Shown one piece after another: positions 1 through 29,340 of a stretch of 29,340 nucleotides of DNA. This stretch comes from Breznakia blatticola. GTDB lineage: Bacteria; Bacillota_I; Bacilli_A; Erysipelotrichales; Erysipelotrichaceae. The notes under the pieces were generated by a model, which was not told the DNA's origin, did not search any database, and saw nothing but the letters and a program-made list of their open reading frames with translations. How positions within the stretch are numbered: position 1 is the stretch's first letter; every line of letters starts with the position of its first letter. The stretch is taken from the NCBI RefSeq assembly GCF_004365815.1, contig NZ_SODD01000034.1, positions 1-29,340 on the forward strand, given 5' to 3'. The translations under genes were made by a program, and so were the position numbers.

Positions 1-102
1 TTCGGGGCTTTTATGTGCCATTGATGACAATTTAATAATTAAGGTTATTATGAATGTAAATTTACTCTTGACAATGGTCACTTCATAACAGGAGAGAATA
101 GT

Positions 103-303
103 ATGAAATTTCGTGAACTAGATACGGTAAAAGTGACAAAGGATATTAATGGTAAAGTAAAAAAAGATATGGTAGGTGTTATTGTATATGCGACGGAAGG
201 TTATGATATTTATGAAGTAGAATTCTTAGATATAGAAGGTTATACGATAGATTTACAAACTATAAATGAAGAAAATCTTGAGTTAATATCAAATAATGAA
301 TAA
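103..303 (+). CDS. DUF4926-like small protein (66 aa)
   Basis: ORF with SD GGAGAG (91-96) 6 nt before the ATG. The pattern ELDtV..tkDi....kkdmvGvIV.....yDiYEVEFlD.eGyTi matches my recollection of the DUF4926 family. No search was run. Confidence 0.65.
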   Translation: MKFRELDTVKVTKDINGKVKKDMVGVIVYATEGYDIYEVEFLDIEGYTIDLQTINEENLELISNNE

Positions 304-716
304 AGATTCTAATATTTAATATGGTGCAGGGATGTTATGTAAACATGTCAATAATTTTCGTAAAATGACTAAGTAAAACAGGTAGTACAGTGCAAAGTTT
401 AATGCAGCTGGTGTGATAATAACTAAAATGCAGCTGGAAAGTTATTATGGCTTAAAAAAGGTAATTCATCTGCTGGATAATAACATATTATAATCGGTCG
501 TATCACAGATTTCGTTGATAAAAGAATTACAGGAGTATCTAATTTTTAAGACGAACCATCGATTGATGCTTGAGTTAGTGAGATGAGTTCTTTGTAGAAT
601 GTTTAGTAAATAGTAGTACTTATCGAAGTGTACAATTGTATATAGAACTAGCGAATTTATTATTACATTCTATCCAATTAATTTGAATATAAAAGAAAAC
701 TTGGATAGGCTATTGA

Positions 717-939
717 ATTGCAGGAATTAAACTTTCAAACCAGTTAGAAGATGAATTGAAAGGATTACAAAAAGACTATGAAACATATTTTGATATGAGT
801 GATCAAATGAATCCAACTTCTTTGTCTGAAGATAAAAAAATATGAAACGCGCTTTTGAAGTTAGAGACGAATTGCAAAAGAATTAGGTTCGGATTTTAAA
901 ATGATAAATGAAGTTGAAAAAATGTTACCTAATTTATAG
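717..939 (+). pseudogene. Possible decayed ORF. Three consecutive frame-shifted helical, charged reading-frame pieces.
   Basis: Frame pieces are ..IKLSNQLEDELKGLQKDYETYFDMSDQMNPTSLSEDKKI* (stop 843-845, just after an A7 run at 834-840), MKRAFEVRDELQKN*, and GSDFKMINEVEKMLPNL* (stop 937-939). No intact start or SD. Family not recognised. Confidence 0.25.
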
Positions 940-1024
940 GTGATTAAAATGTTTCAATGATTTCCAAATTCTTTTAAGAAACATATTCAAGAAAGGAAAA
1001 TAAAAATAGAGCACAAAAAATATA

Positions 1025-1054
1025 TAGAAAATGACATATATTATATGTTAAAAT
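1025..1054 (+). promoter_or_regulatory. Candidate sigma-A promoter for the RHS cassette
   Basis: Extended -10 TGtTAAAAT (1046-1054). Weak -35 TAGAAA (1025-1030) with an 18-nt spacer. About 80 nt upstream of the TTG start at 1134. Confidence 0.35.
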
Positions 1055-1133
1055 GTGTATGTTATGTGTGCGAAGTTAAGAAACAAAACGTTTGTTTTTT
1101 TACTTTGCACTTTTTTTATAAAGGGGGAACATT

Positions 1134-1589
1134 TTGAGAGAGATTTGGAACAAGGTACTATTTACCGTAAAGACAAAAGAAGTTAAGGTAAAGCATGTAG
1201 TTGTTGTGTTGTTGCTACTGTTATTACTTCTGCTTTTGCAACAATGTACAAGTGTTAAGGATGATGATCAAAAGAAAGCAGATACCATTGAAAATGTATG
1301 TGAATTAGCATCAATTAATACAGATGAGTTACAAATATTGTTGGAACGTAGCGATCTATGTAGTGAAAAATGGTACGAAGATTATGAAGACTATGAAGAT
1401 GCATTAGTTGAACAGCATAAACTGCTTAAGAAACATGAGGGGAAAAAACAAAAACAATTGTATAAAAAACAAGAAGTGTTGATTAAAGCAGTTAAAGAAT
1501 TCAAAGAAAAAGAAACTGAGGCAAGTGTGAATGCTTTAGAAAAAGCATATGAAGAATATCGAACATATGCAAAAAGTGTGTGTAAATAA
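1134..1589 (+). CDS. Membrane-anchored (signal-anchor or atypical lipoprotein) coiled-coil protein, 151 aa, function unknown
   Basis: TTG start with strong SD AAGGGGG (1121-1127) and 6-nt spacing. Basic N-region KTKEVKVKH, then V4L10, then QQC. The C-terminal ~110 aa are charged and heptad-like (EKWYEDYEDYEDALVEQHKLLKKHEGKKQKQLYKKQEVLIKAVKEFKEKE). It ends 11 nt (or 32 nt to ATG 1622) before the RHS gene, so co-transcription is likely. Confidence 0.7.
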   Translation: MREIWNKVLFTVKTKEVKVKHVVVVLLLLLLLLLLQQCTSVKDDDQKKADTIENVCELASINTDELQILLERSDLCSEKWYEDYEDYEDALVEQHKLLKKHEGKKQKQLYKKQEVLIKAVKEFKEKETEASVNALEKAYEEYRTYAKSVCK

Positions 1590-1600
1590 TTAAACATAGA

Positions 1601-4600
1601 ATGAAAAGGGAAAGAATAGACATGAGAAAGAAACTATTACCAGTATTTTTAGTGTGTCTGATGCTGTTACAAGTATCTGATACCGGGCTGCGTGTGTTAG
1701 CTGCGCAGTCAAATCGAATTACTCCAGGTGCAAGTTATGGAAGTATGTATCAAAAAGATATACAAAGAGAGATTGTTAATGTATATGATGCAAATGATGA
1801 TGCCCAGGAAGAAGCTGTAGTTACAAAGGAAGCAAGTAACTATGATTTAAGTGATCCATACGAATCGTATGAAGAGGTTGAAGACAAGCGTGAGATTAAT
1901 TCAAAAACGTATGAAATTCAAAAAGGCGTTTTCGTTAAGGAAACGTATTTTGAACCAATTCATAAAGAAGAAAATGGGAAACTAGTTGATATTGATGATC
2001 GATTAGAAAACGTAAATCGATCACGTTCAAATAAAGCAATTTATAAAAGTAAAGATGGATTGCTTGATGTACAAATTGATGGAAACAGTGTTCGTGTAAC
2101 AAATGAAGAAACAAGTGATTTGCAATGGAGTTTACCAGATGCAGATGTTTCACATTATAGTGTAAAAGAGAATGTAATTTTATTTACGAATGTATATAAA
2201 AACATCGATATGGAATATGTAATACGTTCAAATAAAGTATTTACTACGTTCTATATCAATGGACCTGTTGAAAAATCTACATTGGATTTTATTTTTACTA
2301 GTCAACATTTGACAAGTAAAGAGACAGACGATGGAGTTGTGTTTTATCGTAGTGATAATCCAGATCAAGATGTATATGTGTTTGCCAAGCCAACAATTCG
2401 AAGTGCAACAGAAGCGATTGGAAACAGTCAAATCACATATGAAAATGCACAGGATGGCGTACATGTATCATTGAGTTTAGATCAAACTTGGATTAATGAT
2501 AGTGCTCAAGTATATCCAATTGCTTTAAGCACAAGAGCGGCAAATCTTGAAGTATTGAATATTACATCTTGTTATGTGCGTAGTGAAACACCAAACTTTA
2601 GTTCAAGTCAATATAGTGATTTGTTTGTTGGATACGATAACGAGTTTTGGGCAGGTATTGGTGTACGAACTGGTGTTAACCGTTCATATTTTTACATCGA
2701 TAAACCAAATCTTGGAAACAACATGCGTGTTGAAAAGGCAAACTTAGAATTATTTAAAGAGCAAGATGGTATTGAGCAAGGTGTAAGTCACCTAATGGGA
2801 AAAAACATTGAAGCGTATGAATGTGCCAATGCAAATTTAAATACACTAACTTGGAATACCCAACCAACTATAGAGAAAAAACTATCAACAAATAATGTTG
2901 AAGGAGTTAAAAACAAATATTATAAATTTGATATTACAGGTTATGTTAGTAGTCGGTACAAAGGGATTGAAAAAACACTATTATTAAAGGCAGAAGATGA
3001 GTCAATTAACGCATTTGCGAATGTTTTTAATAGTGAAAGTACAGCAAGTCGTCCAAGAATTACGATTGAATATCGTGAAGATTATGATGTGGATCCAAAC
3101 CTTTCCATTGAAAATTTTGATCAAGAGCTACGTGTTGTTAGTAAACTAAATGATGGATTTAAAGCATTAAGTTTAGATGGTCTAATAAAACCATATGCAA
3201 CAGCTGTATTTAAATTACATGAAAAACAAGATGGTAACTCTACAGTTATTAATGAACTTCTTTCCATGAGTGTAGGAGGAGCATATTTTTCTCATCCAAT
3301 CGTATTTACAAACCCATATGGAAGTGGACATACAGTACAACCATCTTACAATGGAAATAAAGAGGGTCAAAACTATACAACAAATTATGTAAAGGCAGAA
3401 AGTATACCAAAATTTGATACTTTATACGAGTATGTTATGAAGGTTAAAAAAGATGGTGTAGAGAGTGCAAAAAGTATCACAACGGATGGATTTATCAAGT
3501 ATAAAGTTAAAAATGGAGATACATTACGTTCTATTGCTTCGTATTATGGAGTAAGTATTGATCAAATCAAACTGGATAATAATCAAAGTAGCAATAGTGT
3601 CTATGCTGGACAAGTATTATTTATCCGCTTTAAGAAAGATAATACCAAAGTACCAAAAGATGTTTATACACCACCACTACGTACGATTACGTATGAAGCT
3701 AAATATGTATATCGAGGACCACAATGTTATGGAACTTGTCCTATTGGGGATCCAATTACGACAACCAATGGAAACTTTTACTATGAAACAGAAGATTTCA
3801 CTTTAAAAGATTATGATGCATTTACTTTCCACCGTTACTACAACTCAACGGGAGAACAAGTTTCAAATATGTTTGGAAATGGGTTTACAAGTAATTTGGA
3901 ACAATATGTAACCTATGATGAAAATAAAAACATCTTATTTTTCAGAGGGGATGGGAAGATTCTTCAAATTGATAAAACCGCAAATGGATATACACCAAAA
4001 ACGACAGATCGTATTGAAATTGAAGTAAAACAAGATGAAGTTCAAATCTTTGATATTGAAACTGGAAGAACGTATGTATTTGATAGTTATGGAACACTTG
4101 TGACTATCATTGAAAAAACTGGACACAAAACGACTATTTCTTATGATGCATATGGTGCAATTCAAAGTATTCGTGTTGGTGAAAAGGAAATTAGTTTTAC
4201 CTACAATGAAAACAATTTAGTGCAAAGTATTCAATTACCAAATGGAAAAAGTGTAAGTTATACTTATGATGCAAAACGTAATTTAACATCATATACAAAT
4301 GTGTTAGGACACAAAGAAACATATAACTATGATGATAAGAATTTCATGCGTAGTATCATTGATAAAAATGGAAATACTATTGCCACAAATACCTATGATG
4401 ATGAAGGTAAAGTAAAAAGCCAAAAGGATGGAAAAGGTCAAGAAATGAAGTTTTCTTATACAAATAAGAAGACGGATATTACTCTAGCTGATAATACAAA
4501 AGTGACGTATGAACATGAAGACTTTAAAACAACGAAAGTTGCCTATGGAGATGGTTCAAGCAGTTCATATCGCTATGATACGTATGGCAATATTATTGAG

Positions 4601-7600
4601 AAAATCGATGAAGATCAAAATAAAACAACGTATACGTATGATAAACATGATTTACTTGAAATCGCATATCCAGATGGAACGACAGAAAGTTATACGTATA
4701 ATAGCGCACACCAAGTAACAAGTAAAACGGGTCGTGATGGTGGAGTAGAGTATTTTGCATATCAAGGAAATGATCTAGTAAAACATACGTTAGCAGATGG
4801 AACATTTACAACATATACGTATGATGCAAATCATCGTGTAGTAACAGAAACAAGTGCTACAGGTGCATCAAAGACATATACATATAGTGGAAATCAAATT
4901 GCCAGCATTACACATTCAAATGGTCTAGTTGAAAACTTTACGTATGATGCAAGTGGAAACGTGTTGAAAGAAAGTGATAACCAGGGTAAAAATCAAACGT
5001 ATTTGTATAACGATAATAATCAAATGATTAAGAAAACGTATACGGATGGGACTTATGAAGAGTGGGGTTATGATGGTAATGGAAACATTACAAGTTATCG
5101 TGACCGCATTGGTGGAATCACTACAAATACATATGATAAAAACAATAATGTAATTGCTAGTAAAAAAGGAAGTCTAACAAATTCGAAAGTTTATGATAGT
5201 AATAACCAGTGTATCAAAGAAACAGATGCACAAGGAATTACAAAAACATATACCTATGATGCTAAACTTAGATTAATTAAGGAAAGTGATGGCTTAGGTA
5301 ATGAAATAAGTTATACGTATGATGCCTTAGACCATGTAATTAAAACGATTGATGTACGTGGACAAGAAAGTACAGATACATATGATCAAGATTTATTAAT
5401 CAAACATGTTGATGCTGCTGGATTAGAAACGACATATAGCTATGATGATAAAAACCGTGAAATCGAAAAAGCATATACCAATGGAACCAAAGAAAGTAAA
5501 GTATATACAGGTTTACTTTTAACTGAAGAAAGCGACATTCGTGGACAAAAAACAACGTATACGTATGATGCATATAGTCGTATCAAAACAAAGACTGTGA
5601 GTATTGGTGAGATTGAACATGTAACAACATATACCTACGATAGTAATAACAATATTACAAAAGAAGATGTAGATGGTGTGGTCACAACGTATGCGTATGA
5701 TGTGTACAATCGTAAGATCAAAGAAACAGATCCATTAGGATTCACGACTTCGTATACATATAACTTTGATGATGAAATCATTTCTACAACGGATGCATTA
5801 GGAAATACATCAACACAAACGTATGATGGTGAAGGAAATCTAATTAAAGAAACCGATAAAAATGGAAATACAGTAGAACATGTTTATAATGCACAAGGAT
5901 TTCTTGTTGCTGAAAAGGATGCTCTAGGAAATACAACAACGTATGCATACAACGAAAAAGGACAATGCATTACAGTTGTTGATCCATATGGATTTACAAC
6001 ATCATTTACATATAGCAAATACAATCAATTGCTTGATACATATCAAGAAGGTACATTAATTGAAAGTATTACATACAACAAATATGGGGATGTAAAAACA
6101 AAGAAAAATACAGAACTGAATGAAAGTTATACGTATGATCATTTTGGTCGACAAGTAACAAAAACAGATCAATATACACAACTACAAACAACAACAAGCT
6201 ATGATGTGTATGGAAATGTAACTAAAGAAGAAGATAGCAATGGAAGAAGTAGTTCTTTCACTTATGATGTATATAACCAAAAATTGACTGAAATCGATGC
6301 ATATGGTCGTACAACAAGCTATACATATGACCAACTTGGACAAGTTATTTCTACAACAAATGCACAAGGAACAACAAGTCAAGTGTACGACAAAAATGGA
6401 AATGTGATTGAAAGTATTTCACCGCTTGGTGTAAGTACAACATACGCATACAACAAACGTAATGAGAAAATCAAAGAAGTCATTGGTGATAAAGAATTAG
6501 CATATAGTTATGATGGACTGGGTCAATTAACGAAGACGACAGATGTAAAACGCAAGAGTGAAACGACGACAAGTTATGATGCAAATGGAAATGTGACTAA
6601 AGAAGTGGATGCATTAGGTAATGCAATCACTTACACATACGATGCAAAAAACCAAAAAGTATCAACAACTGATGCATTAGGAAATACCAGCAAAACGGAA
6701 TATGATGCTAACGGAAATGTAACTAAGGAAATCGATGCACTAGGAAATACAAAACAAAGTTCATATAATGCATACCAACAGCTAGAAAAAGAAGTAGATG
6801 CACGTGGGTTTGAAACGCTATATAGTTATGATGATGCACTACGTTTAGTTAAGGTAGAAGATGCTATTGGTGGATCTATTACATACATATATAATGATGC
6901 AAATAAAGTCAGCAAAGAAACAAATAGTGAAGGTTTTAGTAAGACATTTGTATACGATGACTATGGTCAAATCATTGAAGAAAGTGACTATAATGGTGTC
7001 ATTACAAAACGAAGTTATGATGTACTAGGAAATGTTGTAAAAGAAACAACAGCAAATAAAACAACAACTTCTGTTTATGATGAAAAAGGAAATCATGTAA
7101 AAACAAGTGTAAATGATGTCGTGCAAGAACAATTTACCTACAATGATTACAATCAAGTTGCAACGAAAAAAGATGGAAATTCAAATGTTACAACTTACAC
7201 ATATGATACATATGGAAATGTTAGTACTGAAGATGCTGCAGGTTATAAAACAGCATATACATACAATGTATATGGAGAACTTCTTGAGAAAGTAGAAAAC
7301 GATACATACAAAGAAAGTTACGTATATGATGCAAAAAACCAACTTACTGAAACAAAGGTAAATGGTAAAACTGCACAAACAAAAACATACGATGCAAATG
7401 GGAATATAATCCAAGAAGCAGAGTATGGAAAAGTGATCGAAACACAATATGATGCATGCAATCGTCCATCTGCATATCTTGTAGAATATGAAGGAAGTAT
7501 GCAAGTAATTCAAAGTGTTACATATGATGAAAGTGGTAATGCAATTACAATTACAGATGCTAATGGTAATACAGAACAAAGAACATTTGATGCAAATGGA

Positions 7601-10273
7601 AATGAAACTAGCTTTATAAACAAGCGAGGTATCAAACAACTATTTGCTTATGATACACTTGGTCAACTAGAAAAAGCTGAAAATGCACAAGGACGTGTTG
7701 TTAGATATACGTATGATGGAAATGGAAATGCACTTACAAAAACTGTAGGAACAAAAATGGCAGTATATACATATGATGATTTCAATCAATGTACCTATGA
7801 GAAAAATGAATATGGATATGTAGAGAAAACAAAATATGATGTATTTGGTAATAAAGTTGAAGAAACAAAACCAGATGGCACAATTATTACATATGCTTAT
7901 GACAACAATAACAACCAGATTCAAAAGAATAGTCAAACCTTCAGTTATGATAAACGAAACAACCTAATTAAAGCAGAAGGTGCAAATGGCACAATCACAT
8001 ATACATATGATGCATTTGACCAAATGCTAACTTCAACAAATGCAAACAAAGAAACTGTAAGTTATGCTTACAATAAAGATAAGCAATTATCTAAAATGAC
8101 TTACGCAAATAAAGACGTCGTTACTTATAGTTATAAAGATGGTATGTTGTCTACTGTGAAAAAGAACGATGCAACAATTGCAACGTATTCATATAACAAT
8201 AGAGGTGAGCTTGTTGATCTTGTGCAAGGAAATATGCAATCAACATTTGCTTATGACAAATTAGGAAATGTAATAAAGCAAGATATCTACAAGGATAAGA
8301 AACTCGAACAAAGCCGTACGTATGCATATGATGCAAATGATAATGTCGTTAAAGAAGTTATTGATGGCAAAGAAAATAACTATGTGTATAATGATGCAGA
8401 TGAGCTAAGTGAAAGTAGTAAATATGTAGATGGAAAATTAGTTAAGACATCTTACACATACGATATGTATGGAAACAAACGTGTTTCAAGTAATGATGAA
8501 GGTGTTAAAACGTATACATATAATGATAAAAACCAATTAGAAAGTGTTGAAAGTACAAAAGGTGTAAGTCGTTACTACTACAACGATAATGGAAACCTTA
8601 CAAGTAAAGTGAATTCTGATGGTAGTAAAGAAGTGTATACATATGATGAATTTGACCATTTAGTTGAACATCAAAAAGGTGATTATATCTATACCTTTGC
8701 ATATGATGCACAAGGAGATAAAATCAGTGAAAGTAAACAAGATGTACGAACATATCAAAAACAAGTATGGTATGATTATGAAGGAGTCATCGATGTTACT
8801 GCTTCAAGTGATACAAAAGTTAAAAATACATTTGATGGACTACGCCAACAAGTAAAAACAAAAGAAGCAAATGGTGGTGTCTGTACATACCAAGGAACAA
8901 GTTCATATACTGCAAGCTACAAAAAAGATGTAGAAGTGACAGATTTCGTTCTTGATAAGAATGTAGAGTATACACAAATTCTAGAAACAAATGGAAATGG
9001 TAATGTGTATGGATTATCCATCTTGGAAGAAGATGGAACTACATTAGTAGCAAGTTTAAATGACAGTATTGCATTACAAGTAAAAAACAACAAAGTTACG
9101 AAACTAACGTACAGTGATTATGGTAAAACAAGTAATATAGCACAAAGTCATGCATACAATGGAGAGTACCAACAAGAAACAGGACTCATCTATTTACGTG
9201 CTAGATACTATGATCCAACTATCGGAAACTTTATCCAAATCGATCGCAACTACAAAGGTGAAAACACAGATGTAGCAACTCAAAACCGTTACAACTATGC
9301 ATTAAGTAATCCTTACAAGTATGTGGATAGAGATGGGAATAAAGCAAAGAAAAAGAAGAAACAAAGTGTAGTAAGTGCTGTTGTTGGTAGCGTGAAAAAT
9401 GTAGTGTCTAGTATTAAAACGAATATTGTTCAGTCGACAACGATGGTGATGCGGAGCGAAACCATGTATAATTTGATGGATTTAGTAGTACAAATTTCAC
9501 CATATTTTACTTCAGAAATGGCGAAGGTAACTACATTATTAGCAGTAACTCCGGCAACTACAATAGGTTTAGTGATGTATGGTGCTGTAGCAACTCCGGC
9601 AAGTTTGATTTGTGGTATAGAAAAAGCAATAAGATTTACTGAAATGACGCCTACGCAGCAACAAGCATATGTGAATGCTTGGGAGCATCAATTGGGTGGT
9701 AGACTGTATGCTGGTCCTTACGTAGCGGATAAAATGATGAATTTATACTACGAAAGTATGGGATATACAACAAGAATACCAGAAAAAGCACAAGTAAAAG
9801 AGGATAAAGCAATAAGCTACGTTTCTGAAAATAGTTCGACAGGATCAATGGTTGCGGCAGCACAAGAACAGCAACAACCAAAACAACCGAAAAAAGATGA
9901 TGACGATGATAAGAAGAAAGATAAAAATAAAAATTCAGATAAGGGTTCGAATAGTAATATAAAAGGGAATGATGTTACATATAATCAAAGATCTGTAGAT
10001 AAAGCTTTTGGTAAACATGGAAGTGATTTTGGTAATTACCCTGATGGAAGTAAAGGTAGTATTCAACAGTATCAAAATGATATATCAAAATTCATTGATA
10101 GTCCTAATAATATTCAAAAACCAGGAACCTGGTGGGGTTCTCAAGGAACACATATATATAATCCAACTACAAATCAATGGGTATTTATTAATGCTGATGG
10201 TACGTTTAATACAGGATTCAAGCTCTCAGCAGATCAGATGAAGTATTTAATAGAGACAGGAGTGGTAAAATAA
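1601..10273 (+). CDS. Secreted LysM-domain RHS/YD-repeat polymorphic toxin with a C-terminal colicin-D-like nuclease domain (2,890 aa)
   Basis: The more probable start is ATG 1622 (SD-like AAAGGGAAAG at 1605-1614), giving a Sec-type signal MRKKLLPVFLVCLMLLQV..RVLA|AQ. LysM-like segment at 3500-3625. Plug-like motif GDPITTTNGNFYYETEDF from ~3737, followed by dozens of YD repeats. RHS core end is YLRARYYDPTIGNFIQIDRNY..NRYNYALSNPYKYVDRDGN (9194-9340). A 310-aa variable tail follows. Confidence 0.95.
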   Translation: MKRERIDMRKKLLPVFLVCLMLLQVSDTGLRVLAAQSNRITPGASYGSMYQKDIQREIVNVYDANDDAQEEAVVTKEASNYDLSDPYESYEEVEDKREINSKTYEIQKGVFVKETYFEPIHKEENGKLVDIDDRLENVNRSRSNKAIYKSKDGLLDVQIDGNSVRVTNEETSDLQWSLPDADVSHYSVKENVILFTNVYKNIDMEYVIRSNKVFTTFYINGPVEKSTLDFIFTSQHLTSKETDDGVVFYRSDNPDQDVYVFAKPTIRSATEAIGNSQITYENAQDGVHVSLSLDQTWINDSAQVYPIALSTRAANLEVLNITSCYVRSETPNFSSSQYSDLFVGYDNEFWAGIGVRTGVNRSYFYIDKPNLGNNMRVEKANLELFKEQDGIEQGVSHLMGKNIEAYECANANLNTLTWNTQPTIEKKLSTNNVEGVKNKYYKFDITGYVSSRYKGIEKTLLLKAEDESINAFANVFNSESTASRPRITIEYREDYDVDPNLSIENFDQELRVVSKLNDGFKALSLDGLIKPYATAVFKLHEKQDGNSTVINELLSMSVGGAYFSHPIVFTNPYGSGHTVQPSYNGNKEGQNYTTNYVKAESIPKFDTLYEYVMKVKKDGVESAKSITTDGFIKYKVKNGDTLRSIASYYGVSIDQIKLDNNQSSNSVYAGQVLFIRFKKDNTKVPKDVYTPPLRTITYEAKYVYRGPQCYGTCPIGDPITTTNGNFYYETEDFTLKDYDAFTFHRYYNSTGEQVSNMFGNGFTSNLEQYVTYDENKNILFFRGDGKILQIDKTANGYTPKTTDRIEIEVKQDEVQIFDIETGRTYVFDSYGTLVTIIEKTGHKTTISYDAYGAIQSIRVGEKEISFTYNENNLVQSIQLPNGKSVSYTYDAKRNLTSYTNVLGHKETYNYDDKNFMRSIIDKNGNTIATNTYDDEGKVKSQKDGKGQEMKFSYTNKKTDITLADNTKVTYEHEDFKTTKVAYGDGSSSSYRYDTYGNIIEKIDEDQNKTTYTYDKHDLLEIAYPDGTTESYTYNSAHQVTSKTGRDGGVEYFAYQGNDLVKHTLADGTFTTYTYDANHRVVTETSATGASKTYTYSGNQIASITHSNGLVENFTYDASGNVLKESDNQGKNQTYLYNDNNQMIKKTYTDGTYEEWGYDGNGNITSYRDRIGGITTNTYDKNNNVIASKKGSLTNSKVYDSNNQCIKETDAQGITKTYTYDAKLRLIKESDGLGNEISYTYDALDHVIKTIDVRGQESTDTYDQDLLIKHVDAAGLETTYSYDDKNREIEKAYTNGTKESKVYTGLLLTEESDIRGQKTTYTYDAYSRIKTKTVSIGEIEHVTTYTYDSNNNITKEDVDGVVTTYAYDVYNRKIKETDPLGFTTSYTYNFDDEIISTTDALGNTSTQTYDGEGNLIKETDKNGNTVEHVYNAQGFLVAEKDALGNTTTYAYNEKGQCITVVDPYGFTTSFTYSKYNQLLDTYQEGTLIESITYNKYGDVKTKKNTELNESYTYDHFGRQVTKTDQYTQLQTTTSYDVYGNVTKEEDSNGRSSSFTYDVYNQKLTEIDAYGRTTSYTYDQLGQVISTTNAQGTTSQVYDKNGNVIESISPLGVSTTYAYNKRNEKIKEVIGDKELAYSYDGLGQLTKTTDVKRKSETTTSYDANGNVTKEVDALGNAITYTYDAKNQKVSTTDALGNTSKTEYDANGNVTKEIDALGNTKQSSYNAYQQLEKEVDARGFETLYSYDDALRLVKVEDAIGGSITYIYNDANKVSKETNSEGFSKTFVYDDYGQIIEESDYNGVITKRSYDVLGNVVKETTANKTTTSVYDEKGNHVKTSVNDVVQEQFTYNDYNQVATKKDGNSNVTTYTYDTYGNVSTEDAAGYKTAYTYNVYGELLEKVENDTYKESYVYDAKNQLTETKVNGKTAQTKTYDANGNIIQEAEYGKVIETQYDACNRPSAYLVEYEGSMQVIQSVTYDESGNAITITDANGNTEQRTFDANGNETSFINKRGIKQLFAYDTLGQLEKAENAQGRVVRYTYDGNGNALTKTVGTKMAVYTYDDFNQCTYEKNEYGYVEKTKYDVFGNKVEETKPDGTIITYAYDNNNNQIQKNSQTFSYDKRNNLIKAEGANGTITYTYDAFDQMLTSTNANKETVSYAYNKDKQLSKMTYANKDVVTYSYKDGMLSTVKKNDATIATYSYNNRGELVDLVQGNMQSTFAYDKLGNVIKQDIYKDKKLEQSRTYAYDANDNVVKEVIDGKENNYVYNDADELSESSKYVDGKLVKTSYTYDMYGNKRVSSNDEGVKTYTYNDKNQLESVESTKGVSRYYYNDNGNLTSKVNSDGSKEVYTYDEFDHLVEHQKGDYIYTFAYDAQGDKISESKQDVRTYQKQVWYDYEGVIDVTASSDTKVKNTFDGLRQQVKTKEANGGVCTYQGTSSYTASYKKDVEVTDFVLDKNVEYTQILETNGNGNVYGLSILEEDGTTLVASLNDSIALQVKNNKVTKLTYSDYGKTSNIAQSHAYNGEYQQETGLIYLRARYYDPTIGNFIQIDRNYKGENTDVATQNRYNYALSNPYKYVDRDGNKAKKKKKQSVVSAVVGSVKNVVSSIKTNIVQSTTMVMRSETMYNLMDLVVQISPYFTSEMAKVTTLLAVTPATTIGLVMYGAVATPASLICGIEKAIRFTEMTPTQQQAYVNAWEHQLGGRLYAGPYVADKMMNLYYESMGYTTRIPEKAQVKEDKAISYVSENSSTGSMVAAAQEQQQPKQPKKDDDDDKKKDKNKNSDKGSNSNIKGNDVTYNQRSVDKAFGKHGSDFGNYPDGSKGSIQQYQNDISKFIDSPNNIQKPGTWWGSQGTHIYNPTTNQWVFINADGTFNTGFKLSADQMKYLIETGVVK
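2560..3080 (+). other. N-terminal surface/carbohydrate-binding-like domain of the RHS protein (DNRLRE/CBM96-like, tentative)
   Basis: The segment YVRSETPNF..SDLFVGYDN....RSYFYIDKPNLG...VEKANLELF...LNTLTWNTQP...PRITIEY resembles my memory of DNRLRE-domain surface proteins. A DDRLEN motif lies at 1994-2011. Not verified by HMM. Confidence 0.35.
3500..3625 (+). other. LysM peptidoglycan-binding domain within the RHS protein
   Basis: YKVKNGDTLRSIASYYGVSIDQIKLDNNQSSNSVYAGQVLFI fits the LysM consensus (Y.V..GDTL..IA..YgvsvdqL...N.l.....l..GQ.L.I). Confidence 0.8.
3737..9340 (+). repeat. RHS shell: tandem degenerate YD repeats plus the RHS-associated core
   Basis: The unit ..(Y/F)xYDxxGNxxxxxDxxGxxxx(Y/F).. 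recurs throughout, e.g. YTYDAKRNLTSYTN, YRYDTYGNIIEKID, YTYDANHRVVTETS, TSYDANGNVTKEVDALGN. The region is terminated by the YYDPTIGNF...VDRDGN core. Confidence 0.9.
9341..9976 (+). other. Pre-toxin part of the RHS C-terminal tail: Lys-rich start, hydrophobic/helical module, low-complexity linker
   Basis: KAKKKKKQ sits directly after the predicted cleavage motif. The stretch SVVSAVVGSVKNVV...VTTLLAVTPATTIGLVMYGAVATPASLICGI (about 9527-9620) is long enough for membrane-interacting helices. The linker AAAQEQQQPKQPKKDDDDDKKKDKNKNSDKGSNSN spans about 9854-9958. Confidence 0.6.
9977..10270 (+). other. Colicin-D-like (BECR-fold tRNase type) toxin domain
   Basis: TYNQRSVDKAFGKHGSDFGNYPDGSKGSIQQYQNDISKFIDSPNNIQKPGTWWGSQGTHIYNPTTNQWVFINADGTFNTGFKLSADQMKYLIETGVVK. 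The spacing of KH..DFG, GT(W/Y).G, (Y/F).NP.T and G.F.(S/T)G(F/W)KLS..Q is what I remember for colicin D / Colicin_D-family CT domains. Needs an HMM or structure check. Confidence 0.6.
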
Positions 10274-10722
10274 TGGGAGTATATATATTGTCTGTGATGA
10301 CAAAAGAAATAGTGGAATCTACTAAAGTTTCTTTGATACAAAAAAGAATTCAATTGATATATCCTAGAAATGAAATTAATTATAGTCAATATAATTATAA
10401 TGATAGAAACCATAAAGAATTAGATTTTGATATTACTGAAATTTATTTTAATAAAGATAAAATAGATGAGGAGATTAGCTTGTTAATTAAGGCAATTAAA
10501 GAGATATTTTGCATCTTAGAATCTGATTGTGAAATTATTGGTGGTTTCAATGACACTGAAAATGCTATCATGCAATATGAGAAAGATAAAGAAAACAATT
10601 ATATGAATTGGGGGTTATTTGCGACTAAAAATCCTATCTCAAAATCAAATGTTTATTACGAAAAAGACGGGTTATATATATACCATAGTTTTAAATATGA
10701 TAGTATGGGAGTAGTTTTTTAG
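10273..10722 (+). CDS. Candidate cognate immunity protein (149 aa, no recognisable family)
   Basis: The ATG overlaps the toxin stop codon (TAATG at 10271-10275). SD AGGAG lies about 11 nt upstream, inside the toxin gene. No signal peptide or TM segment. Visibly more AT-rich than its neighbours. Position is typical of RHS immunity genes. Confidence 0.65.
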   Translation: MGVYILSVMTKEIVESTKVSLIQKRIQLIYPRNEINYSQYNYNDRNHKELDFDITEIYFNKDKIDEEISLLIKAIKEIFCILESDCEIIGGFNDTENAIMQYEKDKENNYMNWGLFATKNPISKSNVYYEKDGLYIYHSFKYDSMGVVF

Positions 10723-10879
10723 ACATATCCGATAAGGATGTAGATTAAATAAAATTCGATATTGGAGCGGAGATAGGGAATATAGTGTTAATGCATAGGA
10801 GGTATAAACGTAATAGTAATAACCTATAATACAACACGATACTAATAACTCTACTAAGTAAATATAAGCAATACGTAAT

Positions 10880-10919
10880 AAACAGTACTAACAAATTAGA
10901 CAAAGTTAGTACTGTTTTT
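10880..10919. terminator. Rho-independent terminator closing the RHS cassette, possibly bidirectional with rarA
   Basis: Perfect 13-bp stem AAACAGTACTAAC (10880-10892) / GTTAGTACTGTTT (10905-10917), 12-nt loop, then a T-run. An A-rich 5' flank would supply a U-tract on the opposite strand. Confidence 0.8.
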
Positions 10920-11039
10920 ATGTGTTATTTAATTTTACATATTGCTATAGAAAAGTGTTTAACTCCAATAAAACAAGTGTATATTTGAATTGCTGTACCA
11001 ATTATGGATATTGTTAGTTTTTTGTGTGTAATATTCGTA

Positions 11040-12293
11040 CTATCTCTTTAGTTTAGCTAAATTGTTTGTACGTTTTGTTTGTTTTAATTTTTTCCAATTT
11101 TCAGCAAGTGCACGTTCGTACTGTGAGTTAAGACTTGGTGTATAAAAAGATACGTTTTTTAGTGCGTCCGGTAAATATTGGATTTTATCCACAAGATCAA
11201 GTCTACCATAGTCATATTTGTCTTCATCTTTCATACCAACTGGGGTTAAACGTAAATAACCGGGTACTGGATATGCTTGATCTTTTAGATATGGTTTTAC
11301 TGCATCAATGGCAACTTCTGAACTTTTACTTTTTGGTGAAAGACATAAGTCAATGATTGTATGTGCCAAAGGAATGCGACCTTCAGGAAATCCAACACGT
11401 TTGGCTGCATCAATTGCATTGATACAACGAGCGACAGCTTGTGGATTACCAAAACCTACATCTTCATACGCAGTTACAAGTAAACGTCGCTCAATGGATT
11501 CTAAGTCACCAATTTCGATTAGTATCGACAAATAATATAATGCAGCATCAACATCACTTCCACGAATAGATTTTTGGAATGCACTGAGCAAGTCGTAATG
11601 ATAATCTCCATCACTGTCACTTGCAACATTTGGTGTAAAACTATAAGCTTCAACTGTTTCCTTATCAATTGCATTTGTGGCTGTTGCACACAACTCCAAT
11701 AGGTTTAATGCATAACGGATATCGCCATTAGCTAGACGTGCAATGCTAGTGAGTGCTTCATCATCTGCTTTAACTTGATCATCAATGCCTTTAGGGGAGC
11801 GTAGTGCGCGTGATAAAGCGGTCTTGATATCTTGTTCATCTAAAGATTTTACTTCAAATAGATGTGTTCTTGAACGTATGGCAGGGTTAATAGAAAATAG
11901 TGGATTGGCAGTCGTTGCTCCAATCATGATGATACTTCCATTCTCGATATGTGGAAGTAGTAAATCTTGCTTATCTTTATTTAAACGATGTACCTCATCA
12001 ACAATGACAACTAAACCTGGGAAAAACTTAGCTTCTTCAAAAATGATGGTTAAGTCTTTTTTATTTCCGGTTACAGCATTGAAGTTGCGGTATTTTACAC
12101 CCATTTCATTAGCTAATACACTTGCTAGTGTCGTCTTTCCAGTTCCAGGAGGACCATAAAAAATCATCGAAAAGAGTTGTTTCTGTTCGACCATTTTACG
12201 TAATATTTGATTCTTTCCAATTAAGTGTTGTTGCCCAACAACTTCATCTAGTGTTGTTGGACGCATACGGAAAGCGAGTGGTTGTTTATTCAT
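11040..12293 (-). CDS. rarA: Replication-associated recombination protein A (AAA+ ATPase RarA/MgsA)
   Basis: PLAFRMRPTTLDEVVGQQHLIG, Walker A GPPGTGKTT, Walker B VVIVDEVHR, and a MgsA C-terminal helical domain. 417 aa is a typical length. Confidence 0.93.
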   Translation of the reverse strand: MNKQPLAFRMRPTTLDEVVGQQHLIGKNQILRKMVEQKQLFSMIFYGPPGTGKTTLASVLANEMGVKYRNFNAVTGNKKDLTIIFEEAKFFPGLVVIVDEVHRLNKDKQDLLLPHIENGSIIMIGATTANPLFSINPAIRSRTHLFEVKSLDEQDIKTALSRALRSPKGIDDQVKADDEALTSIARLANGDIRYALNLLELCATATNAIDKETVEAYSFTPNVASDSDGDYHYDLLSAFQKSIRGSDVDAALYYLSILIEIGDLESIERRLLVTAYEDVGFGNPQAVARCINAIDAAKRVGFPEGRIPLAHTIIDLCLSPKSKSSEVAIDAVKPYLKDQAYPVPGYLRLTPVGMKDEDKYDYGRLDLVDKIQYLPDALKNVSFYTPSLNSQYERALAENWKKLKQTKRTNNLAKLKR

Positions 12294-12299
12294 ACTCTT

Positions 12300-12308
12300 A
12301 TTTTACCA
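12300..12308 (-). promoter_or_regulatory. Extended -10 element (TGgTAAAAT) immediately upstream of the rarA ATG
   Basis: Minus strand reads TGG TAAAAT aagagt ATG. The -10 ends 6 nt before the A of the start codon, and no correctly spaced SD is present. Confidence 0.4.
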
Positions 12309-12310
12309 CA

Positions 12311-12871
12311 CTAGAAAAATAAGTGCTCGATGAGTATTTTACTTCCAATAAGAATGAGAATTACTCCACCAGCAACTTCAGCATACGTATGAAGTAAAGA
12401 ACCCACAAATCGACCGATGTATCCACTAAGAAAAGATAGTGCAAATGTCACAAGTCCAATAATGATACATGCAAACAGTATATCTACTTCAAAGAAGGCG
12501 AAACTGACACCAACAGCAAGTGCGTCAATACTCGTAGCTATACCTAGTAATAAAATATCTTTTACTTTTATTTCCAGTTCACAAGATAAGTCTTGTTCAC
12601 CAAAGGCTTCATAGATCATTTTGATACCGATAAACACAAGAAGGATAAATGCAATCCAGTGATCTAAAAAGGTAATAGAGCCTGTGAAGTTTACGCCAAC
12701 AGTGTATCCAATAAGTGGCATTATTCCTTGGAAAAAGCCAAAACTAATCGCATAGACTAGTGAAAATTTAATTGCGTTTTTCTTTGTGTAACACATTCCT
12801 TTTGCTAGTGAAACTGCACATGCATCCATTGCAAGTCCAATACTGGTTAATAAAATTGTTAGTATGCTCAT
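12311..12871 (-). CDS. mntP: Manganese efflux pump MntP
   Basis: MSILTILLTSIGLAMDACAVSLAKGM, a second DALAVG motif, and 6 predicted TM helices. SD AAGGAG (12881-12886 on the complement). Confidence 0.9.
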   Translation of the reverse strand: MSILTILLTSIGLAMDACAVSLAKGMCYTKKNAIKFSLVYAISFGFFQGIMPLIGYTVGVNFTGSITFLDHWIAFILLVFIGIKMIYEAFGEQDLSCELEIKVKDILLLGIATSIDALAVGVSFAFFEVDILFACIIIGLVTFALSFLSGYIGRFVGSLLHTYAEVAGGVILILIGSKILIEHLFF

Positions 12872-12892
12872 ATGTTGTACTCCTTTATGTGA

Positions 12893-13012
12893 GAGTAAAG
12901 AAAAGACTCATACGAAAAAAATCGTATAAGTCTCATTTTTTACAATTAGCCAGGCTTTCGCCATTATGTTGACTAAAACACTTACAAAAGTAAGATAACT
13001 ACTCCCTTATGA
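12893..13012 (-). promoter_or_regulatory. yybP-ykoY (Mn2+) riboswitch with a terminator expression platform
   Basis: Minus-strand RNA reads CAUAAGGGAGUAG (core at 13008-12999) ... UAGUCAACAUAAUGGCGAAAGCCUGGC (GAAA-capped hairpin) ... terminator GAGACUUAUACGA-U7-UCGUAUGAGUCU (12934-12904) + UUUCUUU. The 5' AUAAG can pair with CUUAU in the terminator 5' arm, a P1-versus-terminator competition. It lies directly upstream of mntP, the canonical regulated gene. Confidence 0.75.
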
Positions 13013-13019
13013 CTTGCTC

Positions 13020-13047
13020 ATTATAGCACAAGGGTGTTGCTTTTGAA
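13020..13047 (-). promoter_or_regulatory. Promoter of the riboswitch-mntP unit
   Basis: Minus strand: TTCAAA (13047-13042), 16-nt spacer, TGcTATAAT (extended -10, TATAAT = 13025-13020). Confidence 0.55.
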
Positions 13048-13069
13048 AGGGGGGATTGCATGATATACT
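13043..13069 (+). promoter_or_regulatory. Candidate promoter of the oxidoreductase gene, back-to-back with the mntP promoter
   Basis: TTGAAA (13043-13048), 15-nt spacer, extended -10 TGaTATACT (13061-13069). SD AGGAGG at 13079-13084. Confidence 0.4.
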
Positions 13070-13092
13070 GTGAGTATTAGGAGGTGTAAATA

Positions 13093-14052
13093 ATGGACAC
13101 AAAATTACACTTTGGAATTGTGAGTACAGCAAGTATTGTTCCTCGCTTTGTTAAGGGGGTAAAAGCAAGTGCAAATAGTGAAGTCGTTGCAATTGCTTCC
13201 AGAGATCTACAAAAAGCACAGGAATATGCAAAAAACTTAGATATCGCAAAAGCATATGGAAGTTATGAAGCGTTGTTTCAAGATCAAGATATCAATATCA
13301 TTTACATCGCAACACCACATTTTGCACATGTTACGTATGCTAAAGCAGCATTAGAGGCAGGAAAACATGTTCTATGTGAAAAGCCAATTACTTTAACAAC
13401 TAGTGATGCAAAAGAACTTTTTGCACTGGCAAAGAAAAAAGGTTTGTTTTTAATGGAAGCGCAAAAAAGTGTGTTTCTACCGACGACGAATTATGTCAAA
13501 ACCTTGATCCAACAAAAGCGTTTGGGAAATCTGCGACATGTAAAGCTATCGTGTTTCTATCCATATATGGAAAATGAAAAAGCATGGATGCTTGATCCAA
13601 GTAAAGGTGGTGGCTCACTTTATGGGAGTGGGTCGTATGCAATTGAATATATGATGTACATATTAGATGCTACAGTCAAATCATATAAAGGAGAGCTTAC
13701 TTATACAACCTATGAGGTAGATGATATTAGTGATCTATCATTTCAAATAGGTGAGGTAGATTGTCGTTCCATTATTTCACGTACAACAAAATATCCAGAT
13801 GAAGCTAGATTTACATTTGATCAAGGCGAAGTGATTGTTCCATACTTCTGGAAAGCCCAAGAAGTGATTGTCTCTTCAAATGGTAAGATAGAAAACTATG
13901 ATTTTGCTAGTGACAGTGAATTTGTCTATGAAGTGATGCATGTAGAATCGTGCATCAATCAAGGGTTAACGTATAGTCCAATTATGACTCCAGAAATGAG
14001 TATATCGACAGTAGAAATGGTAGAACAGGTATATAAAGAGAATCGAAAATAA
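13093..14052 (+). CDS. Gfo/Idh/MocA family NAD(P)-dependent oxidoreductase
   Basis: N-terminal Rossmann segment HFGIVSTASIVPRF..., plus the family signature AGKHVLCEKP. 319 aa. Confidence 0.85.
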   Translation: MDTKLHFGIVSTASIVPRFVKGVKASANSEVVAIASRDLQKAQEYAKNLDIAKAYGSYEALFQDQDINIIYIATPHFAHVTYAKAALEAGKHVLCEKPITLTTSDAKELFALAKKKGLFLMEAQKSVFLPTTNYVKTLIQQKRLGNLRHVKLSCFYPYMENEKAWMLDPSKGGGSLYGSGSYAIEYMMYILDATVKSYKGELTYTTYEVDDISDLSFQIGEVDCRSIISRTTKYPDEARFTFDQGEVIVPYFWKAQEVIVSSNGKIENYDFASDSEFVYEVMHVESCINQGLTYSPIMTPEMSISTVEMVEQVYKENRK

Positions 14053-14101
14053 GCATGAATAAGCTATAATTTTGGGTAAATATGGGCAATCGCAAACTAG
14101 A

Positions 14102-14128
14102 TTAGCACTTCGCTTGATTAAGTGCTAA
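14102..14128 (+). promoter_or_regulatory. CIRCE element (HrcA operator)
   Basis: TTAGCACTT-N9-AAGTGCTAA is a perfect inverted repeat, against the consensus TTAGCACTC-N9-GAGTGCTAA. It overlaps the -35/spacer of the hsp20 promoter. Confidence 0.85.
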
Positions 14129-14141
14129 GCAGTGTTATAAT
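14114..14141 (+). promoter_or_regulatory. hsp20 promoter
   Basis: TTGATT (14114-14119), 16-nt spacer, TGtTATAAT (TATAAT = 14136-14141). Confidence 0.6.
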
Positions 14142-14197
14142 ACAAGTATCCTAGGAAAGGATAGTATAAATAGCATTAAGAAATGGAGGCGATGACT

Positions 14198-14611
14198 ATG
14201 AAATTACTACCAGGATTTAGTTTATTTGATGATGTGTTTGATGACAATTTCTTTAGACCTGTCAATAAGACATCAAGTTTTATGAAAACAGATATTCGTG
14301 AAGTTGATGGAAACTATGTATTGGATATGGAATTGCCAGGCTATAATAAGGAAGACATCAAAATCGCACTTAAGGATGGTTACTTGACAGTAACAGCTAC
14401 ACGCAATGATGACAAGGAAGACAAAGACGATAAAGGAAATGTAGTTCGTCGTGAACGTTTTGCAGGAACATGCACAAGAAGTTTCTATGTCTCAGATGCA
14501 GTTACTGAAGAAGACATTAAGGCCAAATATGATAATGGTGAGTTACATATAACTTTCCCAAAAGATAAACCAAAAGAAATTGCAGAAAGTAAACCAATTG
14601 CAATTGAATAA
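14198..14611 (+). CDS. hsp20: Hsp20/alpha-crystallin family small heat-shock protein
   Basis: Alpha-crystallin domain (DIREVDGNYVLDMELPGYNKEDIKIALKDGYLTVTA...RRERFAGTCTRSFYV....I.AKYDNGELHITFPK). ATG 14198 is preferred over 14183 because GGAGG (14185-14189) lies 8 nt upstream of it. Confidence 0.9.
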   Translation: MKLLPGFSLFDDVFDDNFFRPVNKTSSFMKTDIREVDGNYVLDMELPGYNKEDIKIALKDGYLTVTATRNDDKEDKDDKGNVVRRERFAGTCTRSFYVSDAVTEEDIKAKYDNGELHITFPKDKPKEIAESKPIAIE

Positions 14612-14617
14612 TGAATA

Positions 14618-14640
14618 GGGTGGACAAGTTCCACCTTTTC
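14618..14640 (+). terminator. Rho-independent terminator after hsp20
   Basis: GGGTGGA-caag-TTCCACC followed by TTTTCATTT. Confidence 0.7.
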
Positions 14641-14706
14641 ATTTGAATGCATGAAATGTATAAATACAGACAATCTATGGTATAACGTAAATAAGGATGG
14701 TGCTTT

Positions 14707-15231
14707 ATGGAAAGGTTAATAGAAACATTAAAAGAAAGATTTGAAAGTCATATGTATCGTCATCCACACACTTCGTGGAAAATGATTGAACCTTTACTTA
14801 CAGATGAAATTTTAGTAAGTTTACAAGCAATGGAAGCAAGTGGTGGTGAAATTGATGTAGTAGAAGATTTACCCAATGTAGGTTTGGCATATGTGGATAT
14901 GGTAACAGAAAGTCCAAAAGCAAGAGCAGGTGCTTGTTATGATGAAAAAGCGCGACTTGAACGAAAGAAAAATGCACCAAATACAAGCGTAGAAAAATTA
15001 GTTGATGACATGCAAGTAAACGTACTTGATGAAGATCAATATCGTTATTTACAAAGTATTGAAGATCTTGATTGCAAAACAAGTAGTTGGCTAAAAACAC
15101 CAGAAGCGATACGTGCACTTGGTGGAGCTTTATTTGGTGATAAACGTTACAATCATGTGTTTGTATATCATAATAGTGCGGATTCCTATTATTCTTCACG
15201 AGGATTTCGTACCTATAAACCACTTACATAG
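14707..15231 (+). CDS. DUF4256 family protein
   Basis: SD AGGATGGTG upstream. The C-terminal pattern KTSSWLKTPEAIRALGGALFGDKRYNHVFVYHNSADSYYSSRGFR matches my recollection of DUF4256 proteins. Function unknown. Confidence 0.65.
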   Translation: MERLIETLKERFESHMYRHPHTSWKMIEPLLTDEILVSLQAMEASGGEIDVVEDLPNVGLAYVDMVTESPKARAGACYDEKARLERKKNAPNTSVEKLVDDMQVNVLDEDQYRYLQSIEDLDCKTSSWLKTPEAIRALGGALFGDKRYNHVFVYHNSADSYYSSRGFRTYKPLT

Positions 15232-15257
15232 AAAAAGGAAGCGCGTGCTTCCTTTTT
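15232..15257. terminator. Bidirectional terminator between convergent DUF4256 and tyrA
   Basis: AAAAAGGAAGC-gcgt-GCTTCCTTTTT is a GC-rich 6-7 bp stem flanked by A5 and T5. Confidence 0.8.
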
Positions 15258-15258
15258 G

Positions 15259-16104
15259 CTATTTATCGAACTTTTTACGACGATTGGTACTTTGAATAAA
15301 CAGGTGTTTCATCGTTTCTTCATCATCGTTTTTCAATGCTTGTTTAAAGGTATCTAGGGAAGCTTCAAATGCTTCGATTTCCTCTAATAGAATATCCTTA
15401 TTGAATAAGAAGAGTTCGCTCCACATATCTTCATTGATTTTGGCGATTCTTGTTAGATCACGAAAGGAATCTCCAGTGTAATCAACCAACTTATCATGAT
15501 CGTGCGTATTCATTAAACTTACAGCAATTACATGGGTAAGTTGACTTAGAAATCCAATCATTCGATCATGCTCATCAATACTTAATAGTGAGATGTGATG
15601 AAACTTTAAGATATCAGCAACATCCATCATAGCATTGATCGCTTTTTCGCTATTGTCTACAGTTGGAACAATAATGAAGTTTGCTTGTCTGAATATCGAA
15701 GGATCTGCATGTTCAATTCCACTGACTTCTTTTCCAGCCATCGGGTGTGTTGAAATAAATTCGGCATCCACATCTTTTAAGATATATTGAATTGGCTTTA
15801 CAACATTACGCTTTACCCCTGCGATATCTGATACAATTGCACCTGGTTTAAAGTCATGCTTATGTTCTTGTATCCACTGAATCATCACTTTGGGATATAA
15901 ACATAGAATGACAATGTCAGCTTTATGTATATCGCTTGGTTGGATACTTCCTTCAGTGATGAAATTGTTCGCTAGCGCATAATCAATTGTTTCTTGACGT
16001 CTAGCAATCCCAATCACATGATATCCAGCATCATGTAGACCTTTGGCATAACTACCACCAAGTAAACCTAAACCAACAATTGCATATACAGGTTTATTTG
16101 ACAT
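15259..16104 (-). CDS. tyrA: Prephenate dehydrogenase
   Basis: NAD-binding IVGLGLLGGSYAKGL plus the HPMAG motif. ATG 16104 (MSNKPVYAIVG) is preferred, with GAGGTG upstream. It overlaps the aroA 3' end by 11 nt. The longer ORF-track start at 16125 is a GTG. Confidence 0.9.
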   Translation of the reverse strand: MSNKPVYAIVGLGLLGGSYAKGLHDAGYHVIGIARRQETIDYALANNFITEGSIQPSDIHKADIVILCLYPKVMIQWIQEHKHDFKPGAIVSDIAGVKRNVVKPIQYILKDVDAEFISTHPMAGKEVSGIEHADPSIFRQANFIIVPTVDNSEKAINAMMDVADILKFHHISLLSIDEHDRMIGFLSQLTHVIAVSLMNTHDHDKLVDYTGDSFRDLTRIAKINEDMWSELFLFNKDILLEEIEAFEASLDTFKQALKNDDEETMKHLFIQSTNRRKKFDK

Positions 16105-17365
16105 AGTGCACCTCAATGCCAACACTTGCTAGATCTTCAAAGAAGGTTGGATATGACTTATTGATGTACTCTGCTTCATCAATAATCACTTTATCTTTCA
16201 TGCAGGTTGCTGCAATCGCTAATGCCATAACAATGCGGTGATCTTTATGTCCACTTAATTGTCGTGTTGCTTCATATGGTGGATTTCCGTGAATCGTAAT
16301 CGTATCTGGTGTACTTGAATAATTAACACTGCATGCTTGAAGTTCATTTTCCATTGCAAGAATACGATCACTTTCTTTTAATCGTAAACGACCTGCATTG
16401 ATAATGGTGCTTTCTTTTTGTGTATACATTTGTAGTACATTTAATATAGGTCCTAAATCCGGACAGTTTTCTAAATTGATCGTTGCTGGAGATAGTTGTG
16501 ATTTTTTTATTTCATAGCCAAAAGGTATGGGAGTAACATCCACATGGAAATCTCTTAAGATATCAATGATTTGCTTATCTCCTTGCTTACTATCATGGGA
16601 TAATCCAGTGATTGTTAAGTCATTGTTGATGGCAGCTAAGACTGCAAAGAAACCTGCTTGTGAGTAATCACCTTCGATTGTGTAATCTGCAGCTTGGTAT
16701 GTTTGATTTCCTTTAATGTATAGCGTATATGGATCTTGATAGACAACATCAATTCCATAATGTGCAAGCATTTGAAGGGTTAAATCAACATAACTGCGAC
16801 TTTCATAAGGTGCTTGGATATGGATGGTTGAATCTTGTTTTAGTAAAGGTAAAGCAAATAGTAAGCCAGAGATGAATTGACTAGATACATCACCAGCTAA
16901 GCTATATGCACCTGGTTGTAAACTACCTTGAATACGAATACATGATGCATCTTGTGTGTAATGTAATTGTTTCTCATGAAATAGGTCTTCATATACTTTT
17001 TGTGGGCGCTTAAGTAAGCGGTTTTCACCAGTAAATGAAACATTTTTATTCGTTAGTGAGAAAATTGGAATGAAGAAGCGTAAAGTACTTCCACTTTCCT
17101 TACAAAACACATCTTGGTTATCTGCAAATGAGGCAAAGTCAATTCCACCATCAATGATAACTTGATCATCCTTTGTTTCTATATGTGCACCAAGTTGTTG
17201 CATCCCTGCAATCGTCACAAGAATATCATCAGAAAATGCAACATTCGAAATGATGCTTCTTCCTTTAGCTAAACTTGCACAAATAATTGCACGGTGTGAC
17301 ATACTTTTTGAAGGTGGGAGATGTACACTTCCAGAACATTTGGAAGGTGTAATTTCTACTTTCAT
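16094..17365 (-). CDS. aroA: 3-phosphoshikimate 1-carboxyvinyltransferase (EPSP synthase)
   Basis: LPPSKSMSHRAIICASLA, RPQKVYEDL.., DHRIVMALAIAA. 423 aa. Its ATG overlaps the aroF stop codon (TAATG). Confidence 0.95.
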   Translation of the reverse strand: MKVEITPSKCSGSVHLPPSKSMSHRAIICASLAKGRSIISNVAFSDDILVTIAGMQQLGAHIETKDDQVIIDGGIDFASFADNQDVFCKESGSTLRFFIPIFSLTNKNVSFTGENRLLKRPQKVYEDLFHEKQLHYTQDASCIRIQGSLQPGAYSLAGDVSSQFISGLLFALPLLKQDSTIHIQAPYESRSYVDLTLQMLAHYGIDVVYQDPYTLYIKGNQTYQAADYTIEGDYSQAGFFAVLAAINNDLTITGLSHDSKQGDKQIIDILRDFHVDVTPIPFGYEIKKSQLSPATINLENCPDLGPILNVLQMYTQKESTIINAGRLRLKESDRILAMENELQACSVNYSSTPDTITIHGNPPYEATRQLSGHKDHRIVMALAIAATCMKDKVIIDEAEYINKSYPTFFEDLASVGIEVHYVK

Positions 17366-18384
17366 TAGATATCTCTCCCGATAACTTGCGCAATTTCTCT
17401 CGCTTTTTCAATTAATGCTTTAAAACGTTTTGGTTTTAAACATTGATCTCCATCAGAGAATGCATTTTCTGGATCATTATGTACTTCAATAATTAGTCCA
17501 TCTGCTCCAGCAGCAACCGCTGCTAGTGAAGCACTTTCTACAAGTGACCAATCTCCAGTTGCGTGTGAAGGATCGATCACGATTGGTAAGTGTGTTTTAC
17601 GTTTAATAATTGGAATCACACTTAAATCTAACGTATTTCTTGTCTCTGTTTCAAATGTACGAATTCCACGTTCGCAGAAGATAACGTTTGGGTTTCCATT
17701 TGCCATAATGTATTCTGCACTCATAATCCATTCATCAATCGTGTTGGCAAATCCACGTTTTAATAAGATTGGTTTTGTGGTACGTTTTCCTAATTCTTTT
17801 AGCAATTCAAAGTTTTGCATATTTCTTGCCCCAATTTGAATTACATCTACGTATCTTTCGAATTCATCAATTTTGTCAGCACTCATAAGCTCACTAACAA
17901 TTGGCAATCCAGTTTCTTCTCGTGCTTTTACCATGGCAAGAATTCCATCGGTTTGCATCCCTTGGAATGCGTATGGTGATGTACGTGGTTTGTATGCTCC
18001 ACCACGAAGCATTTTTCCACCTGCATCTTTTACGTCTTTGGCAAGTTGGACAACCATTTCTTCACTTTCAACGGAACATGGTCCACCAATTACCACAATT
18101 TTTTCTTGTCCACCAATCTTGATTCCATTGATATCAAAGATGGTATCTGTTGGGTGCATTTGACGTGAAGCAAGTTTGTATTTTGCGGCAATACGCGTAA
18201 CGTGTTCAACGCTTTCGTTTGCCATAATGCGTTTTTCATCGATTGCGGTTGTATCCCCAGTTAATCCATAAATCGTAAGGTCGCTACCTTGAATTTCAAC
18301 AGCAGTAACACCGAGTGTTTCTAACTTATCGATTAATTTCTTGACCGCTTGTTGGTCAGCATTTTTCTTTATCGTAATAATCAT
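17365..18384 (-). CDS. aroF: 3-deoxy-7-phosphoheptulonate (DAHP) synthase, type I-beta, with an N-terminal ferredoxin-like regulatory domain
   Basis: Catalytic core GPCSVESEE...LRGGAYKPRTSPYAFQG...KRG....EW...AEYI...GN..V.CERGIRTFE...RNTLD. It is preceded by a ~75-aa extra domain (MIITIKKNADQQAVKKLIDKLETLGVTAVEIQGSDLTIYGLTGD) like the Thermotoga-type FL domain. Confidence 0.92.
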   Translation of the reverse strand: MIITIKKNADQQAVKKLIDKLETLGVTAVEIQGSDLTIYGLTGDTTAIDEKRIMANESVEHVTRIAAKYKLASRQMHPTDTIFDINGIKIGGQEKIVVIGGPCSVESEEMVVQLAKDVKDAGGKMLRGGAYKPRTSPYAFQGMQTDGILAMVKAREETGLPIVSELMSADKIDEFERYVDVIQIGARNMQNFELLKELGKRTTKPILLKRGFANTIDEWIMSAEYIMANGNPNVIFCERGIRTFETETRNTLDLSVIPIIKRKTHLPIVIDPSHATGDWSLVESASLAAVAAGADGLIIEVHNDPENAFSDGDQCLKPKRFKALIEKAREIAQVIGRDI

Positions 18385-18397
18385 TTGTTTTGTCCCC

Positions 18398-19669
18398 CTA
18401 CATATTTATGATTGTGATTTGGTTGGTATATGTTGCGATTGCTTGATCCACCGCAACCACGAGTGTATCGTGGTTGGTAATGGTTACATCACTATAGCTT
18501 TCGTATAATGGTGCACGCGTATCATATAGTTGTTGAATTGCTTCTTTACTAGAACTTAGTGGTCTTGATGGATCACTAAGTAATTGGTCGATATCTCGAT
18601 CAATATAAATAAGGAAGCCATTGTGTTGTAAATTCTTAATATTCTCATAGTTCTTAACAATTCCTCCACCACATGAAATAACTACGTGATGTGAATTAGC
18701 AAGTTCTTTTGTGACTTGTGTTTCTATTTCGCGAAAAGCAGCTTCACCATGTAATTCAAAATACTTGGCAATTGGCATTTGGATGCGTTCAACAATTTGT
18801 GCATCAATATCGATAACCTCACGCTTTAGCTTTGTACATACTTCATTTGCGATGGTAGTTTTGCCACTACTAGGCATACCGATAAACACTAAGTTACTTT
18901 GTTCAAGTAAGAGTTCTTGGTAAATGCTCTCAATATGTACATCATCAATGGTGATGTCTTTAAAATACTCAACTGCATATTTTGCTTGTGCAACTAACAT
19001 TTCAAGTCCATTTACACAAGGAATGTTATACTTTTTCGCTTCTAATAGAAAACTGGTACGCAGTGGATTGTATATTACATCCACACATGCTTCAAGTTTA
19101 TCAAATCCATCAAGGTCAATTGGCGATGCATCAACTTGTGGTGACATTCCTACTGGTGTTGTTTGAATGATAATTTCACAGTCTCTATGCTTTTTATAGA
19201 TTTCATCGAGTGTCATAGTTTCTTTACTAGCGATGATATCAACAATCAACACTTGTTTTGCATTTGCTTGATGTACAACTTCTTGAATTGCTTTACTGGC
19301 TCCACCGTTTCCCATGATTAGCACTTTTTTTCCTTGTAAGGAAATGTTGTGTTTTCGTAAGGTATATGCAAAACCTAAGTAATCCGTATTATAGCCGATC
19401 AATTTTCCATCTCGATTCACGATAGTGTTTACAGCACCGATACGTTTGGCACTTTCATCGATTTCATCAAGATAAGGAATTACGGTTTGCTTATATGGTA
19501 TTGTCACATTAATCGCTTTAAAATCTTTTGCTTTCATAAATGCATCGATATCCTCTTTTGCGATTTCTTTTAGTTGGTATGTATAGTCACTTACGAGTTG
19601 TTCGTGAATGACTTTGGAAAAACTATGACCGAGTTTTTCACCAATTAATCCGTATTCCATATTATTCAC
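18398..19669 (-). CDS. aroE: Bifunctional shikimate dehydrogenase / shikimate kinase (AroE-AroK fusion)
   Basis: The N-terminal ~255 aa carry AroE motifs (GLIGEKLGHSFS, NVTIPYKQ, GAVNTIV, GYNTDYLGF, GNGGASKA). The C-terminal ~165 aa carry AroK motifs (NLVFIGMPSSGKTT, DID, FRE.E, ISCGGG). Confidence 0.9.
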   Translation of the reverse strand: MNNMEYGLIGEKLGHSFSKVIHEQLVSDYTYQLKEIAKEDIDAFMKAKDFKAINVTIPYKQTVIPYLDEIDESAKRIGAVNTIVNRDGKLIGYNTDYLGFAYTLRKHNISLQGKKVLIMGNGGASKAIQEVVHQANAKQVLIVDIIASKETMTLDEIYKKHRDCEIIIQTTPVGMSPQVDASPIDLDGFDKLEACVDVIYNPLRTSFLLEAKKYNIPCVNGLEMLVAQAKYAVEYFKDITIDDVHIESIYQELLLEQSNLVFIGMPSSGKTTIANEVCTKLKREVIDIDAQIVERIQMPIAKYFELHGEAAFREIETQVTKELANSHHVVISCGGGIVKNYENIKNLQHNGFLIYIDRDIDQLLSDPSRPLSSSKEAIQQLYDTRAPLYESYSDVTITNHDTLVVAVDQAIATYTNQITIINM

Positions 19670-20759
19670 CTACCCATGCTGGACCAAATTGTTGGATGCA
19701 TAGATCCAATATCCCAATAGCAACAACACTATCCACGACAACACGTGCACGGTGTACAATGGCAGGATCATGACGTCCTTCAATTTGGATGGTTGTATTT
19801 TCTTTTGTTTGATAGTCAATGGTTTCTTGTTCAATAAAGATGGAAGGAGTCGGTTTCACGACCGTTTTTAGATGTAATGGCATTCCATTAGAAATTCCAC
19901 CATTGATTCCACCATTATAATTCGTTTTGGTTTTCACCGTTTCTTGATCCATATAGAAGGCATCATTTACTTCGCTTCCATTGAAGTTGCAAAATTCAAA
20001 ACCCAGACCAAATTCAACTCCCTTAATTGCAGGAATAGAAAATAGTAATTTTGCTAGGACGCTTTCTAGGCTTGAGAAGAACGGTTCACCAACACCCGTA
20101 GGCATACCTAGCACCATTGTTTCTAAAATTCCACCTGTAGAGTCACCGGTTTTAGCTAGTGTTTCAATGCGTTCTTGCATTTGCTTGCTAACTTCTACAT
20201 CACATACAGGAAAATAGGTTTGATTGAGTTCTTGCAATACAGATACGGCAACATCTTCACTTTCTGGGAAGGGGATATCTTGTAGTTCTTGTAGTTTTGC
20301 AATATGAGTTCCAATAACGATTCCTTTTTTTTCTAGGATGTGACGTGCAATACTTCCTGCTGCCACAAGTGGAGCAGTAAGCCTACCAGAGAAGTGACCA
20401 CCACCACGATAATCTTGATAGCCACGATATTTTTCGTTGGCTGTATAGTCTGCATGCGATGGACGCATTTTATCGTTATGATAGTCCTTAGAGTGCGTAT
20501 TGCTGTTTTCAAATAAAATGCAAAGTGGTGTACCTGTGGTATGTCCATTAAAATACCCACTTACAACATGAAGTTCATCACGTTCTTTACGACTTGTTGA
20601 TATTTTTCCTTTTGGTTTTCGTAAATCTAAGAAGTGATTGATATAGTTTTCATCAAGCGGGATACCTGCAGGTAAACCGTTGATCAAAACTCCAATGGCT
20701 TCTCCATGAGATTCACCAAATAGGGATATTTGTAATGCTTCACCAATACTACTTTTCAT
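19662..20759 (-). CDS. aroC: Chorismate synthase
   Basis: FGESHGEAIG, RPSHADYTA..KYG..DYRGGGHFSGR, RHDP. Overlaps aroB by 11 nt and aroE::K by 8 nt. Confidence 0.95.
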   Translation of the reverse strand: MKSSIGEALQISLFGESHGEAIGVLINGLPAGIPLDENYINHFLDLRKPKGKISTSRKERDELHVVSGYFNGHTTGTPLCILFENSNTHSKDYHNDKMRPSHADYTANEKYRGYQDYRGGGHFSGRLTAPLVAAGSIARHILEKKGIVIGTHIAKLQELQDIPFPESEDVAVSVLQELNQTYFPVCDVEVSKQMQERIETLAKTGDSTGGILETMVLGMPTGVGEPFFSSLESVLAKLLFSIPAIKGVEFGLGFEFCNFNGSEVNDAFYMDQETVKTKTNYNGGINGGISNGMPLHLKTVVKPTPSIFIEQETIDYQTKENTTIQIEGRHDPAIVHRARVVVDSVVAIGILDLCIQQFGPAWVGE

Positions 20760-21768
20760 GATGACTCCTTTCTATCAGTTGTTGTATTTCACTGAGTTCT
20801 AATGCTTGTATATACGAGTGACCAGGTACATCTACCCGGATTACATCGATATGCGTTTGTTTTGCTTTTTTATCTTTTGCGATGATTTGCATCACTTCTT
20901 GGATATCATAATCAACATCTACAGGAATATGCATGTTTTGTAAGATGGTTTTTACTTGTTGTTGCAAAGTAGGATCATCAAGGAAATACAACATACCTAA
21001 AGCCACGCATTCACCGTGATAATATGTTTTTAAATCGTAGTATGCTTCAATTCCATGACCAATAGTATGACCAAAGTTTAAGGTCTTGCGTAAACCACTT
21101 TCTTTTTCATCTTGTTCAACAACTGCTTTTTTTACAAGTAAGGCTTTATAAACGATTGTTTCCAGTTGATCCATATAATTATCTTGTTTAAAGATTTCAT
21201 ATAAGGAAGCATCGTGAATCAATCCTGCTTTTAAAGCTTCAACTAATCCACTTTGAATGTGTCGTTTAGGTAAACTATCCAAAGTGGTAAAATCAATAAA
21301 TACTGCATCTGGGTGATAAAAGGCACCGATAATGTTTTTTACATGATCTAAATTGATTGCTACTTTACCACCGATACTACTATCGATTTGTGAGAGTGTG
21401 GTTGTTGGAATGGACATAAAGGAAATTCCACGCATATAACTACTTGCGACAAATCCACCAAGATCACCAATAACACCACCACCTAAGGCAATCAATACAT
21501 CACTGCGTTGCATACCATAAGCTAGACAAGCTTCACACACTTCTTTATACGTTGCAAAACTCTTACTTCCTTCGCCTGGTACTACCTTATATATTGTACT
21601 TTGTTTGCAGTAGGATTGCACTTTACTTACAAGGTATTCAGGAATGTTTGTATCCGTTAAAATGAAGTATTTTTTTGTGTCACTGACAAAATCTTGAAGT
21701 TTATCAATGGTATTTTCTCCTAAGAAGATAGGATATGATTTGTGATCAAGATTGATTTGAATTTCCAT
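20749..21768 (-). CDS. aroB: 3-dehydroquinate synthase
   Basis: GGGVIGDLGGFVAS.YMRGI.F..IPTTLLSQIDSSIGGK, and HTIGHGIE. ATG 21768 (MEIQINL) is preferred, with SD GGAGAG (21780-21775). The 22 upstream codons of the ORF-track model run through the terminator. Confidence 0.92.
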   Translation of the reverse strand: MEIQINLDHKSYPIFLGENTIDKLQDFVSDTKKYFILTDTNIPEYLVSKVQSYCKQSTIYKVVPGEGSKSFATYKEVCEACLAYGMQRSDVLIALGGGVIGDLGGFVASSYMRGISFMSIPTTTLSQIDSSIGGKVAINLDHVKNIIGAFYHPDAVFIDFTTLDSLPKRHIQSGLVEALKAGLIHDASLYEIFKQDNYMDQLETIVYKALLVKKAVVEQDEKESGLRKTLNFGHTIGHGIEAYYDLKTYYHGECVALGMLYFLDDPTLQQQVKTILQNMHIPVDVDYDIQEVMQIIAKDKKAKQTHIDVIRVDVPGHSYIQALELSEIQQLIERSHHEK

Positions 21769-21786
21769 AAAAAACTCTCCTTTAAT

Positions 21787-21828
21787 AAAAAAAGCACCAA
21801 CATCAATTGCTGTGCCTAGTTGTGTGCC
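21787..21828 (-). terminator. Leader terminator (attenuator) immediately upstream of the aroB SD
   Basis: RNA is GGCACACAACUAGGCACAGCAAUUGAUGUUGGUGC + U7 (21793-21787). The 3' arm GUUGGUGC can pair either with GCAC(A)CAAC (21827-21819) or, as UGUUGGUGC, with GGCACAGCA (21816-21808; 8 bp, one bulge, 5-nt loop). Confidence 0.6.
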
Positions 21829-21872
21829 AAACATGAATAAATAACCAATACATTGTATTAGTTTGTTTGGCT

Positions 21873-21911
21873 CTATCTAAAGTAAAAATAAAAAGTTGAT
21901 GTTAGTTTCAT
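21873..21911 (-). promoter_or_regulatory. Candidate leader-peptide ORF MKLTSTFYFYFR* of the aro operon
   Basis: ATG AAA CTA ACA TCA ACT TTT TAT TTT TAC TTT AGA TAG on the minus strand. The ATG lies 6 nt after the -10 TACAAT, giving leaderless geometry with no SD. It has five consecutive Phe/Tyr codons. Confidence 0.4.
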
Positions 21912-21917
21912 GCGTAC

Positions 21918-21946
21918 ATTGTAATACGATATATTTCGTTTTGCAA
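21918..21946 (-). promoter_or_regulatory. aro operon promoter
   Basis: Minus strand: TTGCAA (21946-21941), 17-nt spacer, TACAAT (21923-21918). Confidence 0.6.
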
Positions 21947-21947
21947 G

Positions 21948-21993
21948 CACTTTATGAAAATTTTACAATTTATGAAACAATTTTCATAAAAAT
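21948..21993. promoter_or_regulatory. Candidate operator cluster in the divergent aro/pheA control region
   Basis: Perfect inverted repeat TTTATGAAA-caat-TTTCATAAA (21969-21990), plus a third direct half-site TTTATGAAA (21951-21959). AATTTTCATAAAAAT (21979-21993) matches the CodY box AATTTTCWGAAAATT at 13 of 15 positions. Confidence 0.45.
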
Positions 21994-22003
21994 CATGTAT
22001 AAT
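21973..22003 (+). promoter_or_regulatory. Candidate pheA operon promoter
   Basis: -10 TATAAT (21998-22003) preceded by TG. Weak -35 (TGAAAC 21973-21978). The palindrome occupies the -35/spacer. A second TATAAT (22046-22051) is too close to the SD to be the main one. Confidence 0.4.
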
Positions 22004-22069
22004 ACAAAGTTAAGGGAATATATAAAAACTAAACTATATTTGTTGTATAATAAATAAAGGAGATTTACG

Positions 22070-23137
22070 ATGAATAAATTAGAGCAAGCAAGAGTGAAAA
22101 TTAACGAAATTGATCAAGCCATGGCTGAGTTATTTGAAAAACGAATGCATGCAGTTGAGGATGTCATTTCTTATAAGCAAGAACACCAAATGGAAGTTCT
22201 TGATTTTTCACGTGAACAACAAGTCATTCAAAAGAATCTATTACATATTCAAGATGAAAAACTACGCTCCTATTATGAAGAATTCATTACAGATGTTATG
22301 AAAGTAAGTCGTCATTATCAACATGCAACACTGATTGAAAAGAAAATTGGTTATCAAGGAACATATGGTGCCTTTTCATATTTGGCAGCGCGTGCAACAT
22401 TTCCAGATGATGAACTGATTCGATTCAAAAGTTTTGAAGATGTGTGTAAAGCAGTGGAAAGCAAAGAAATTCGCTATGGTGTAATTCCATTAGAAAATTC
22501 TCATAGTGGTGAAGTTGGTGAAGTCAGTGATTTACTGTATCGCTATCCTTTATATATTGTGGACATCTTTGATTTACAAGTCAATCAAGCATTGCTTGCT
22601 AAAGAAGATATTCCAATTGATCAAATCACAAAGATTTATTCACATCCACAAGCGATTAGTCAGTGCTCCAAATTTCTAAAAGGAAGAAATATCGAGATTA
22701 TTGAATTTCCAAATACTGCACTAGCTGCTGAATTTGTAAGTAAACAAGAAGATCCAACCATTGCAGCGATTGCAAGTAAGGAAGCCGCTCAACTATTTGG
22801 ATTAAAGATCGTTGAAGATAATATACAAACAAATGATGATAATACAACACGTTTTGCGATTGTCGCAAAAGAAGCAAATACGCAAGGAAATCATTTCCAA
22901 GTTATCTTTACCCTTGCCAACAAACAAGGAACGCTAGCACAAGCGATTAATAGTATCGCTTCACGTGGCTTTAATATGAAAAGTATTAAATCGCGTTCGA
23001 TTCCACAAAATGCTTGGTCGTATTACTTCCAAGTAGAACTCGAAGGATTTTATGAAGATGCATCGACACAAGCGATGTTAAAAGAATTAGGCACGGTTTG
23101 CCGTGATTTAAAATATATTGGTTCATACAATAAGTAG
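22070..23137 (+). CDS. pheA: Bifunctional chorismate mutase / prephenate dehydratase (P-protein)
   Basis: N-terminal AroQ-type chorismate mutase (R..I..ID..ll.Ll.kRm). Then prephenate dehydratase (IGYQGTYGAFSY..., PLENSHSGEV, SHPQA..QC, TRFA). C-terminal ACT domain (FTLANKQGTLAQAINSIASRGFNM.SI.SR). SD AAAGGAG. Confidence 0.93.
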   Translation: MNKLEQARVKINEIDQAMAELFEKRMHAVEDVISYKQEHQMEVLDFSREQQVIQKNLLHIQDEKLRSYYEEFITDVMKVSRHYQHATLIEKKIGYQGTYGAFSYLAARATFPDDELIRFKSFEDVCKAVESKEIRYGVIPLENSHSGEVGEVSDLLYRYPLYIVDIFDLQVNQALLAKEDIPIDQITKIYSHPQAISQCSKFLKGRNIEIIEFPNTALAAEFVSKQEDPTIAAIASKEAAQLFGLKIVEDNIQTNDDNTTRFAIVAKEANTQGNHFQVIFTLANKQGTLAQAINSIASRGFNMKSIKSRSIPQNAWSYYFQVELEGFYEDASTQAMLKELGTVCRDLKYIGSYNK

Positions 23138-23145
23138 GGGGACAT

Positions 23146-24381
23146 ATGAAAACATTTATTAAAGAAAACGTAAATACTACACCGATTGTTGATAATGTAT
23201 TCTCAATTGTATCTAAAGCGAAAGAAGCGATCGCAAAAGTAGGAGCAGATCAAGTTGTTGATGCAACAATCGGATCTCTATATGGTGAAGATGGAAAACT
23301 TGTAGCTTTTGAATCGGTATATCGTCCATATGATGCGATTGATGATCGTCTAAAAGCAGCATATGCACAAAGTTTTGTTGGTAATGATGATTATCGTAAA
23401 GCGGTATACGACTGGGTTGTCCAAGACAGTAAACTTGACTTAGAACATTCGGTATTAGCTACGCCAGGAGGTAGTGGTGCAGTAAGTACTACGATCTCGA
23501 TGTTACTAGATGAAAATGAAACATTAATCATTCCCGAGATTGCTTGGGGTTCATATAAATTGATGGCCACAATGAACAATATTGACACAGTTTGTTACTC
23601 ATTATTTGATGGTGATGGATTCAATCTTGATGACTTTAAGAAAACTTGCAAAAATGTAATGAAAAAGCAAGGTAAAGTTCTTGTGATTATTAATGACCCA
23701 TGTCATAATCCTACTGGATACACTTTAACAAGTGAGGAATGGGATGCTGTAATGGACATCGCAAATGAACTTGGAAAAGAAGGTCCGTTTATTATCTTAA
23801 ATGATATTGCATATATTGATTTTGCTTGGGATTTTAAAGCAAGTCGTAACTATATGCATGCATTTAATAAAATGAGTGACGATGTAATGGTAATTGTTGC
23901 TTTCTCATGTTCAAAAACATTAACTGCATACGGATTACGCTGTGGTGCAGCAATGATTTTGGCAAAACAGAAAGAAAGTGTACGCCAAGTAGAAATCGTC
24001 ATGGAAAAAGCCGCAAGAGCGATATGGTCAAACATTCCAAATGCTGCGATGAAAAACTTCGTCTATGTAACCAAAGAAGGAAAAGAAGACTTCGAAAAAG
24101 AAAAAGATTCATATGTTGCTTTGTTAAAGAAACGTAGTGATATCTTTATTGAAGAAGCAGATGCTTGTGGACTTACATATTATCCATATCGTGAAGGATT
24201 CTTTGTGACATTACGTTATGAAGATCCAGACATGCAAACAAAAATGCATGAAGCCTGTATGGCTGAAAACATCTTTACTGTGAAAGTAAACAAAGGAATC
24301 CGAGTTGCTTTATGTTCACTCAGTGTAGATAAAGTAAAAGGGCTCGCTTACAAAATGAAGGAGATTAACGACAAGTTATAA
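23146..24381 (+). CDS. Class I PLP-dependent aminotransferase (aspartate/aromatic amino acid aminotransferase type)
   Basis: GGSGA.., NDPCHNPTG.., PLP-lysine motif SCSKTLTAYGLRCG (compare AspC SYSKNFGLYNERVG). The operon context with pheA suggests the Phe/Tyr transamination step. Confidence 0.85.
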   Translation: MKTFIKENVNTTPIVDNVFSIVSKAKEAIAKVGADQVVDATIGSLYGEDGKLVAFESVYRPYDAIDDRLKAAYAQSFVGNDDYRKAVYDWVVQDSKLDLEHSVLATPGGSGAVSTTISMLLDENETLIIPEIAWGSYKLMATMNNIDTVCYSLFDGDGFNLDDFKKTCKNVMKKQGKVLVIINDPCHNPTGYTLTSEEWDAVMDIANELGKEGPFIILNDIAYIDFAWDFKASRNYMHAFNKMSDDVMVIVAFSCSKTLTAYGLRCGAAMILAKQKESVRQVEIVMEKAARAIWSNIPNAAMKNFVYVTKEGKEDFEKEKDSYVALLKKRSDIFIEEADACGLTYYPYREGFFVTLRYEDPDMQTKMHEACMAENIFTVKVNKGIRVALCSLSVDKVKGLAYKMKEINDKL

Positions 24382-24399
24382 TGAAAAAAAAATAGTGGT

Positions 24400-25251
24400 T
24401 TGGGCATTGTTGCATTTGTGATGCTGGTGTTGATGGTCGTGGTAGTGAGTTACCTTGGCTATGAACAAGGGTGGCATACACTAATTTCACTTTGGTTAGC
24501 ACGTCATGCATCACTTGTTTACGCATTATGTGTAACCTGTGTTGTCATGTTTGGTTTAGCAACCATTGTCGCAAGAAAAAAAGAGAAAGAAAAATCATCA
24601 GCATTGAAGTTTTATGGAACTTTACTGGTGGTTTTCATGTTGCTTGTTGCGATATCCTTTAATTATTTCCGTAATCAAAATTCCTTATATGGAGAAAATA
24701 CGAAATATGATGACAATGAAACGATTAAAATTGCAGATGATTTACCACCAATTACAATCGTTGGTGACTTGAGTGATGAAGAAAAGAGTTACTTCATCGA
24801 TGAATGTATCAAACCACAACCATATGAATTATTAAAAGAAACCACACGAATTTTCTTATGCAGTCGCGAACAATTTGAAGAAATTCGTAAAGAGAACGAT
24901 ATTGCACAAGCAGTCGCGTTTGCTGTGCCAACCAATCGTCATATCTATATTGATGCAAGTCGAGTTGGTATGTATCGTGTCGTTACTCATGAATTATCAC
25001 ATAACTATGATGTCTCACATGACTTCATCAGTGAAACTAAAAAGTTTAAAAAAGAATTTGAAGAGTTCACAAAAGATGAACAGTTTAATGGATTATTTAA
25101 TTTATTAGATGTGCAATATGCACGAAGTAGTGCAGCTGAGTTCTTTGCAGAAGTTAGTGATACATACTTCAATCAAGGGCAAGAGTTAGAAAGACGCTTC
25201 CCTGAATTGTATACATATTTTGATGCGATCTATAGTGGAGAAAATCTATGA
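24400..25251 (+). CDS. Membrane-anchored putative zinc metallopeptidase (HExxH), family uncertain (ATLF-like?)
   Basis: Three N-terminal TM helices. Soluble domain carries THELSHNYD (HExxH) and a downstream [12 protein letters not shown] (possible third-ligand Glu). The TTG start has no SD; see the A9 finding. Its stop overlaps the dtd ATG (ATGA). Confidence 0.55.
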
Positions 25252-25700
25252 GGGTATTAATTCAAAGAGTGAAACATGCAAGTGTCACAATTGATGGAGC
25301 AGTATATAGTGAAATTAAACAAGGATATGTATTACTTGTTGGAATCACAACGGATGATACAAAAGAAATAAGTGAAAAACTAGCAAAAAAGATTGCGCAA
25401 CTACGCATCTTTGAAGATGAAGATGGCAAGATGAATTTAGATATTCAACAAGTAGGGGGAAGTATATTAAGTATCTCGCAATTCACACTTTATGCAGATA
25501 CAAAAAAGGGAAATCGCCCAGGTTTCTCAAGAGCGGCAAGACCCGAACAAGCAAATCCATTATATAAAATGTTCAATGAACAGTTGCGTAGTCATGGACT
25601 GTATGTAAAAACAGGAGTCTTTGGTGCAGATATGAAAGTAGAATTATGCAATGATGGTCCTGTAACCATCATGCTAGATAGTGAGGAAATGTATGGATAA
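25248..25700 (+). CDS. dtd: D-aminoacyl-tRNA deacylase
   Basis: [40 protein letters not shown]. 150 aa. Confidence 0.95.
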
Positions 25701-26568
25701 AATTATTTATGGTAGTGAAATTGCCGCAAAGTGTAAAGAAGATTTAAAAGTAGAAATCGAAGGATATAAAGCCAAAGGAATGCGGTTACCGCAACTTGTA
25801 GTAATTCTTGTTGGTGATGATGTAGGAAGTCAGTCCTATGTTAAAGGTAAAGAAAAAGCCTGTGAAGCCATTGGAATGCAAAATGCAACCATCCGTTATG
25901 ATGCAAGTATTAGCGAAGAAAAATTGATTGAAAAGATTCAAGAATTAAATTATGATGACAATGTAGATGGGATTTTGGTACAACTGCCATTACCATCACA
26001 TATCGATACCAATCGTGTCTTATTCAGTATTAACCCAGACAAAGATGTAGATGGATTTCATCCATATAACATCGGAAAAATGATTATTGGGGAAGATACT
26101 TTTCTACCTTGTACCCCAAAAGGGATTATCAAGATATTAGAATCGATTGGCTATGATGATTTATCAGGAAAAAATGCAGTTGTTATTGGGCGTAGTAATA
26201 TTGTTGGAAAACCAATTGCACAATTATTACTTAATAAGAATGCAACTGTGCAAATGACACACTCACGCACAAAAAACATTGAAGATATTGTAAAACATGC
26301 CGATATCGTAGTTGCTGCTGTTGGAAGAGCCAAACTTGTGAAAAAGGAATGGATCAAAGAAGATGCAGTCGTAATTGATGTAGGTGTAAATCGTGGTGAA
26401 GATGGAAAACTTTGTGGTGATGTTGATTTTGATGATGTTATTGATAAAGTAAAATACATTACGCCAGTGCCAAAAGGTGTTGGGCCAATGACGATTGCGA
26501 TGTTATTAGAAAATACGGTGGAATCGTATCGAAAAAGAGAGGATCTAGAAGATGGAGTACAATCTTAA
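25693..26568 (+). CDS. folD: Bifunctional methylenetetrahydrofolate dehydrogenase / methenyltetrahydrofolate cyclohydrolase
   Basis: [68 protein letters not shown] 25693 is preferred (GAGGAA 4-5 nt upstream) and overlaps dtd by 8 nt. Confidence 0.93.
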
Positions 26569-26761
26569 CGATATTGTAGAGATGAAAAAACAACACCCAT
26601 GTAAAAAAAGCAACGAATGGAAAATCATTCGTATGGGTGCAGATATTCGTATCAAATGTTTAGGATGCGGATCATCAGTATTAATGGAACGCAGAGATTT
26701 TGAAAAGAAATTAAAAAAGATTGTAAAGAAAGCGGATATCAACGATGAAGAAACTAATTAG
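26552..26761 (+). CDS. DUF951 family protein (YyzM-like)
   Basis: The pattern DIVEMKKQHPCKKSNEWKIIRMGADIRIKCLGCGSSVLMERRDFEKKLKKI is as I remember for DUF951. This family lies next to ychF in Bacillus (established synteny, from memory). Confidence 0.75.
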   Translation: MEYNLNDIVEMKKQHPCKKSNEWKIIRMGADIRIKCLGCGSSVLMERRDFEKKLKKIVKKADINDEETN

Positions 26762-27233
26762 TATCTTAATGATTTTTGCCTTTTGTGTAGGATGTCAAAG
26801 TGAACCCGAAAAGGTTACAGTCGTATGCACATTTCAAGGAAAAGAATATGGAATAGACATGAAACAAGACATCACTTTACACGCTGAAGATGATGAAATC
26901 GTGCAAATTGATGATGATATGAGTTATACATTTGATAATGTAGAACGCTATCAAGAAGATATAGACTTAAAAATTGCTTCATATAAAGACTTAGAAAAAT
27001 GTCCAGATAAGACAGATAAAGATACATGTACAAAGAATGCAACATTCACTTGGAAACAAAAGGATAATGTTCTAAGTACAAAAAGTGTTGTCTATGTAAA
27101 AAAAGCACTTGAAGCAAATGAAAAACTGAGTATCTTTAAAGAGCTACCTGAAGGTAGTGATTACTATTCACTAAAAAGCACACGTAAAGCTTTAGAAGAT
27201 CAAGGCTATACATGTAAGGTAGTAAAGAAATAA
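26745..27233 (+). CDS. Putative lipoprotein
   Basis: MKKLISILMIFAFCVGC|QSE gives a signal peptide with a lipobox-like VGC. The mature part is hydrophilic. Overlaps the DUF951 gene by 17 nt. Confidence 0.7.
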   Translation: MKKLISILMIFAFCVGCQSEPEKVTVVCTFQGKEYGIDMKQDITLHAEDDEIVQIDDDMSYTFDNVERYQEDIDLKIASYKDLEKCPDKTDKDTCTKNATFTWKQKDNVLSTKSVVYVKKALEANEKLSIFKELPEGSDYYSLKSTRKALEDQGYTCKVVKK

Positions 27234-27244
27234 TCGAACGTTTG

Positions 27245-27269
27245 AAAACTGGCAATTGTCAGTTTTTTT
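27245..27269 (+). terminator. Rho-independent terminator ending the pheA-to-lipoprotein operon
   Basis: AAAACTGGCA-at-TGTCAGTTTTTTT (6-bp core with one G-U, extended by A/T pairs, then a T7 tail). Confidence 0.65.
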
Positions 27270-27451
27270 ATGTCCAAAATCGATAGATGTAGAAATCGAT
27301 AATTTATAACATGCTATGAAAAAACGCTAGATATTAGAATCCTGAAATAATAATGCACAATAATTGGACAATCCGTTGGATTCTTTTGAATTGATATTGC
27401 TTAAAAGTGTAAAAGAAGGTACACTATAACAGTATTTGAGAGGTATAAACT

Positions 27452-28552
27452 ATGGCATTAACAGCAGGAATTGTTGGTTTACCCAACGTAGGGAAATCAA
27501 CATTATTTAACGCGATTACAAAATCGCAAGTAGAAGCAGCAAACTACCCATTTGCGACAATTGAGCCAAATGTGGGAGTTGTAGAAGTACCAGACAGTAG
27601 AATTGATCGTTTGGTAGAAATCGTTCAACCAAAGAAAACATTATTTACAACATTTGAATTTACTGATATTGCAGGTCTTGTAAAAGGGGCAAGTAAAGGG
27701 GAAGGTTTAGGAAACCAATTTTTAAGTAACATTCGTTTAACTGACGCAATTTGTCATGTGGTTCGTTGTTTTGAAGATCCAAATGTAACCCATGTAGAAG
27801 GTTCCGTAGATCCAATTCGTGATATCGAAATCATTAACTTAGAACTTGTATTAGCAGATGAACAAACCGTAGATAATCGCTTATCTAAAGTCGAACGAAA
27901 AGTAAAAGCAAAAGATGCAGAAGGAATTGCTGAAAAAGCAGTGCTTGATAAAATCAAAGCAGCTTTAGCAGTTGGTAAACCCGCACGTAGTGTAGAACTT
28001 ACAAAAGATGAAAGAAACCTAGTTAGAGGATTTCAATTATTAACGATGAAACCTATGCTTTATGTTGCTAACATCGCTGAAGAAGAAATCAATGATCCAA
28101 AAAGTAATCCACACTTTAATAAAGTAGTAGAATTAGCAGCAAGTGAAAACAATGAAGTTGTCGCTATCTCCGCAAAAATTGAAGAAGAGTTATCTGTTTT
28201 AGACAAAGAAGAAAAAGATATGTTCTTACAAGATTTAGGAATTGGTGAATCTGGACTGGATCAAGTGATTAAAGCAAGTTATGCAATGCTTGATTTATGT
28301 ACATACTTTACAGCAGGTGTTGTTGAAGTTCGTGCATGGACATTCAAAAAAGGTATGACCGCTCCTGAATGTGCAGGAATTATTCATACAGACTTTGAAA
28401 AAGGATTCATTCGTGCAGAAACGATGTCATTTGAAGATATGGACACATATGGTAGTGAACAAGCAGTAAAAGAAGCTGGTAAGCTTCGCTTGGAAGGAAA
28501 AGACTATGTAGTTCAAGATGGAGACATCATGCACTTTAGATTTAACGTATAA
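27452..28552 (+). CDS. ychF: Redox-regulated ribosome-binding ATPase YchF
   Basis: [43 protein letters not shown], and the C-terminal TGS-like ..GK.Y.V.DGDI..FRFNV. 366 aa. Confidence 0.96.
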
Positions 28553-28562
28553 TTGTATTGAG

Positions 28563-28590
28563 AAGGTAATCGCAAAGATTACCTTTTTTA
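28563..28590 (+). terminator. Rho-independent terminator after ychF
   Basis: AAGGTAATC-gcaaa-GATTACCTT followed by a T-run. Confidence 0.8.
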
Positions 28591-28662
28591 ATACAGTAAA
28601 TTCTCCTATGGAGATATATTTATGATACTCATATAATGAAAGTGGATAGAGGTAATAATAGG

Positions 28663-29274
28663 ATGAGCAAACGATGGATTGATATTATGGAATATCTGAC
28701 GAAACATAAGGTTGCTACAAGCGAAGCCATGGCACAGGCGCTTTATGTAAGTCCAAAAACAATTCAAAATGAAATTAAAAAACTTGGTGAGATTTTACAA
28801 GATTACGGTGCAACGATCATTTCAAAACAAAGAATTGGATATTCTCTTGTTGTAAATGATGAAAAGAAATTGCATAATTTCATGCTGGAAATAAATCAAG
28901 AAATTATGAATCATCCAATGACAAAAGAAGATCGTATCCAATTTCAATTGGAATTATTGCTTTTAAATAATGATAAATACATAAAAGTAGAAGATATAGC
29001 TGATCAACTATATATTTCTAAATCAAGTGTTTCTCAGGATTTAAAAGAAGTACGAACGATTTTAGAAGAGTTTAATTTAACCTTAATTACCCGTCCGAAT
29101 TACGGTATCAAAGTAGAGGGAAAAGAATTCGATTTTCGCTTATGTACAGCCTCACATACGATAAAGAGGCTAGATTTTAACTATCAAGAGGACACAAATG
29201 AACAGGTTCGAAAAATTAACCTATGTGTATCTAAACATTTAAATGAAGGCTTAATTCAACCGATGCGCACCTAA
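28663..29274 (+). pseudogene. N-terminal fragment of a BglG/LicR/MtlR-type PRD-containing transcriptional regulator (two HTH domains only)
   Basis: The sequence W.DIMEYL.....ATSEAMAQALYVSPKTIQNEIKKL...L..YGA.I.SK.R.GY.L is followed by a second HTH (IKVEDIADQLYISKSSVSQDLKEVR.ILEEFNL.L..RPNYGIKVEG.E...R). The ORF stops after ~200 aa, where PRD1 should begin. All three frames are closed downstream. ATG 28663 is preferred, because TATAAT 28632-28637 overlaps ATG 28636. Confidence 0.5.
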
Positions 29275-29340
29275 CTTAGATTGTTACATGTATGATGATA
29301 CATTGAAATGTAAGATTACCATATAAAAATAAGGAAGGTA

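Follow-up and report, generated by a model that had tools for sequence, protein, structure and literature searches.

The three-gene cassette described here is quite likely a WapA-type polymorphic toxin system, in which an RHS protein would be exported via Sec, kept at the cell wall and directed against neighbouring bacteria, with the product of the first gene as a putative export or assembly partner, as judged from sequence comparisons and from analogy with a characterised system. Its architecture and N-terminal cleavage motif match those of a tested system of Streptococcus suis, WapA-CT1, whose DNRLRE-LysM-DUF6531-Rhs architecture was characterised by experiment in 2025, with dependence on the Sec signal, wall localisation, autocleavage and interbacterial killing all demonstrated (PMC12704120). 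The accessory gene, unrelated to its S. suis-type counterpart, is the real novelty of the cassette; in all other respects the toxin is a typical representative of a familiar class. The original prediction, of an RHS polymorphic toxin of the Sec type that carries LysM, ends in a colicin D-type (ColD) C-terminus and is followed by an immunity gene, all in Bacillota, is supported, the export signal having been read from the sequence. The host belongs to the Bacillota and is probably a member of the Erysipelotrichales, and the nearest relatives are metagenome-assembled genomes of that order.

Gene Organization and Transcription Signals

In the window, by which we mean the whole 29-kb stretch of DNA that was analysed, three open reading frames occupy the + strand between 1134 and 10722, and all the features given below lie on this strand unless stated otherwise. 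Gene 1 (1134-1589) encodes a 151-aa accessory membrane protein and starts with TTG, behind a ribosome-binding site AAGGGGG at 1121-1127. Gene 2 (1601-10273) encodes the precursor of the RHS/WapA-type polymorphic toxin (2,890 aa if counted from 1601, 2,883 aa if counted from the ATG at 1622), and gene 3 (10273-10722) encodes a 149-aa protein, predicted to be cytoplasmic and to confer immunity. The gap between genes 1 and 2 amounts to 32 nt with the start at 1622, or to 11 nt with the start at 1601, and genes 2 and 3 have 1 nt in common (TAATG), in agreement with the tight packing originally noted (gaps of at most 32 nt or a 1-nt overlap).

Upstream of gene 1, the contig extends for another 1.1 kb. 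A candidate for a sigma-70-type promoter, at 1025-1054 (TAGAAA, an 18-nt spacer and TAAAAT, with a TG upstream), matches at 9 of 12 positions and is weak evidence, as the region holds 69 promoter-like sites versus 73.9 +/- 8 in shuffled sequence, with no excess; the single promoter that had been proposed in front of the genes is thus no better than chance. Between this site and gene 1, directly 5' of the ribosome-binding site, lies a terminator-like hairpin followed by U7 (1068-1118; -20 kcal/mol, z-score -3.45), which may belong to an upstream gene that has decayed, as its terminator, or may be an attenuator in the leader. At the other end, an intrinsic terminator hairpin (10880-10919) with a 13-bp stem, a 12-nt loop and a U run separates the cassette from the convergent rarA/MgsA gene (11040-12293, - strand). 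When folded together with its flanking pairs (10870-10930), this hairpin reaches -23 kcal/mol (z-score -6.06), and both the strong terminator and the rarA border of the original prediction are confirmed. A scan of the whole window against Rfam produced no match, and an exact-match look-up with rarA and with the DUF4926 ORF returned no further contig.

Architecture of the RHS Protein

The ATG at 1622 is more likely to be the start of the RHS gene than the codon at 1601, because it is preceded by a GGGA-type ribosome-binding site and was picked by the gene caller in the identical contig L006. The frame runs uninterrupted for 2,890 codons in DNA of 32% G+C, and a chance origin is therefore excluded. 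The protein begins with a putative Sec-type signal peptide (1622-1702, residues 8-34), judged by eye, of the sequence MRKKLLPVFLVCLMLLQVSDTGLRVLA followed by AQ, that is, MRKK, a 14-residue hydrophobic core and a cleavage site between VLA and AQ; a basic and hydrophobic N-terminus of equivalent kind is present in all the relatives. Next comes a carbohydrate-binding domain of the CBM96/DNRLRE type (2570-3070, aa 324-490; 40.3 bits versus a cut-off of 26), which was absent from the original list of domains, while plasmid-borne homologues of the protein carry the annotation “DNRLRE domain-containing.” The LysM peptidoglycan-binding domain (3500-3625, aa 634-675; E 6.5e-11) was found as predicted. 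It is followed by the DUF6531 plug (3746-3964, aa 716-788; E 2e-15), with the motif GDPITTTNGNF, in which the predicted cut falls between residues 717 and 718.

The YD/RHS repeat shell (3968-9109, aa ~790-2503) is recognised by RHS_repeat (PF05593) in 23 stretches (E 1.1e-165) and by TIGR01643 (E 1.6e-115). The shell proper measures ~1,700 aa, and the region of ~1,860 aa that had been thought unusually long is standard for the family, as judged by 1,867 aa in locus L002, 1,865 aa in locus L003 and the residues 735-2716 covered by fragments 1 and 2 of S. suis WapA. At the C-terminal end of the shell lies the RHS repeat-associated core (9110-9340, aa 2504-2580), matched by TIGR03696 (Rhs_assc_core; aa 2504-2579) with 52.5 bits over a cut-off of 32.5. 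The core contains RARYYDPTIGNF and the motif RxYDPxxGxF, and it ends in NPYKYVDRDGN, the predicted boundary for both C-terminal autocleavage and recombination. The terminal motif DRDGN, instead of DPxGL, departs from the usual DPxG[LWH] by an Arg in the place of Pro, and cleavage after it is for this reason assumed rather than certain. Beyond the core, a pre-toxin region of 210 aa (9341-9970, aa 2581-2790) consists, in this order, of a run of lysines, a segment of moderate hydrophobicity (highest at 2641-2670) and a low-complexity linker rich in Q, K and D; it matched nothing in Pfam, the PDB or plasmids. Profile searches of the cassette detected none of the PAAR, VgrG, LXG or WXG families, as originally stated, and all four profiles that had been suggested for a check (RHS_repeat, TIGR03696, LysM, and Colicin_D) were found, with scores above the cut-off where one is given.

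The Colicin D-Type Domain and Its Putative Immunity Protein

The protein terminates in a domain of the colicin D-type tRNases (BECR fold; 9998-10246, aa 2800-2882), which is matched by Colicin_D (PF11429) with 42.8-44.7 bits versus a cut-off of 25, over profile positions 3-83 of 84, and which aligns with the colicin D structures 1V74 and 1TFO (E 7e-6). The Lys-His pair is kept (GKHGSDFG here versus YKHAGDFG in 1V74/1TFO), the His being catalytic in colicin D (Graille et al., 2004, cited by a bioRxiv paper on BECR).

The product of gene 3 matches no family in Pfam or NCBIfam, and no relationship with ImmD or with any of the Imm families could be detected. Its AF2 model shows a ferredoxin-like alpha/beta fold, for which a search of the PDB returned generic ferredoxin-like folds, with no specific match and no match to ImmD. 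Only two homologues were found among 5.8 billion proteins, and both are encoded directly downstream of ColD domains. In one case (L018) an unrelated N-terminal part is followed by a ColD domain 85% identical to ours, next to which stands an immunity homologue with 73% identity, and in the other (L019) a decayed ColD domain stands beside a homologue 59% identical. As ColD and the 149-aa protein thus co-occur in two other, unrelated contexts, these sequence data support their being a cognate toxin/immunity pair. The cassette would then add a new immunity family for the colicin D-type tRNases, and it documents that toxin and immunity gene are exchanged together as a module, independently of the pre-toxin region. 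A search of plasmids with the DNA of the C-terminal domain plus immunity gene gave no match.

Conserved Shell and Variable Tails

The original prediction, that the core would be kept while the tail and the immunity gene are swapped, is borne out across the relatives. Compared with its counterparts in L002 and L003, the RHS protein shows 59-65% identity over the last block of the core, dropping to 11-29% after the core. Four loci have the boundary motif NPYKYVDRDGN in identical form, and the relatives have everything in common up to this motif and carry different toxins and different downstream immunity genes beyond it. One example is L002, with a GIY-YIG C-terminal domain and an Imm51/Imm26 fusion. 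Other examples are L008, with an Ntox44 domain, L012, with a ColD domain accompanied by Imm64, and L015, with DUF4279 downstream. For variation within the species, the only other sample (L001) is 99.8% identical. The RHS protein also aligns end to end (aa 121-2613) with an RHS protein encoded by a Lactococcus plasmid, in a locus of the order srtB, membrane protein, RHS. Some of the related contigs are apparently from gut-type samples, judged by the sample names only.

The Accessory Gene

Gene 1 is predicted to encode a short basic cytoplasmic N-terminus, a single transmembrane helix and an extracytoplasmic four-helix bundle, and the AF2 model (pLDDT 77.5) likewise consists of a transmembrane helix and a four-helix bundle. 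The bundle carries the motif R-x-D-L-C-S-E-x-W-[FY], of which DLCSExW is invariant. The protein matches no family in Pfam or NCBIfam, and a structure search with the model returned generic four-helix bundles and de novo designs only. The family comprises about 70 clusters at 50% identity; a 1,776-aa protein (P0042) that also matched the profile proved to be a spurious hit, a repetitive coiled-coil protein. A juxtamembrane Cys is present in 44 of 54 members, but as a canonical lipobox accompanies it in just one of these 44, we reject a lipoprotein and consider a signal-anchor protein more likely. The label of “anchor protein,” originally attached to this gene, is unsupported: by sequence and model, it is a membrane-anchored four-helix bundle.

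The gene is found directly upstream of a LysM-DUF6531-RHS gene in all ten loci in which downstream DNA is present. In four of the loci (L002, L009, L012, and L015) it overlaps the RHS gene by 4-35 nt, which is compatible with translational coupling. Its variation among loci follows that of the conserved shell, not that of the C-terminal domain. Related loci are also wired to LytTR/Agr-type quorum-sensing genes; no remnants of such genes were detected at 1-1133 of the window by tblastn with all the ORFs of L002-L005 as queries.

In S. suis, WapA needs a class B sortase, SrtB, and a “SecF-like” protein, and the gene directly upstream is required for export (PMC12704120). In the loci of Lactococcus and Streptococcus, the genes for SrtB and for the polytopic protein lie next to the one for RHS. 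Here, tblastn with the Lactococcus and Streptococcus SrtB sequences retrieved nothing from the window or from loci L002-L015, the gene lists of the examined loci contain no sortase Pfam family, and no homologue of SrtB or of the polytopic protein occurs within 10 kb in any Erysipelotrichales-type locus. Homology between gene 1 and the streptococcal-type accessory protein is rejected: hhalign gives probabilities of 0.7% and 0.1% against the Lactococcus and Streptococcus “SecF-like” proteins (plasmid-borne counterparts from the same locus type, standing in for the S. suis protein), and tblastn gives no cross-hits. From synteny, we infer that gene 1 encodes a lineage-specific partner that may help in export, folding or membrane holding of the RHS protein, and that it may stand in for the sortase B and “SecF-like” pair of the streptococcal systems. 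A more specific version, in which the membrane-anchored bundle with its DLCSExW signature would be a dedicated export/assembly factor for 300-kDa RHS cocoons across the Gram-positive envelope, replacing sortase B and the “SecF-like” protein and being co-transcribed, in some lineages, with an Agr-type quorum-sensing operon, is put forward as a tentative proposal, more doubtful than not.

Proposed Mode of Action and Alternatives

By extension from the literature on S. suis WapA and on the T6SS Rhs effectors, the precursor would cross the membrane through Sec and would be kept on the wall by its CBM96 and LysM domains, and the gene 1 bundle, if synteny is a guide, may help to export, fold or hold this giant protein at the membrane. 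Self-cleavage between D717 and P718 and after the DRDGN ending at residue 2580 would leave a 310-aa C-terminal piece enclosed in the YD cocoon. Upon contact, this piece would enter a target cell, possibly aided in membrane crossing by the hydrophobic pre-toxin segment, and the tRNase would cut tRNA anticodon loops, so that translation would stop; in sibling cells, the 149-aa protein would bind and block the tRNase.

The part of this scheme most exposed to another interpretation is gene 1. With the toxin and the immunity protein read as above, the gene might instead encode a self-protection factor specific to the shell, for example one masking a surface receptor of the producer, or a membrane sensor or regulator acting on the operon. 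Co-variation with the shell rather than with the C-terminal domain is what a shell-specific factor would show, the topology, of a short cytoplasmic tail, one transmembrane helix and a bundle of helices on the outside, would suit a small signalling protein or an anti-sigma-like one as well, and the wiring of related loci to quorum-sensing genes points the same way. The cytoplasmic part, however, at only about 20 residues, is too short for a known anti-sigma domain, in several loci the gene runs over the RHS start codon, as is typical where a partner is required at the same time as its toxin, and the S. suis gene at the same position, though unrelated, is needed for WapA export (PMC12704120), and we thus find such a role unlikely, if worth bearing in mind. 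Export by a specialised system encoded elsewhere, a T7SS or a sortase B/SecF-like pair, would mean that the cassette is not self-contained. The small size of the window and the proximity of the contig end would leave room for this, as would the dependence of S. suis WapA on SrtB and the SecF-like protein (PMC12704120). We hold it improbable, given the apparent Sec-type signal at the N-terminus, the lack of LXG or WXG100 features, and the absence, within 10 kb in the Erysipelotrichales-type loci, of the two genes that adjoin the RHS gene in Lactococcus and Streptococcus.

The target itself could also be questioned, as the RHS protein might act on a eukaryotic host or be mainly a surface adhesin, in the manner of Tc toxins and teneurins, rather than act on competing bacteria. 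In Tc systems, YD shells deliver anti-eukaryotic toxins; the CBM96 and LysM domains could bind host or fungal glycans, and the sample names that suggest a gut origin of some related contigs would agree with a host nearby. On the other hand, a ColD tRNase with a small, co-transferring gene overlapping it by 1 nt is a signature of antibacterial toxin/immunity pairs, the relatives carry the immunity genes Imm51, Imm26, and Imm64, and the S. suis homologue kills bacteria (PMC12704120), all of which makes a eukaryotic target or a mainly adhesive role highly improbable. An antibacterial toxin with its immunity protein, exported via Sec, accordingly remains our preferred reading of the cassette.

Comparison with Known Systems

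The resemblance to WapA-type systems that was originally proposed is borne out by the domain order and by the downstream immunity gene. The WapA/WapI pair of Bacillus subtilis reportedly mediates contact-dependent inhibition (Koskiniemi et al., 2013, as cited in PMC12704120), and the cassette shares with it a wall-associated RHS protein with a Sec signal, a polymorphic C-terminal tRNase and an immunity gene immediately downstream, all of these being predictions in our case. Unlike B. subtilis WapA, the protein has CBM96 and LysM instead of the WapA wall-binding repeats, is about 550 aa longer, is preceded by a conserved accessory gene, and carries other toxin and immunity families. With the T6SS Rhs effectors (for example, Photorhabdus Rhs1, Aeromonas TseI, and Pseudomonas Tse5/RhsA) it shares the DUF6531 plug, the YD cocoon and the RHS core, along with the predicted logic of double autocleavage and an encapsulated variable toxin. 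It differs from them in lacking PAAR, prePAAR, a VgrG-binding part and an Eag chaperone, in its predicted Sec export and its wall-binding domains, and in a shell roughly 1.5 times longer. As to colicin D, the C-terminal 90 aa match its tRNase domain above the Pfam threshold, at full length and with the Lys-His pair kept, but delivery would be by the RHS shell and not by the colicin translocation/receptor scaffold. The 149-aa downstream protein, in turn, is unlike ImmD or any Pfam family, and in the related RHS locus L012 the ColD partner is Imm64.

The closest counterpart is S. suis WapA-CT1. Both systems feature a Sec signal (a putative one here), DNRLRE/CBM96, LysM, the DUF6531 plug, a very long YD shell, the RHS core, a pre-toxin followed by a variable toxin, and an immunity gene; both belong to the size class of 2,900-3,160 aa, and in both a gene for an accessory membrane protein lies immediately upstream. 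The N-terminal cleavage of the S. suis protein, mapped by Edman degradation, occurs after E735 and before PINLNTGNF, with fragments 1 and 2 covering residues 735-2716 (PMC12704120), and the shared motif is [ED] followed, after the cut, by PI(N/T)xxxGNF, represented here by D717 and PITTTNGNF. The N-terminal architecture, originally considered different from the WapA type, therefore matches WapA-CT1, the autocleavage motif included. The differences concern the C-terminal boundary (VDRDGN here versus TDPSGH in S. suis), the toxin (a ColD-type tRNase versus a NucB-like DNase), and a second internal cleavage motif, of the S. suis type with a cut between D1819 and VTSYVNDLY or of the TDPSG type, which was not found in our RHS protein. 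They also concern the accessory functions, as the cassette is without a class B sortase and its upstream gene encodes a 151-aa single-pass four-helix bundle, where S. suis has a polytopic “SecF-like” protein about 210 aa long. The presence of an “extra upstream gene,” as in the original prediction, is therefore already known from the S. suis type, while the gene found here is not homologous to the S. suis-type one. The S. suis system (2025) is the only experimental one with this architecture, and two accessory genes are required for it. In gut-type Erysipelotrichales, a sister lineage combines the same toxin scaffold with a different, unrelated accessory protein, and a comparison of both lineages could separate the needs of the scaffold itself from those that are specific to a lineage.

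Organization of the cassette

The cassette at 1134-10722 is real and intact, and its original interpretation as a Sec-dependent RHS toxin with partner genes was correct in outline. Gene 1 (1134-1589, + strand; 151 aa, with a TTG start and the ribosome-binding site AAGGGGG 6 nt ahead) encodes a small membrane protein, gene 2 (1601-10273, +) the RHS toxin, and gene 3 (10273-10722, +; 149 aa) the putative immunity protein. The gene 2 ORF covers 2,890 aa from an ATG at 1601 that has no GGGA-type site; such a site precedes the ATG at 1622, a start (2,883 aa) that an independent gene caller also chose on L006, an identical contig. This start leaves a gap of 32 nt to gene 1, and one base is shared between genes 2 and 3 (TAATG), in agreement with the tight packing originally described. 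The strong terminator said to close the cassette is likewise present, as a hairpin at 10880-10919 (13-bp stem and U run; -23 kcal/mol, z = -6.1 on folding), which the terminator scan overlooked because its loop is 12 nt. As to the single candidate promoter proposed for the three genes, the call is not above chance (69 promoter-like sites vs 73.9 +/- 8 in shuffles). A terminator-like hairpin with U7 (1068-1118, +; -20 kcal/mol, z = -3.45) follows it, ahead of the gene 1 ribosome-binding site. This hairpin would either have terminated an upstream gene now decayed or attenuate the toxin operon from its leader, and transcription of the cassette would either start elsewhere or read through an attenuator.

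Upstream, positions 304-1133 (830 nt) hold no ORF reaching 30 aa, and no similarity was found between them and the genes that precede the cassette in relatives; they contain a frame-shifted helical reading frame with LEDELKGLQKDYETYFDMSDQMNPTSLSEDKKI (~700-950) and an exact 11-nt direct repeat, AATGCAGCTGG, at 401-411 and 427-437 (spacing 26 nt). Further out, 100 nt from the contig end, is a DUF4926 ORF (103-303, +; 66 aa). A 2026 preprint proposes that DUF4926 proteins, encoded downstream of DUF6883/BECR-Tox3 RNase toxins, are their immunity partners, and the position of this ORF suggests that a second toxin/immunity module may adjoin the window, just outside it. Downstream, the next gene is rarA/mgsA (11040-12293, convergent to the cassette), followed by mntP, an oxidoreductase gene, hsp20, and the full aromatic amino-acid pathway, whose otherwise standard cluster (15259-24381) includes one 423-aa ORF (18398-19669, -) fusing the N-terminal domain of shikimate dehydrogenase to a shikimate kinase domain. 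The G+C content of the cassette (0.31-0.33 over 1000-10700) is slightly below that of the flanking housekeeping genes (0.35-0.39 over 11000-21000), which fits horizontal acquisition, or merely the N/K/Y/T-rich composition of the YD repeats.

The toxin and its variable tail

The four profile families expected in gene 2 were all found, RHS_repeat (23 stretches, E 1e-165), Rhs_assc_core (aa 2504-2579; 52.5 bits, cut-off 32.5), the anticipated wall-binding LysM (aa 634-675, E 6.5e-11), and Colicin_D (aa 2800-2882; 42.8 bits, cut-off 25), along with DUF6531 (aa 716-788, E 2e-15). A scan of the N-terminal third on its own added CBM96 (aa 324-490; 40.3 bits, cut-off 26), named DNRLRE in the NCBI annotation of homologues. 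The domain scan returned no PAAR, VgrG, LXG or WXG family, as originally stated, and by inspection the N-terminal sequence (MRKK, then LLPVFLVCLMLLQV, then VLA|AQ) looks like a Sec signal. The last 94 residues align across the whole colicin D tRNase domain (1V74, 1TFO; E about 7e-6), with GKHGSDFG opposite YKHAGDFG, so that the catalytic Lys-His pair is retained in this Colicin_D-type (ColD) domain; the catalytic role of the colicin D His is from Graille et al. (2004), as cited in a bioRxiv BECR paper. Core and tRNase are separated by about 210 residues matching no family, in the order lysine run, hydrophobic stretch (moderate, with a Kyte-Doolittle peak of 1.67 at 2646-2664), and Q/K/D-rich linker.

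Scanning genomes with the first 720 aa of gene 2 recovered L002 and L003 (37-38% identity), both of them metagenome-assembled genomes of Erysipelotrichales. In a three-way alignment their identity to the window protein is 32-65% over the shell, reaches 59-65% in the final block of the core, and falls to 11-29% right past the common motif NPYKYVDRDGN. The L002 toxin is a GIY-YIG nuclease followed by an Imm26/Imm51 fusion, and neither toxin nor downstream gene of L003 belongs to a known family. Other relatives carry Ntox44 (L008), a divergent ColD followed by Imm64 (L012), or a downstream DUF4279 gene (L015). A conserved shell with exchanged tail and immunity genes is the diagnostic polymorphic-toxin pattern, and the swap foreseen in the original prediction is borne out across these relatives. 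The chromosomal setting of the cassette also changes between genomes. Its neighbor is rarA in the window and clpB in L003 and L005, while L009 has sugar-utilisation genes there, L012 has GGDEF, thiC and a two-component system, and L008 has GNAT and methylase genes; the only other sample carrying the window's locus is L001 (99.8% identical over 1.8 kb). The last ~400 aa of the L012 and L015 RHS proteins share a Gly-rich hydrophobic pre-toxin domain (PKPxPKC(S/T)F...DPGA(F/L)FGD...ATGGQSLWVQA) ahead of differing terminal toxin domains, suggesting that the pre-toxin region is a separate module, possibly with a role in membrane entry.

The immunity protein

The gene 3 protein matched no known family in Pfam/NCBIfam scans and has just two homologues among 5.8 billion proteins searched. 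One is in L018 and is 73% identical; its gene shares 1 nt with the stop of a gene for a 382-aa protein (the pair spanning 957-2554) whose last 109 residues are 85% identical to the window ColD, the remainder being unrelated. The other, in L019, is 59% identical and lies behind a frame-shifted ColD remnant (together 503-1214). The ColD tRNase and the gene 3 protein thus travel as a unit, independent of the pre-toxin region, which is good comparative evidence that they would form a cognate toxin/immunity pair. The AF2 model has a ferredoxin-like alpha/beta fold (pLDDT 72.7), with neither a specific neighbour nor an ImmD match in the PDB. The 382-aa protein itself is orphan-like, beginning MYVDKEY, and hydrophobic in its N-terminal part.

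The accessory protein

While Pfam and NCBIfam scans of gene 1 gave no match, it represents a genuine protein family: searching 1.84 billion representatives by profile yielded 70 hits, of which 48 reached E <= 1e-10 and 23 reached E <= 1e-30, one of the 70 being a spurious coiled-coil protein. In the members (120-216 aa) the N-terminus is basic and precedes a single, strongly hydrophobic helix; a variable linker then leads to some 100 conserved residues with the motif N-x3-L-x2-L[LI]-x-R-x-D-L-C-S-E-x-W-[FY]-x-D, W80 being invariant and C76 and Y142 nearly so. Cys is frequent after the TM helix, almost never within a canonical lipobox (1/44), and on this ground the protein is read as N-in/C-out signal-anchored. 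The AF2 model places a four-helix bundle after the TM helix (pLDDT 77.5), for which Foldseek found generic bundles only. The original label of anchor protein is unsupported. The next gene encodes a LysM-DUF6531-RHS protein of 2,860-2,934 aa in all 10 distinct loci having downstream DNA (window, L002, L003, L004, L005, L007, L008, L009, L012, L015), with gene 1 identity in the most distant loci at just 24-30%; in L002, L009, L012 and L015 gene 1 runs 4-35 nt into the RHS gene.

Agr/LytTR-type quorum-sensing genes directly precede the small gene and RHS pair in some relatives (L004, 723-4022; L012, 7651-9620; L013, 7284-9253), which suggests, from gene order, that their toxins may be under density-dependent control. 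In L004 they encode a LytTR regulator, an AgrC-like kinase and a 46-aa peptide and include agrB, with an 8-nt overlap between the agrB stop and the small gene start; in L012 and L013 they encode a LytTR regulator and a kinase, and nothing equivalent was seen in the window. About 100 nt upstream of the L002 small gene are two direct repeats, TTGTCGTTTGTGGG (1910-1950), with starts 21 nt apart, a spacing typical for LytTR regulator binding sites; the L002 locus has no LytTR gene close to them.

Comparison with known systems

Literature searches turned up no work on Erysipelotrichales RHS systems or the gene 1 protein. The closest characterised system is Streptococcus suis WapA-CT1 (3,158 aa; Sec signal, DNRLRE, LysM, DUF6531, Rhs, C-terminal toxin; PMC12704120, December 2025), for which experiments have demonstrated dependence on its own signal sequence, presence in the wall fraction, autocleavage at Edman-mapped sites, killing of competitors, and a need for two upstream genes, one encoding a class B sortase and the other a "SecF-like" membrane protein (PMC12704120). 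Its N-terminal cut, E735|PINLNTGNF, is matched by the predicted D717|PITTTNGNF of the window. The N-terminal architecture originally described as different has the same domain order and is family-typical, and the YD shell (about 1,860 aa), originally called unusually long, is typical of the family as well.

The S. suis locus type also occurs on plasmids, from Lactococcus raffinolactis (L016) and a Streptococcus sp. (L017), in the order class B sortase, polytopic protein (208-221 aa), and RHS gene, the Lactococcus RHS protein aligning with that of the window over residues 121-2613 at 27% identity. With these plasmid counterparts standing for the S. suis accessory proteins, homology of gene 1 to the polytopic proteins was rejected (hhalign probability 0.7% and 0.1%), and reciprocal tblastn found no class B sortase or polytopic-protein homologue in the window or any Erysipelotrichales-type locus, and in neither L016 nor L017 did it find a homologue of gene 1. 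The two lineages thus have the toxin scaffold in common, whereas their accessory equipment is different.

The sequence and the comparisons directly show how the domains are ordered, that cleavage-type motifs are conserved while C-terminal and immunity genes vary, and the linkage of ColD to its predicted immunity gene and of gene 1 to the RHS gene. By analogy with S. suis and with T6SS Rhs work, the RHS precursor would be exported via Sec, retained on the wall by CBM96 and LysM, and cleave itself twice, enclosing a 310-aa C-terminal piece that would be delivered upon contact and cleave tRNA, with the immunity protein neutralising the toxin. More speculatively, the pre-toxin hydrophobic segment may aid crossing of the target membrane, and gene 1 may aid export, folding or holding of the RHS protein. 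The gene 2 toxin adds a new member to a class already known and recently characterised, and what is new compared to that class is the lineage-specific accessory protein of gene 1 and the new ColD immunity family of gene 3.

Follow-up and report, generated by a model that had tools for sequence, protein, structure and literature searches.

Related systems

In CdiA-CT toxins, the released region pairs a helical part at its N-terminus with a small nuclease at its C-terminus, and the helical entry domain is activated by a precise proteolytic cut that makes the active N-terminus (PMC9424206). WapA of S. suis releases a two-part "PreT-CT" fragment of ~50 kDa, Edman sequencing placed cleavage immediately C-terminal to the equivalent core motif, and the N-terminal PreT part was interpreted as an encapsulation aid (PMC12704120). 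ABP toxins (AbpT/AbpP/AbpI) are Sec-secreted Gram-positive toxins in which proteolysis exposes a cationic amphipathic helix, needed for entry, directly upstream of a BECR nuclease; one carries a ColD-like domain, and their immunity protein is cytoplasmic (PMC12582261, PMC13460014). The ABP alpha-helix with toxin kills from outside, toxin alone does not, and proton-motive force is needed (PMC12582261). The two-part PreT-CT and the ABP entry helix curtail the novelty that the original prediction claimed for such a tail among Sec-secreted Gram-positive RHS toxins.

The cockroach-gut bacterium Breznakia blatticola encodes a giant Sec-type RHS protein of 2,890 aa in the 29,340-nt stretch analyzed here (the window). 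Its region 9341–10270 would be the two-part cargo of a Sec-exported, cell-wall-binding RHS toxin: an N-terminal module (N-module, tail aa 1–~175) and a colicin D-family nuclease. Our best, though tentative, reading is that the N-module may aid membrane entry, resembling a CdiA-CT entry domain or an ABP helix in function and homologous to neither.

RHS protein and putative cleavage site

The toxin ORF (1601..10273, + strand) encodes a WapA-type RHS/YD-repeat polymorphic toxin (RHS_repeat E 1.1e-165). A signal-peptide-like N-terminus is followed by CBM96 (aa 325–490), LysM (aa 634–675), and DUF6531 (aa 716–788) domains, with an N-terminal cleavage-like motif, PITTTNGNFYY, at aa 718. Then come 23 RHS-repeat stretches, the Rhs-associated core, and the tail. 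The core (9110..9340, +; TIGR03696 54.8 bits, cutoff 32.5) is a putative module for aspartyl self-cleavage. Its terminal motif, VDRDGN, is a variant of the canonical DPxGL, and residues D43, D71, D73, G74, and N75 are invariant across nine clade members. The RHS architecture and the core domain are among the solid parts of this analysis.

WapA-CT1 of S. suis is built alike, with a signal peptide, LysM cell-wall binding, DUF6531, a long RHS region, a self-cleavage site right after the core motif, and a fragment of pre-toxin and toxin parts (PMC12704120). In the Breznakia protein, by contrast, a second internal Rhs core was not found, the upstream genes showed neither a SecF-like nor an SrtB family, and the toxin domain is a different one. 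PreT has a PT-TG motif, for which an HMM search found no match in the N-module. CdiA-CT differs in its filamentous haemagglutinin-type scaffold. The ABP BetaH domain and adjacent serine protease are absent here, and cleavage would be intramolecular.

Translation of 9200–10400 and of the whole ORF bore out the 310-aa tail predicted at 9341–10270 after ...NPYKYVDRDGN (ending at 9340), and every quoted motif was found in its place. The tail is long, yet inside the range of sister tails (173–428 aa). AF2 models agree with the bipartite layout, two parts joined by a disordered low-complexity linker. The signal peptide would export the protein, and the RHS shell would fold around the 310-aa tail. 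By homology, the core would then cut past N2580 of VDRDGN, giving a cargo with the N-terminus KAKKKKK.

Nuclease domain

An HMM, a PDB sequence search, and the predicted fold all place tail aa 207–310 (9959..10270, +) in the colicin D family of BECR-fold RNases. PF11429 matches aa 220–302 (44.7–47.8 bits, cutoff 25), and colicin D 1v74 was recovered in the PDB sequence search (E 6.6e-6). AF2 pLDDT is 89–97 across aa 211–310 and 73 for aa 201–210. Foldseek with this model returned 1tfo, 1v74, and 1tfk (TM 0.71–0.81, rmsd about 2 Å), and then the CdiA-CT tRNases 8ey4 and 6d7y. The colicin D/BECR RNase proposed for the last ~100 aa, whose absence would have refuted the original prediction, was returned by Pfam, by PDB sequence search, and by AlphaFold2 with Foldseek. 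The motifs on which that proposal was built lie at tail aa 225 (KHGSDFG), 262 (GTWWG), 272 (IYNPTT), and 287 (GTFNTGFKLSADQ). Cassettes P0001–P0007 are 62–74% identical to the nuclease, with homology beginning at IKGND, exactly past the linker.

Identity to colicin D itself is only 25–27%. The catalytic pair K225-H226 (nt 10013–10018) is kept, as are equivalents of K607, K610, H611, D614, and S677, whereas K608 is replaced by Ala. Four of the five essential residues listed for colicin D (PMC3482391) are kept: K607, H611, D614, and S677 (as Thr). The colicin receptor and translocation domains are absent. The RNase would cut tRNA or other RNA via K221, K225, H226, D229, and T291. Specificity for tRNA-Arg cannot be assumed because the ABP ColD domain is listed as a non-specific RNase (PMC12582261, PMC13460014).

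N-module

The tail opens, as predicted, with KAKKKKKQ (9341..9364, +; aa 1–8; net charge +6), which would be the new N-terminus after the putative self-cleavage. A V/S/K-rich amphipathic leader helix follows, SVVSAVVGSVKNVVSSIKTNIVQST (9365..9439, +; aa 9–33), with a hydrophobic moment of 0.37–0.43 in 18-aa windows. It is helical in both AF2 runs (pLDDT 50–63) and shares 11 of 23 residues at the same offset with NVVNKVVKTVKKVVSSVVKVITN of L012, a low-complexity match. Next is a moderately hydrophobic segment (9521..9625, +; aa 61–95) with two prolines, many threonines, and 2–3 predicted short helices. AF2 places helices at aa 39–67, 71–81, and 86–101 around it (pLDDT <60). The soluble, aromatic-rich helical part (9626..9757, +; aa 96–139) matches no family. 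Its AF2 helices span aa 86–101, 104–118, and 125–139, and the best pLDDT is 70–76 near aa 91–110.

Tail aa 140–206 (9758..9958, +) form a disordered region with pLDDT 25–47 in both models and almost no DSSP structure, apart from one 3-residue helix (aa 147–149) in one model. Its last stretch is the K/D/N/Q low-complexity linker QQQPKQPKKDDDDDKKKDKNKNSDKGSNSN (aa 177–206, nt 9869–9958), the spacer of the original prediction. Sister tails P0008, P0011, and P0021 have comparable linkers, and short DNA repeats lie within the linker region at 9873–9892 and 9909–9934. Modelled alone, the N-module has an AF2 pLDDT of 42, and inside the full tail it stays below 60; the helical prediction is thus of low confidence, and Foldseek with this model gave no matches.

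Kyte-Doolittle (KD) values of ≥1.0 over 19 aa occur in only three stretches of the 2,890 aa: the signal peptide (1.89), tail aa 9–27 (1.02), and tail aa 60–97 (1.77). A hydrophobic run long enough to insert in a membrane had been proposed. The run, VTTLLAVTPATTIGLVMYGAVATPASLICGI (aa 63–93, nt 9527–9619), is there as a 31-aa stretch free of charged residues, but it is membrane-grade only marginally: on the Hessa scale, which gives the free energy of helix insertion into a membrane, its simple sum is about +3.1 kcal/mol (+3.07), below the level of a stable transmembrane helix. KD 1.77 is attained by 12.6% of composition-preserving shuffles, so the composition (46% A/G/S/T/V) is what is unusual, not the clustering of residues.

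These values bear on a stop-transfer anchor, in which the run would halt Sec export, tether the RHS protein to the producer membrane, and keep the nuclease in the producer cytoplasm. We consider this very improbable. The KD maximum just exceeds the classical threshold of 1.6 and the immunity protein is cytoplasmic, but the Hessa sum is +3.1 kcal/mol, the run contains two prolines and many threonines, and the positive charges are found on its N-terminal side, which is the wrong one. Such an anchor is also incompatible with tail enclosure and self-cleavage in the shell, known for other RHS proteins (PMC12704120, PMC8636562).

No N-module homologue was found in ~1.8 billion representative proteins, two contig collections, Pfam, or PDB. 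An orphan sequence whose conservation is not measurable could be an evolutionary relic or a spacer. On this view, part of an earlier C-terminal toxin, which may have acted on membranes, stayed behind only as filler when the ColD cassette recombined in behind the linker. The ColD homology boundary directly behind the linker fits this origin, as do sister tails P0010, P0016, and P0017, which end in strongly hydrophobic segments resembling membrane toxins. However, the 206-aa stretch is an open frame with non-random helical amphipathicity, and it is 100% identical in a second sample, though that sample is too close to inform. In RHS tip replacement, reportedly described by Jackson and colleagues in 2009, displaced tips lie downstream, not upstream. 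A leftover is an unlikely explanation.

Cassettes without the module and sister tails

The nuclease and immunity cassette also turns up without the N-module, both downstream of PT-HINT and within an LXG (type VII) orphan array, where KD in the pre-toxin region reaches at most 1.2. The N-module is therefore unnecessary for nuclease folding, activity, and immunity, and belongs with the RHS scaffold rather than the enzyme. The same layout recurs in sister RHS tails, in which a cationic or amphipathic start leads into a hydrophobic segment and a low-complexity linker. Their modules are not homologous, and the enzymes that follow are of at least seven types (Tox-PL-2, Colicin_E5, GIY-YIG, AHH, HNH, Ntox17, and Tox-REase-7). 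The likeness of these tails to the N-module is architectural only; P0008 aligned at E 0.006 pairwise and at 0.96 in a 69-sequence database. In a small survey, uncorrected for kinship and lacking a diderm control, a segment of KD ≥1.6 at least 90 aa before the C-terminus was present in 10/24 close-clade tails and 16/70 other tails, and membrane-type immunity genes accompanied 5/20 tails with such a segment versus 21/50, giving no enrichment.

The main rival of membrane entry is packaging inside the RHS shell. The N-module would touch the inner wall of the shell, hold the nuclease unfolded or inactive, and position it for release, with no role at the target membrane. S. suis PreT is given this role (PMC12704120), and the association of the module with the scaffold rather than the nuclease suits it. 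A KAKK(K/P)K start is common to sister tails P0012, P0015, P0018/L007, and L011, which diverge immediately afterwards, as expected of a scaffold-contact junction. It is not obvious, however, why packaging would need hydrophobic or amphipathic helices; what the sister modules share is hydrophobicity and not sequence, and many RHS tails of similar size have no such segment. We regard packaging as rather doubtful.

Proposed membrane entry

The diphtheria toxin T domain and the colicin pore domain are helical domains that insert into membranes and carry a buried hydrophobic hairpin. The N-module is similar in being ~140 aa and predicted all-helical, with amphipathic helices on either side of a hydrophobic pair and, behind a flexible linker, an enzyme that has a membrane to cross. 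It differs in having no sequence or structure match to these domains, and the AF2 model is too uncertain for a bundle.

Position argues for membrane entry: the N-module lies behind the putative cleavage site and ahead of the toxin, and apart from it only the signal peptide is hydrophobic or amphipathic in this protein. Indirect support comes from the cassette traveling without the module and from sister tails that pair other hydrophobic or amphipathic modules with other nucleases. The lack of enrichment for membrane-type immunity among tails with a hydrophobic segment points the same way, and the run is amphiphilic enough for membrane activity while being too weak to halt Sec export. The ABP helix-plus-toxin construct and the cleavage-activated CdiA-CT entry domains serve as experimental precedents.

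Against membrane entry stand the low AF2 confidence, the blank Foldseek search, the purely architectural likeness of the sister tails, and the interpretation of PreT. With a pI of 7.9 the ColD domain is close to neutral, whereas toxin domains of the ABP kind lie at about 10. A further difference is that ABP toxins have a single helix where the tail has a ~175-aa module with a hydrophobic segment. Relative to CdiA-CT, the N-module resembles no entry domain in sequence or by HMM, and the target is a monoderm without outer membrane or periplasm. Reuse with different toxins is not demonstrable for a module that has no homologue.

If the N-module does aid entry, the polybasic end and the V/S/K helix would bind the anionic envelope of a neighboring cell, and the moderately hydrophobic helical aa 61–95 would insert into its cytoplasmic membrane. 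Through the disordered linker of 65 aa the small nuclease could then follow, aided by membrane potential or a membrane protein.

Putative immunity gene and terminator-like hairpin

The gene directly downstream (10273..10722, +) overlaps the toxin stop by 1 nt (TAATG) and encodes a soluble 149-aa product (maximum KD 1.24), annotated as a hypothetical protein of Breznakia blatticola. Searches of Pfam and NCBIfam gave no match and PDB no credible one; the colicin D immunity protein ImmD is unrelated by Pfam and PDB search. The product is 28–29% identical to those of L002:10495-10929 and L004:483-923, each directly downstream of another ColD cassette. This unannotated family follows the same nuclease cassette at two unrelated loci, and its members co-travel with ColD cassettes in three different contexts. 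The gene behaves as the cognate immunity gene.

The same gene bears on whether the N-module is itself a second warhead, membrane-depolarizing or pore-forming, making the tail a dual toxin. RHS shells can hold hydrophobic pore-forming cargo, as reported for Tse5 (PMC10684867), and the small-residue composition and uncharged run of the N-module would suit such activity. However, there is a single immunity gene, which travels with ColD and has a soluble product. No gene for a membrane immunity protein lies ahead of mgsA, the convergent gene downstream of the toxin-immunity pair. A repeated GxxxG glycine zipper is absent by eye, and hydrophobicity is marginal. A dual toxin is quite improbable. If the tail instead enters by its N-module to deliver a single RNase, the translationally coupled 149-aa protein would protect sibling cells, as its conserved linkage suggests.

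A terminator-like hairpin with a U-run (10872..10924, +) closes the toxin-immunity operon. Its 12-nt loop caused a pattern scan to miss it; the RNA folds at −20.6 kcal/mol (z = −5.17), a value that none of 200 shuffles equaled.

The RHS protein and its predicted cleavage site

The forward reading frame at 1601..10273 translates into a 2890-aa protein. It opens with a signal-peptide-like N-terminus (MKRERIDMRKK, then a hydrophobic core with a Kyte-Doolittle, KD, value of 1.89), followed in a Pfam scan by CBM96, LysM and DUF6531 domains. After DUF6531 come 23 RHS-repeat stretches (PF05593, E 1.1e-165), which TIGR01643 also matches. The Rhs-associated core (TIGR03696, 54.8 bits against a cutoff of 32.5) ends at nt 9337, and its terminal motif, ...NPYKYVDRDGN, reaches nt 9340. 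Comparison with sister RHS proteins places the divergence of their tails straight after this motif. With RHS/YD repeats, a core before a variable tail and a downstream putative immunity gene, the protein is predicted to be an RHS/YD-repeat polymorphic toxin of the Sec-dependent, WapA type.

The self-cleavage motif, VDRDGN, departs from the canonical DPxGL in having Arg for Pro and Asn for Leu. Asp residues D43, D71 and D73 (numbering of alignment A5) are invariant across the clade. In S. suis WapA, Edman sequencing maps cleavage immediately after the equivalent motif (PMC12704120). By homology, the protein would be exported by Sec, enclose its tail in the RHS shell and cleave itself after N2580. 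A second stretch, PITTTNGNFYY (window 3752-3784, RHS aa 718-728), lies at the start of DUF6531 and resembles PINLNTGNF, the N-terminal self-cleavage site of S. suis WapA. Because of this resemblance to a mapped site, the LysM/CBM96 cell-wall-binding part may also be cut off.

The released tail would comprise the 310 codons at 9341-10270. The polybasic opening, hydrophobic segment, low-complexity spacer and nuclease motifs of the original prediction were all found there by translation, at the positions described. A second copy of the locus (L001), on a 1.8-kb contig of another sequencing run, matches without a difference from nt 9370, where its coverage of the tail begins, and over the whole immunity gene; at 100% identity it is uninformative on selection. 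The GC profile has no clear cassette boundary, apart from the low-GC immunity gene.

Nuclease domain and immunity gene

The C-terminal domain had been proposed to be a colicin D-like nuclease, and Pfam, a phmmer search of the PDB and an AlphaFold2 (AF2) model searched with Foldseek all bear this out. Colicin_D (PF11429) matches tail aa 220-302 with 44.7 bits, and the isolated domain with 47.8 bits, against a cutoff of 25. The significant PDB matches are colicin D chains only (1v74, 1tfo, 1tfk, and 5znm, E 7e-6 to 7e-5). The model, built with seven homologues, has a pLDDT of 89-97 over aa 211-310 and is closest to the colicin D tRNase structures 1tfo, 1tfk and 1v74 (TM 0.71-0.81, rmsd 2.1-2.4 A, probability 1.00), followed by two CdiA-CT toxins. 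Residues K221, K225, H226, D229 and T291 align with colicin D K607, K610, H611, D614 and S677 in the phmmer alignment. The residues listed as essential in colicin D are K607, K608, H611, D614 and S677 (Zhang et al. 2012, PMC3482391). The tail keeps K607, H611 and D614, and also K610, and has Thr for S677; at K608 it has Ala, as do all seven close homologues.

Since HMM, PDB match and predicted fold agree, the assignment to the colicin D family of BECR-fold RNases is solid. Cleavage of the tRNA-Arg anticodon loop is only a candidate activity of this domain. A ColD-like domain of an ABP toxin has been reported as a non-specific RNase (PMC13460014). The ColD part of the tail has a pI of 7.9 and a net charge of +1.

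Seven homologous proteins share 62-74% identity with tail aa 207-310. Homology to them begins at 'IKGND', directly 3' of the low-complexity linker. In one homologue (P0005) the cassette stands behind a PT-HINT domain with a short linker between, and in another (P0004) it is an orphan within a type VII (LXG) toxin array, where it follows the last part of a PT-TG region. By these comparisons the nuclease moves as a cassette and brings its own putative immunity gene along. The LXG locus at L002:5835-14112 carries a long orphan toxin/immunity array with TNT/Imm59 (twice), Fic, ColD, EndoU and YxiG. Its ColD orphan retains the end of the main toxin's PT-TG region, which is probably a recombination handle.

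The gene at 10273..10722 (+) is assigned as the cognate immunity gene because its start overlaps the toxin stop by 1 nt and its homologues follow two other ColD cassettes. The genes next to ColD in the P0004 and P0005 loci are 28-29% identical to it, with 24 invariant positions. All three family members (window 10273-10722, L002:10495-10929 and L004:483-923) encode soluble proteins of 144-149 aa, lie directly downstream of a ColD cassette and have an unusually low GC content of 0.24-0.26. The window member has no Pfam, NCBIfam or PDB family match. A profile of the downstream protein also misses the ImmD chains in the PDB, and the ImmD type is not supported. The family is apparently an undescribed one of colicin D immunity proteins. 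The domain identities, operon structure and cassette behaviour count as established.

A strong hairpin with a U-run lies at 10872-10924, between the convergent immunity and mgsA genes (RNA fold z = -5.2). It has a 13-bp perfect stem within a 20-bp predicted stem, and a 12-nt loop. A pattern-based terminator scan found nothing, and folding then revealed this long-loop structure.

The module preceding the nuclease

The first part of the tail (the N-module) is rich in small residues, with A, G, S, T and V making up 46% of tail aa 1-176. KAKKKKKQ leads into a V/S/K helix, whose hydrophobic moment is about 0.4, and then into a 31-aa uncharged run whose KD over 19-aa spans reaches 1.77. After the run comes a soluble, aromatic-rich helical part, and about aa 140-206 are predicted by AF2 to be disordered. 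AF2 places six helices in the module, with pLDDT mostly below 60. Folding of the module with a 3-sequence alignment gave a pLDDT of 42, and Foldseek matches to that model, all generic helical bundles with E > 2, were discarded as meaningless.

A simple Hessa-scale sum, an estimate of the free energy of helix insertion, is +3.1 kcal/mol for the hydrophobic run versus -1.0 and -0.2 for the equivalent segments of the sister tails P0008 and P0018. The run is thus predicted to be membrane-grade only at the margin, and this marginal sum implies that it should traverse the Sec channel and not arrest in it. The possibility that it acts as a stop-transfer anchor ranks low, since it is only weakly hydrophobic and RHS tails are known to be enclosed. 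A second, membrane-damaging toxin in the N-module also ranks low: the locus has a single immunity gene with a soluble product (maximum KD 1.24), and the run, at +3.1 kcal/mol, lacks the strongly hydrophobic helices or glycine zipper of a pore-forming domain, and the immunity protein is not of the membrane type.

No homologue of the N-module was found in a word-indexed search of 5.8 billion clustered proteins or by exhaustive phmmer of 1.84 billion representatives. In a library of 50%-identity representatives, a relative with a different tail may stand in for this long protein, so absence from the representatives is weaker evidence than it appears. Peptide-pattern scans of genome and metagenome contigs and tblastn of plasmids found none either. 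No Pfam or NCBIfam family matched up to E = 10, no PDB sequence matched, and phmmer and blastp against 69 + 35 sister RHS tails gave nothing significant. Fusion of the same N-module to other toxin domains was not seen, as no homologue was found at all. For such an orphan sequence, a leftover or spacer is a possible reading. Homology to the P0008 tail (22% co-linear identity, pairwise E 0.006) is not claimed, as E rises to 0.96 once the database is considered. A combined alignment (A3) with P0008 and P0018 was mis-aligned and left unused.

Hydrophobic segments in sister RHS tails

Sister proteins were sought with the conserved end of the core in Breznakia, other Erysipelotrichales and then wider Firmicutes. 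Several of their tails share the polybasic opening (KAKKKK..., KAKKPKK...) and diverge beyond it. The tail P0018 (locus L007) runs from a basic start through an amphipathic stretch and a hydrophobic segment to Tox-PL-2. P0008 has the same order, then a K/D/N linker and a toxin without an assigned family.

Five Erysipelotrichales tails (L009, L012, L014, L015 and L018; alignment A6) share a conserved hydrophobic pre-toxin module with the motif 'KCP..LD..GFIPF.GDICD..NAVIYF.RG...SIAC.ALP..ADS.LKPLKWVAKSA.EF'. It precedes GIY-YIG, Colicin_E5 or unassigned domains, and is one module used with different toxins. Pfam has no entry for it. It resembles PT-TG, but that family's HMM gives no match. The N-module is unrelated to it (hhalign probability 0.14%). 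Many other Firmicutes RHS tails place a membrane-grade hydrophobic helix right at the cleavage motif and end in HNH, AHH, Ntox17, Tox-REase-7 or M23; tails with the helix first include L026, L028, L036, L046, L055, L064, L081, L009 and L017.

A survey covered 94 distinct tails of at least 120 aa, 24 from the close clade and 70 from other RHS proteins. A segment with KD >= 1.6 lying at least 90 aa before the C-terminus was present in 26/94 tails (10/24 close clade, 16/70 other). The downstream reading frame had a membrane-grade segment for 5 of 20 tails with a hydrophobic segment versus 21 of 50 without. These counts are crude, coming from a small sample with simple ORF calling and uncorrected for phylogeny. 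They do show the same order recurring with parts that are not homologous: first a hydrophobic module, next a linker and last an enzyme that acts in the cytoplasm. The survey suggests that RHS tails of Firmicutes commonly have hydrophobic pre-toxin segments, before many nuclease types.

Possible route of entry

How the nucleases of Gram-positive RHS/WapA toxins cross the target membrane was called enigmatic by a 2025 study of S. suis (PMC12704120). By analogy with known systems, it is reasonable to propose that the N-module serves as a translocation device. After release, the cationic end and amphipathic helix would bind the target envelope, the hydrophobic helices would insert into the target membrane, and the nuclease would follow across by means of the long disordered linker. 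The main alternative is a packaging aid, with the N-module helping encapsulation in the RHS shell, which is the interpretation given to the PreT region of S. suis.

The closest precedents for translocation differ from the N-module in several respects. The entry domains of CdiA-CT toxins are helical; they require an exactly cut N-terminus and a proton gradient (PMC9424206), and some exploit SecY (PMC7858069). The N-module has no Pfam (E <= 10), PDB or structural match to any CdiA-CT entry domain or colicin (pyocin S) translocation domain. PT-TG (PF14449) did not match it either, in the same run in which it matched the L002 LXG toxin with 42.3 bits. The ABP toxins, which Gram-positive bacteria secrete by Sec, have an amphipathic helix that is uncovered by a protease (PMC12582261, PMC13460014), and a construct of helix and toxin kills from outside whereas the toxin alone does not (PMC12582261). 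Unlike the ABP system (AbpT), the window reading frame and its flanks have no BetaH domain or neighboring secreted serine protease in Pfam scans. ABP toxin domains have a mean pI of about 10.2 compared with the near-neutral 7.9 of the window ColD, and the N-module is much larger than the ABP helix.

A broader and rather doubtful idea is that the N-module belongs to an undescribed class of fast-evolving, mutually non-homologous, membrane-active 'entry modules'. These would lie between the self-cleavage site and the toxin in monoderm RHS/WapA proteins and take nucleases through the cytoplasmic membrane of the target, perhaps with no need for a specific receptor. If real, the class would account for the import of WapA-type toxins, which is still 'enigmatic'. 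The locus offers a compact test case, combining a ColD nuclease and its own immunity gene, a cassette whose natural occurrences in type VII (LXG) contexts lack the N-module, and an RHS-specific, 175-aa helical, cationic and hydrophobic module. Should the pre-toxin segments prove to be entry devices, they would offer a portable means of protein delivery into Gram-positive bacteria. The present practical yield is smaller: a correct toxin annotation, a new immunity family and two unannotated pre-toxin modules.

Two-part released RHS fragments (S. suis) and cleavage-exposed amphipathic helices (ABP toxins) were already known, as was Tox-ColD in polymorphic toxins of Firmicutes, catalogued in 2012 (PMC3482391). 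New here are the orphan N-module, the immunity family, the second unannotated module ('KCP/GDICD') and a sign that RHS tails of monoderms widely carry hydrophobic segments ahead of the toxin.

Flanking genes

Upstream of the RHS gene, a 151-aa reading frame with a TTG start (window 1134-1589, +) contains the run VVVVLLLLLLLLLLQQC, after which the sequence is charged and probably helical. No Pfam family matches this frame. It may encode a small protein linked to the RHS gene, either a lipoprotein or a membrane protein, or it may be no gene at all. Downstream, no further toxin or orphan cassettes were found beside the RHS gene in window 11040-29340. This region encodes housekeeping functions, including MgsA, MntP, a GFO/IDH/MocA oxidoreductase, HSP20 and DUF4256, and an aromatic amino-acid biosynthesis cluster with prephenate dehydrogenase, EPSP synthase and DAHP synthase.

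Follow-up and report, generated by a model that had tools for sequence, protein, structure and literature searches.

In Bacillus subtilis, the WapA/WapI pair combines a Sec-secreted, cell-wall-associated RHS toxin carrying a C-terminal tRNase with an immunity gene located downstream. A second well-described pair is colicin D/ImmD of Escherichia coli, in which ImmD blocks the active site by mimicking tRNA, a mechanism for which PMC12582261 cites Graille et al. (2004). The same article describes AbpT of Priestia megaterium, a Gram-positive ColD-like toxin reported to be a promiscuous RNase in vitro (PMC12582261). Zhang et al. (2012) assigned both ImmD and Imm64 to Tox-ColD, and Imm22 to the ColD/E5 fold (PMC3482391); that several immunity families exist for one toxin fold (ImmD, Imm64) is already well known. 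As for ferredoxin-like immunity proteins, Li, Tan and Zhang (2022) described FdL families belonging to Gram-positive S8-PTS/ABP toxins, and FdL-Imm5 (DUF4279), FdL-Imm6 and the CdiI of B. pseudomallei 1026b (4G6V_B) display a single FdL domain with C-terminal extensions (PMC9424270).

We analyzed a 29,340-nucleotide stretch of Breznakia blatticola DNA (the window), in which a polymorphic toxin gene with a ColD-type tail is directly followed by a small gene. The features are the following, in window coordinates.

1601..10273, + strand: polymorphic toxin gene, 2890 aa (from the ORF list, translation and Pfam domains).
9998..10246, + strand: RNase domain of the Colicin_D family (PF11429), covering residues 2800-2882 of the toxin (Pfam E 1.6e-11 / 2.3e-10), the presumed immunity target.
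10258..10265, + strand: Shine-Dalgarno-like AGGAGTGG within the final codons of the toxin (...E-T-G-V-V-K), read from the sequence, with a putative function.
10271..10275, + strand: TAATG stop/start overlap at the toxin/immunity junction, read directly from the sequence.
10273..10722, + strand: candidate immunity gene of an unnamed family, 149 aa, ATG start (from the ORF list and translation).

The toxin begins with an N-terminal hydrophobic signal-like segment, a signal peptide read by eye from MRKKLLPVFLVCLMLLQV..., and continues with CBM96, LysM, DUF6531, RHS/YD repeats, a hydrophobic linker and the ColD tail. The ColD-type nature of this tail, a premise of the first-pass annotation, is borne out by its catalytic residues and by its match to Pfam Colicin_D (E 1.6e-11), which exceeds the curated cut-off; it also matches the colicin D structures 1TFO and 1V74 across the entire domain (E about 1e-6). 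Following the catalytic motif definition of the ColD domain in PMC3482391, the tail keeps the catalytic Lys, Lys-His and Asp of colicin D (K607, K610, H611 and D614) and, unlike colicin D, has a Thr at the catalytic Ser (S677), which is also an alcoholic residue. With a pI of 6.9, the tail as a whole is close to neutral, and electrostatic complementarity with the immunity protein would therefore be local, not global.

The junction between the two genes reads ...GGAGTGGTAAAATAATGGGAG..., with base 10273 common to the toxin TAA (10271-10273) and the immunity ATG (10273-10275). The Shine-Dalgarno sequence upstream of this ATG is GGAGTGG, whose GGAG (10259-10262, inside AGGAGTGG) lies 10 nt 5' of the start codon, and its codons are those of the C-terminal residues of the toxin, ...ETGVVK. 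This organization is widespread, since the junctions of nearly all related loci are TAATG, or TAGTG, TAAATG or TAATATG, and GGAGTGGT is kept at the equivalent position in most of them. The stop/start overlap suggests that the two genes are translationally coupled. The immunity ORF has a GC content of 0.251; that of the toxin gene is 0.326 and that of the window as a whole 0.339. The lowest 450-bp value in the window (0.249) falls at 10301, and only 0.3% of 450-bp segments are as GC-poor as the ORF. The first-pass annotation had pointed out the shared A, the Shine-Dalgarno sequence within the 3' end of the toxin gene and the AT-richness relative to the surroundings, all of which we could confirm, as we could its description of the 149-aa protein as acidic and cytoplasmic-looking. 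The protein has a pI of 4.88 and a net charge of about -7, no membrane segment is evident on a Kyte-Doolittle scale (highest 19-residue mean of 1.24), and it lacks a signal peptide, its N terminus being modeled as a β-strand. The AlphaFold (AF2) model, with a mean pLDDT of 91.1, predicts a ferredoxin-like domain followed by a C-terminal extension, in which E49, D51 and D53 lie on a single face of strand β3 while D94-T95-(E96) begin helix α3. The 50 best Foldseek matches of this model include S6, PII and ACT-type proteins, with no specific structural relative among them.

Homology searches identified a family of 49 distinct full-length sequences of about 145-150 aa, all acidic (pI 4.1-5.9) and all annotated "hypothetical protein," with members on hundreds of Listeria monocytogenes contigs; a search of 1.8 billion clusters gave 29 representatives at E < 1e-3. 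Homologues at 20-74% identity have motifs in common, D94 being invariant and E49, D51, D53, T95 and Y102 near-invariant (n = 49). The family dN/dS is 0.1-0.35, and orphan copies are also under purifying selection. In two members the protein is joined to additional sequence: P0018 carries DUF4176, a family known from T7SS loci, and P0028 an uncharacterized region of 300 aa. The ORF has the lowest GC content in the window and no database annotation, which might be expected of a chance ORF in an AT-rich spacer, but this reading of 10273..10722 is refuted by the 49 homologues with conserved motifs, the dN/dS, the pLDDT of 91 and the conserved start context, and its probability is negligible.

Even permissive thresholds give the 149-aa protein no match in Pfam or NCBIfam, and it has none in PHROGs, PADLOC or PDB sequences, including in a profile search of the latter. 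The SUKH and Imm64 Pfam models match none of 18 family members, the ImmD model (PF09204) matches neither these members nor the window protein, and hhalign assigns a probability of 0.2% to a relationship with an ImmD-family protein, in agreement with the first-pass annotation, which saw no resemblance to ImmD or SUKH. Judging from sequence, the protein is part of a genuine family that has yet to be named, set apart from Imm64 by Pfam models, motifs, Foldseek and a profile search of PDB sequences. If it were instead a strongly diverged branch of Imm64, which is the second Tox-ColD immunity family, it would not be new. Imm64 is an α+β family with a Tox-ColD partner, found in Firmicutes (PMC3482391); the window family is also α+β, and its conserved D-T-E-x (D94 T95 E96) loosely recalls the Imm64 "DxEA." However, E96 is followed by N, T or S rather than by a conserved A, no Arg is invariant in the window family, and the Pfam models of Imm families match neither the window protein (E <= 10) nor 18 diverse members (E <= 1). 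Moreover, Imm52 (6JDP_A) and CdiI (6D7Y_B), to which Li et al. (2022) found Imm64 to be structurally related, are not among the top 50 Foldseek matches and were not found in the profile search of PDB sequences. We consider membership in Imm64 unlikely.

Tail and small gene form a two-gene cassette, defined by the TAATG overlap and the ribosome-binding site in the last codons of the toxin. When loci were searched from the toxin side, a family member was directly downstream of the tail in 21/21 cases (7/7 genome loci, 13/13 metagenome loci and one L. monocytogenes locus), matching at E 1e-45 to 1e-60; in Firmicutes the family thus accompanies this tail throughout. When searched from the immunity side, nearly all loci show the tail immediately 5' of the small gene, as a ColD tail (L001, L003, L007, L009, L011, L013/14) or as a decayed or truncated ColD remnant with the same TAATG (L002, L004-6); for the distant member P0026 (L012), there is no toxin remnant within the 266 nt available upstream. 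A contrasting case is L037, whose divergent ColD domain (29% identity) falls outside the subclade and has a classical ImmD (PF09204) after it, with a 4-nt overlap. The cassette is grafted onto different delivery proteins, Sec/RHS (the window; RHS also in L011 and L015), T7SS LXG (L016, Pfam 2e-33) and others, and orphan arrays of it lie behind LXG toxins (L003, L004). It is AT-rich in every host, with a GC content of 0.23-0.31 for the immunity gene versus up to 0.57 for the upstream toxin body. Toxin and immunity divergence correlate (Mantel r = 0.85, p = 1e-4), which could reflect mere inheritance as one linked cassette.

An immunity role, as the first-pass annotation had proposed, is thus strongly supported by comparative genomics, through the linkage seen from the toxin side (21/21) and from the immunity side, and through the purifying selection that keeps the gene intact where the orphan toxin next to it is truncated. 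The 149-aa protein is very probably the cognate immunity partner of the C-terminal ColD-type RNase domain of the RHS toxin, and would bind this domain and protect against it. A chaperone dedicated to the tail would also be expected to be tightly coupled to it in translation and strictly linked to it, and the fusion of one member to DUF4176 would also suit an accessory factor (chaperone, stabilizer or export/loading adaptor) rather than an inhibitor. However, once a toxin is dead, its chaperone gene should degenerate, while the small gene is intact and under purifying selection beside toxins that are frameshifted or cut to 30-50 residues (L002, L004, L018, L021, L034, L035), a signature of immunity genes. 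The partner is also the same behind Sec/RHS and T7SS/LXG deliveries and is therefore tied to the toxic domain, not to the secretion route, and the chaperone genes known for LXG and RHS toxins precede the toxin gene. We find an accessory function very unlikely.

As an immunity protein, it would be produced by ribosomes that end the toxin and re-initiate at the TAATG, and would therefore be made whenever the toxin is made; orphan copies lack coupling to a full toxin frame, and another expression route must therefore exist for them. A promoter scan returned 10 sites where 10.3 were expected, nothing above chance. The acidic protein would then bind the RNase domain 1:1 in the cytoplasm, in the producer and in toxin-receiving siblings, and block its basic active-site cleft in the manner of ImmD on colicin D, using a fold unrelated to that of ImmD. 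Contact would be made via the near-invariant acidic residues of β3 and α3. Alternatively, immunity might be achieved by exosite binding, for which colicin DNase immunity proteins are an example, or by an enzymatic or substrate-protecting activity of the invariant acidic cluster. D94 and the near-invariant residues, conserved amid fast evolution, could be a metal or catalytic site, and ferredoxin-like folds often bind RNA or small ligands, the Foldseek matches including S6, PII and ACT-type proteins. It is simpler, however, that invariant immunity residues face the invariant catalytic residues of the toxin; no enzyme family matched the protein (Pfam, NCBIfam, Foldseek), and BECR-fold toxins are not known to have an immunity protein that acts enzymatically. 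Such other means are given a very low probability, and a block of the active site is preferred.

How does this locus compare with known systems? The window toxin resembles WapA by its signal peptide, wall/carbohydrate-binding domains (here CBM96 and LysM) and RHS repeats, as well as by a variable C-terminal RNase and the immunity gene that comes right after it. WapA and WapI presumably have a tail and an immunity protein of other families than those of the window locus. Like the FdL families, the window protein is a candidate immunity protein for a Gram-positive polymorphic toxin; however, six FdL families partner Ntox21, Ntox21-like, S8-VOC1 and Ntox33, while the window family partners ColD. 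Since, in addition, the DUF4279 Pfam model matches neither the window protein nor 18 members, and 4G6V_B is not among the top 50 Foldseek matches, the likeness is at most at the level of fold class.

Colicin D/ImmD (1V74, 1TFO; PF11429 and PF09204) has a toxin domain of the same family as the window tail, an immunity gene directly downstream that overlaps the toxin gene and, as predicted for the window protein, a small, acidic and cytoplasmic immunity protein. In contrast, the window protein is unrelated to ImmD in sequence, is longer (149 versus 87 aa) and has a predicted ferredoxin-like α/β fold with an extension. Colicin D is plasmid-borne, with receptor and translocation domains, and has tRNA-Arg as its substrate, whereas the window toxin is a Sec-type RHS protein of a Firmicute, the tail of which is a candidate RNase. 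Imm64 has the same partner toxin family, is found in the same phylum among others and is of the α+β class (PMC3482391), but differs in its motifs and in the lack of a Pfam match (18 members). The proposal in the first-pass annotation of a non-homologous immunity solution for the ColD fold hence stands as far as the lack of relationship to ImmD is concerned (hhalign 0.2%), while the idea itself is not new (PMC3482391). Next to ImmD and Imm64, the family is a useful annotation and an ordinary kind of discovery for the polymorphic-toxin field.

The toxin gene and the candidate immunity gene meet at a single shared nucleotide, and the elements of this junction are the following.

1601..10273, + strand: toxin gene, 2890 aa, with its TAA stop codon at 10271-10273
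10258-10265, + strand: Shine-Dalgarno-like AGGAGTGG, 10 nt upstream of the ATG and within the final toxin codons (...ETGVVK)
10273..10722, + strand: candidate immunity gene from the ORF list, 149 aa, ATG start

The toxin stop codon and the immunity start codon (10273-10275) overlap by one base in a TAATG at 10271-10275, and the start-site context of the 149-aa ORF reads GGAGTGGTAAAATAATGGGAG. With such an arrangement, translation of the two genes would be coupled. A promoter and terminator scan gave no excess of promoters over chance around the junction and no terminator after the immunity ORF. The 149-aa protein is acidic (pI 4.88, net charge about -7), hydropathy shows no hydrophobic segment of sufficient length to span a membrane, and its N terminus is a β-strand rather than a signal peptide in the AlphaFold model. 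The GC content of its gene, 0.251, is below that of both the toxin gene (0.326) and the whole window (0.339), and the minimum 450-bp value of the window is located within the immunity gene. The junction, the protein properties and the GC values thus confirm all the descriptive elements of the first-pass annotation, which had reported a shared A and a Shine-Dalgarno sequence in the toxin 3' end (both read directly from the sequence), an acidic, cytoplasmic-looking product and a gene more AT-rich than its surroundings.

The upstream partner is an RHS polymorphic toxin. It opens with a signal-like hydrophobic segment (read by eye from the sequence), followed by the domains CBM96, LysM and DUF6531 and by an extended array of RHS/YD repeats; a linker containing hydrophobic stretches then leads to the C-terminal Colicin_D domain. 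The last 290 residues match Colicin_D (PF11429) with an E value of 1.6e-11 and a score of 44.8 bits, where the cut-off is 25, and the final 100 residues align over their full length with the colicin D catalytic domain (1TFO, 1V74; E ~1e-6). In this alignment, the tail keeps five residues of colicin D (K607, K610, H611, D614 and K680), has Thr in place of S677 and Ala in place of K608, and carries the motif set described for Tox-ColD, that is, catalytic K, K-H, D and S/T..K (Zhang et al. 2012, PMC3482391). Together, the HMM score, which exceeds the curated cut-off, and the conservation of catalytic residues relative to the colicin D structures identify the tail, at the sequence level, as an RNase of the ColD type, which the first-pass annotation had only supposed, and its active site is apparently intact. 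A related Gram-positive ColD-like toxin was reported to be a promiscuous RNase in vitro (PMC12582261).

The RHS core of the toxin (window positions 9150..9980, toxin residues ~2520-2790) terminates in ...NPYKYVDRDGNK rather than in the usual ...DPxGH/L, which is carried by the related RHS toxins of two of the loci that we collected, L011 and L015 (ADPTGH and LDPTGH, respectively). After the core come a poly-Lys run, two membrane-like hydrophobic stretches and a highly charged KKDDDDDKKKDK linker that leads into the ColD domain, and a similar hydrophobic pre-toxin region is found in the 382-aa protein of locus L001. This pre-ColD region (~2520-2790) could be a translocation or entry module.

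Searches of family databases gave the 149-aa protein no name. Its sole Pfam match at E ≤ 10 is DUF5880 (E 0.039, below the cut-off), which we rejected as chance, being sub-threshold and found in one of 18 diverse family members, while NCBIfam, PHROGs and PADLOC returned nothing credible. PDB sequences gave no match either, whether the query was the single protein or the profile of A4, a 31-sequence alignment of the family that was run at E ≤ 10 against all PDB chains, including the ImmD of 1V74/1TFO. A tblastn search of 72,556 plasmids with the tail and the immunity protein produced no match, which rules out a known plasmid bacteriocin, and nothing was found in the viral contigs scanned with a ColD alignment.

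Homologues could be recovered at larger scale. A word-indexed search of 5.8 billion proteins identified two close relatives (73% and 59% identity), a three-sequence HMMER profile retrieved 29 representatives, mostly of 144-150 aa, at E < 1e-3 from 1.84 billion cluster representatives, and further searches and locus scans brought the family to 49 distinct full-length sequences, all acidic (pI 4.1-5.9). D94 is invariant in the family, and Y42, E49, D51, D53, F59, T95, Y102, G114, T118, Y137 and S144 are near-invariant. The named hosts are Listeria welshimeri, L. marthii, L. monocytogenes, Pilibacter termitis, Paenibacillus macerans and P. tyrfis; one L. monocytogenes cluster at 90% identity holds 64 member sequences and occurs on hundreds of contigs. 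Every source calls these proteins "hypothetical protein." The dN/dS among members is 0.1-0.35, a sign of purifying selection. The possibility of a spurious ORF was considered and rejected. Two members are fused to other regions, P0018 (285 aa) to a C-terminal DUF4176 (Pfam E 2e-11) and P0028 (448 aa) to a 300-aa C-terminal region without a Pfam match.

The evidence that gives this family a meaning is its linkage to the ColD tail. Starting from the immunity side, we found a 382-aa Colicin_D protein upstream in L001, with the same 1-nt overlap, a 700-aa ColD protein adjoining a family member in L007/8, and ColD tails upstream in L009/10 and in L011, where the tail is on an RHS protein. The tail of L013/14, from Pilibacter, is missed or barely detected by Pfam and is recognized by a subclade HMM at E 1e-49. 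A 173-aa orphan ColD fragment lies in L003, within an LXG toxin locus where an orphan ColE5 cassette is also present, and L002 and three L. welshimeri genomes (L004-6) contain only a decayed or truncated ColD remnant, such as KGTHVYNPKKRLWAFINEYGTLNTAFKLSEEKLKHLLETGIVK*, still ending in TAATG. The sole immunity-side locus without a ColD remnant, in the 266 nt available upstream, is L012, which encodes the most divergent member. In the reciprocal search, for which the query was an alignment of the tail subclade, a family member was directly downstream of the tail in seven of seven loci in GTDB contigs (one genome per species), in 13 of 13 loci in JGI metagenomes and in one L. monocytogenes locus (L036). 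All 21 toxin-side loci thus have an adjoining family member (E 1e-45 to 1e-60), although they are not all independent, several being duplicates of immunity-side loci.

The junction is TAATG in most loci and TAGTG, TAAATG or TAATATG in a few, and GGAGTGGT is found ahead of it across loci. The delivery domains vary and include RHS (the window, L011 and the Paenibacillus locus L015), LXG (L016, Pfam 2e-33) and unannotated N termini (L001, L007). Pairwise identities of toxin and immunity protein correlate (Mantel r = 0.85, p = 1e-4), with the immunity protein diverging much faster (21-74% identity, compared with 47-89% for the tail). The linkage between the family and one ColD subclade is strict and reciprocal, and the cassette is mobile between delivery systems. 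All hosts carry the cassette in an AT-rich form, the GC content of the immunity gene being 0.23-0.31 even with an upstream toxin body at 0.57, which makes AT-richness a property of the mobile cassette and not of the window. A striking compositional island is seen in L007/L008, a 23-kb contig (ENA ERZ21878447 ctg41421c) with upstream GC of ~0.57 and a cassette at 0.31-0.37, in which the 700-aa ColD protein and its immunity partner lie within an apparent tandem duplication of small unannotated genes.

Full-length immunity ORFs also persist as orphans, beside ColD remnants that are frameshifted or reduced to 30-60 residues (L002, L004-6, L018, L019, L021, L034 and L035), and the orphan copies of L002 and L003 show dN/dS of 0.1-0.3. 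Decay may strike either partner, since at positions 459..902 of L020, a Christensenellales MAG, it is the immunity ORF that is split by a stop codon beside a ColD remnant, and at 2571..3207 of L018 (Paenibacillus daejeonensis) a frameshift affects the ColD tail, the immunity gene being intact. In L003 and in the L. welshimeri loci L004-L006, LXG-ColE5 toxin loci are followed by orphan cassette arrays in which an EndoU fragment stands with a 104-aa gene and a ColD remnant with a family member, L006 having a Ribonuclease/Barstar pair as well. The 147-155-aa genes that follow the ColE5 domains in these four loci have no Pfam match and may represent another unnamed immunity family.

We modeled the 149-aa protein with AlphaFold, and the mean pLDDT rose from 72.7 with three sequences to 91.1 (pTM 0.87) with 31. 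The model comprises β 3-10, α 16-29, β 35-40, β 48-55, α 61-82 and β 86-91, followed by α 95-109 and three short strands. It has the FdL-type layout, a ferredoxin-like domain with a C-terminal extension. E49, D51 and D53 are predicted to alternate along β3 on one face of the sheet, and D94-T95-E96 to cap helix α3, placements that derive from the secondary structure of the model and not from coordinates. Foldseek searches of the PDB and of viral predicted structures returned generic ferredoxin-like proteins only, namely S6, PII, ACT domains and ferredoxins designed de novo, with E values of ~3e-3 at best and TM ≤ 0.42 (shallow and deep models against the PDB, deep model against the viral set); there were no immunity proteins among the matches listed for these two databases.

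The family has the hallmarks of polymorphic-toxin immunity: it is encoded directly downstream of a variable tail, it stays with that tail across RHS, LXG and other delivery domains, and its gene is retained intact in orphan modules. We therefore consider it highly probable that the 149-aa protein is the immunity protein of the toxin, which it would bind through the tail in a 1:1 complex. A chaperone reading was considered and rejected. By analogy with ImmD, which is reported to mimic tRNA (Graille et al. 2004, as cited in PMC12582261), the conserved acidic residues would occlude the basic active site of the tail, and this acidic plug is, as a specific mechanism for the immunity protein, about as likely to be right as wrong. 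A bolder version has E49, D51, D53 and D94 of the FdL protein plugging the invariant K/K-H/D/T site. With both faces of the proposed contact conserved throughout the subclade, cross-protection between family members would then follow, and the orphans would be stand-alone shields rather than strictly cognate partners. We regard this combination as rather unlikely; if true, it would be a new answer to the ColD RNase at the level of the fold, and orphan copies, for example those in hundreds of L. monocytogenes genomes, would shield against the ColD tails of other strains or species, whether delivered by T7SS-LXG or by Sec-RHS.

The remaining window is ordinary chromosome, with genes for MgsA, MntP, Hsp20, an aromatic amino-acid biosynthesis cluster, YchF and others. 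Three further ORFs deserve mention.

103..303, + strand: DUF4926 ORF, 66 aa (PF16277, E 7e-9, above the cut-off)
1134..1589, + strand: 151-aa ORF, TTG start, ending 12 nt before the RHS toxin gene, no Pfam match
18398..19669, - strand: 423-aa ORF in the aromatic amino-acid cluster, with a shikimate dehydrogenase N-terminal domain and a shikimate kinase

DUF4926 has been proposed as the immunity partner of BECR-Tox3/DUF6883 toxins (2026 preprint), and the first ORF is perhaps a second immunity gene, or else an orphan, any partner toxin lying beyond the left end of the window. Between it and the toxin operon, several short reading frames interrupted by stops (700..950) could be what is left of a decayed gene or of a cassette. 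At the N terminus of the 151-aa product, a hydrophobic stretch closed by ...LLLLQQC looks like a lipoprotein signal; the remainder is charged and helical-looking, and an accessory role to the toxin as a lipoprotein is possible. The 423-aa ORF looks like an aroE-aroK fusion.

How does this family relate to the immunity proteins already known for this toxin fold? ImmD is the major immunity family of Tox-ColD and Imm64 the second, with Imm22 reported for the ColD/E5 fold (Zhang et al. 2012, PMC3482391). ImmD identity was rejected, since PF09204 matches neither the 149-aa protein (E ≤ 10) nor any of the 18 diverse members (E ≤ 1), the A4 profile found no ImmD chain in the PDB, and hhalign of A4 against the ImmD-family protein of L037 gave a probability of 0.2% and an E value of 0.28. 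ImmD is detectable in our dataset, because L037 contains a genuine example, an 87-aa PF09204 protein that follows a ColD domain outside the subclade (29% identical to that of the window). SUKH (SMI1-KNR4) identity fails likewise, no Pfam Imm, SUKH/SMI1 or DUF4279 model matching any of the 18 members at E ≤ 1 and no SUKH/SMI1 model matching the 149-aa protein. The absence of resemblance to ImmD and to SUKH/SMI1 that had been noted at first pass is thus upheld, and its interpretation, a cognate immunity protein and a non-ImmD solution for the ColD fold, is supported by the linkage and by these negative family tests.

Imm64 identity was also rejected, on comparisons with its Pfam model and its reported structural relatives. 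The Pfam model matches neither the 149-aa protein nor the 18 members. Of the DxEA and Arg motifs of Imm64 (PMC3482391), the first may have a counterpart in the conserved D94-T95-E96, which is followed by N, T or S and not by a conserved Ala; no Arg is conserved at ≥ 85%. Imm64 is reported to be structurally related to Imm52 (6JDP_A) and CdiI (6D7Y_B) (Li, Tan and Zhang 2022, PMC9424270), neither of which is among the best 50 Foldseek PDB matches of the pLDDT-91 model. A ColD profile search with inspection of neighbors returned the L. monocytogenes family member and an ImmD pair, and no Imm64.

At the level of fold, there is common ground. Six ferredoxin-like immunity families have been described in Gram-positive S8-PTS loci, two of which, like CdiI 4G6V_B, consist of one FdL domain with C-terminal extensions, and all six partner Ntox21, Ntox21-like, S8-VOC1 or Ntox33 toxins, not ColD (Li, Tan and Zhang 2022, PMC9424270). 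Our family has its fold class in common with FdL-Imm5/DUF4279, FdL-Imm6 and CdiI 4G6V_B, but differs from FdL-Imm5 in having no DUF4279 HMM match and from CdiI in that 4G6V_B is absent from the best 50 Foldseek matches of the model, among which E is 3.3e-3 at best and TM does not exceed 0.41. The FdL model and the negative tests for ImmD, SUKH, DUF4279 and Imm64 thus place the family in the fold class of some known immunity proteins and, by the tests applied, outside these named families.

The family is new and unnamed, and it very probably confers immunity to a Firmicute subclade of ColD-type toxins, within a very well-known kind of system. It provides a functional label for a "hypothetical protein" of L. 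monocytogenes, L. welshimeri, Paenibacillus, Jeotgalibacillus, Pilibacter and many gut and insect-gut metagenomes, a simple marker of orphan immunity (an ...ETGVVK*-TAATG junction, then the family HMM), and a compact, mobile, AT-rich toxin-immunity cassette common to Sec/RHS and T7SS/LXG delivery. Related BECR toxins are often paired with unrelated immunity proteins (2026 BECR classification preprint), and swaps of immunity family on one toxin fold are known and common, so that the understanding of polymorphic toxins is unchanged. The family is worth naming and will not surprise specialists; after ImmD and Imm64, it would be the third immunity family of the colicin-D RNase fold, and a structurally distinct one.

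Follow-up and report, generated by a model that had tools for sequence, protein, structure and literature searches.

Ribosome stalling controls aromatic amino acid genes in enterobacteria through the pheL-pheA and pheST leaders (RF01859). These leaders share with the one described here a short ORF with Phe codons near its end and an intrinsic terminator downstream, but they use Phe codons only, are led by a Shine-Dalgarno (SD) sequence, carry the regulatory codons inside the first stem and fold into overlapping 1:2, 2:3 and 3:4 structures. To our knowledge, an antiterminator that shares the 5' strand of the terminator is a defining part of every attenuator characterised so far. The attenuator peptides of Corynebacterium are made from mRNAs that lack a 5' leader, as is expected for the leader in our window (the whole 29,340-nt stretch of Breznakia blatticola DNA that was analysed).

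The aroR leader of Corynebacterium glutamicum, which encodes Phe-Tyr-Phe, controls aroF (Neshat et al. 2014, in PMC11802643). Ribosome stalling at aroR is reported to raise transcription, and aroR resembles the window in placing a short, alternating Phe/Tyr leader before a shikimate-pathway operon. The same source describes an actinobacterial, high-G+C system with three regulatory codons, as against five or six in the Erysipelotrichaceae family presented below, and with a reported response to Phe and not to Tyr (PMC11802643). Conventional terminator/antiterminator alternatives are also described there, and the likeness to the window is one of function. Mycobacterial leaderless polycysteine uORFs, which tune downstream biosynthetic genes, are likewise leaderless short ORFs with tandem regulatory codons; as presented in that report (bioRxiv 10.1101/834739), they differ in being actinobacterial, in sensing Cys and in not being built on an intrinsic terminator.

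Two further systems lie closer in lineage. The candidate uORFC-13-1, found upstream of aroF in Acholeplasma and environmental sequences (Brewer et al. 2021, PMC8632094), appears, in its prose description, to match the window element by element: -35 and -10 elements, a start codon, a U-run for Phe, an extra base-paired substructure, then an intrinsic terminator and a shikimate-pathway gene. Its host, Acholeplasma, is placed near Erysipelotrichales, and three members of our family (L048, L073 and L111) also lie upstream of aroF. However, uORFC-13-1 was reported from Acholeplasma only, the window copy stands before aroB and, like the rest of its lineage, has no ribosome-binding site, and the alternation of Phe and Tyr and the Tyr codons themselves are not remarked upon in that paper (PMC8632094). 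His-leader attenuators have been predicted in the window's own order, Erysipelotrichales, as well as in Peptostreptococcaceae and the Bacillus cereus group (Ashniev et al. 2022, PMC9413887). These resemble the window in that a short peptide carries three to five tandem codons directly before a first hairpin, with a terminator further on, but they sense His, control the his operon and have antiterminators drawn by the authors. A first-pass annotation of the window, made from sequence alone, had called leader-peptide attenuation unusual in this group, which the His leaders (PMC9413887) and the Phe uORF (PMC8632094) show to be overstated. The window leader is very probably a further case of known leader-peptide attenuation, and it is the family itself that is new to Rfam. 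By analogy, C. glutamicum aroR and the Acholeplasma candidate may be regarded as its functional relatives.

The leader of the Breznakia blatticola aro operon

The leader precedes aroB in an operon whose product is chorismate, which also encodes tyrA (NCBIfam) and has DAHP synthase as its fourth gene (Table 1). The AroB protein encoded in the window is 100% identical to that of B. blatticola. The first-pass annotation had proposed a minus-strand promoter TTGCAA-17-TACAAT, a mini-ORF, stems and a terminator at this locus, with five successive Phe/Tyr (F/Y) codons ahead of an aro operon containing tyrA. Each of these elements is present where it had been placed, the codon run and the operon being confirmed by the sequence and by NCBIfam matches.

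Table 1. Leader, operon and flanking features, in window coordinates.
Feature	Position	Strand	Details
-35 hexamer TTGCAA	21941..21946	minus	promoter scan; TTGCAA/TTGCAT kept here in relatives
-10 hexamer TACAAT	21918..21923	minus	promoter scan; 17-nt spacer from -35
Leader mini-ORF, ATG...TAG	21873..21911	minus	encodes MKLTSTFYFYFR*; 12 codons; conserved 12/12
Regulatory run UUU UAU UUU UAC UUU (F Y F Y F)	21879..21893	minus	
Two-part hairpin	21826..21871	minus	folding, arm comparison, covariation
Outer stem P1	21871-21864 / 21833-21826	minus	GCCAAACA / UGUUUGGC; 8 bp with flanking G-C pair
Inner stem P2	21863-21855 / 21851-21843	minus	AACUAAUAC / GUAUUGGUU; 9 bp
GGTTATTT	21839..21846	minus	directly 3' of P2; sequence kept in all clades
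A/C-rich spacer, hairpin to terminator	21816..21825	minus	10 nt
Intrinsic terminator	21787..21815	minus	GCACAGCA / UGUU(G)GUGC, one bulged G, 21815-21794; U7 21793-21787
aroB ribosome-binding site and start	21766..21780	minus	GGAGAG 21780-21775; ATG 21768-21766
aro operon	15259..21768	minus	aroB, aroC, aroE-aroK fusion, DAHP synthase, aroA, tyrA; NCBIfam matches

The gap between the -10 hexamer and the ATG is exactly 6 nt, a spacing that would start the RNA at the A of the AUG or within one or two bases of it and so give a leaderless mRNA. Six codons precede the F/Y run, which is followed by a single sense codon, AGA, and then UAG; in the -1 frame, a UAG stop at 21879-21877 overlaps the end of the run. 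An internal promoter, TTTAGA-18-TACAAT, within the inner hairpin was considered and rejected, its -10-like sequence not being kept in relatives.

The first pair of P1 lies 1 nt past the stop codon, and three G-C pairs form the base of this stem. As originally annotated, the outer stem paired CCAAACA (21870-21864) with UGUUUGG (21833-21827) around an inner hairpin of 7 bp; the outer stem stands, and folding extends the inner one to 9 bp. The fold of the whole leader has a free energy of -34.6 kcal/mol (z = -4.4). The sequence after P2, GGTTATTT, is kept even in [Clostridium] innocuum and fits TTNTTT, a NusG-dependent pause motif (PMC12288461). Together, P2 and GGTTATTT make up a candidate hairpin-plus-motif pause site, which would act just before the 3' arm of P1 is synthesised.

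Assignment of the terminator hairpin rests on folding and covariation, and a simple terminator scan made no call here because the stem is bulged. As previously noted, its U7 tail ends 6 nt 5' of GGAGAG, the aroB SD. Only 18 nt separate U7 from the aroB ATG, so that expression of the operon is possible by read-through alone.

A family of leaders in the Erysipelotrichaceae

The same layout was found in at least 11 other Erysipelotrichaceae loci, with AroB 52-89% identical or with the leader upstream of aroF. The resulting set of at least 12 distinct leaders was gathered without bias, via AroB relatives and a pattern scan. In metagenomes, the pattern scan gave three true members among the 120 matches listed, and in viral contigs it returned chance matches only. 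All 12 leaders consist of 5-7 variable codons, a run of F/Y codons only, one further codon, a stop, the hairpin and the terminator. The run reads FYFYF, YFYYF or YFYFYF, and changes inside it are confined to synonymous UAU/UAC replacements or exchanges of F and Y, with no other amino acid in any of the 12. The N-terminus of the peptide is variable, its length differs by whole codons only (12/12), and the stop keeps a fixed distance from the run. Downstream, the distance between stop and hairpin ranges from -1 to +2 nt across the 12 leaders, and a spacer of 6-10 nt separates hairpin and terminator. In the members ahead of aroB, the terminator hairpin with its U6-U8 tract ends 17-19 nt before the aroB start. 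Among the aroF-associated leaders, whose genomes are Faecalitalea-like and not Acholeplasma, the leader directly precedes aroF in L048 and L073, the terminator is farther upstream of aroF in L048 and L111, and the downstream frame of L111 opens with the same residues and is cut off after 34 codons.

Translation initiation takes two forms. The lack of an SD remarked on in the first-pass annotation holds for the window and for half of the leaders (6/12), in all of which the -10 hexamer lies exactly 6 nt before the ATG; the other six carry an SD (GGAG or AGGTG) 5-10 nt before an ATG or GTG. This provides a natural experiment, in which the same leader sits on a leaderless mRNA in one clade and is SD-led in another.

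P1, P2 and the terminator all covary, with 83% of cells paired compared with 26-45% in slid controls, 15 pairs changed on both sides, and none of 500 shuffles matching the observed values. MAFFT with RNAalifold alone yielded the inner stem only, and model-based realignment was required. The conservation of the mini-ORF and its F/Y codons (12/12) and the compensatory changes in the stems both agree with the initial proposal of a regulatory leader. A covariance model built on the family recovers all members and is usable for annotating the element. It found none among the 117 chance matches in the metagenome matches listed, none in 13 aroB loci of Clostridium and other distant bacteria outside the Erysipelotrichaceae, and none in four AroB relatives, near which the leader is absent altogether.

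Searches of Rfam 15 with the window and seven relatives gave no gathering-level match to any family, the T-box included. The best scores below threshold came from RF02846 (Ref84; 21.7 bits, threshold 52, E 1.9) and, on L024 from C. innocuum, from RF01859 (Phe_leader; 18.2 bits, threshold 55); RF01859 gave no match at all on the window. Ref84, suggestive through a UUUUUAUUUUU stretch, was set aside as an intergenic trans-acting sRNA of enterococci that is unrelated to aro genes. The family, which is absent from Rfam, is well supported. It adds an RNA regulatory family to the Erysipelotrichaceae, some of which, [Clostridium] innocuum and Faecalitalea among them, are common in the gut, and would account for control of the shikimate pathway without T-boxes or TRAP.

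Five F/Y codons in a row are in themselves weak grounds for a leader, as the first-pass annotation cautioned: such codons are cheap in AT-rich spacers, and the window holds three bare runs compared with 1.1 expected. One of these, FYFYF at 12560 (plus strand), was rejected as a second leader, since it lies antisense inside mntP and has neither start nor stop. The ORF might on these grounds be a chance product of a U-rich spacer, and the element either a DNA signal or an RNA that is not translated, with a terminator and a hairpin that binds a protein or ligand. TTT and TAT codons come easily at 34% G+C, as the two other five-codon runs in the window illustrate; the F/Y run itself holds TTNTTT motifs, and the sequence conservation of P2 and its 3' flank would suit a binding site. 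We nevertheless regard this reading as extremely improbable. The complete signature, running from an ATG through 3-8 codons, five F/Y codons and a single codon to a stop, was seen once, against 0.003 expected per window; in 12/12 leaders the frame, the start codon and the place of the stop are preserved and length varies by whole codons; the run tolerates only synonymous or F/Y changes; and two independent solutions for initiation, exact leaderless spacing or an SD, have been maintained. The mini-ORF is evidently a conserved, translated Phe/Tyr leader before a terminator and an aro operon, and the pattern of conservation indicates that the element is very probably an attenuator in which ribosomes sense Phe and Tyr. 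Its strictly alternating codons would make it one sensor for two amino acids.

Alternative pairings and the position of the ribosome

The layout departs from the textbook model, in that the codons lie outside the hairpin, the hairpin is flush with the stop and the terminator is insulated from the hairpin; it could therefore reveal a different coupling of translation and termination.

The first-pass annotation drew attention to complementarity between leader codons 3-6 (21905-21896) and the 3' arm of the terminator (21806-21797), and proposed a mutually exclusive switch. The pairing itself is borne out, being part of the window's minimum-free-energy structure. The duplex alone comprises 11 bp at -13.6 kcal/mol, a value reached by approximately 0.3% of shuffles, and it dominates the equilibrium fold of both the window and L001, the relative with 89% identity. 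As a switch gated by ribosome occupancy of the ORF, however, the pairing is very unlikely. It is significant solely in these two leaders and at chance level in the other 10, where a self-versus-cross signal is also absent. Its partner is the last terminator strand to emerge, so that the local 5' arm would be kinetically favoured. Furthermore, a stalled ribosome would cover these 5' codons and free them only once it had gone, which would give read-through under an ample supply of Phe and Tyr, the reverse of what a biosynthetic operon requires.

Under classical attenuation, a ribosome stalled on the F/Y codons would mask the 5' strand of P1, and the freed UGUUUGG (21833-21827) would pair with CUAGGCA (21819-21813), overlapping the first three bases of the terminator 5' arm, to give an antiterminator and read-through; a fast ribosome would leave, the outer stem would shut and the terminator would form. 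This is the mode of every characterised leader-peptide attenuator, and when the 5' arm is masked, the window and L001 do both take up this 7-bp helix in their minimum-free-energy structures; the three substitutions between the two leaders in this stretch fall in its loop or change U-G to U-A. Partial counterparts exist in L019, L048 and L111. The helix is nonetheless weak (-4 kcal/mol), does not surpass composition-matched shuffles and is missing in L015, L017, L020 and L024. Across eight lineages, the 3' half of the hairpin is less complementary to the spacer and terminator 5' arm than shuffles are, a depletion and not an enrichment, with p values of 0.003-0.016 that are approximate because the eight lineages are related. 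The regulatory codons also lie 5' of the stem and not within it, the run being followed by 6 nt up to and including the stop, so that the last one or two stall positions alone could touch the stem; a ribosome at the stop would mask it more, and starved and replete cells would not be separated. We therefore judge classical logic to be unlikely here.

More generally, a conserved antiterminator sharing the terminator 5' strand was not found by masked folding, by comparison of duplex and hairpin energies with shuffles, or by ensemble terminator probability, which bears out the earlier remark that the pairings do not map cleanly onto the 1:2 / 2:3 / 3:4 scheme. Pairing between the 5' half of the hairpin and the 3' arm of the terminator did not exceed that in shuffles, and pairing of the ORF end with the spacer, which would lengthen the hairpin at its base, showed no enrichment; both were discarded. 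A second copy of the terminator 5' arm abuts the hairpin in three lineages (5/12 leaders, including the window) and, where present, would link the hairpin to the terminator; this copy is already degraded in the 89% relative and missing from the other leaders. A second, stronger terminator built on a hairpin-overlapping 5' arm was rejected as a general feature: the window, L021, L145 and L022 have it, L001 retains a degraded form and the remaining leaders lack it. Predicted terminator formation showed no common shift with ribosome position across members, which leaves the favoured model without a physical link between hairpin and terminator.

A -1 frame stop directly follows the slippery run in 11 of the 12 leaders, and in the window the +1 frame, read from the slippery run onwards, meets no stop before a UGA in the loop of the terminator. 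A frameshifted ribosome that covers the terminator was rejected, as the +1 frame closes early in L015, L020, L024 and L048.

Counted from the P site, the mRNA entry site of the ribosome lies at approximately +11 to +13. When the A site holds the last Phe codon, P1 has its first pair at +12 to +15 in the 12 leaders, so that the hairpin should be intact; when it holds the stop, this pair falls at +6 to +9, so that the G-C base of the hairpin should be opened.

Models for coupling leader translation to aro expression

Taking these observations together, we consider it probable that the element as a whole is a leader-peptide attenuator of the aro operon, which reads charged tRNA-Phe and tRNA-Tyr through a race between ribosome and polymerase. 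In this model, transcription would begin at or near the A of the AUG, giving a leaderless mRNA in the window lineage, and a ribosome would translate MKLTSTFYFYFR. RNA polymerase probably pauses at the inner hairpin plus GGUUAUUU, a site of the TTNTTT type, and during this pause the 3' strand of the outer stem would still be unmade. When Phe and Tyr are ample, the ribosome would get to the UAG and its front would cover the three basal G-C pairs of P1, keeping the long hairpin open while polymerase covers the remaining ~45 nt; with the hairpin open, the terminator would release a leader RNA of ~125 nt. A ribosome delayed on any F/Y codon would leave the hairpin just outside it and free to fold, and read-through into aroB would become more frequent. 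The direction of this switch, with a terminating and not a stalled ribosome melting the hairpin, is a tentative choice suggested by the spacing of stop and stem.

On this account, termination would be lowered by the folded hairpin, at whose foot a ribosome is held. How the hairpin might do so is more speculative. We think it rather doubtful, but worth setting out, that this is an attenuator with no antiterminator helix and with inverted geometry, in which a stop-adjacent hairpin promotes read-through and the terminating ribosome destroys it. The folded hairpin could act on RNA polymerase or its factors and involve no pairing with the terminator. The put RNA of phage HK022 acts on RNA polymerase or its factors. 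Alternatively, the hairpin could loop out ~46 nt and hold the ribosome within ~10 nt of the terminator 5' arm, and a ribosome tethered in this way might hinder formation of the terminator hairpin in the polymerase exit channel. If true, inverted geometry would be a new way of converting ribosome position into a termination decision.

It is also conceivable that there is no terminator switch at all. The terminator would then be constitutively leaky, the mini-ORF would act otherwise, and operator-like sites further upstream would be the main transcriptional control. In Bacillus, ribosome stalling on ermC protects its mRNA against 5'-to-3' degradation. The aro transcript could similarly be shielded by a stall close to its start, and in the leaderless members, where six codons precede the run, a ribosome halted at the first of the Phe codons would extend over the 5' terminus itself. 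The FYFYF peptide, or the ~125-nt RNA left by termination, could on the other hand have a function of its own; attenuator-derived RNAs and leader peptides with trans functions are described in Sinorhizobium (PMC6614838, PMC7298713) and serve as precedents. Consistent with such a scheme, ribosome-dependent refolding of the terminator is not predicted in most members. We consider it distinctly improbable nonetheless: it leaves the strict stop-hairpin spacing, the covarying P1 and P2 and the pause-like motif unexplained, the 10-25-nt 5' UTR of SD-type members extends beyond the cover of a stalled ribosome, and the N-terminus of the peptide is not conserved.

Whichever way the leader operates, conserved CodY-box-like / TTTCA[TG]AAA sites lie upstream of the promoters in 12 of the 12 leaders, a point that favours operator control. 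Their location 5' of the promoter means that the leader, which we still favour as a Phe/Tyr attenuator, is not necessarily the main control on the operon. The promoter region of the window has one further property. The hexamer TTGCAA is its own reverse complement and doubles as the -35 element of a plus-strand site, a promoter-like TTGCAA-17-TACAAT at 21941-21969 that faces pheA.

Phe/Tyr leaders upstream of aromatic operons

The element preceding the aroB operon of the window, whose AroB is 100% identical to that of Breznakia blatticola, is very probably an attenuator that senses phenylalanine and tyrosine supply through a translating ribosome; all support for this assignment is computational. 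Its parts are collected in the table. The coordinates reported for the leader by the first-pass annotation all proved correct on checking the sequence, and only its inner hairpin needed amending, being longer than was stated. Folding of the 146-nt leader gives -34.6 kcal/mol (z = -4.4). A simple scan did not call the leader terminator because its stem is bulged. As just 18 nt separate the U7 tract from the aroB ATG, the operon can be expressed only through terminator read-through.

Features of the leader locus (P1, outer stem; P2, inner hairpin; SD, Shine-Dalgarno)
Feature	Position	Strand	Basis or remark
Leader promoter	-35 TTGCAA 21946-21941, 17 nt, -10 TACAAT 21923-21918	minus	sequence and promoter scan
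Leader mini-ORF, 12 codons, MKLTSTFYFYFR*	ATG 21911, end 21873	minus	ATG six bases past -10
P1, 8 bp	21871-21864 with 21833-21826	minus	starts one base past stop
P2, 9 bp	21863-21855 with 21851-21843	minus	enclosed by P1
A/C-rich spacer, 10 nt	between P1 and terminator hairpin	minus	
Bulged terminator hairpin	21815-21794, then U7 21793-21787	minus	
Sequence 3' of U7	ATTAAA, SD GGAGAG, aroB ATG 21768	minus	

A bare run of five Phe/Tyr codons (F/Y run) is not significant, with three observed in the window against 1.1 expected. The full signature, an ATG followed by 3-8 codons, five F/Y codons, one codon and a stop, was seen once, against an expected 0.003 occurrences per window. The second FYFYF-coding run, TTTTACTTTTATTTC (12560-12574, plus strand), lies antisense within a manganese efflux gene (MntP) and lacks a start codon, a stop codon and hairpins; we rejected it as a second leader, and this chance occurrence serves as a control for the cheapness of such runs.

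Conservation is the stronger argument against chance. When DNA 5' of AroB relatives was fetched irrespective of leader presence, the element was found in nine of 13 distinct relatives (52-89% AroB identity), including [Clostridium] innocuum, and not in the other four. A metagenome pattern scan yielded at least two further distinct leaders (at least three loci) 5' of aroF in Faecalitalea-like genomes, giving at least 12 distinct leaders, window included, from about eight related lineages. All 12 comprise 5-7 variable N-terminal codons, an F/Y-only run (FYFYF, YFYYF or YFYFYF), exactly one further sense codon (R, K, E or I), a stop codon (UAG in 11, UAA in one), a two-part hairpin, a 6-10-nt spacer and a terminator with U6-U8. 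ORF lengths differ by whole codons, and substitutions within the run are UAU/UAC or Phe/Tyr swaps; none of the 12 leaders changes a run codon to any other amino acid.

Six leaders, window included, lack an SD and carry the -10 hexamer exactly 6 nt before the ATG, a gap from which we infer that transcription starts on the A of the AUG. The other six have similar promoter elements, a 10-25-nt 5' UTR and GGAG or AGGTG 5-10 nt before the ATG (GTG in one). Because two distinct initiation solutions have been kept, these arrangements argue strongly for translation of the leader ORF. The SD-type leader of one relative, L145 (2350-2375), starts with a GTG 10 nt past GGAG and is otherwise near-identical to that of another, L021, further evidence pointing to selection on reading frame rather than on sequence.

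In 11 of the 12 leaders a -1 frame stop stands right after the slippery F/Y run (21877-21879 in the window). These stops (UAG, UAA, UGA) arise from differing next codons (AGA, AAA, GAA), a pattern suggesting that ribosomes slipping on the U-run are under selection to stop at almost the same point. Both the window and L001, the leader locus of the relative with 89% AroB identity, keep the +1 frame open from the F/Y run, across the two hairpins, as far as a UGA within the terminator loop (21892-21803, minus strand), so that a +1-shifted ribosome would overrun the terminator. The open frame is not conserved beyond these two loci, and +1 frameshifting was rejected as a family feature.

Hairpin covariation and competing pairings

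MAFFT alignment with RNAalifold recovered the inner stem alone. Realignment of all members to a covariance model built from the window's fold gave 83% paired cells, against 26-45% with partners slid by 1-3 columns, and both-side changes in 15 of 24 pairs, against 0-6 in the slid controls; the observed pairing values were reached by none of 500 shuffles. No cross-pairing occurs between arms of different clades. The model detects every member and found none in 13 distant aroB loci (Clostridium and others outside the Erysipelotrichaceae), in the four AroB relatives lacking the leader, in four viral contigs or among the 117 chance pattern matches listed. Rfam returned no family match at any noteworthy threshold for the window or its relatives.

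Directly 3' of the inner hairpin, GGTTATTT (21846-21839) is kept in all clades and fits TTNTTT, the non-template-strand motif of NusG-dependent pauses in Gram-positive bacteria, which an upstream hairpin strengthens (PMC12288461). This marks a candidate polymerase pause just before the 3' strand of P1 is made, which would buy time for ribosome loading. In the trp and his leaders, a pause hairpin gives the ribosome this time.

All pairings able to compete with the terminator were tested, including against shuffles. The first-pass annotation had proposed a switch in which leader codons 3-6 pair with the terminator 3' arm. For the window and its closest relative this pairing is strong (-13.6 kcal/mol, a value reached by about 0.3% of shuffles); in the other ten leaders it is no better than chance. 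Its regulatory sign is also wrong: in the equilibrium ensemble an early stall is predicted to cause termination, and departure of the ribosome read-through. Moreover, because the paired strand emerges last and the terminator 5' arm is near, that arm should win, and the pairing was rejected as the switch.

A classical antiterminator would instead join the hairpin 3' half to the terminator 5' arm. With the hairpin 5' arm masked, a 7-bp helix of this type, extending into the spacer, forms in the window (21833-21827 with 21819-21813), and L001 substitutions are compatible with it. The helix is weak and absent in four lineages, and a comparison of eight lineages with composition-matched shuffles shows the complementarity to be depleted (p 0.003-0.016); this candidate too was rejected. 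The hairpin 5' half pairs with the terminator 3' arm no better than expected by chance, no enrichment was seen for pairing of the ORF end with the spacer, and ensemble calculations gave no common ribosome-position dependence of terminator formation. A second, stronger terminator 5' arm, its first bases sequestered by the hairpin, is present in five of the 12 leaders, window included, but is confined to three lineages and was rejected as a general hairpin-terminator link. The element therefore lacks the antiterminator that defines its class, and the terminator appears insulated from the hairpin.

Ribosome position and direction of control

The hairpin starts -1 to +2 nt after the stop codon in all 12 leaders. 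In numbering from the start of the P-site codon (+1), the first P1 pair falls at +12 to +15 when the A site holds the last Phe codon and at +6 to +9 when it holds the stop codon. Ribosomes open downstream duplexes at about +11 to +13, dimensions taken here from general knowledge. The hairpin should thus stay intact with a ribosome on any of the five hungry codons, whereas one that has reached the stop must open the hairpin base, which in the window comprises all three G-C pairs of P1. A single, invariant spacer codon is the minimum that achieves stop-only opening. Classical attenuators place their regulatory codons within the first stem; the Breznakia-type leader has them outside it.

With plentiful Phe and Tyr, a fast ribosome at the UAG would hold the hairpin open as polymerase crosses the terminator, resulting in termination. 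A ribosome delayed anywhere in FYFYF would allow the hairpin to fold, and the hairpin once folded, its base occupied by a waiting ribosome only 6-10 nt from the terminator, would lower termination and increase read-through. This race, the mechanism we favour, is suggested by the geometry together with the need for a biosynthetic operon to rise when Phe and Tyr are scarce; the depleted pairing between hairpin 3' half and terminator is consistent with a terminator that has to work while the hairpin is open. The leader could plausibly switch in this direction, which we put forward tentatively.

The closest system in function is aroR of C. glutamicum, a Phe-Tyr-Phe leader 5' of aroF (PMC11802643). 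Also close is the candidate uORFC-13-1 of Acholeplasma, likewise 5' of aroF, with a promoter, start codon, Phe-coding U-run, extra helix and terminator (PMC8632094); judged by that description, it may well belong to the same family. The premise that leader-peptide attenuation is unusual in this group was only partly right, as PMC9413887 reports predicted His leader-peptide attenuators in the same order, Erysipelotrichales. The Breznakia leader is of a kind already known; its atypical architecture could take it beyond that kind.

Operon context and upstream sites

Downstream of the leader lie aroB, aroC, an aroE-aroK fusion, DAHP synthase, aroA and tyrA; divergent from them, on the opposite strand, are pheA (chorismate mutase/prephenate dehydratase) and an aminotransferase. 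The fusion of shikimate dehydrogenase (AroE, residues 3-256) and shikimate kinase (AroK, 254-415) is a single 423-aa ORF (18398-19669, minus strand) and recurs in most relatives' operons. In the minimum-free-energy fold, the U7 tract and terminator end pair with the aroB SD region (GCUUUUUUU with AAGGAGAGU; 21775-21794, minus strand), which may weakly restrain translation of read-through transcripts; the juxtaposition is alike in all aroB-type relatives.

The self-reverse-complementary -35 element TTGCAA is common to the leader promoter and to a plus-strand TTGCAA-17-TACAAT facing pheA (21941-21969; promoter scan), and the divergent operons may compete for or share one polymerase-binding region. 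Between these promoters, copies of TTTATGAAA and TTTCATAAA cluster at 21951-21990 (plus strand), including the palindrome ATGAAAATTGTTTCAT. At all 12 loci TTTCA[TG]AAA occurs 5' of the leader promoter, with the sites lying 40-95 nt 5' of the F/Y run. Several loci have it in the form (T/A)ATTTTCAGAAA(A/T)T, which resembles the CodY box, AATTTTCWGAAAATT, at 12-13 of 15 positions. The site probably serves as an operator, adding a second level of control that is protein-based.

Just past pheA and the aminotransferase, the window carries dtd (D-Tyr-tRNA(Tyr) deacylase) and folD (25248-26568, plus strand), which in three relatives' loci (L020, L021 and L145) lie directly upstream of the leader and diverge from it; linkage of dtd with the aromatic cluster looks conserved. 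Nearly a third of the window is taken up by a 2890-aa ORF at 1601-10273 (plus strand).
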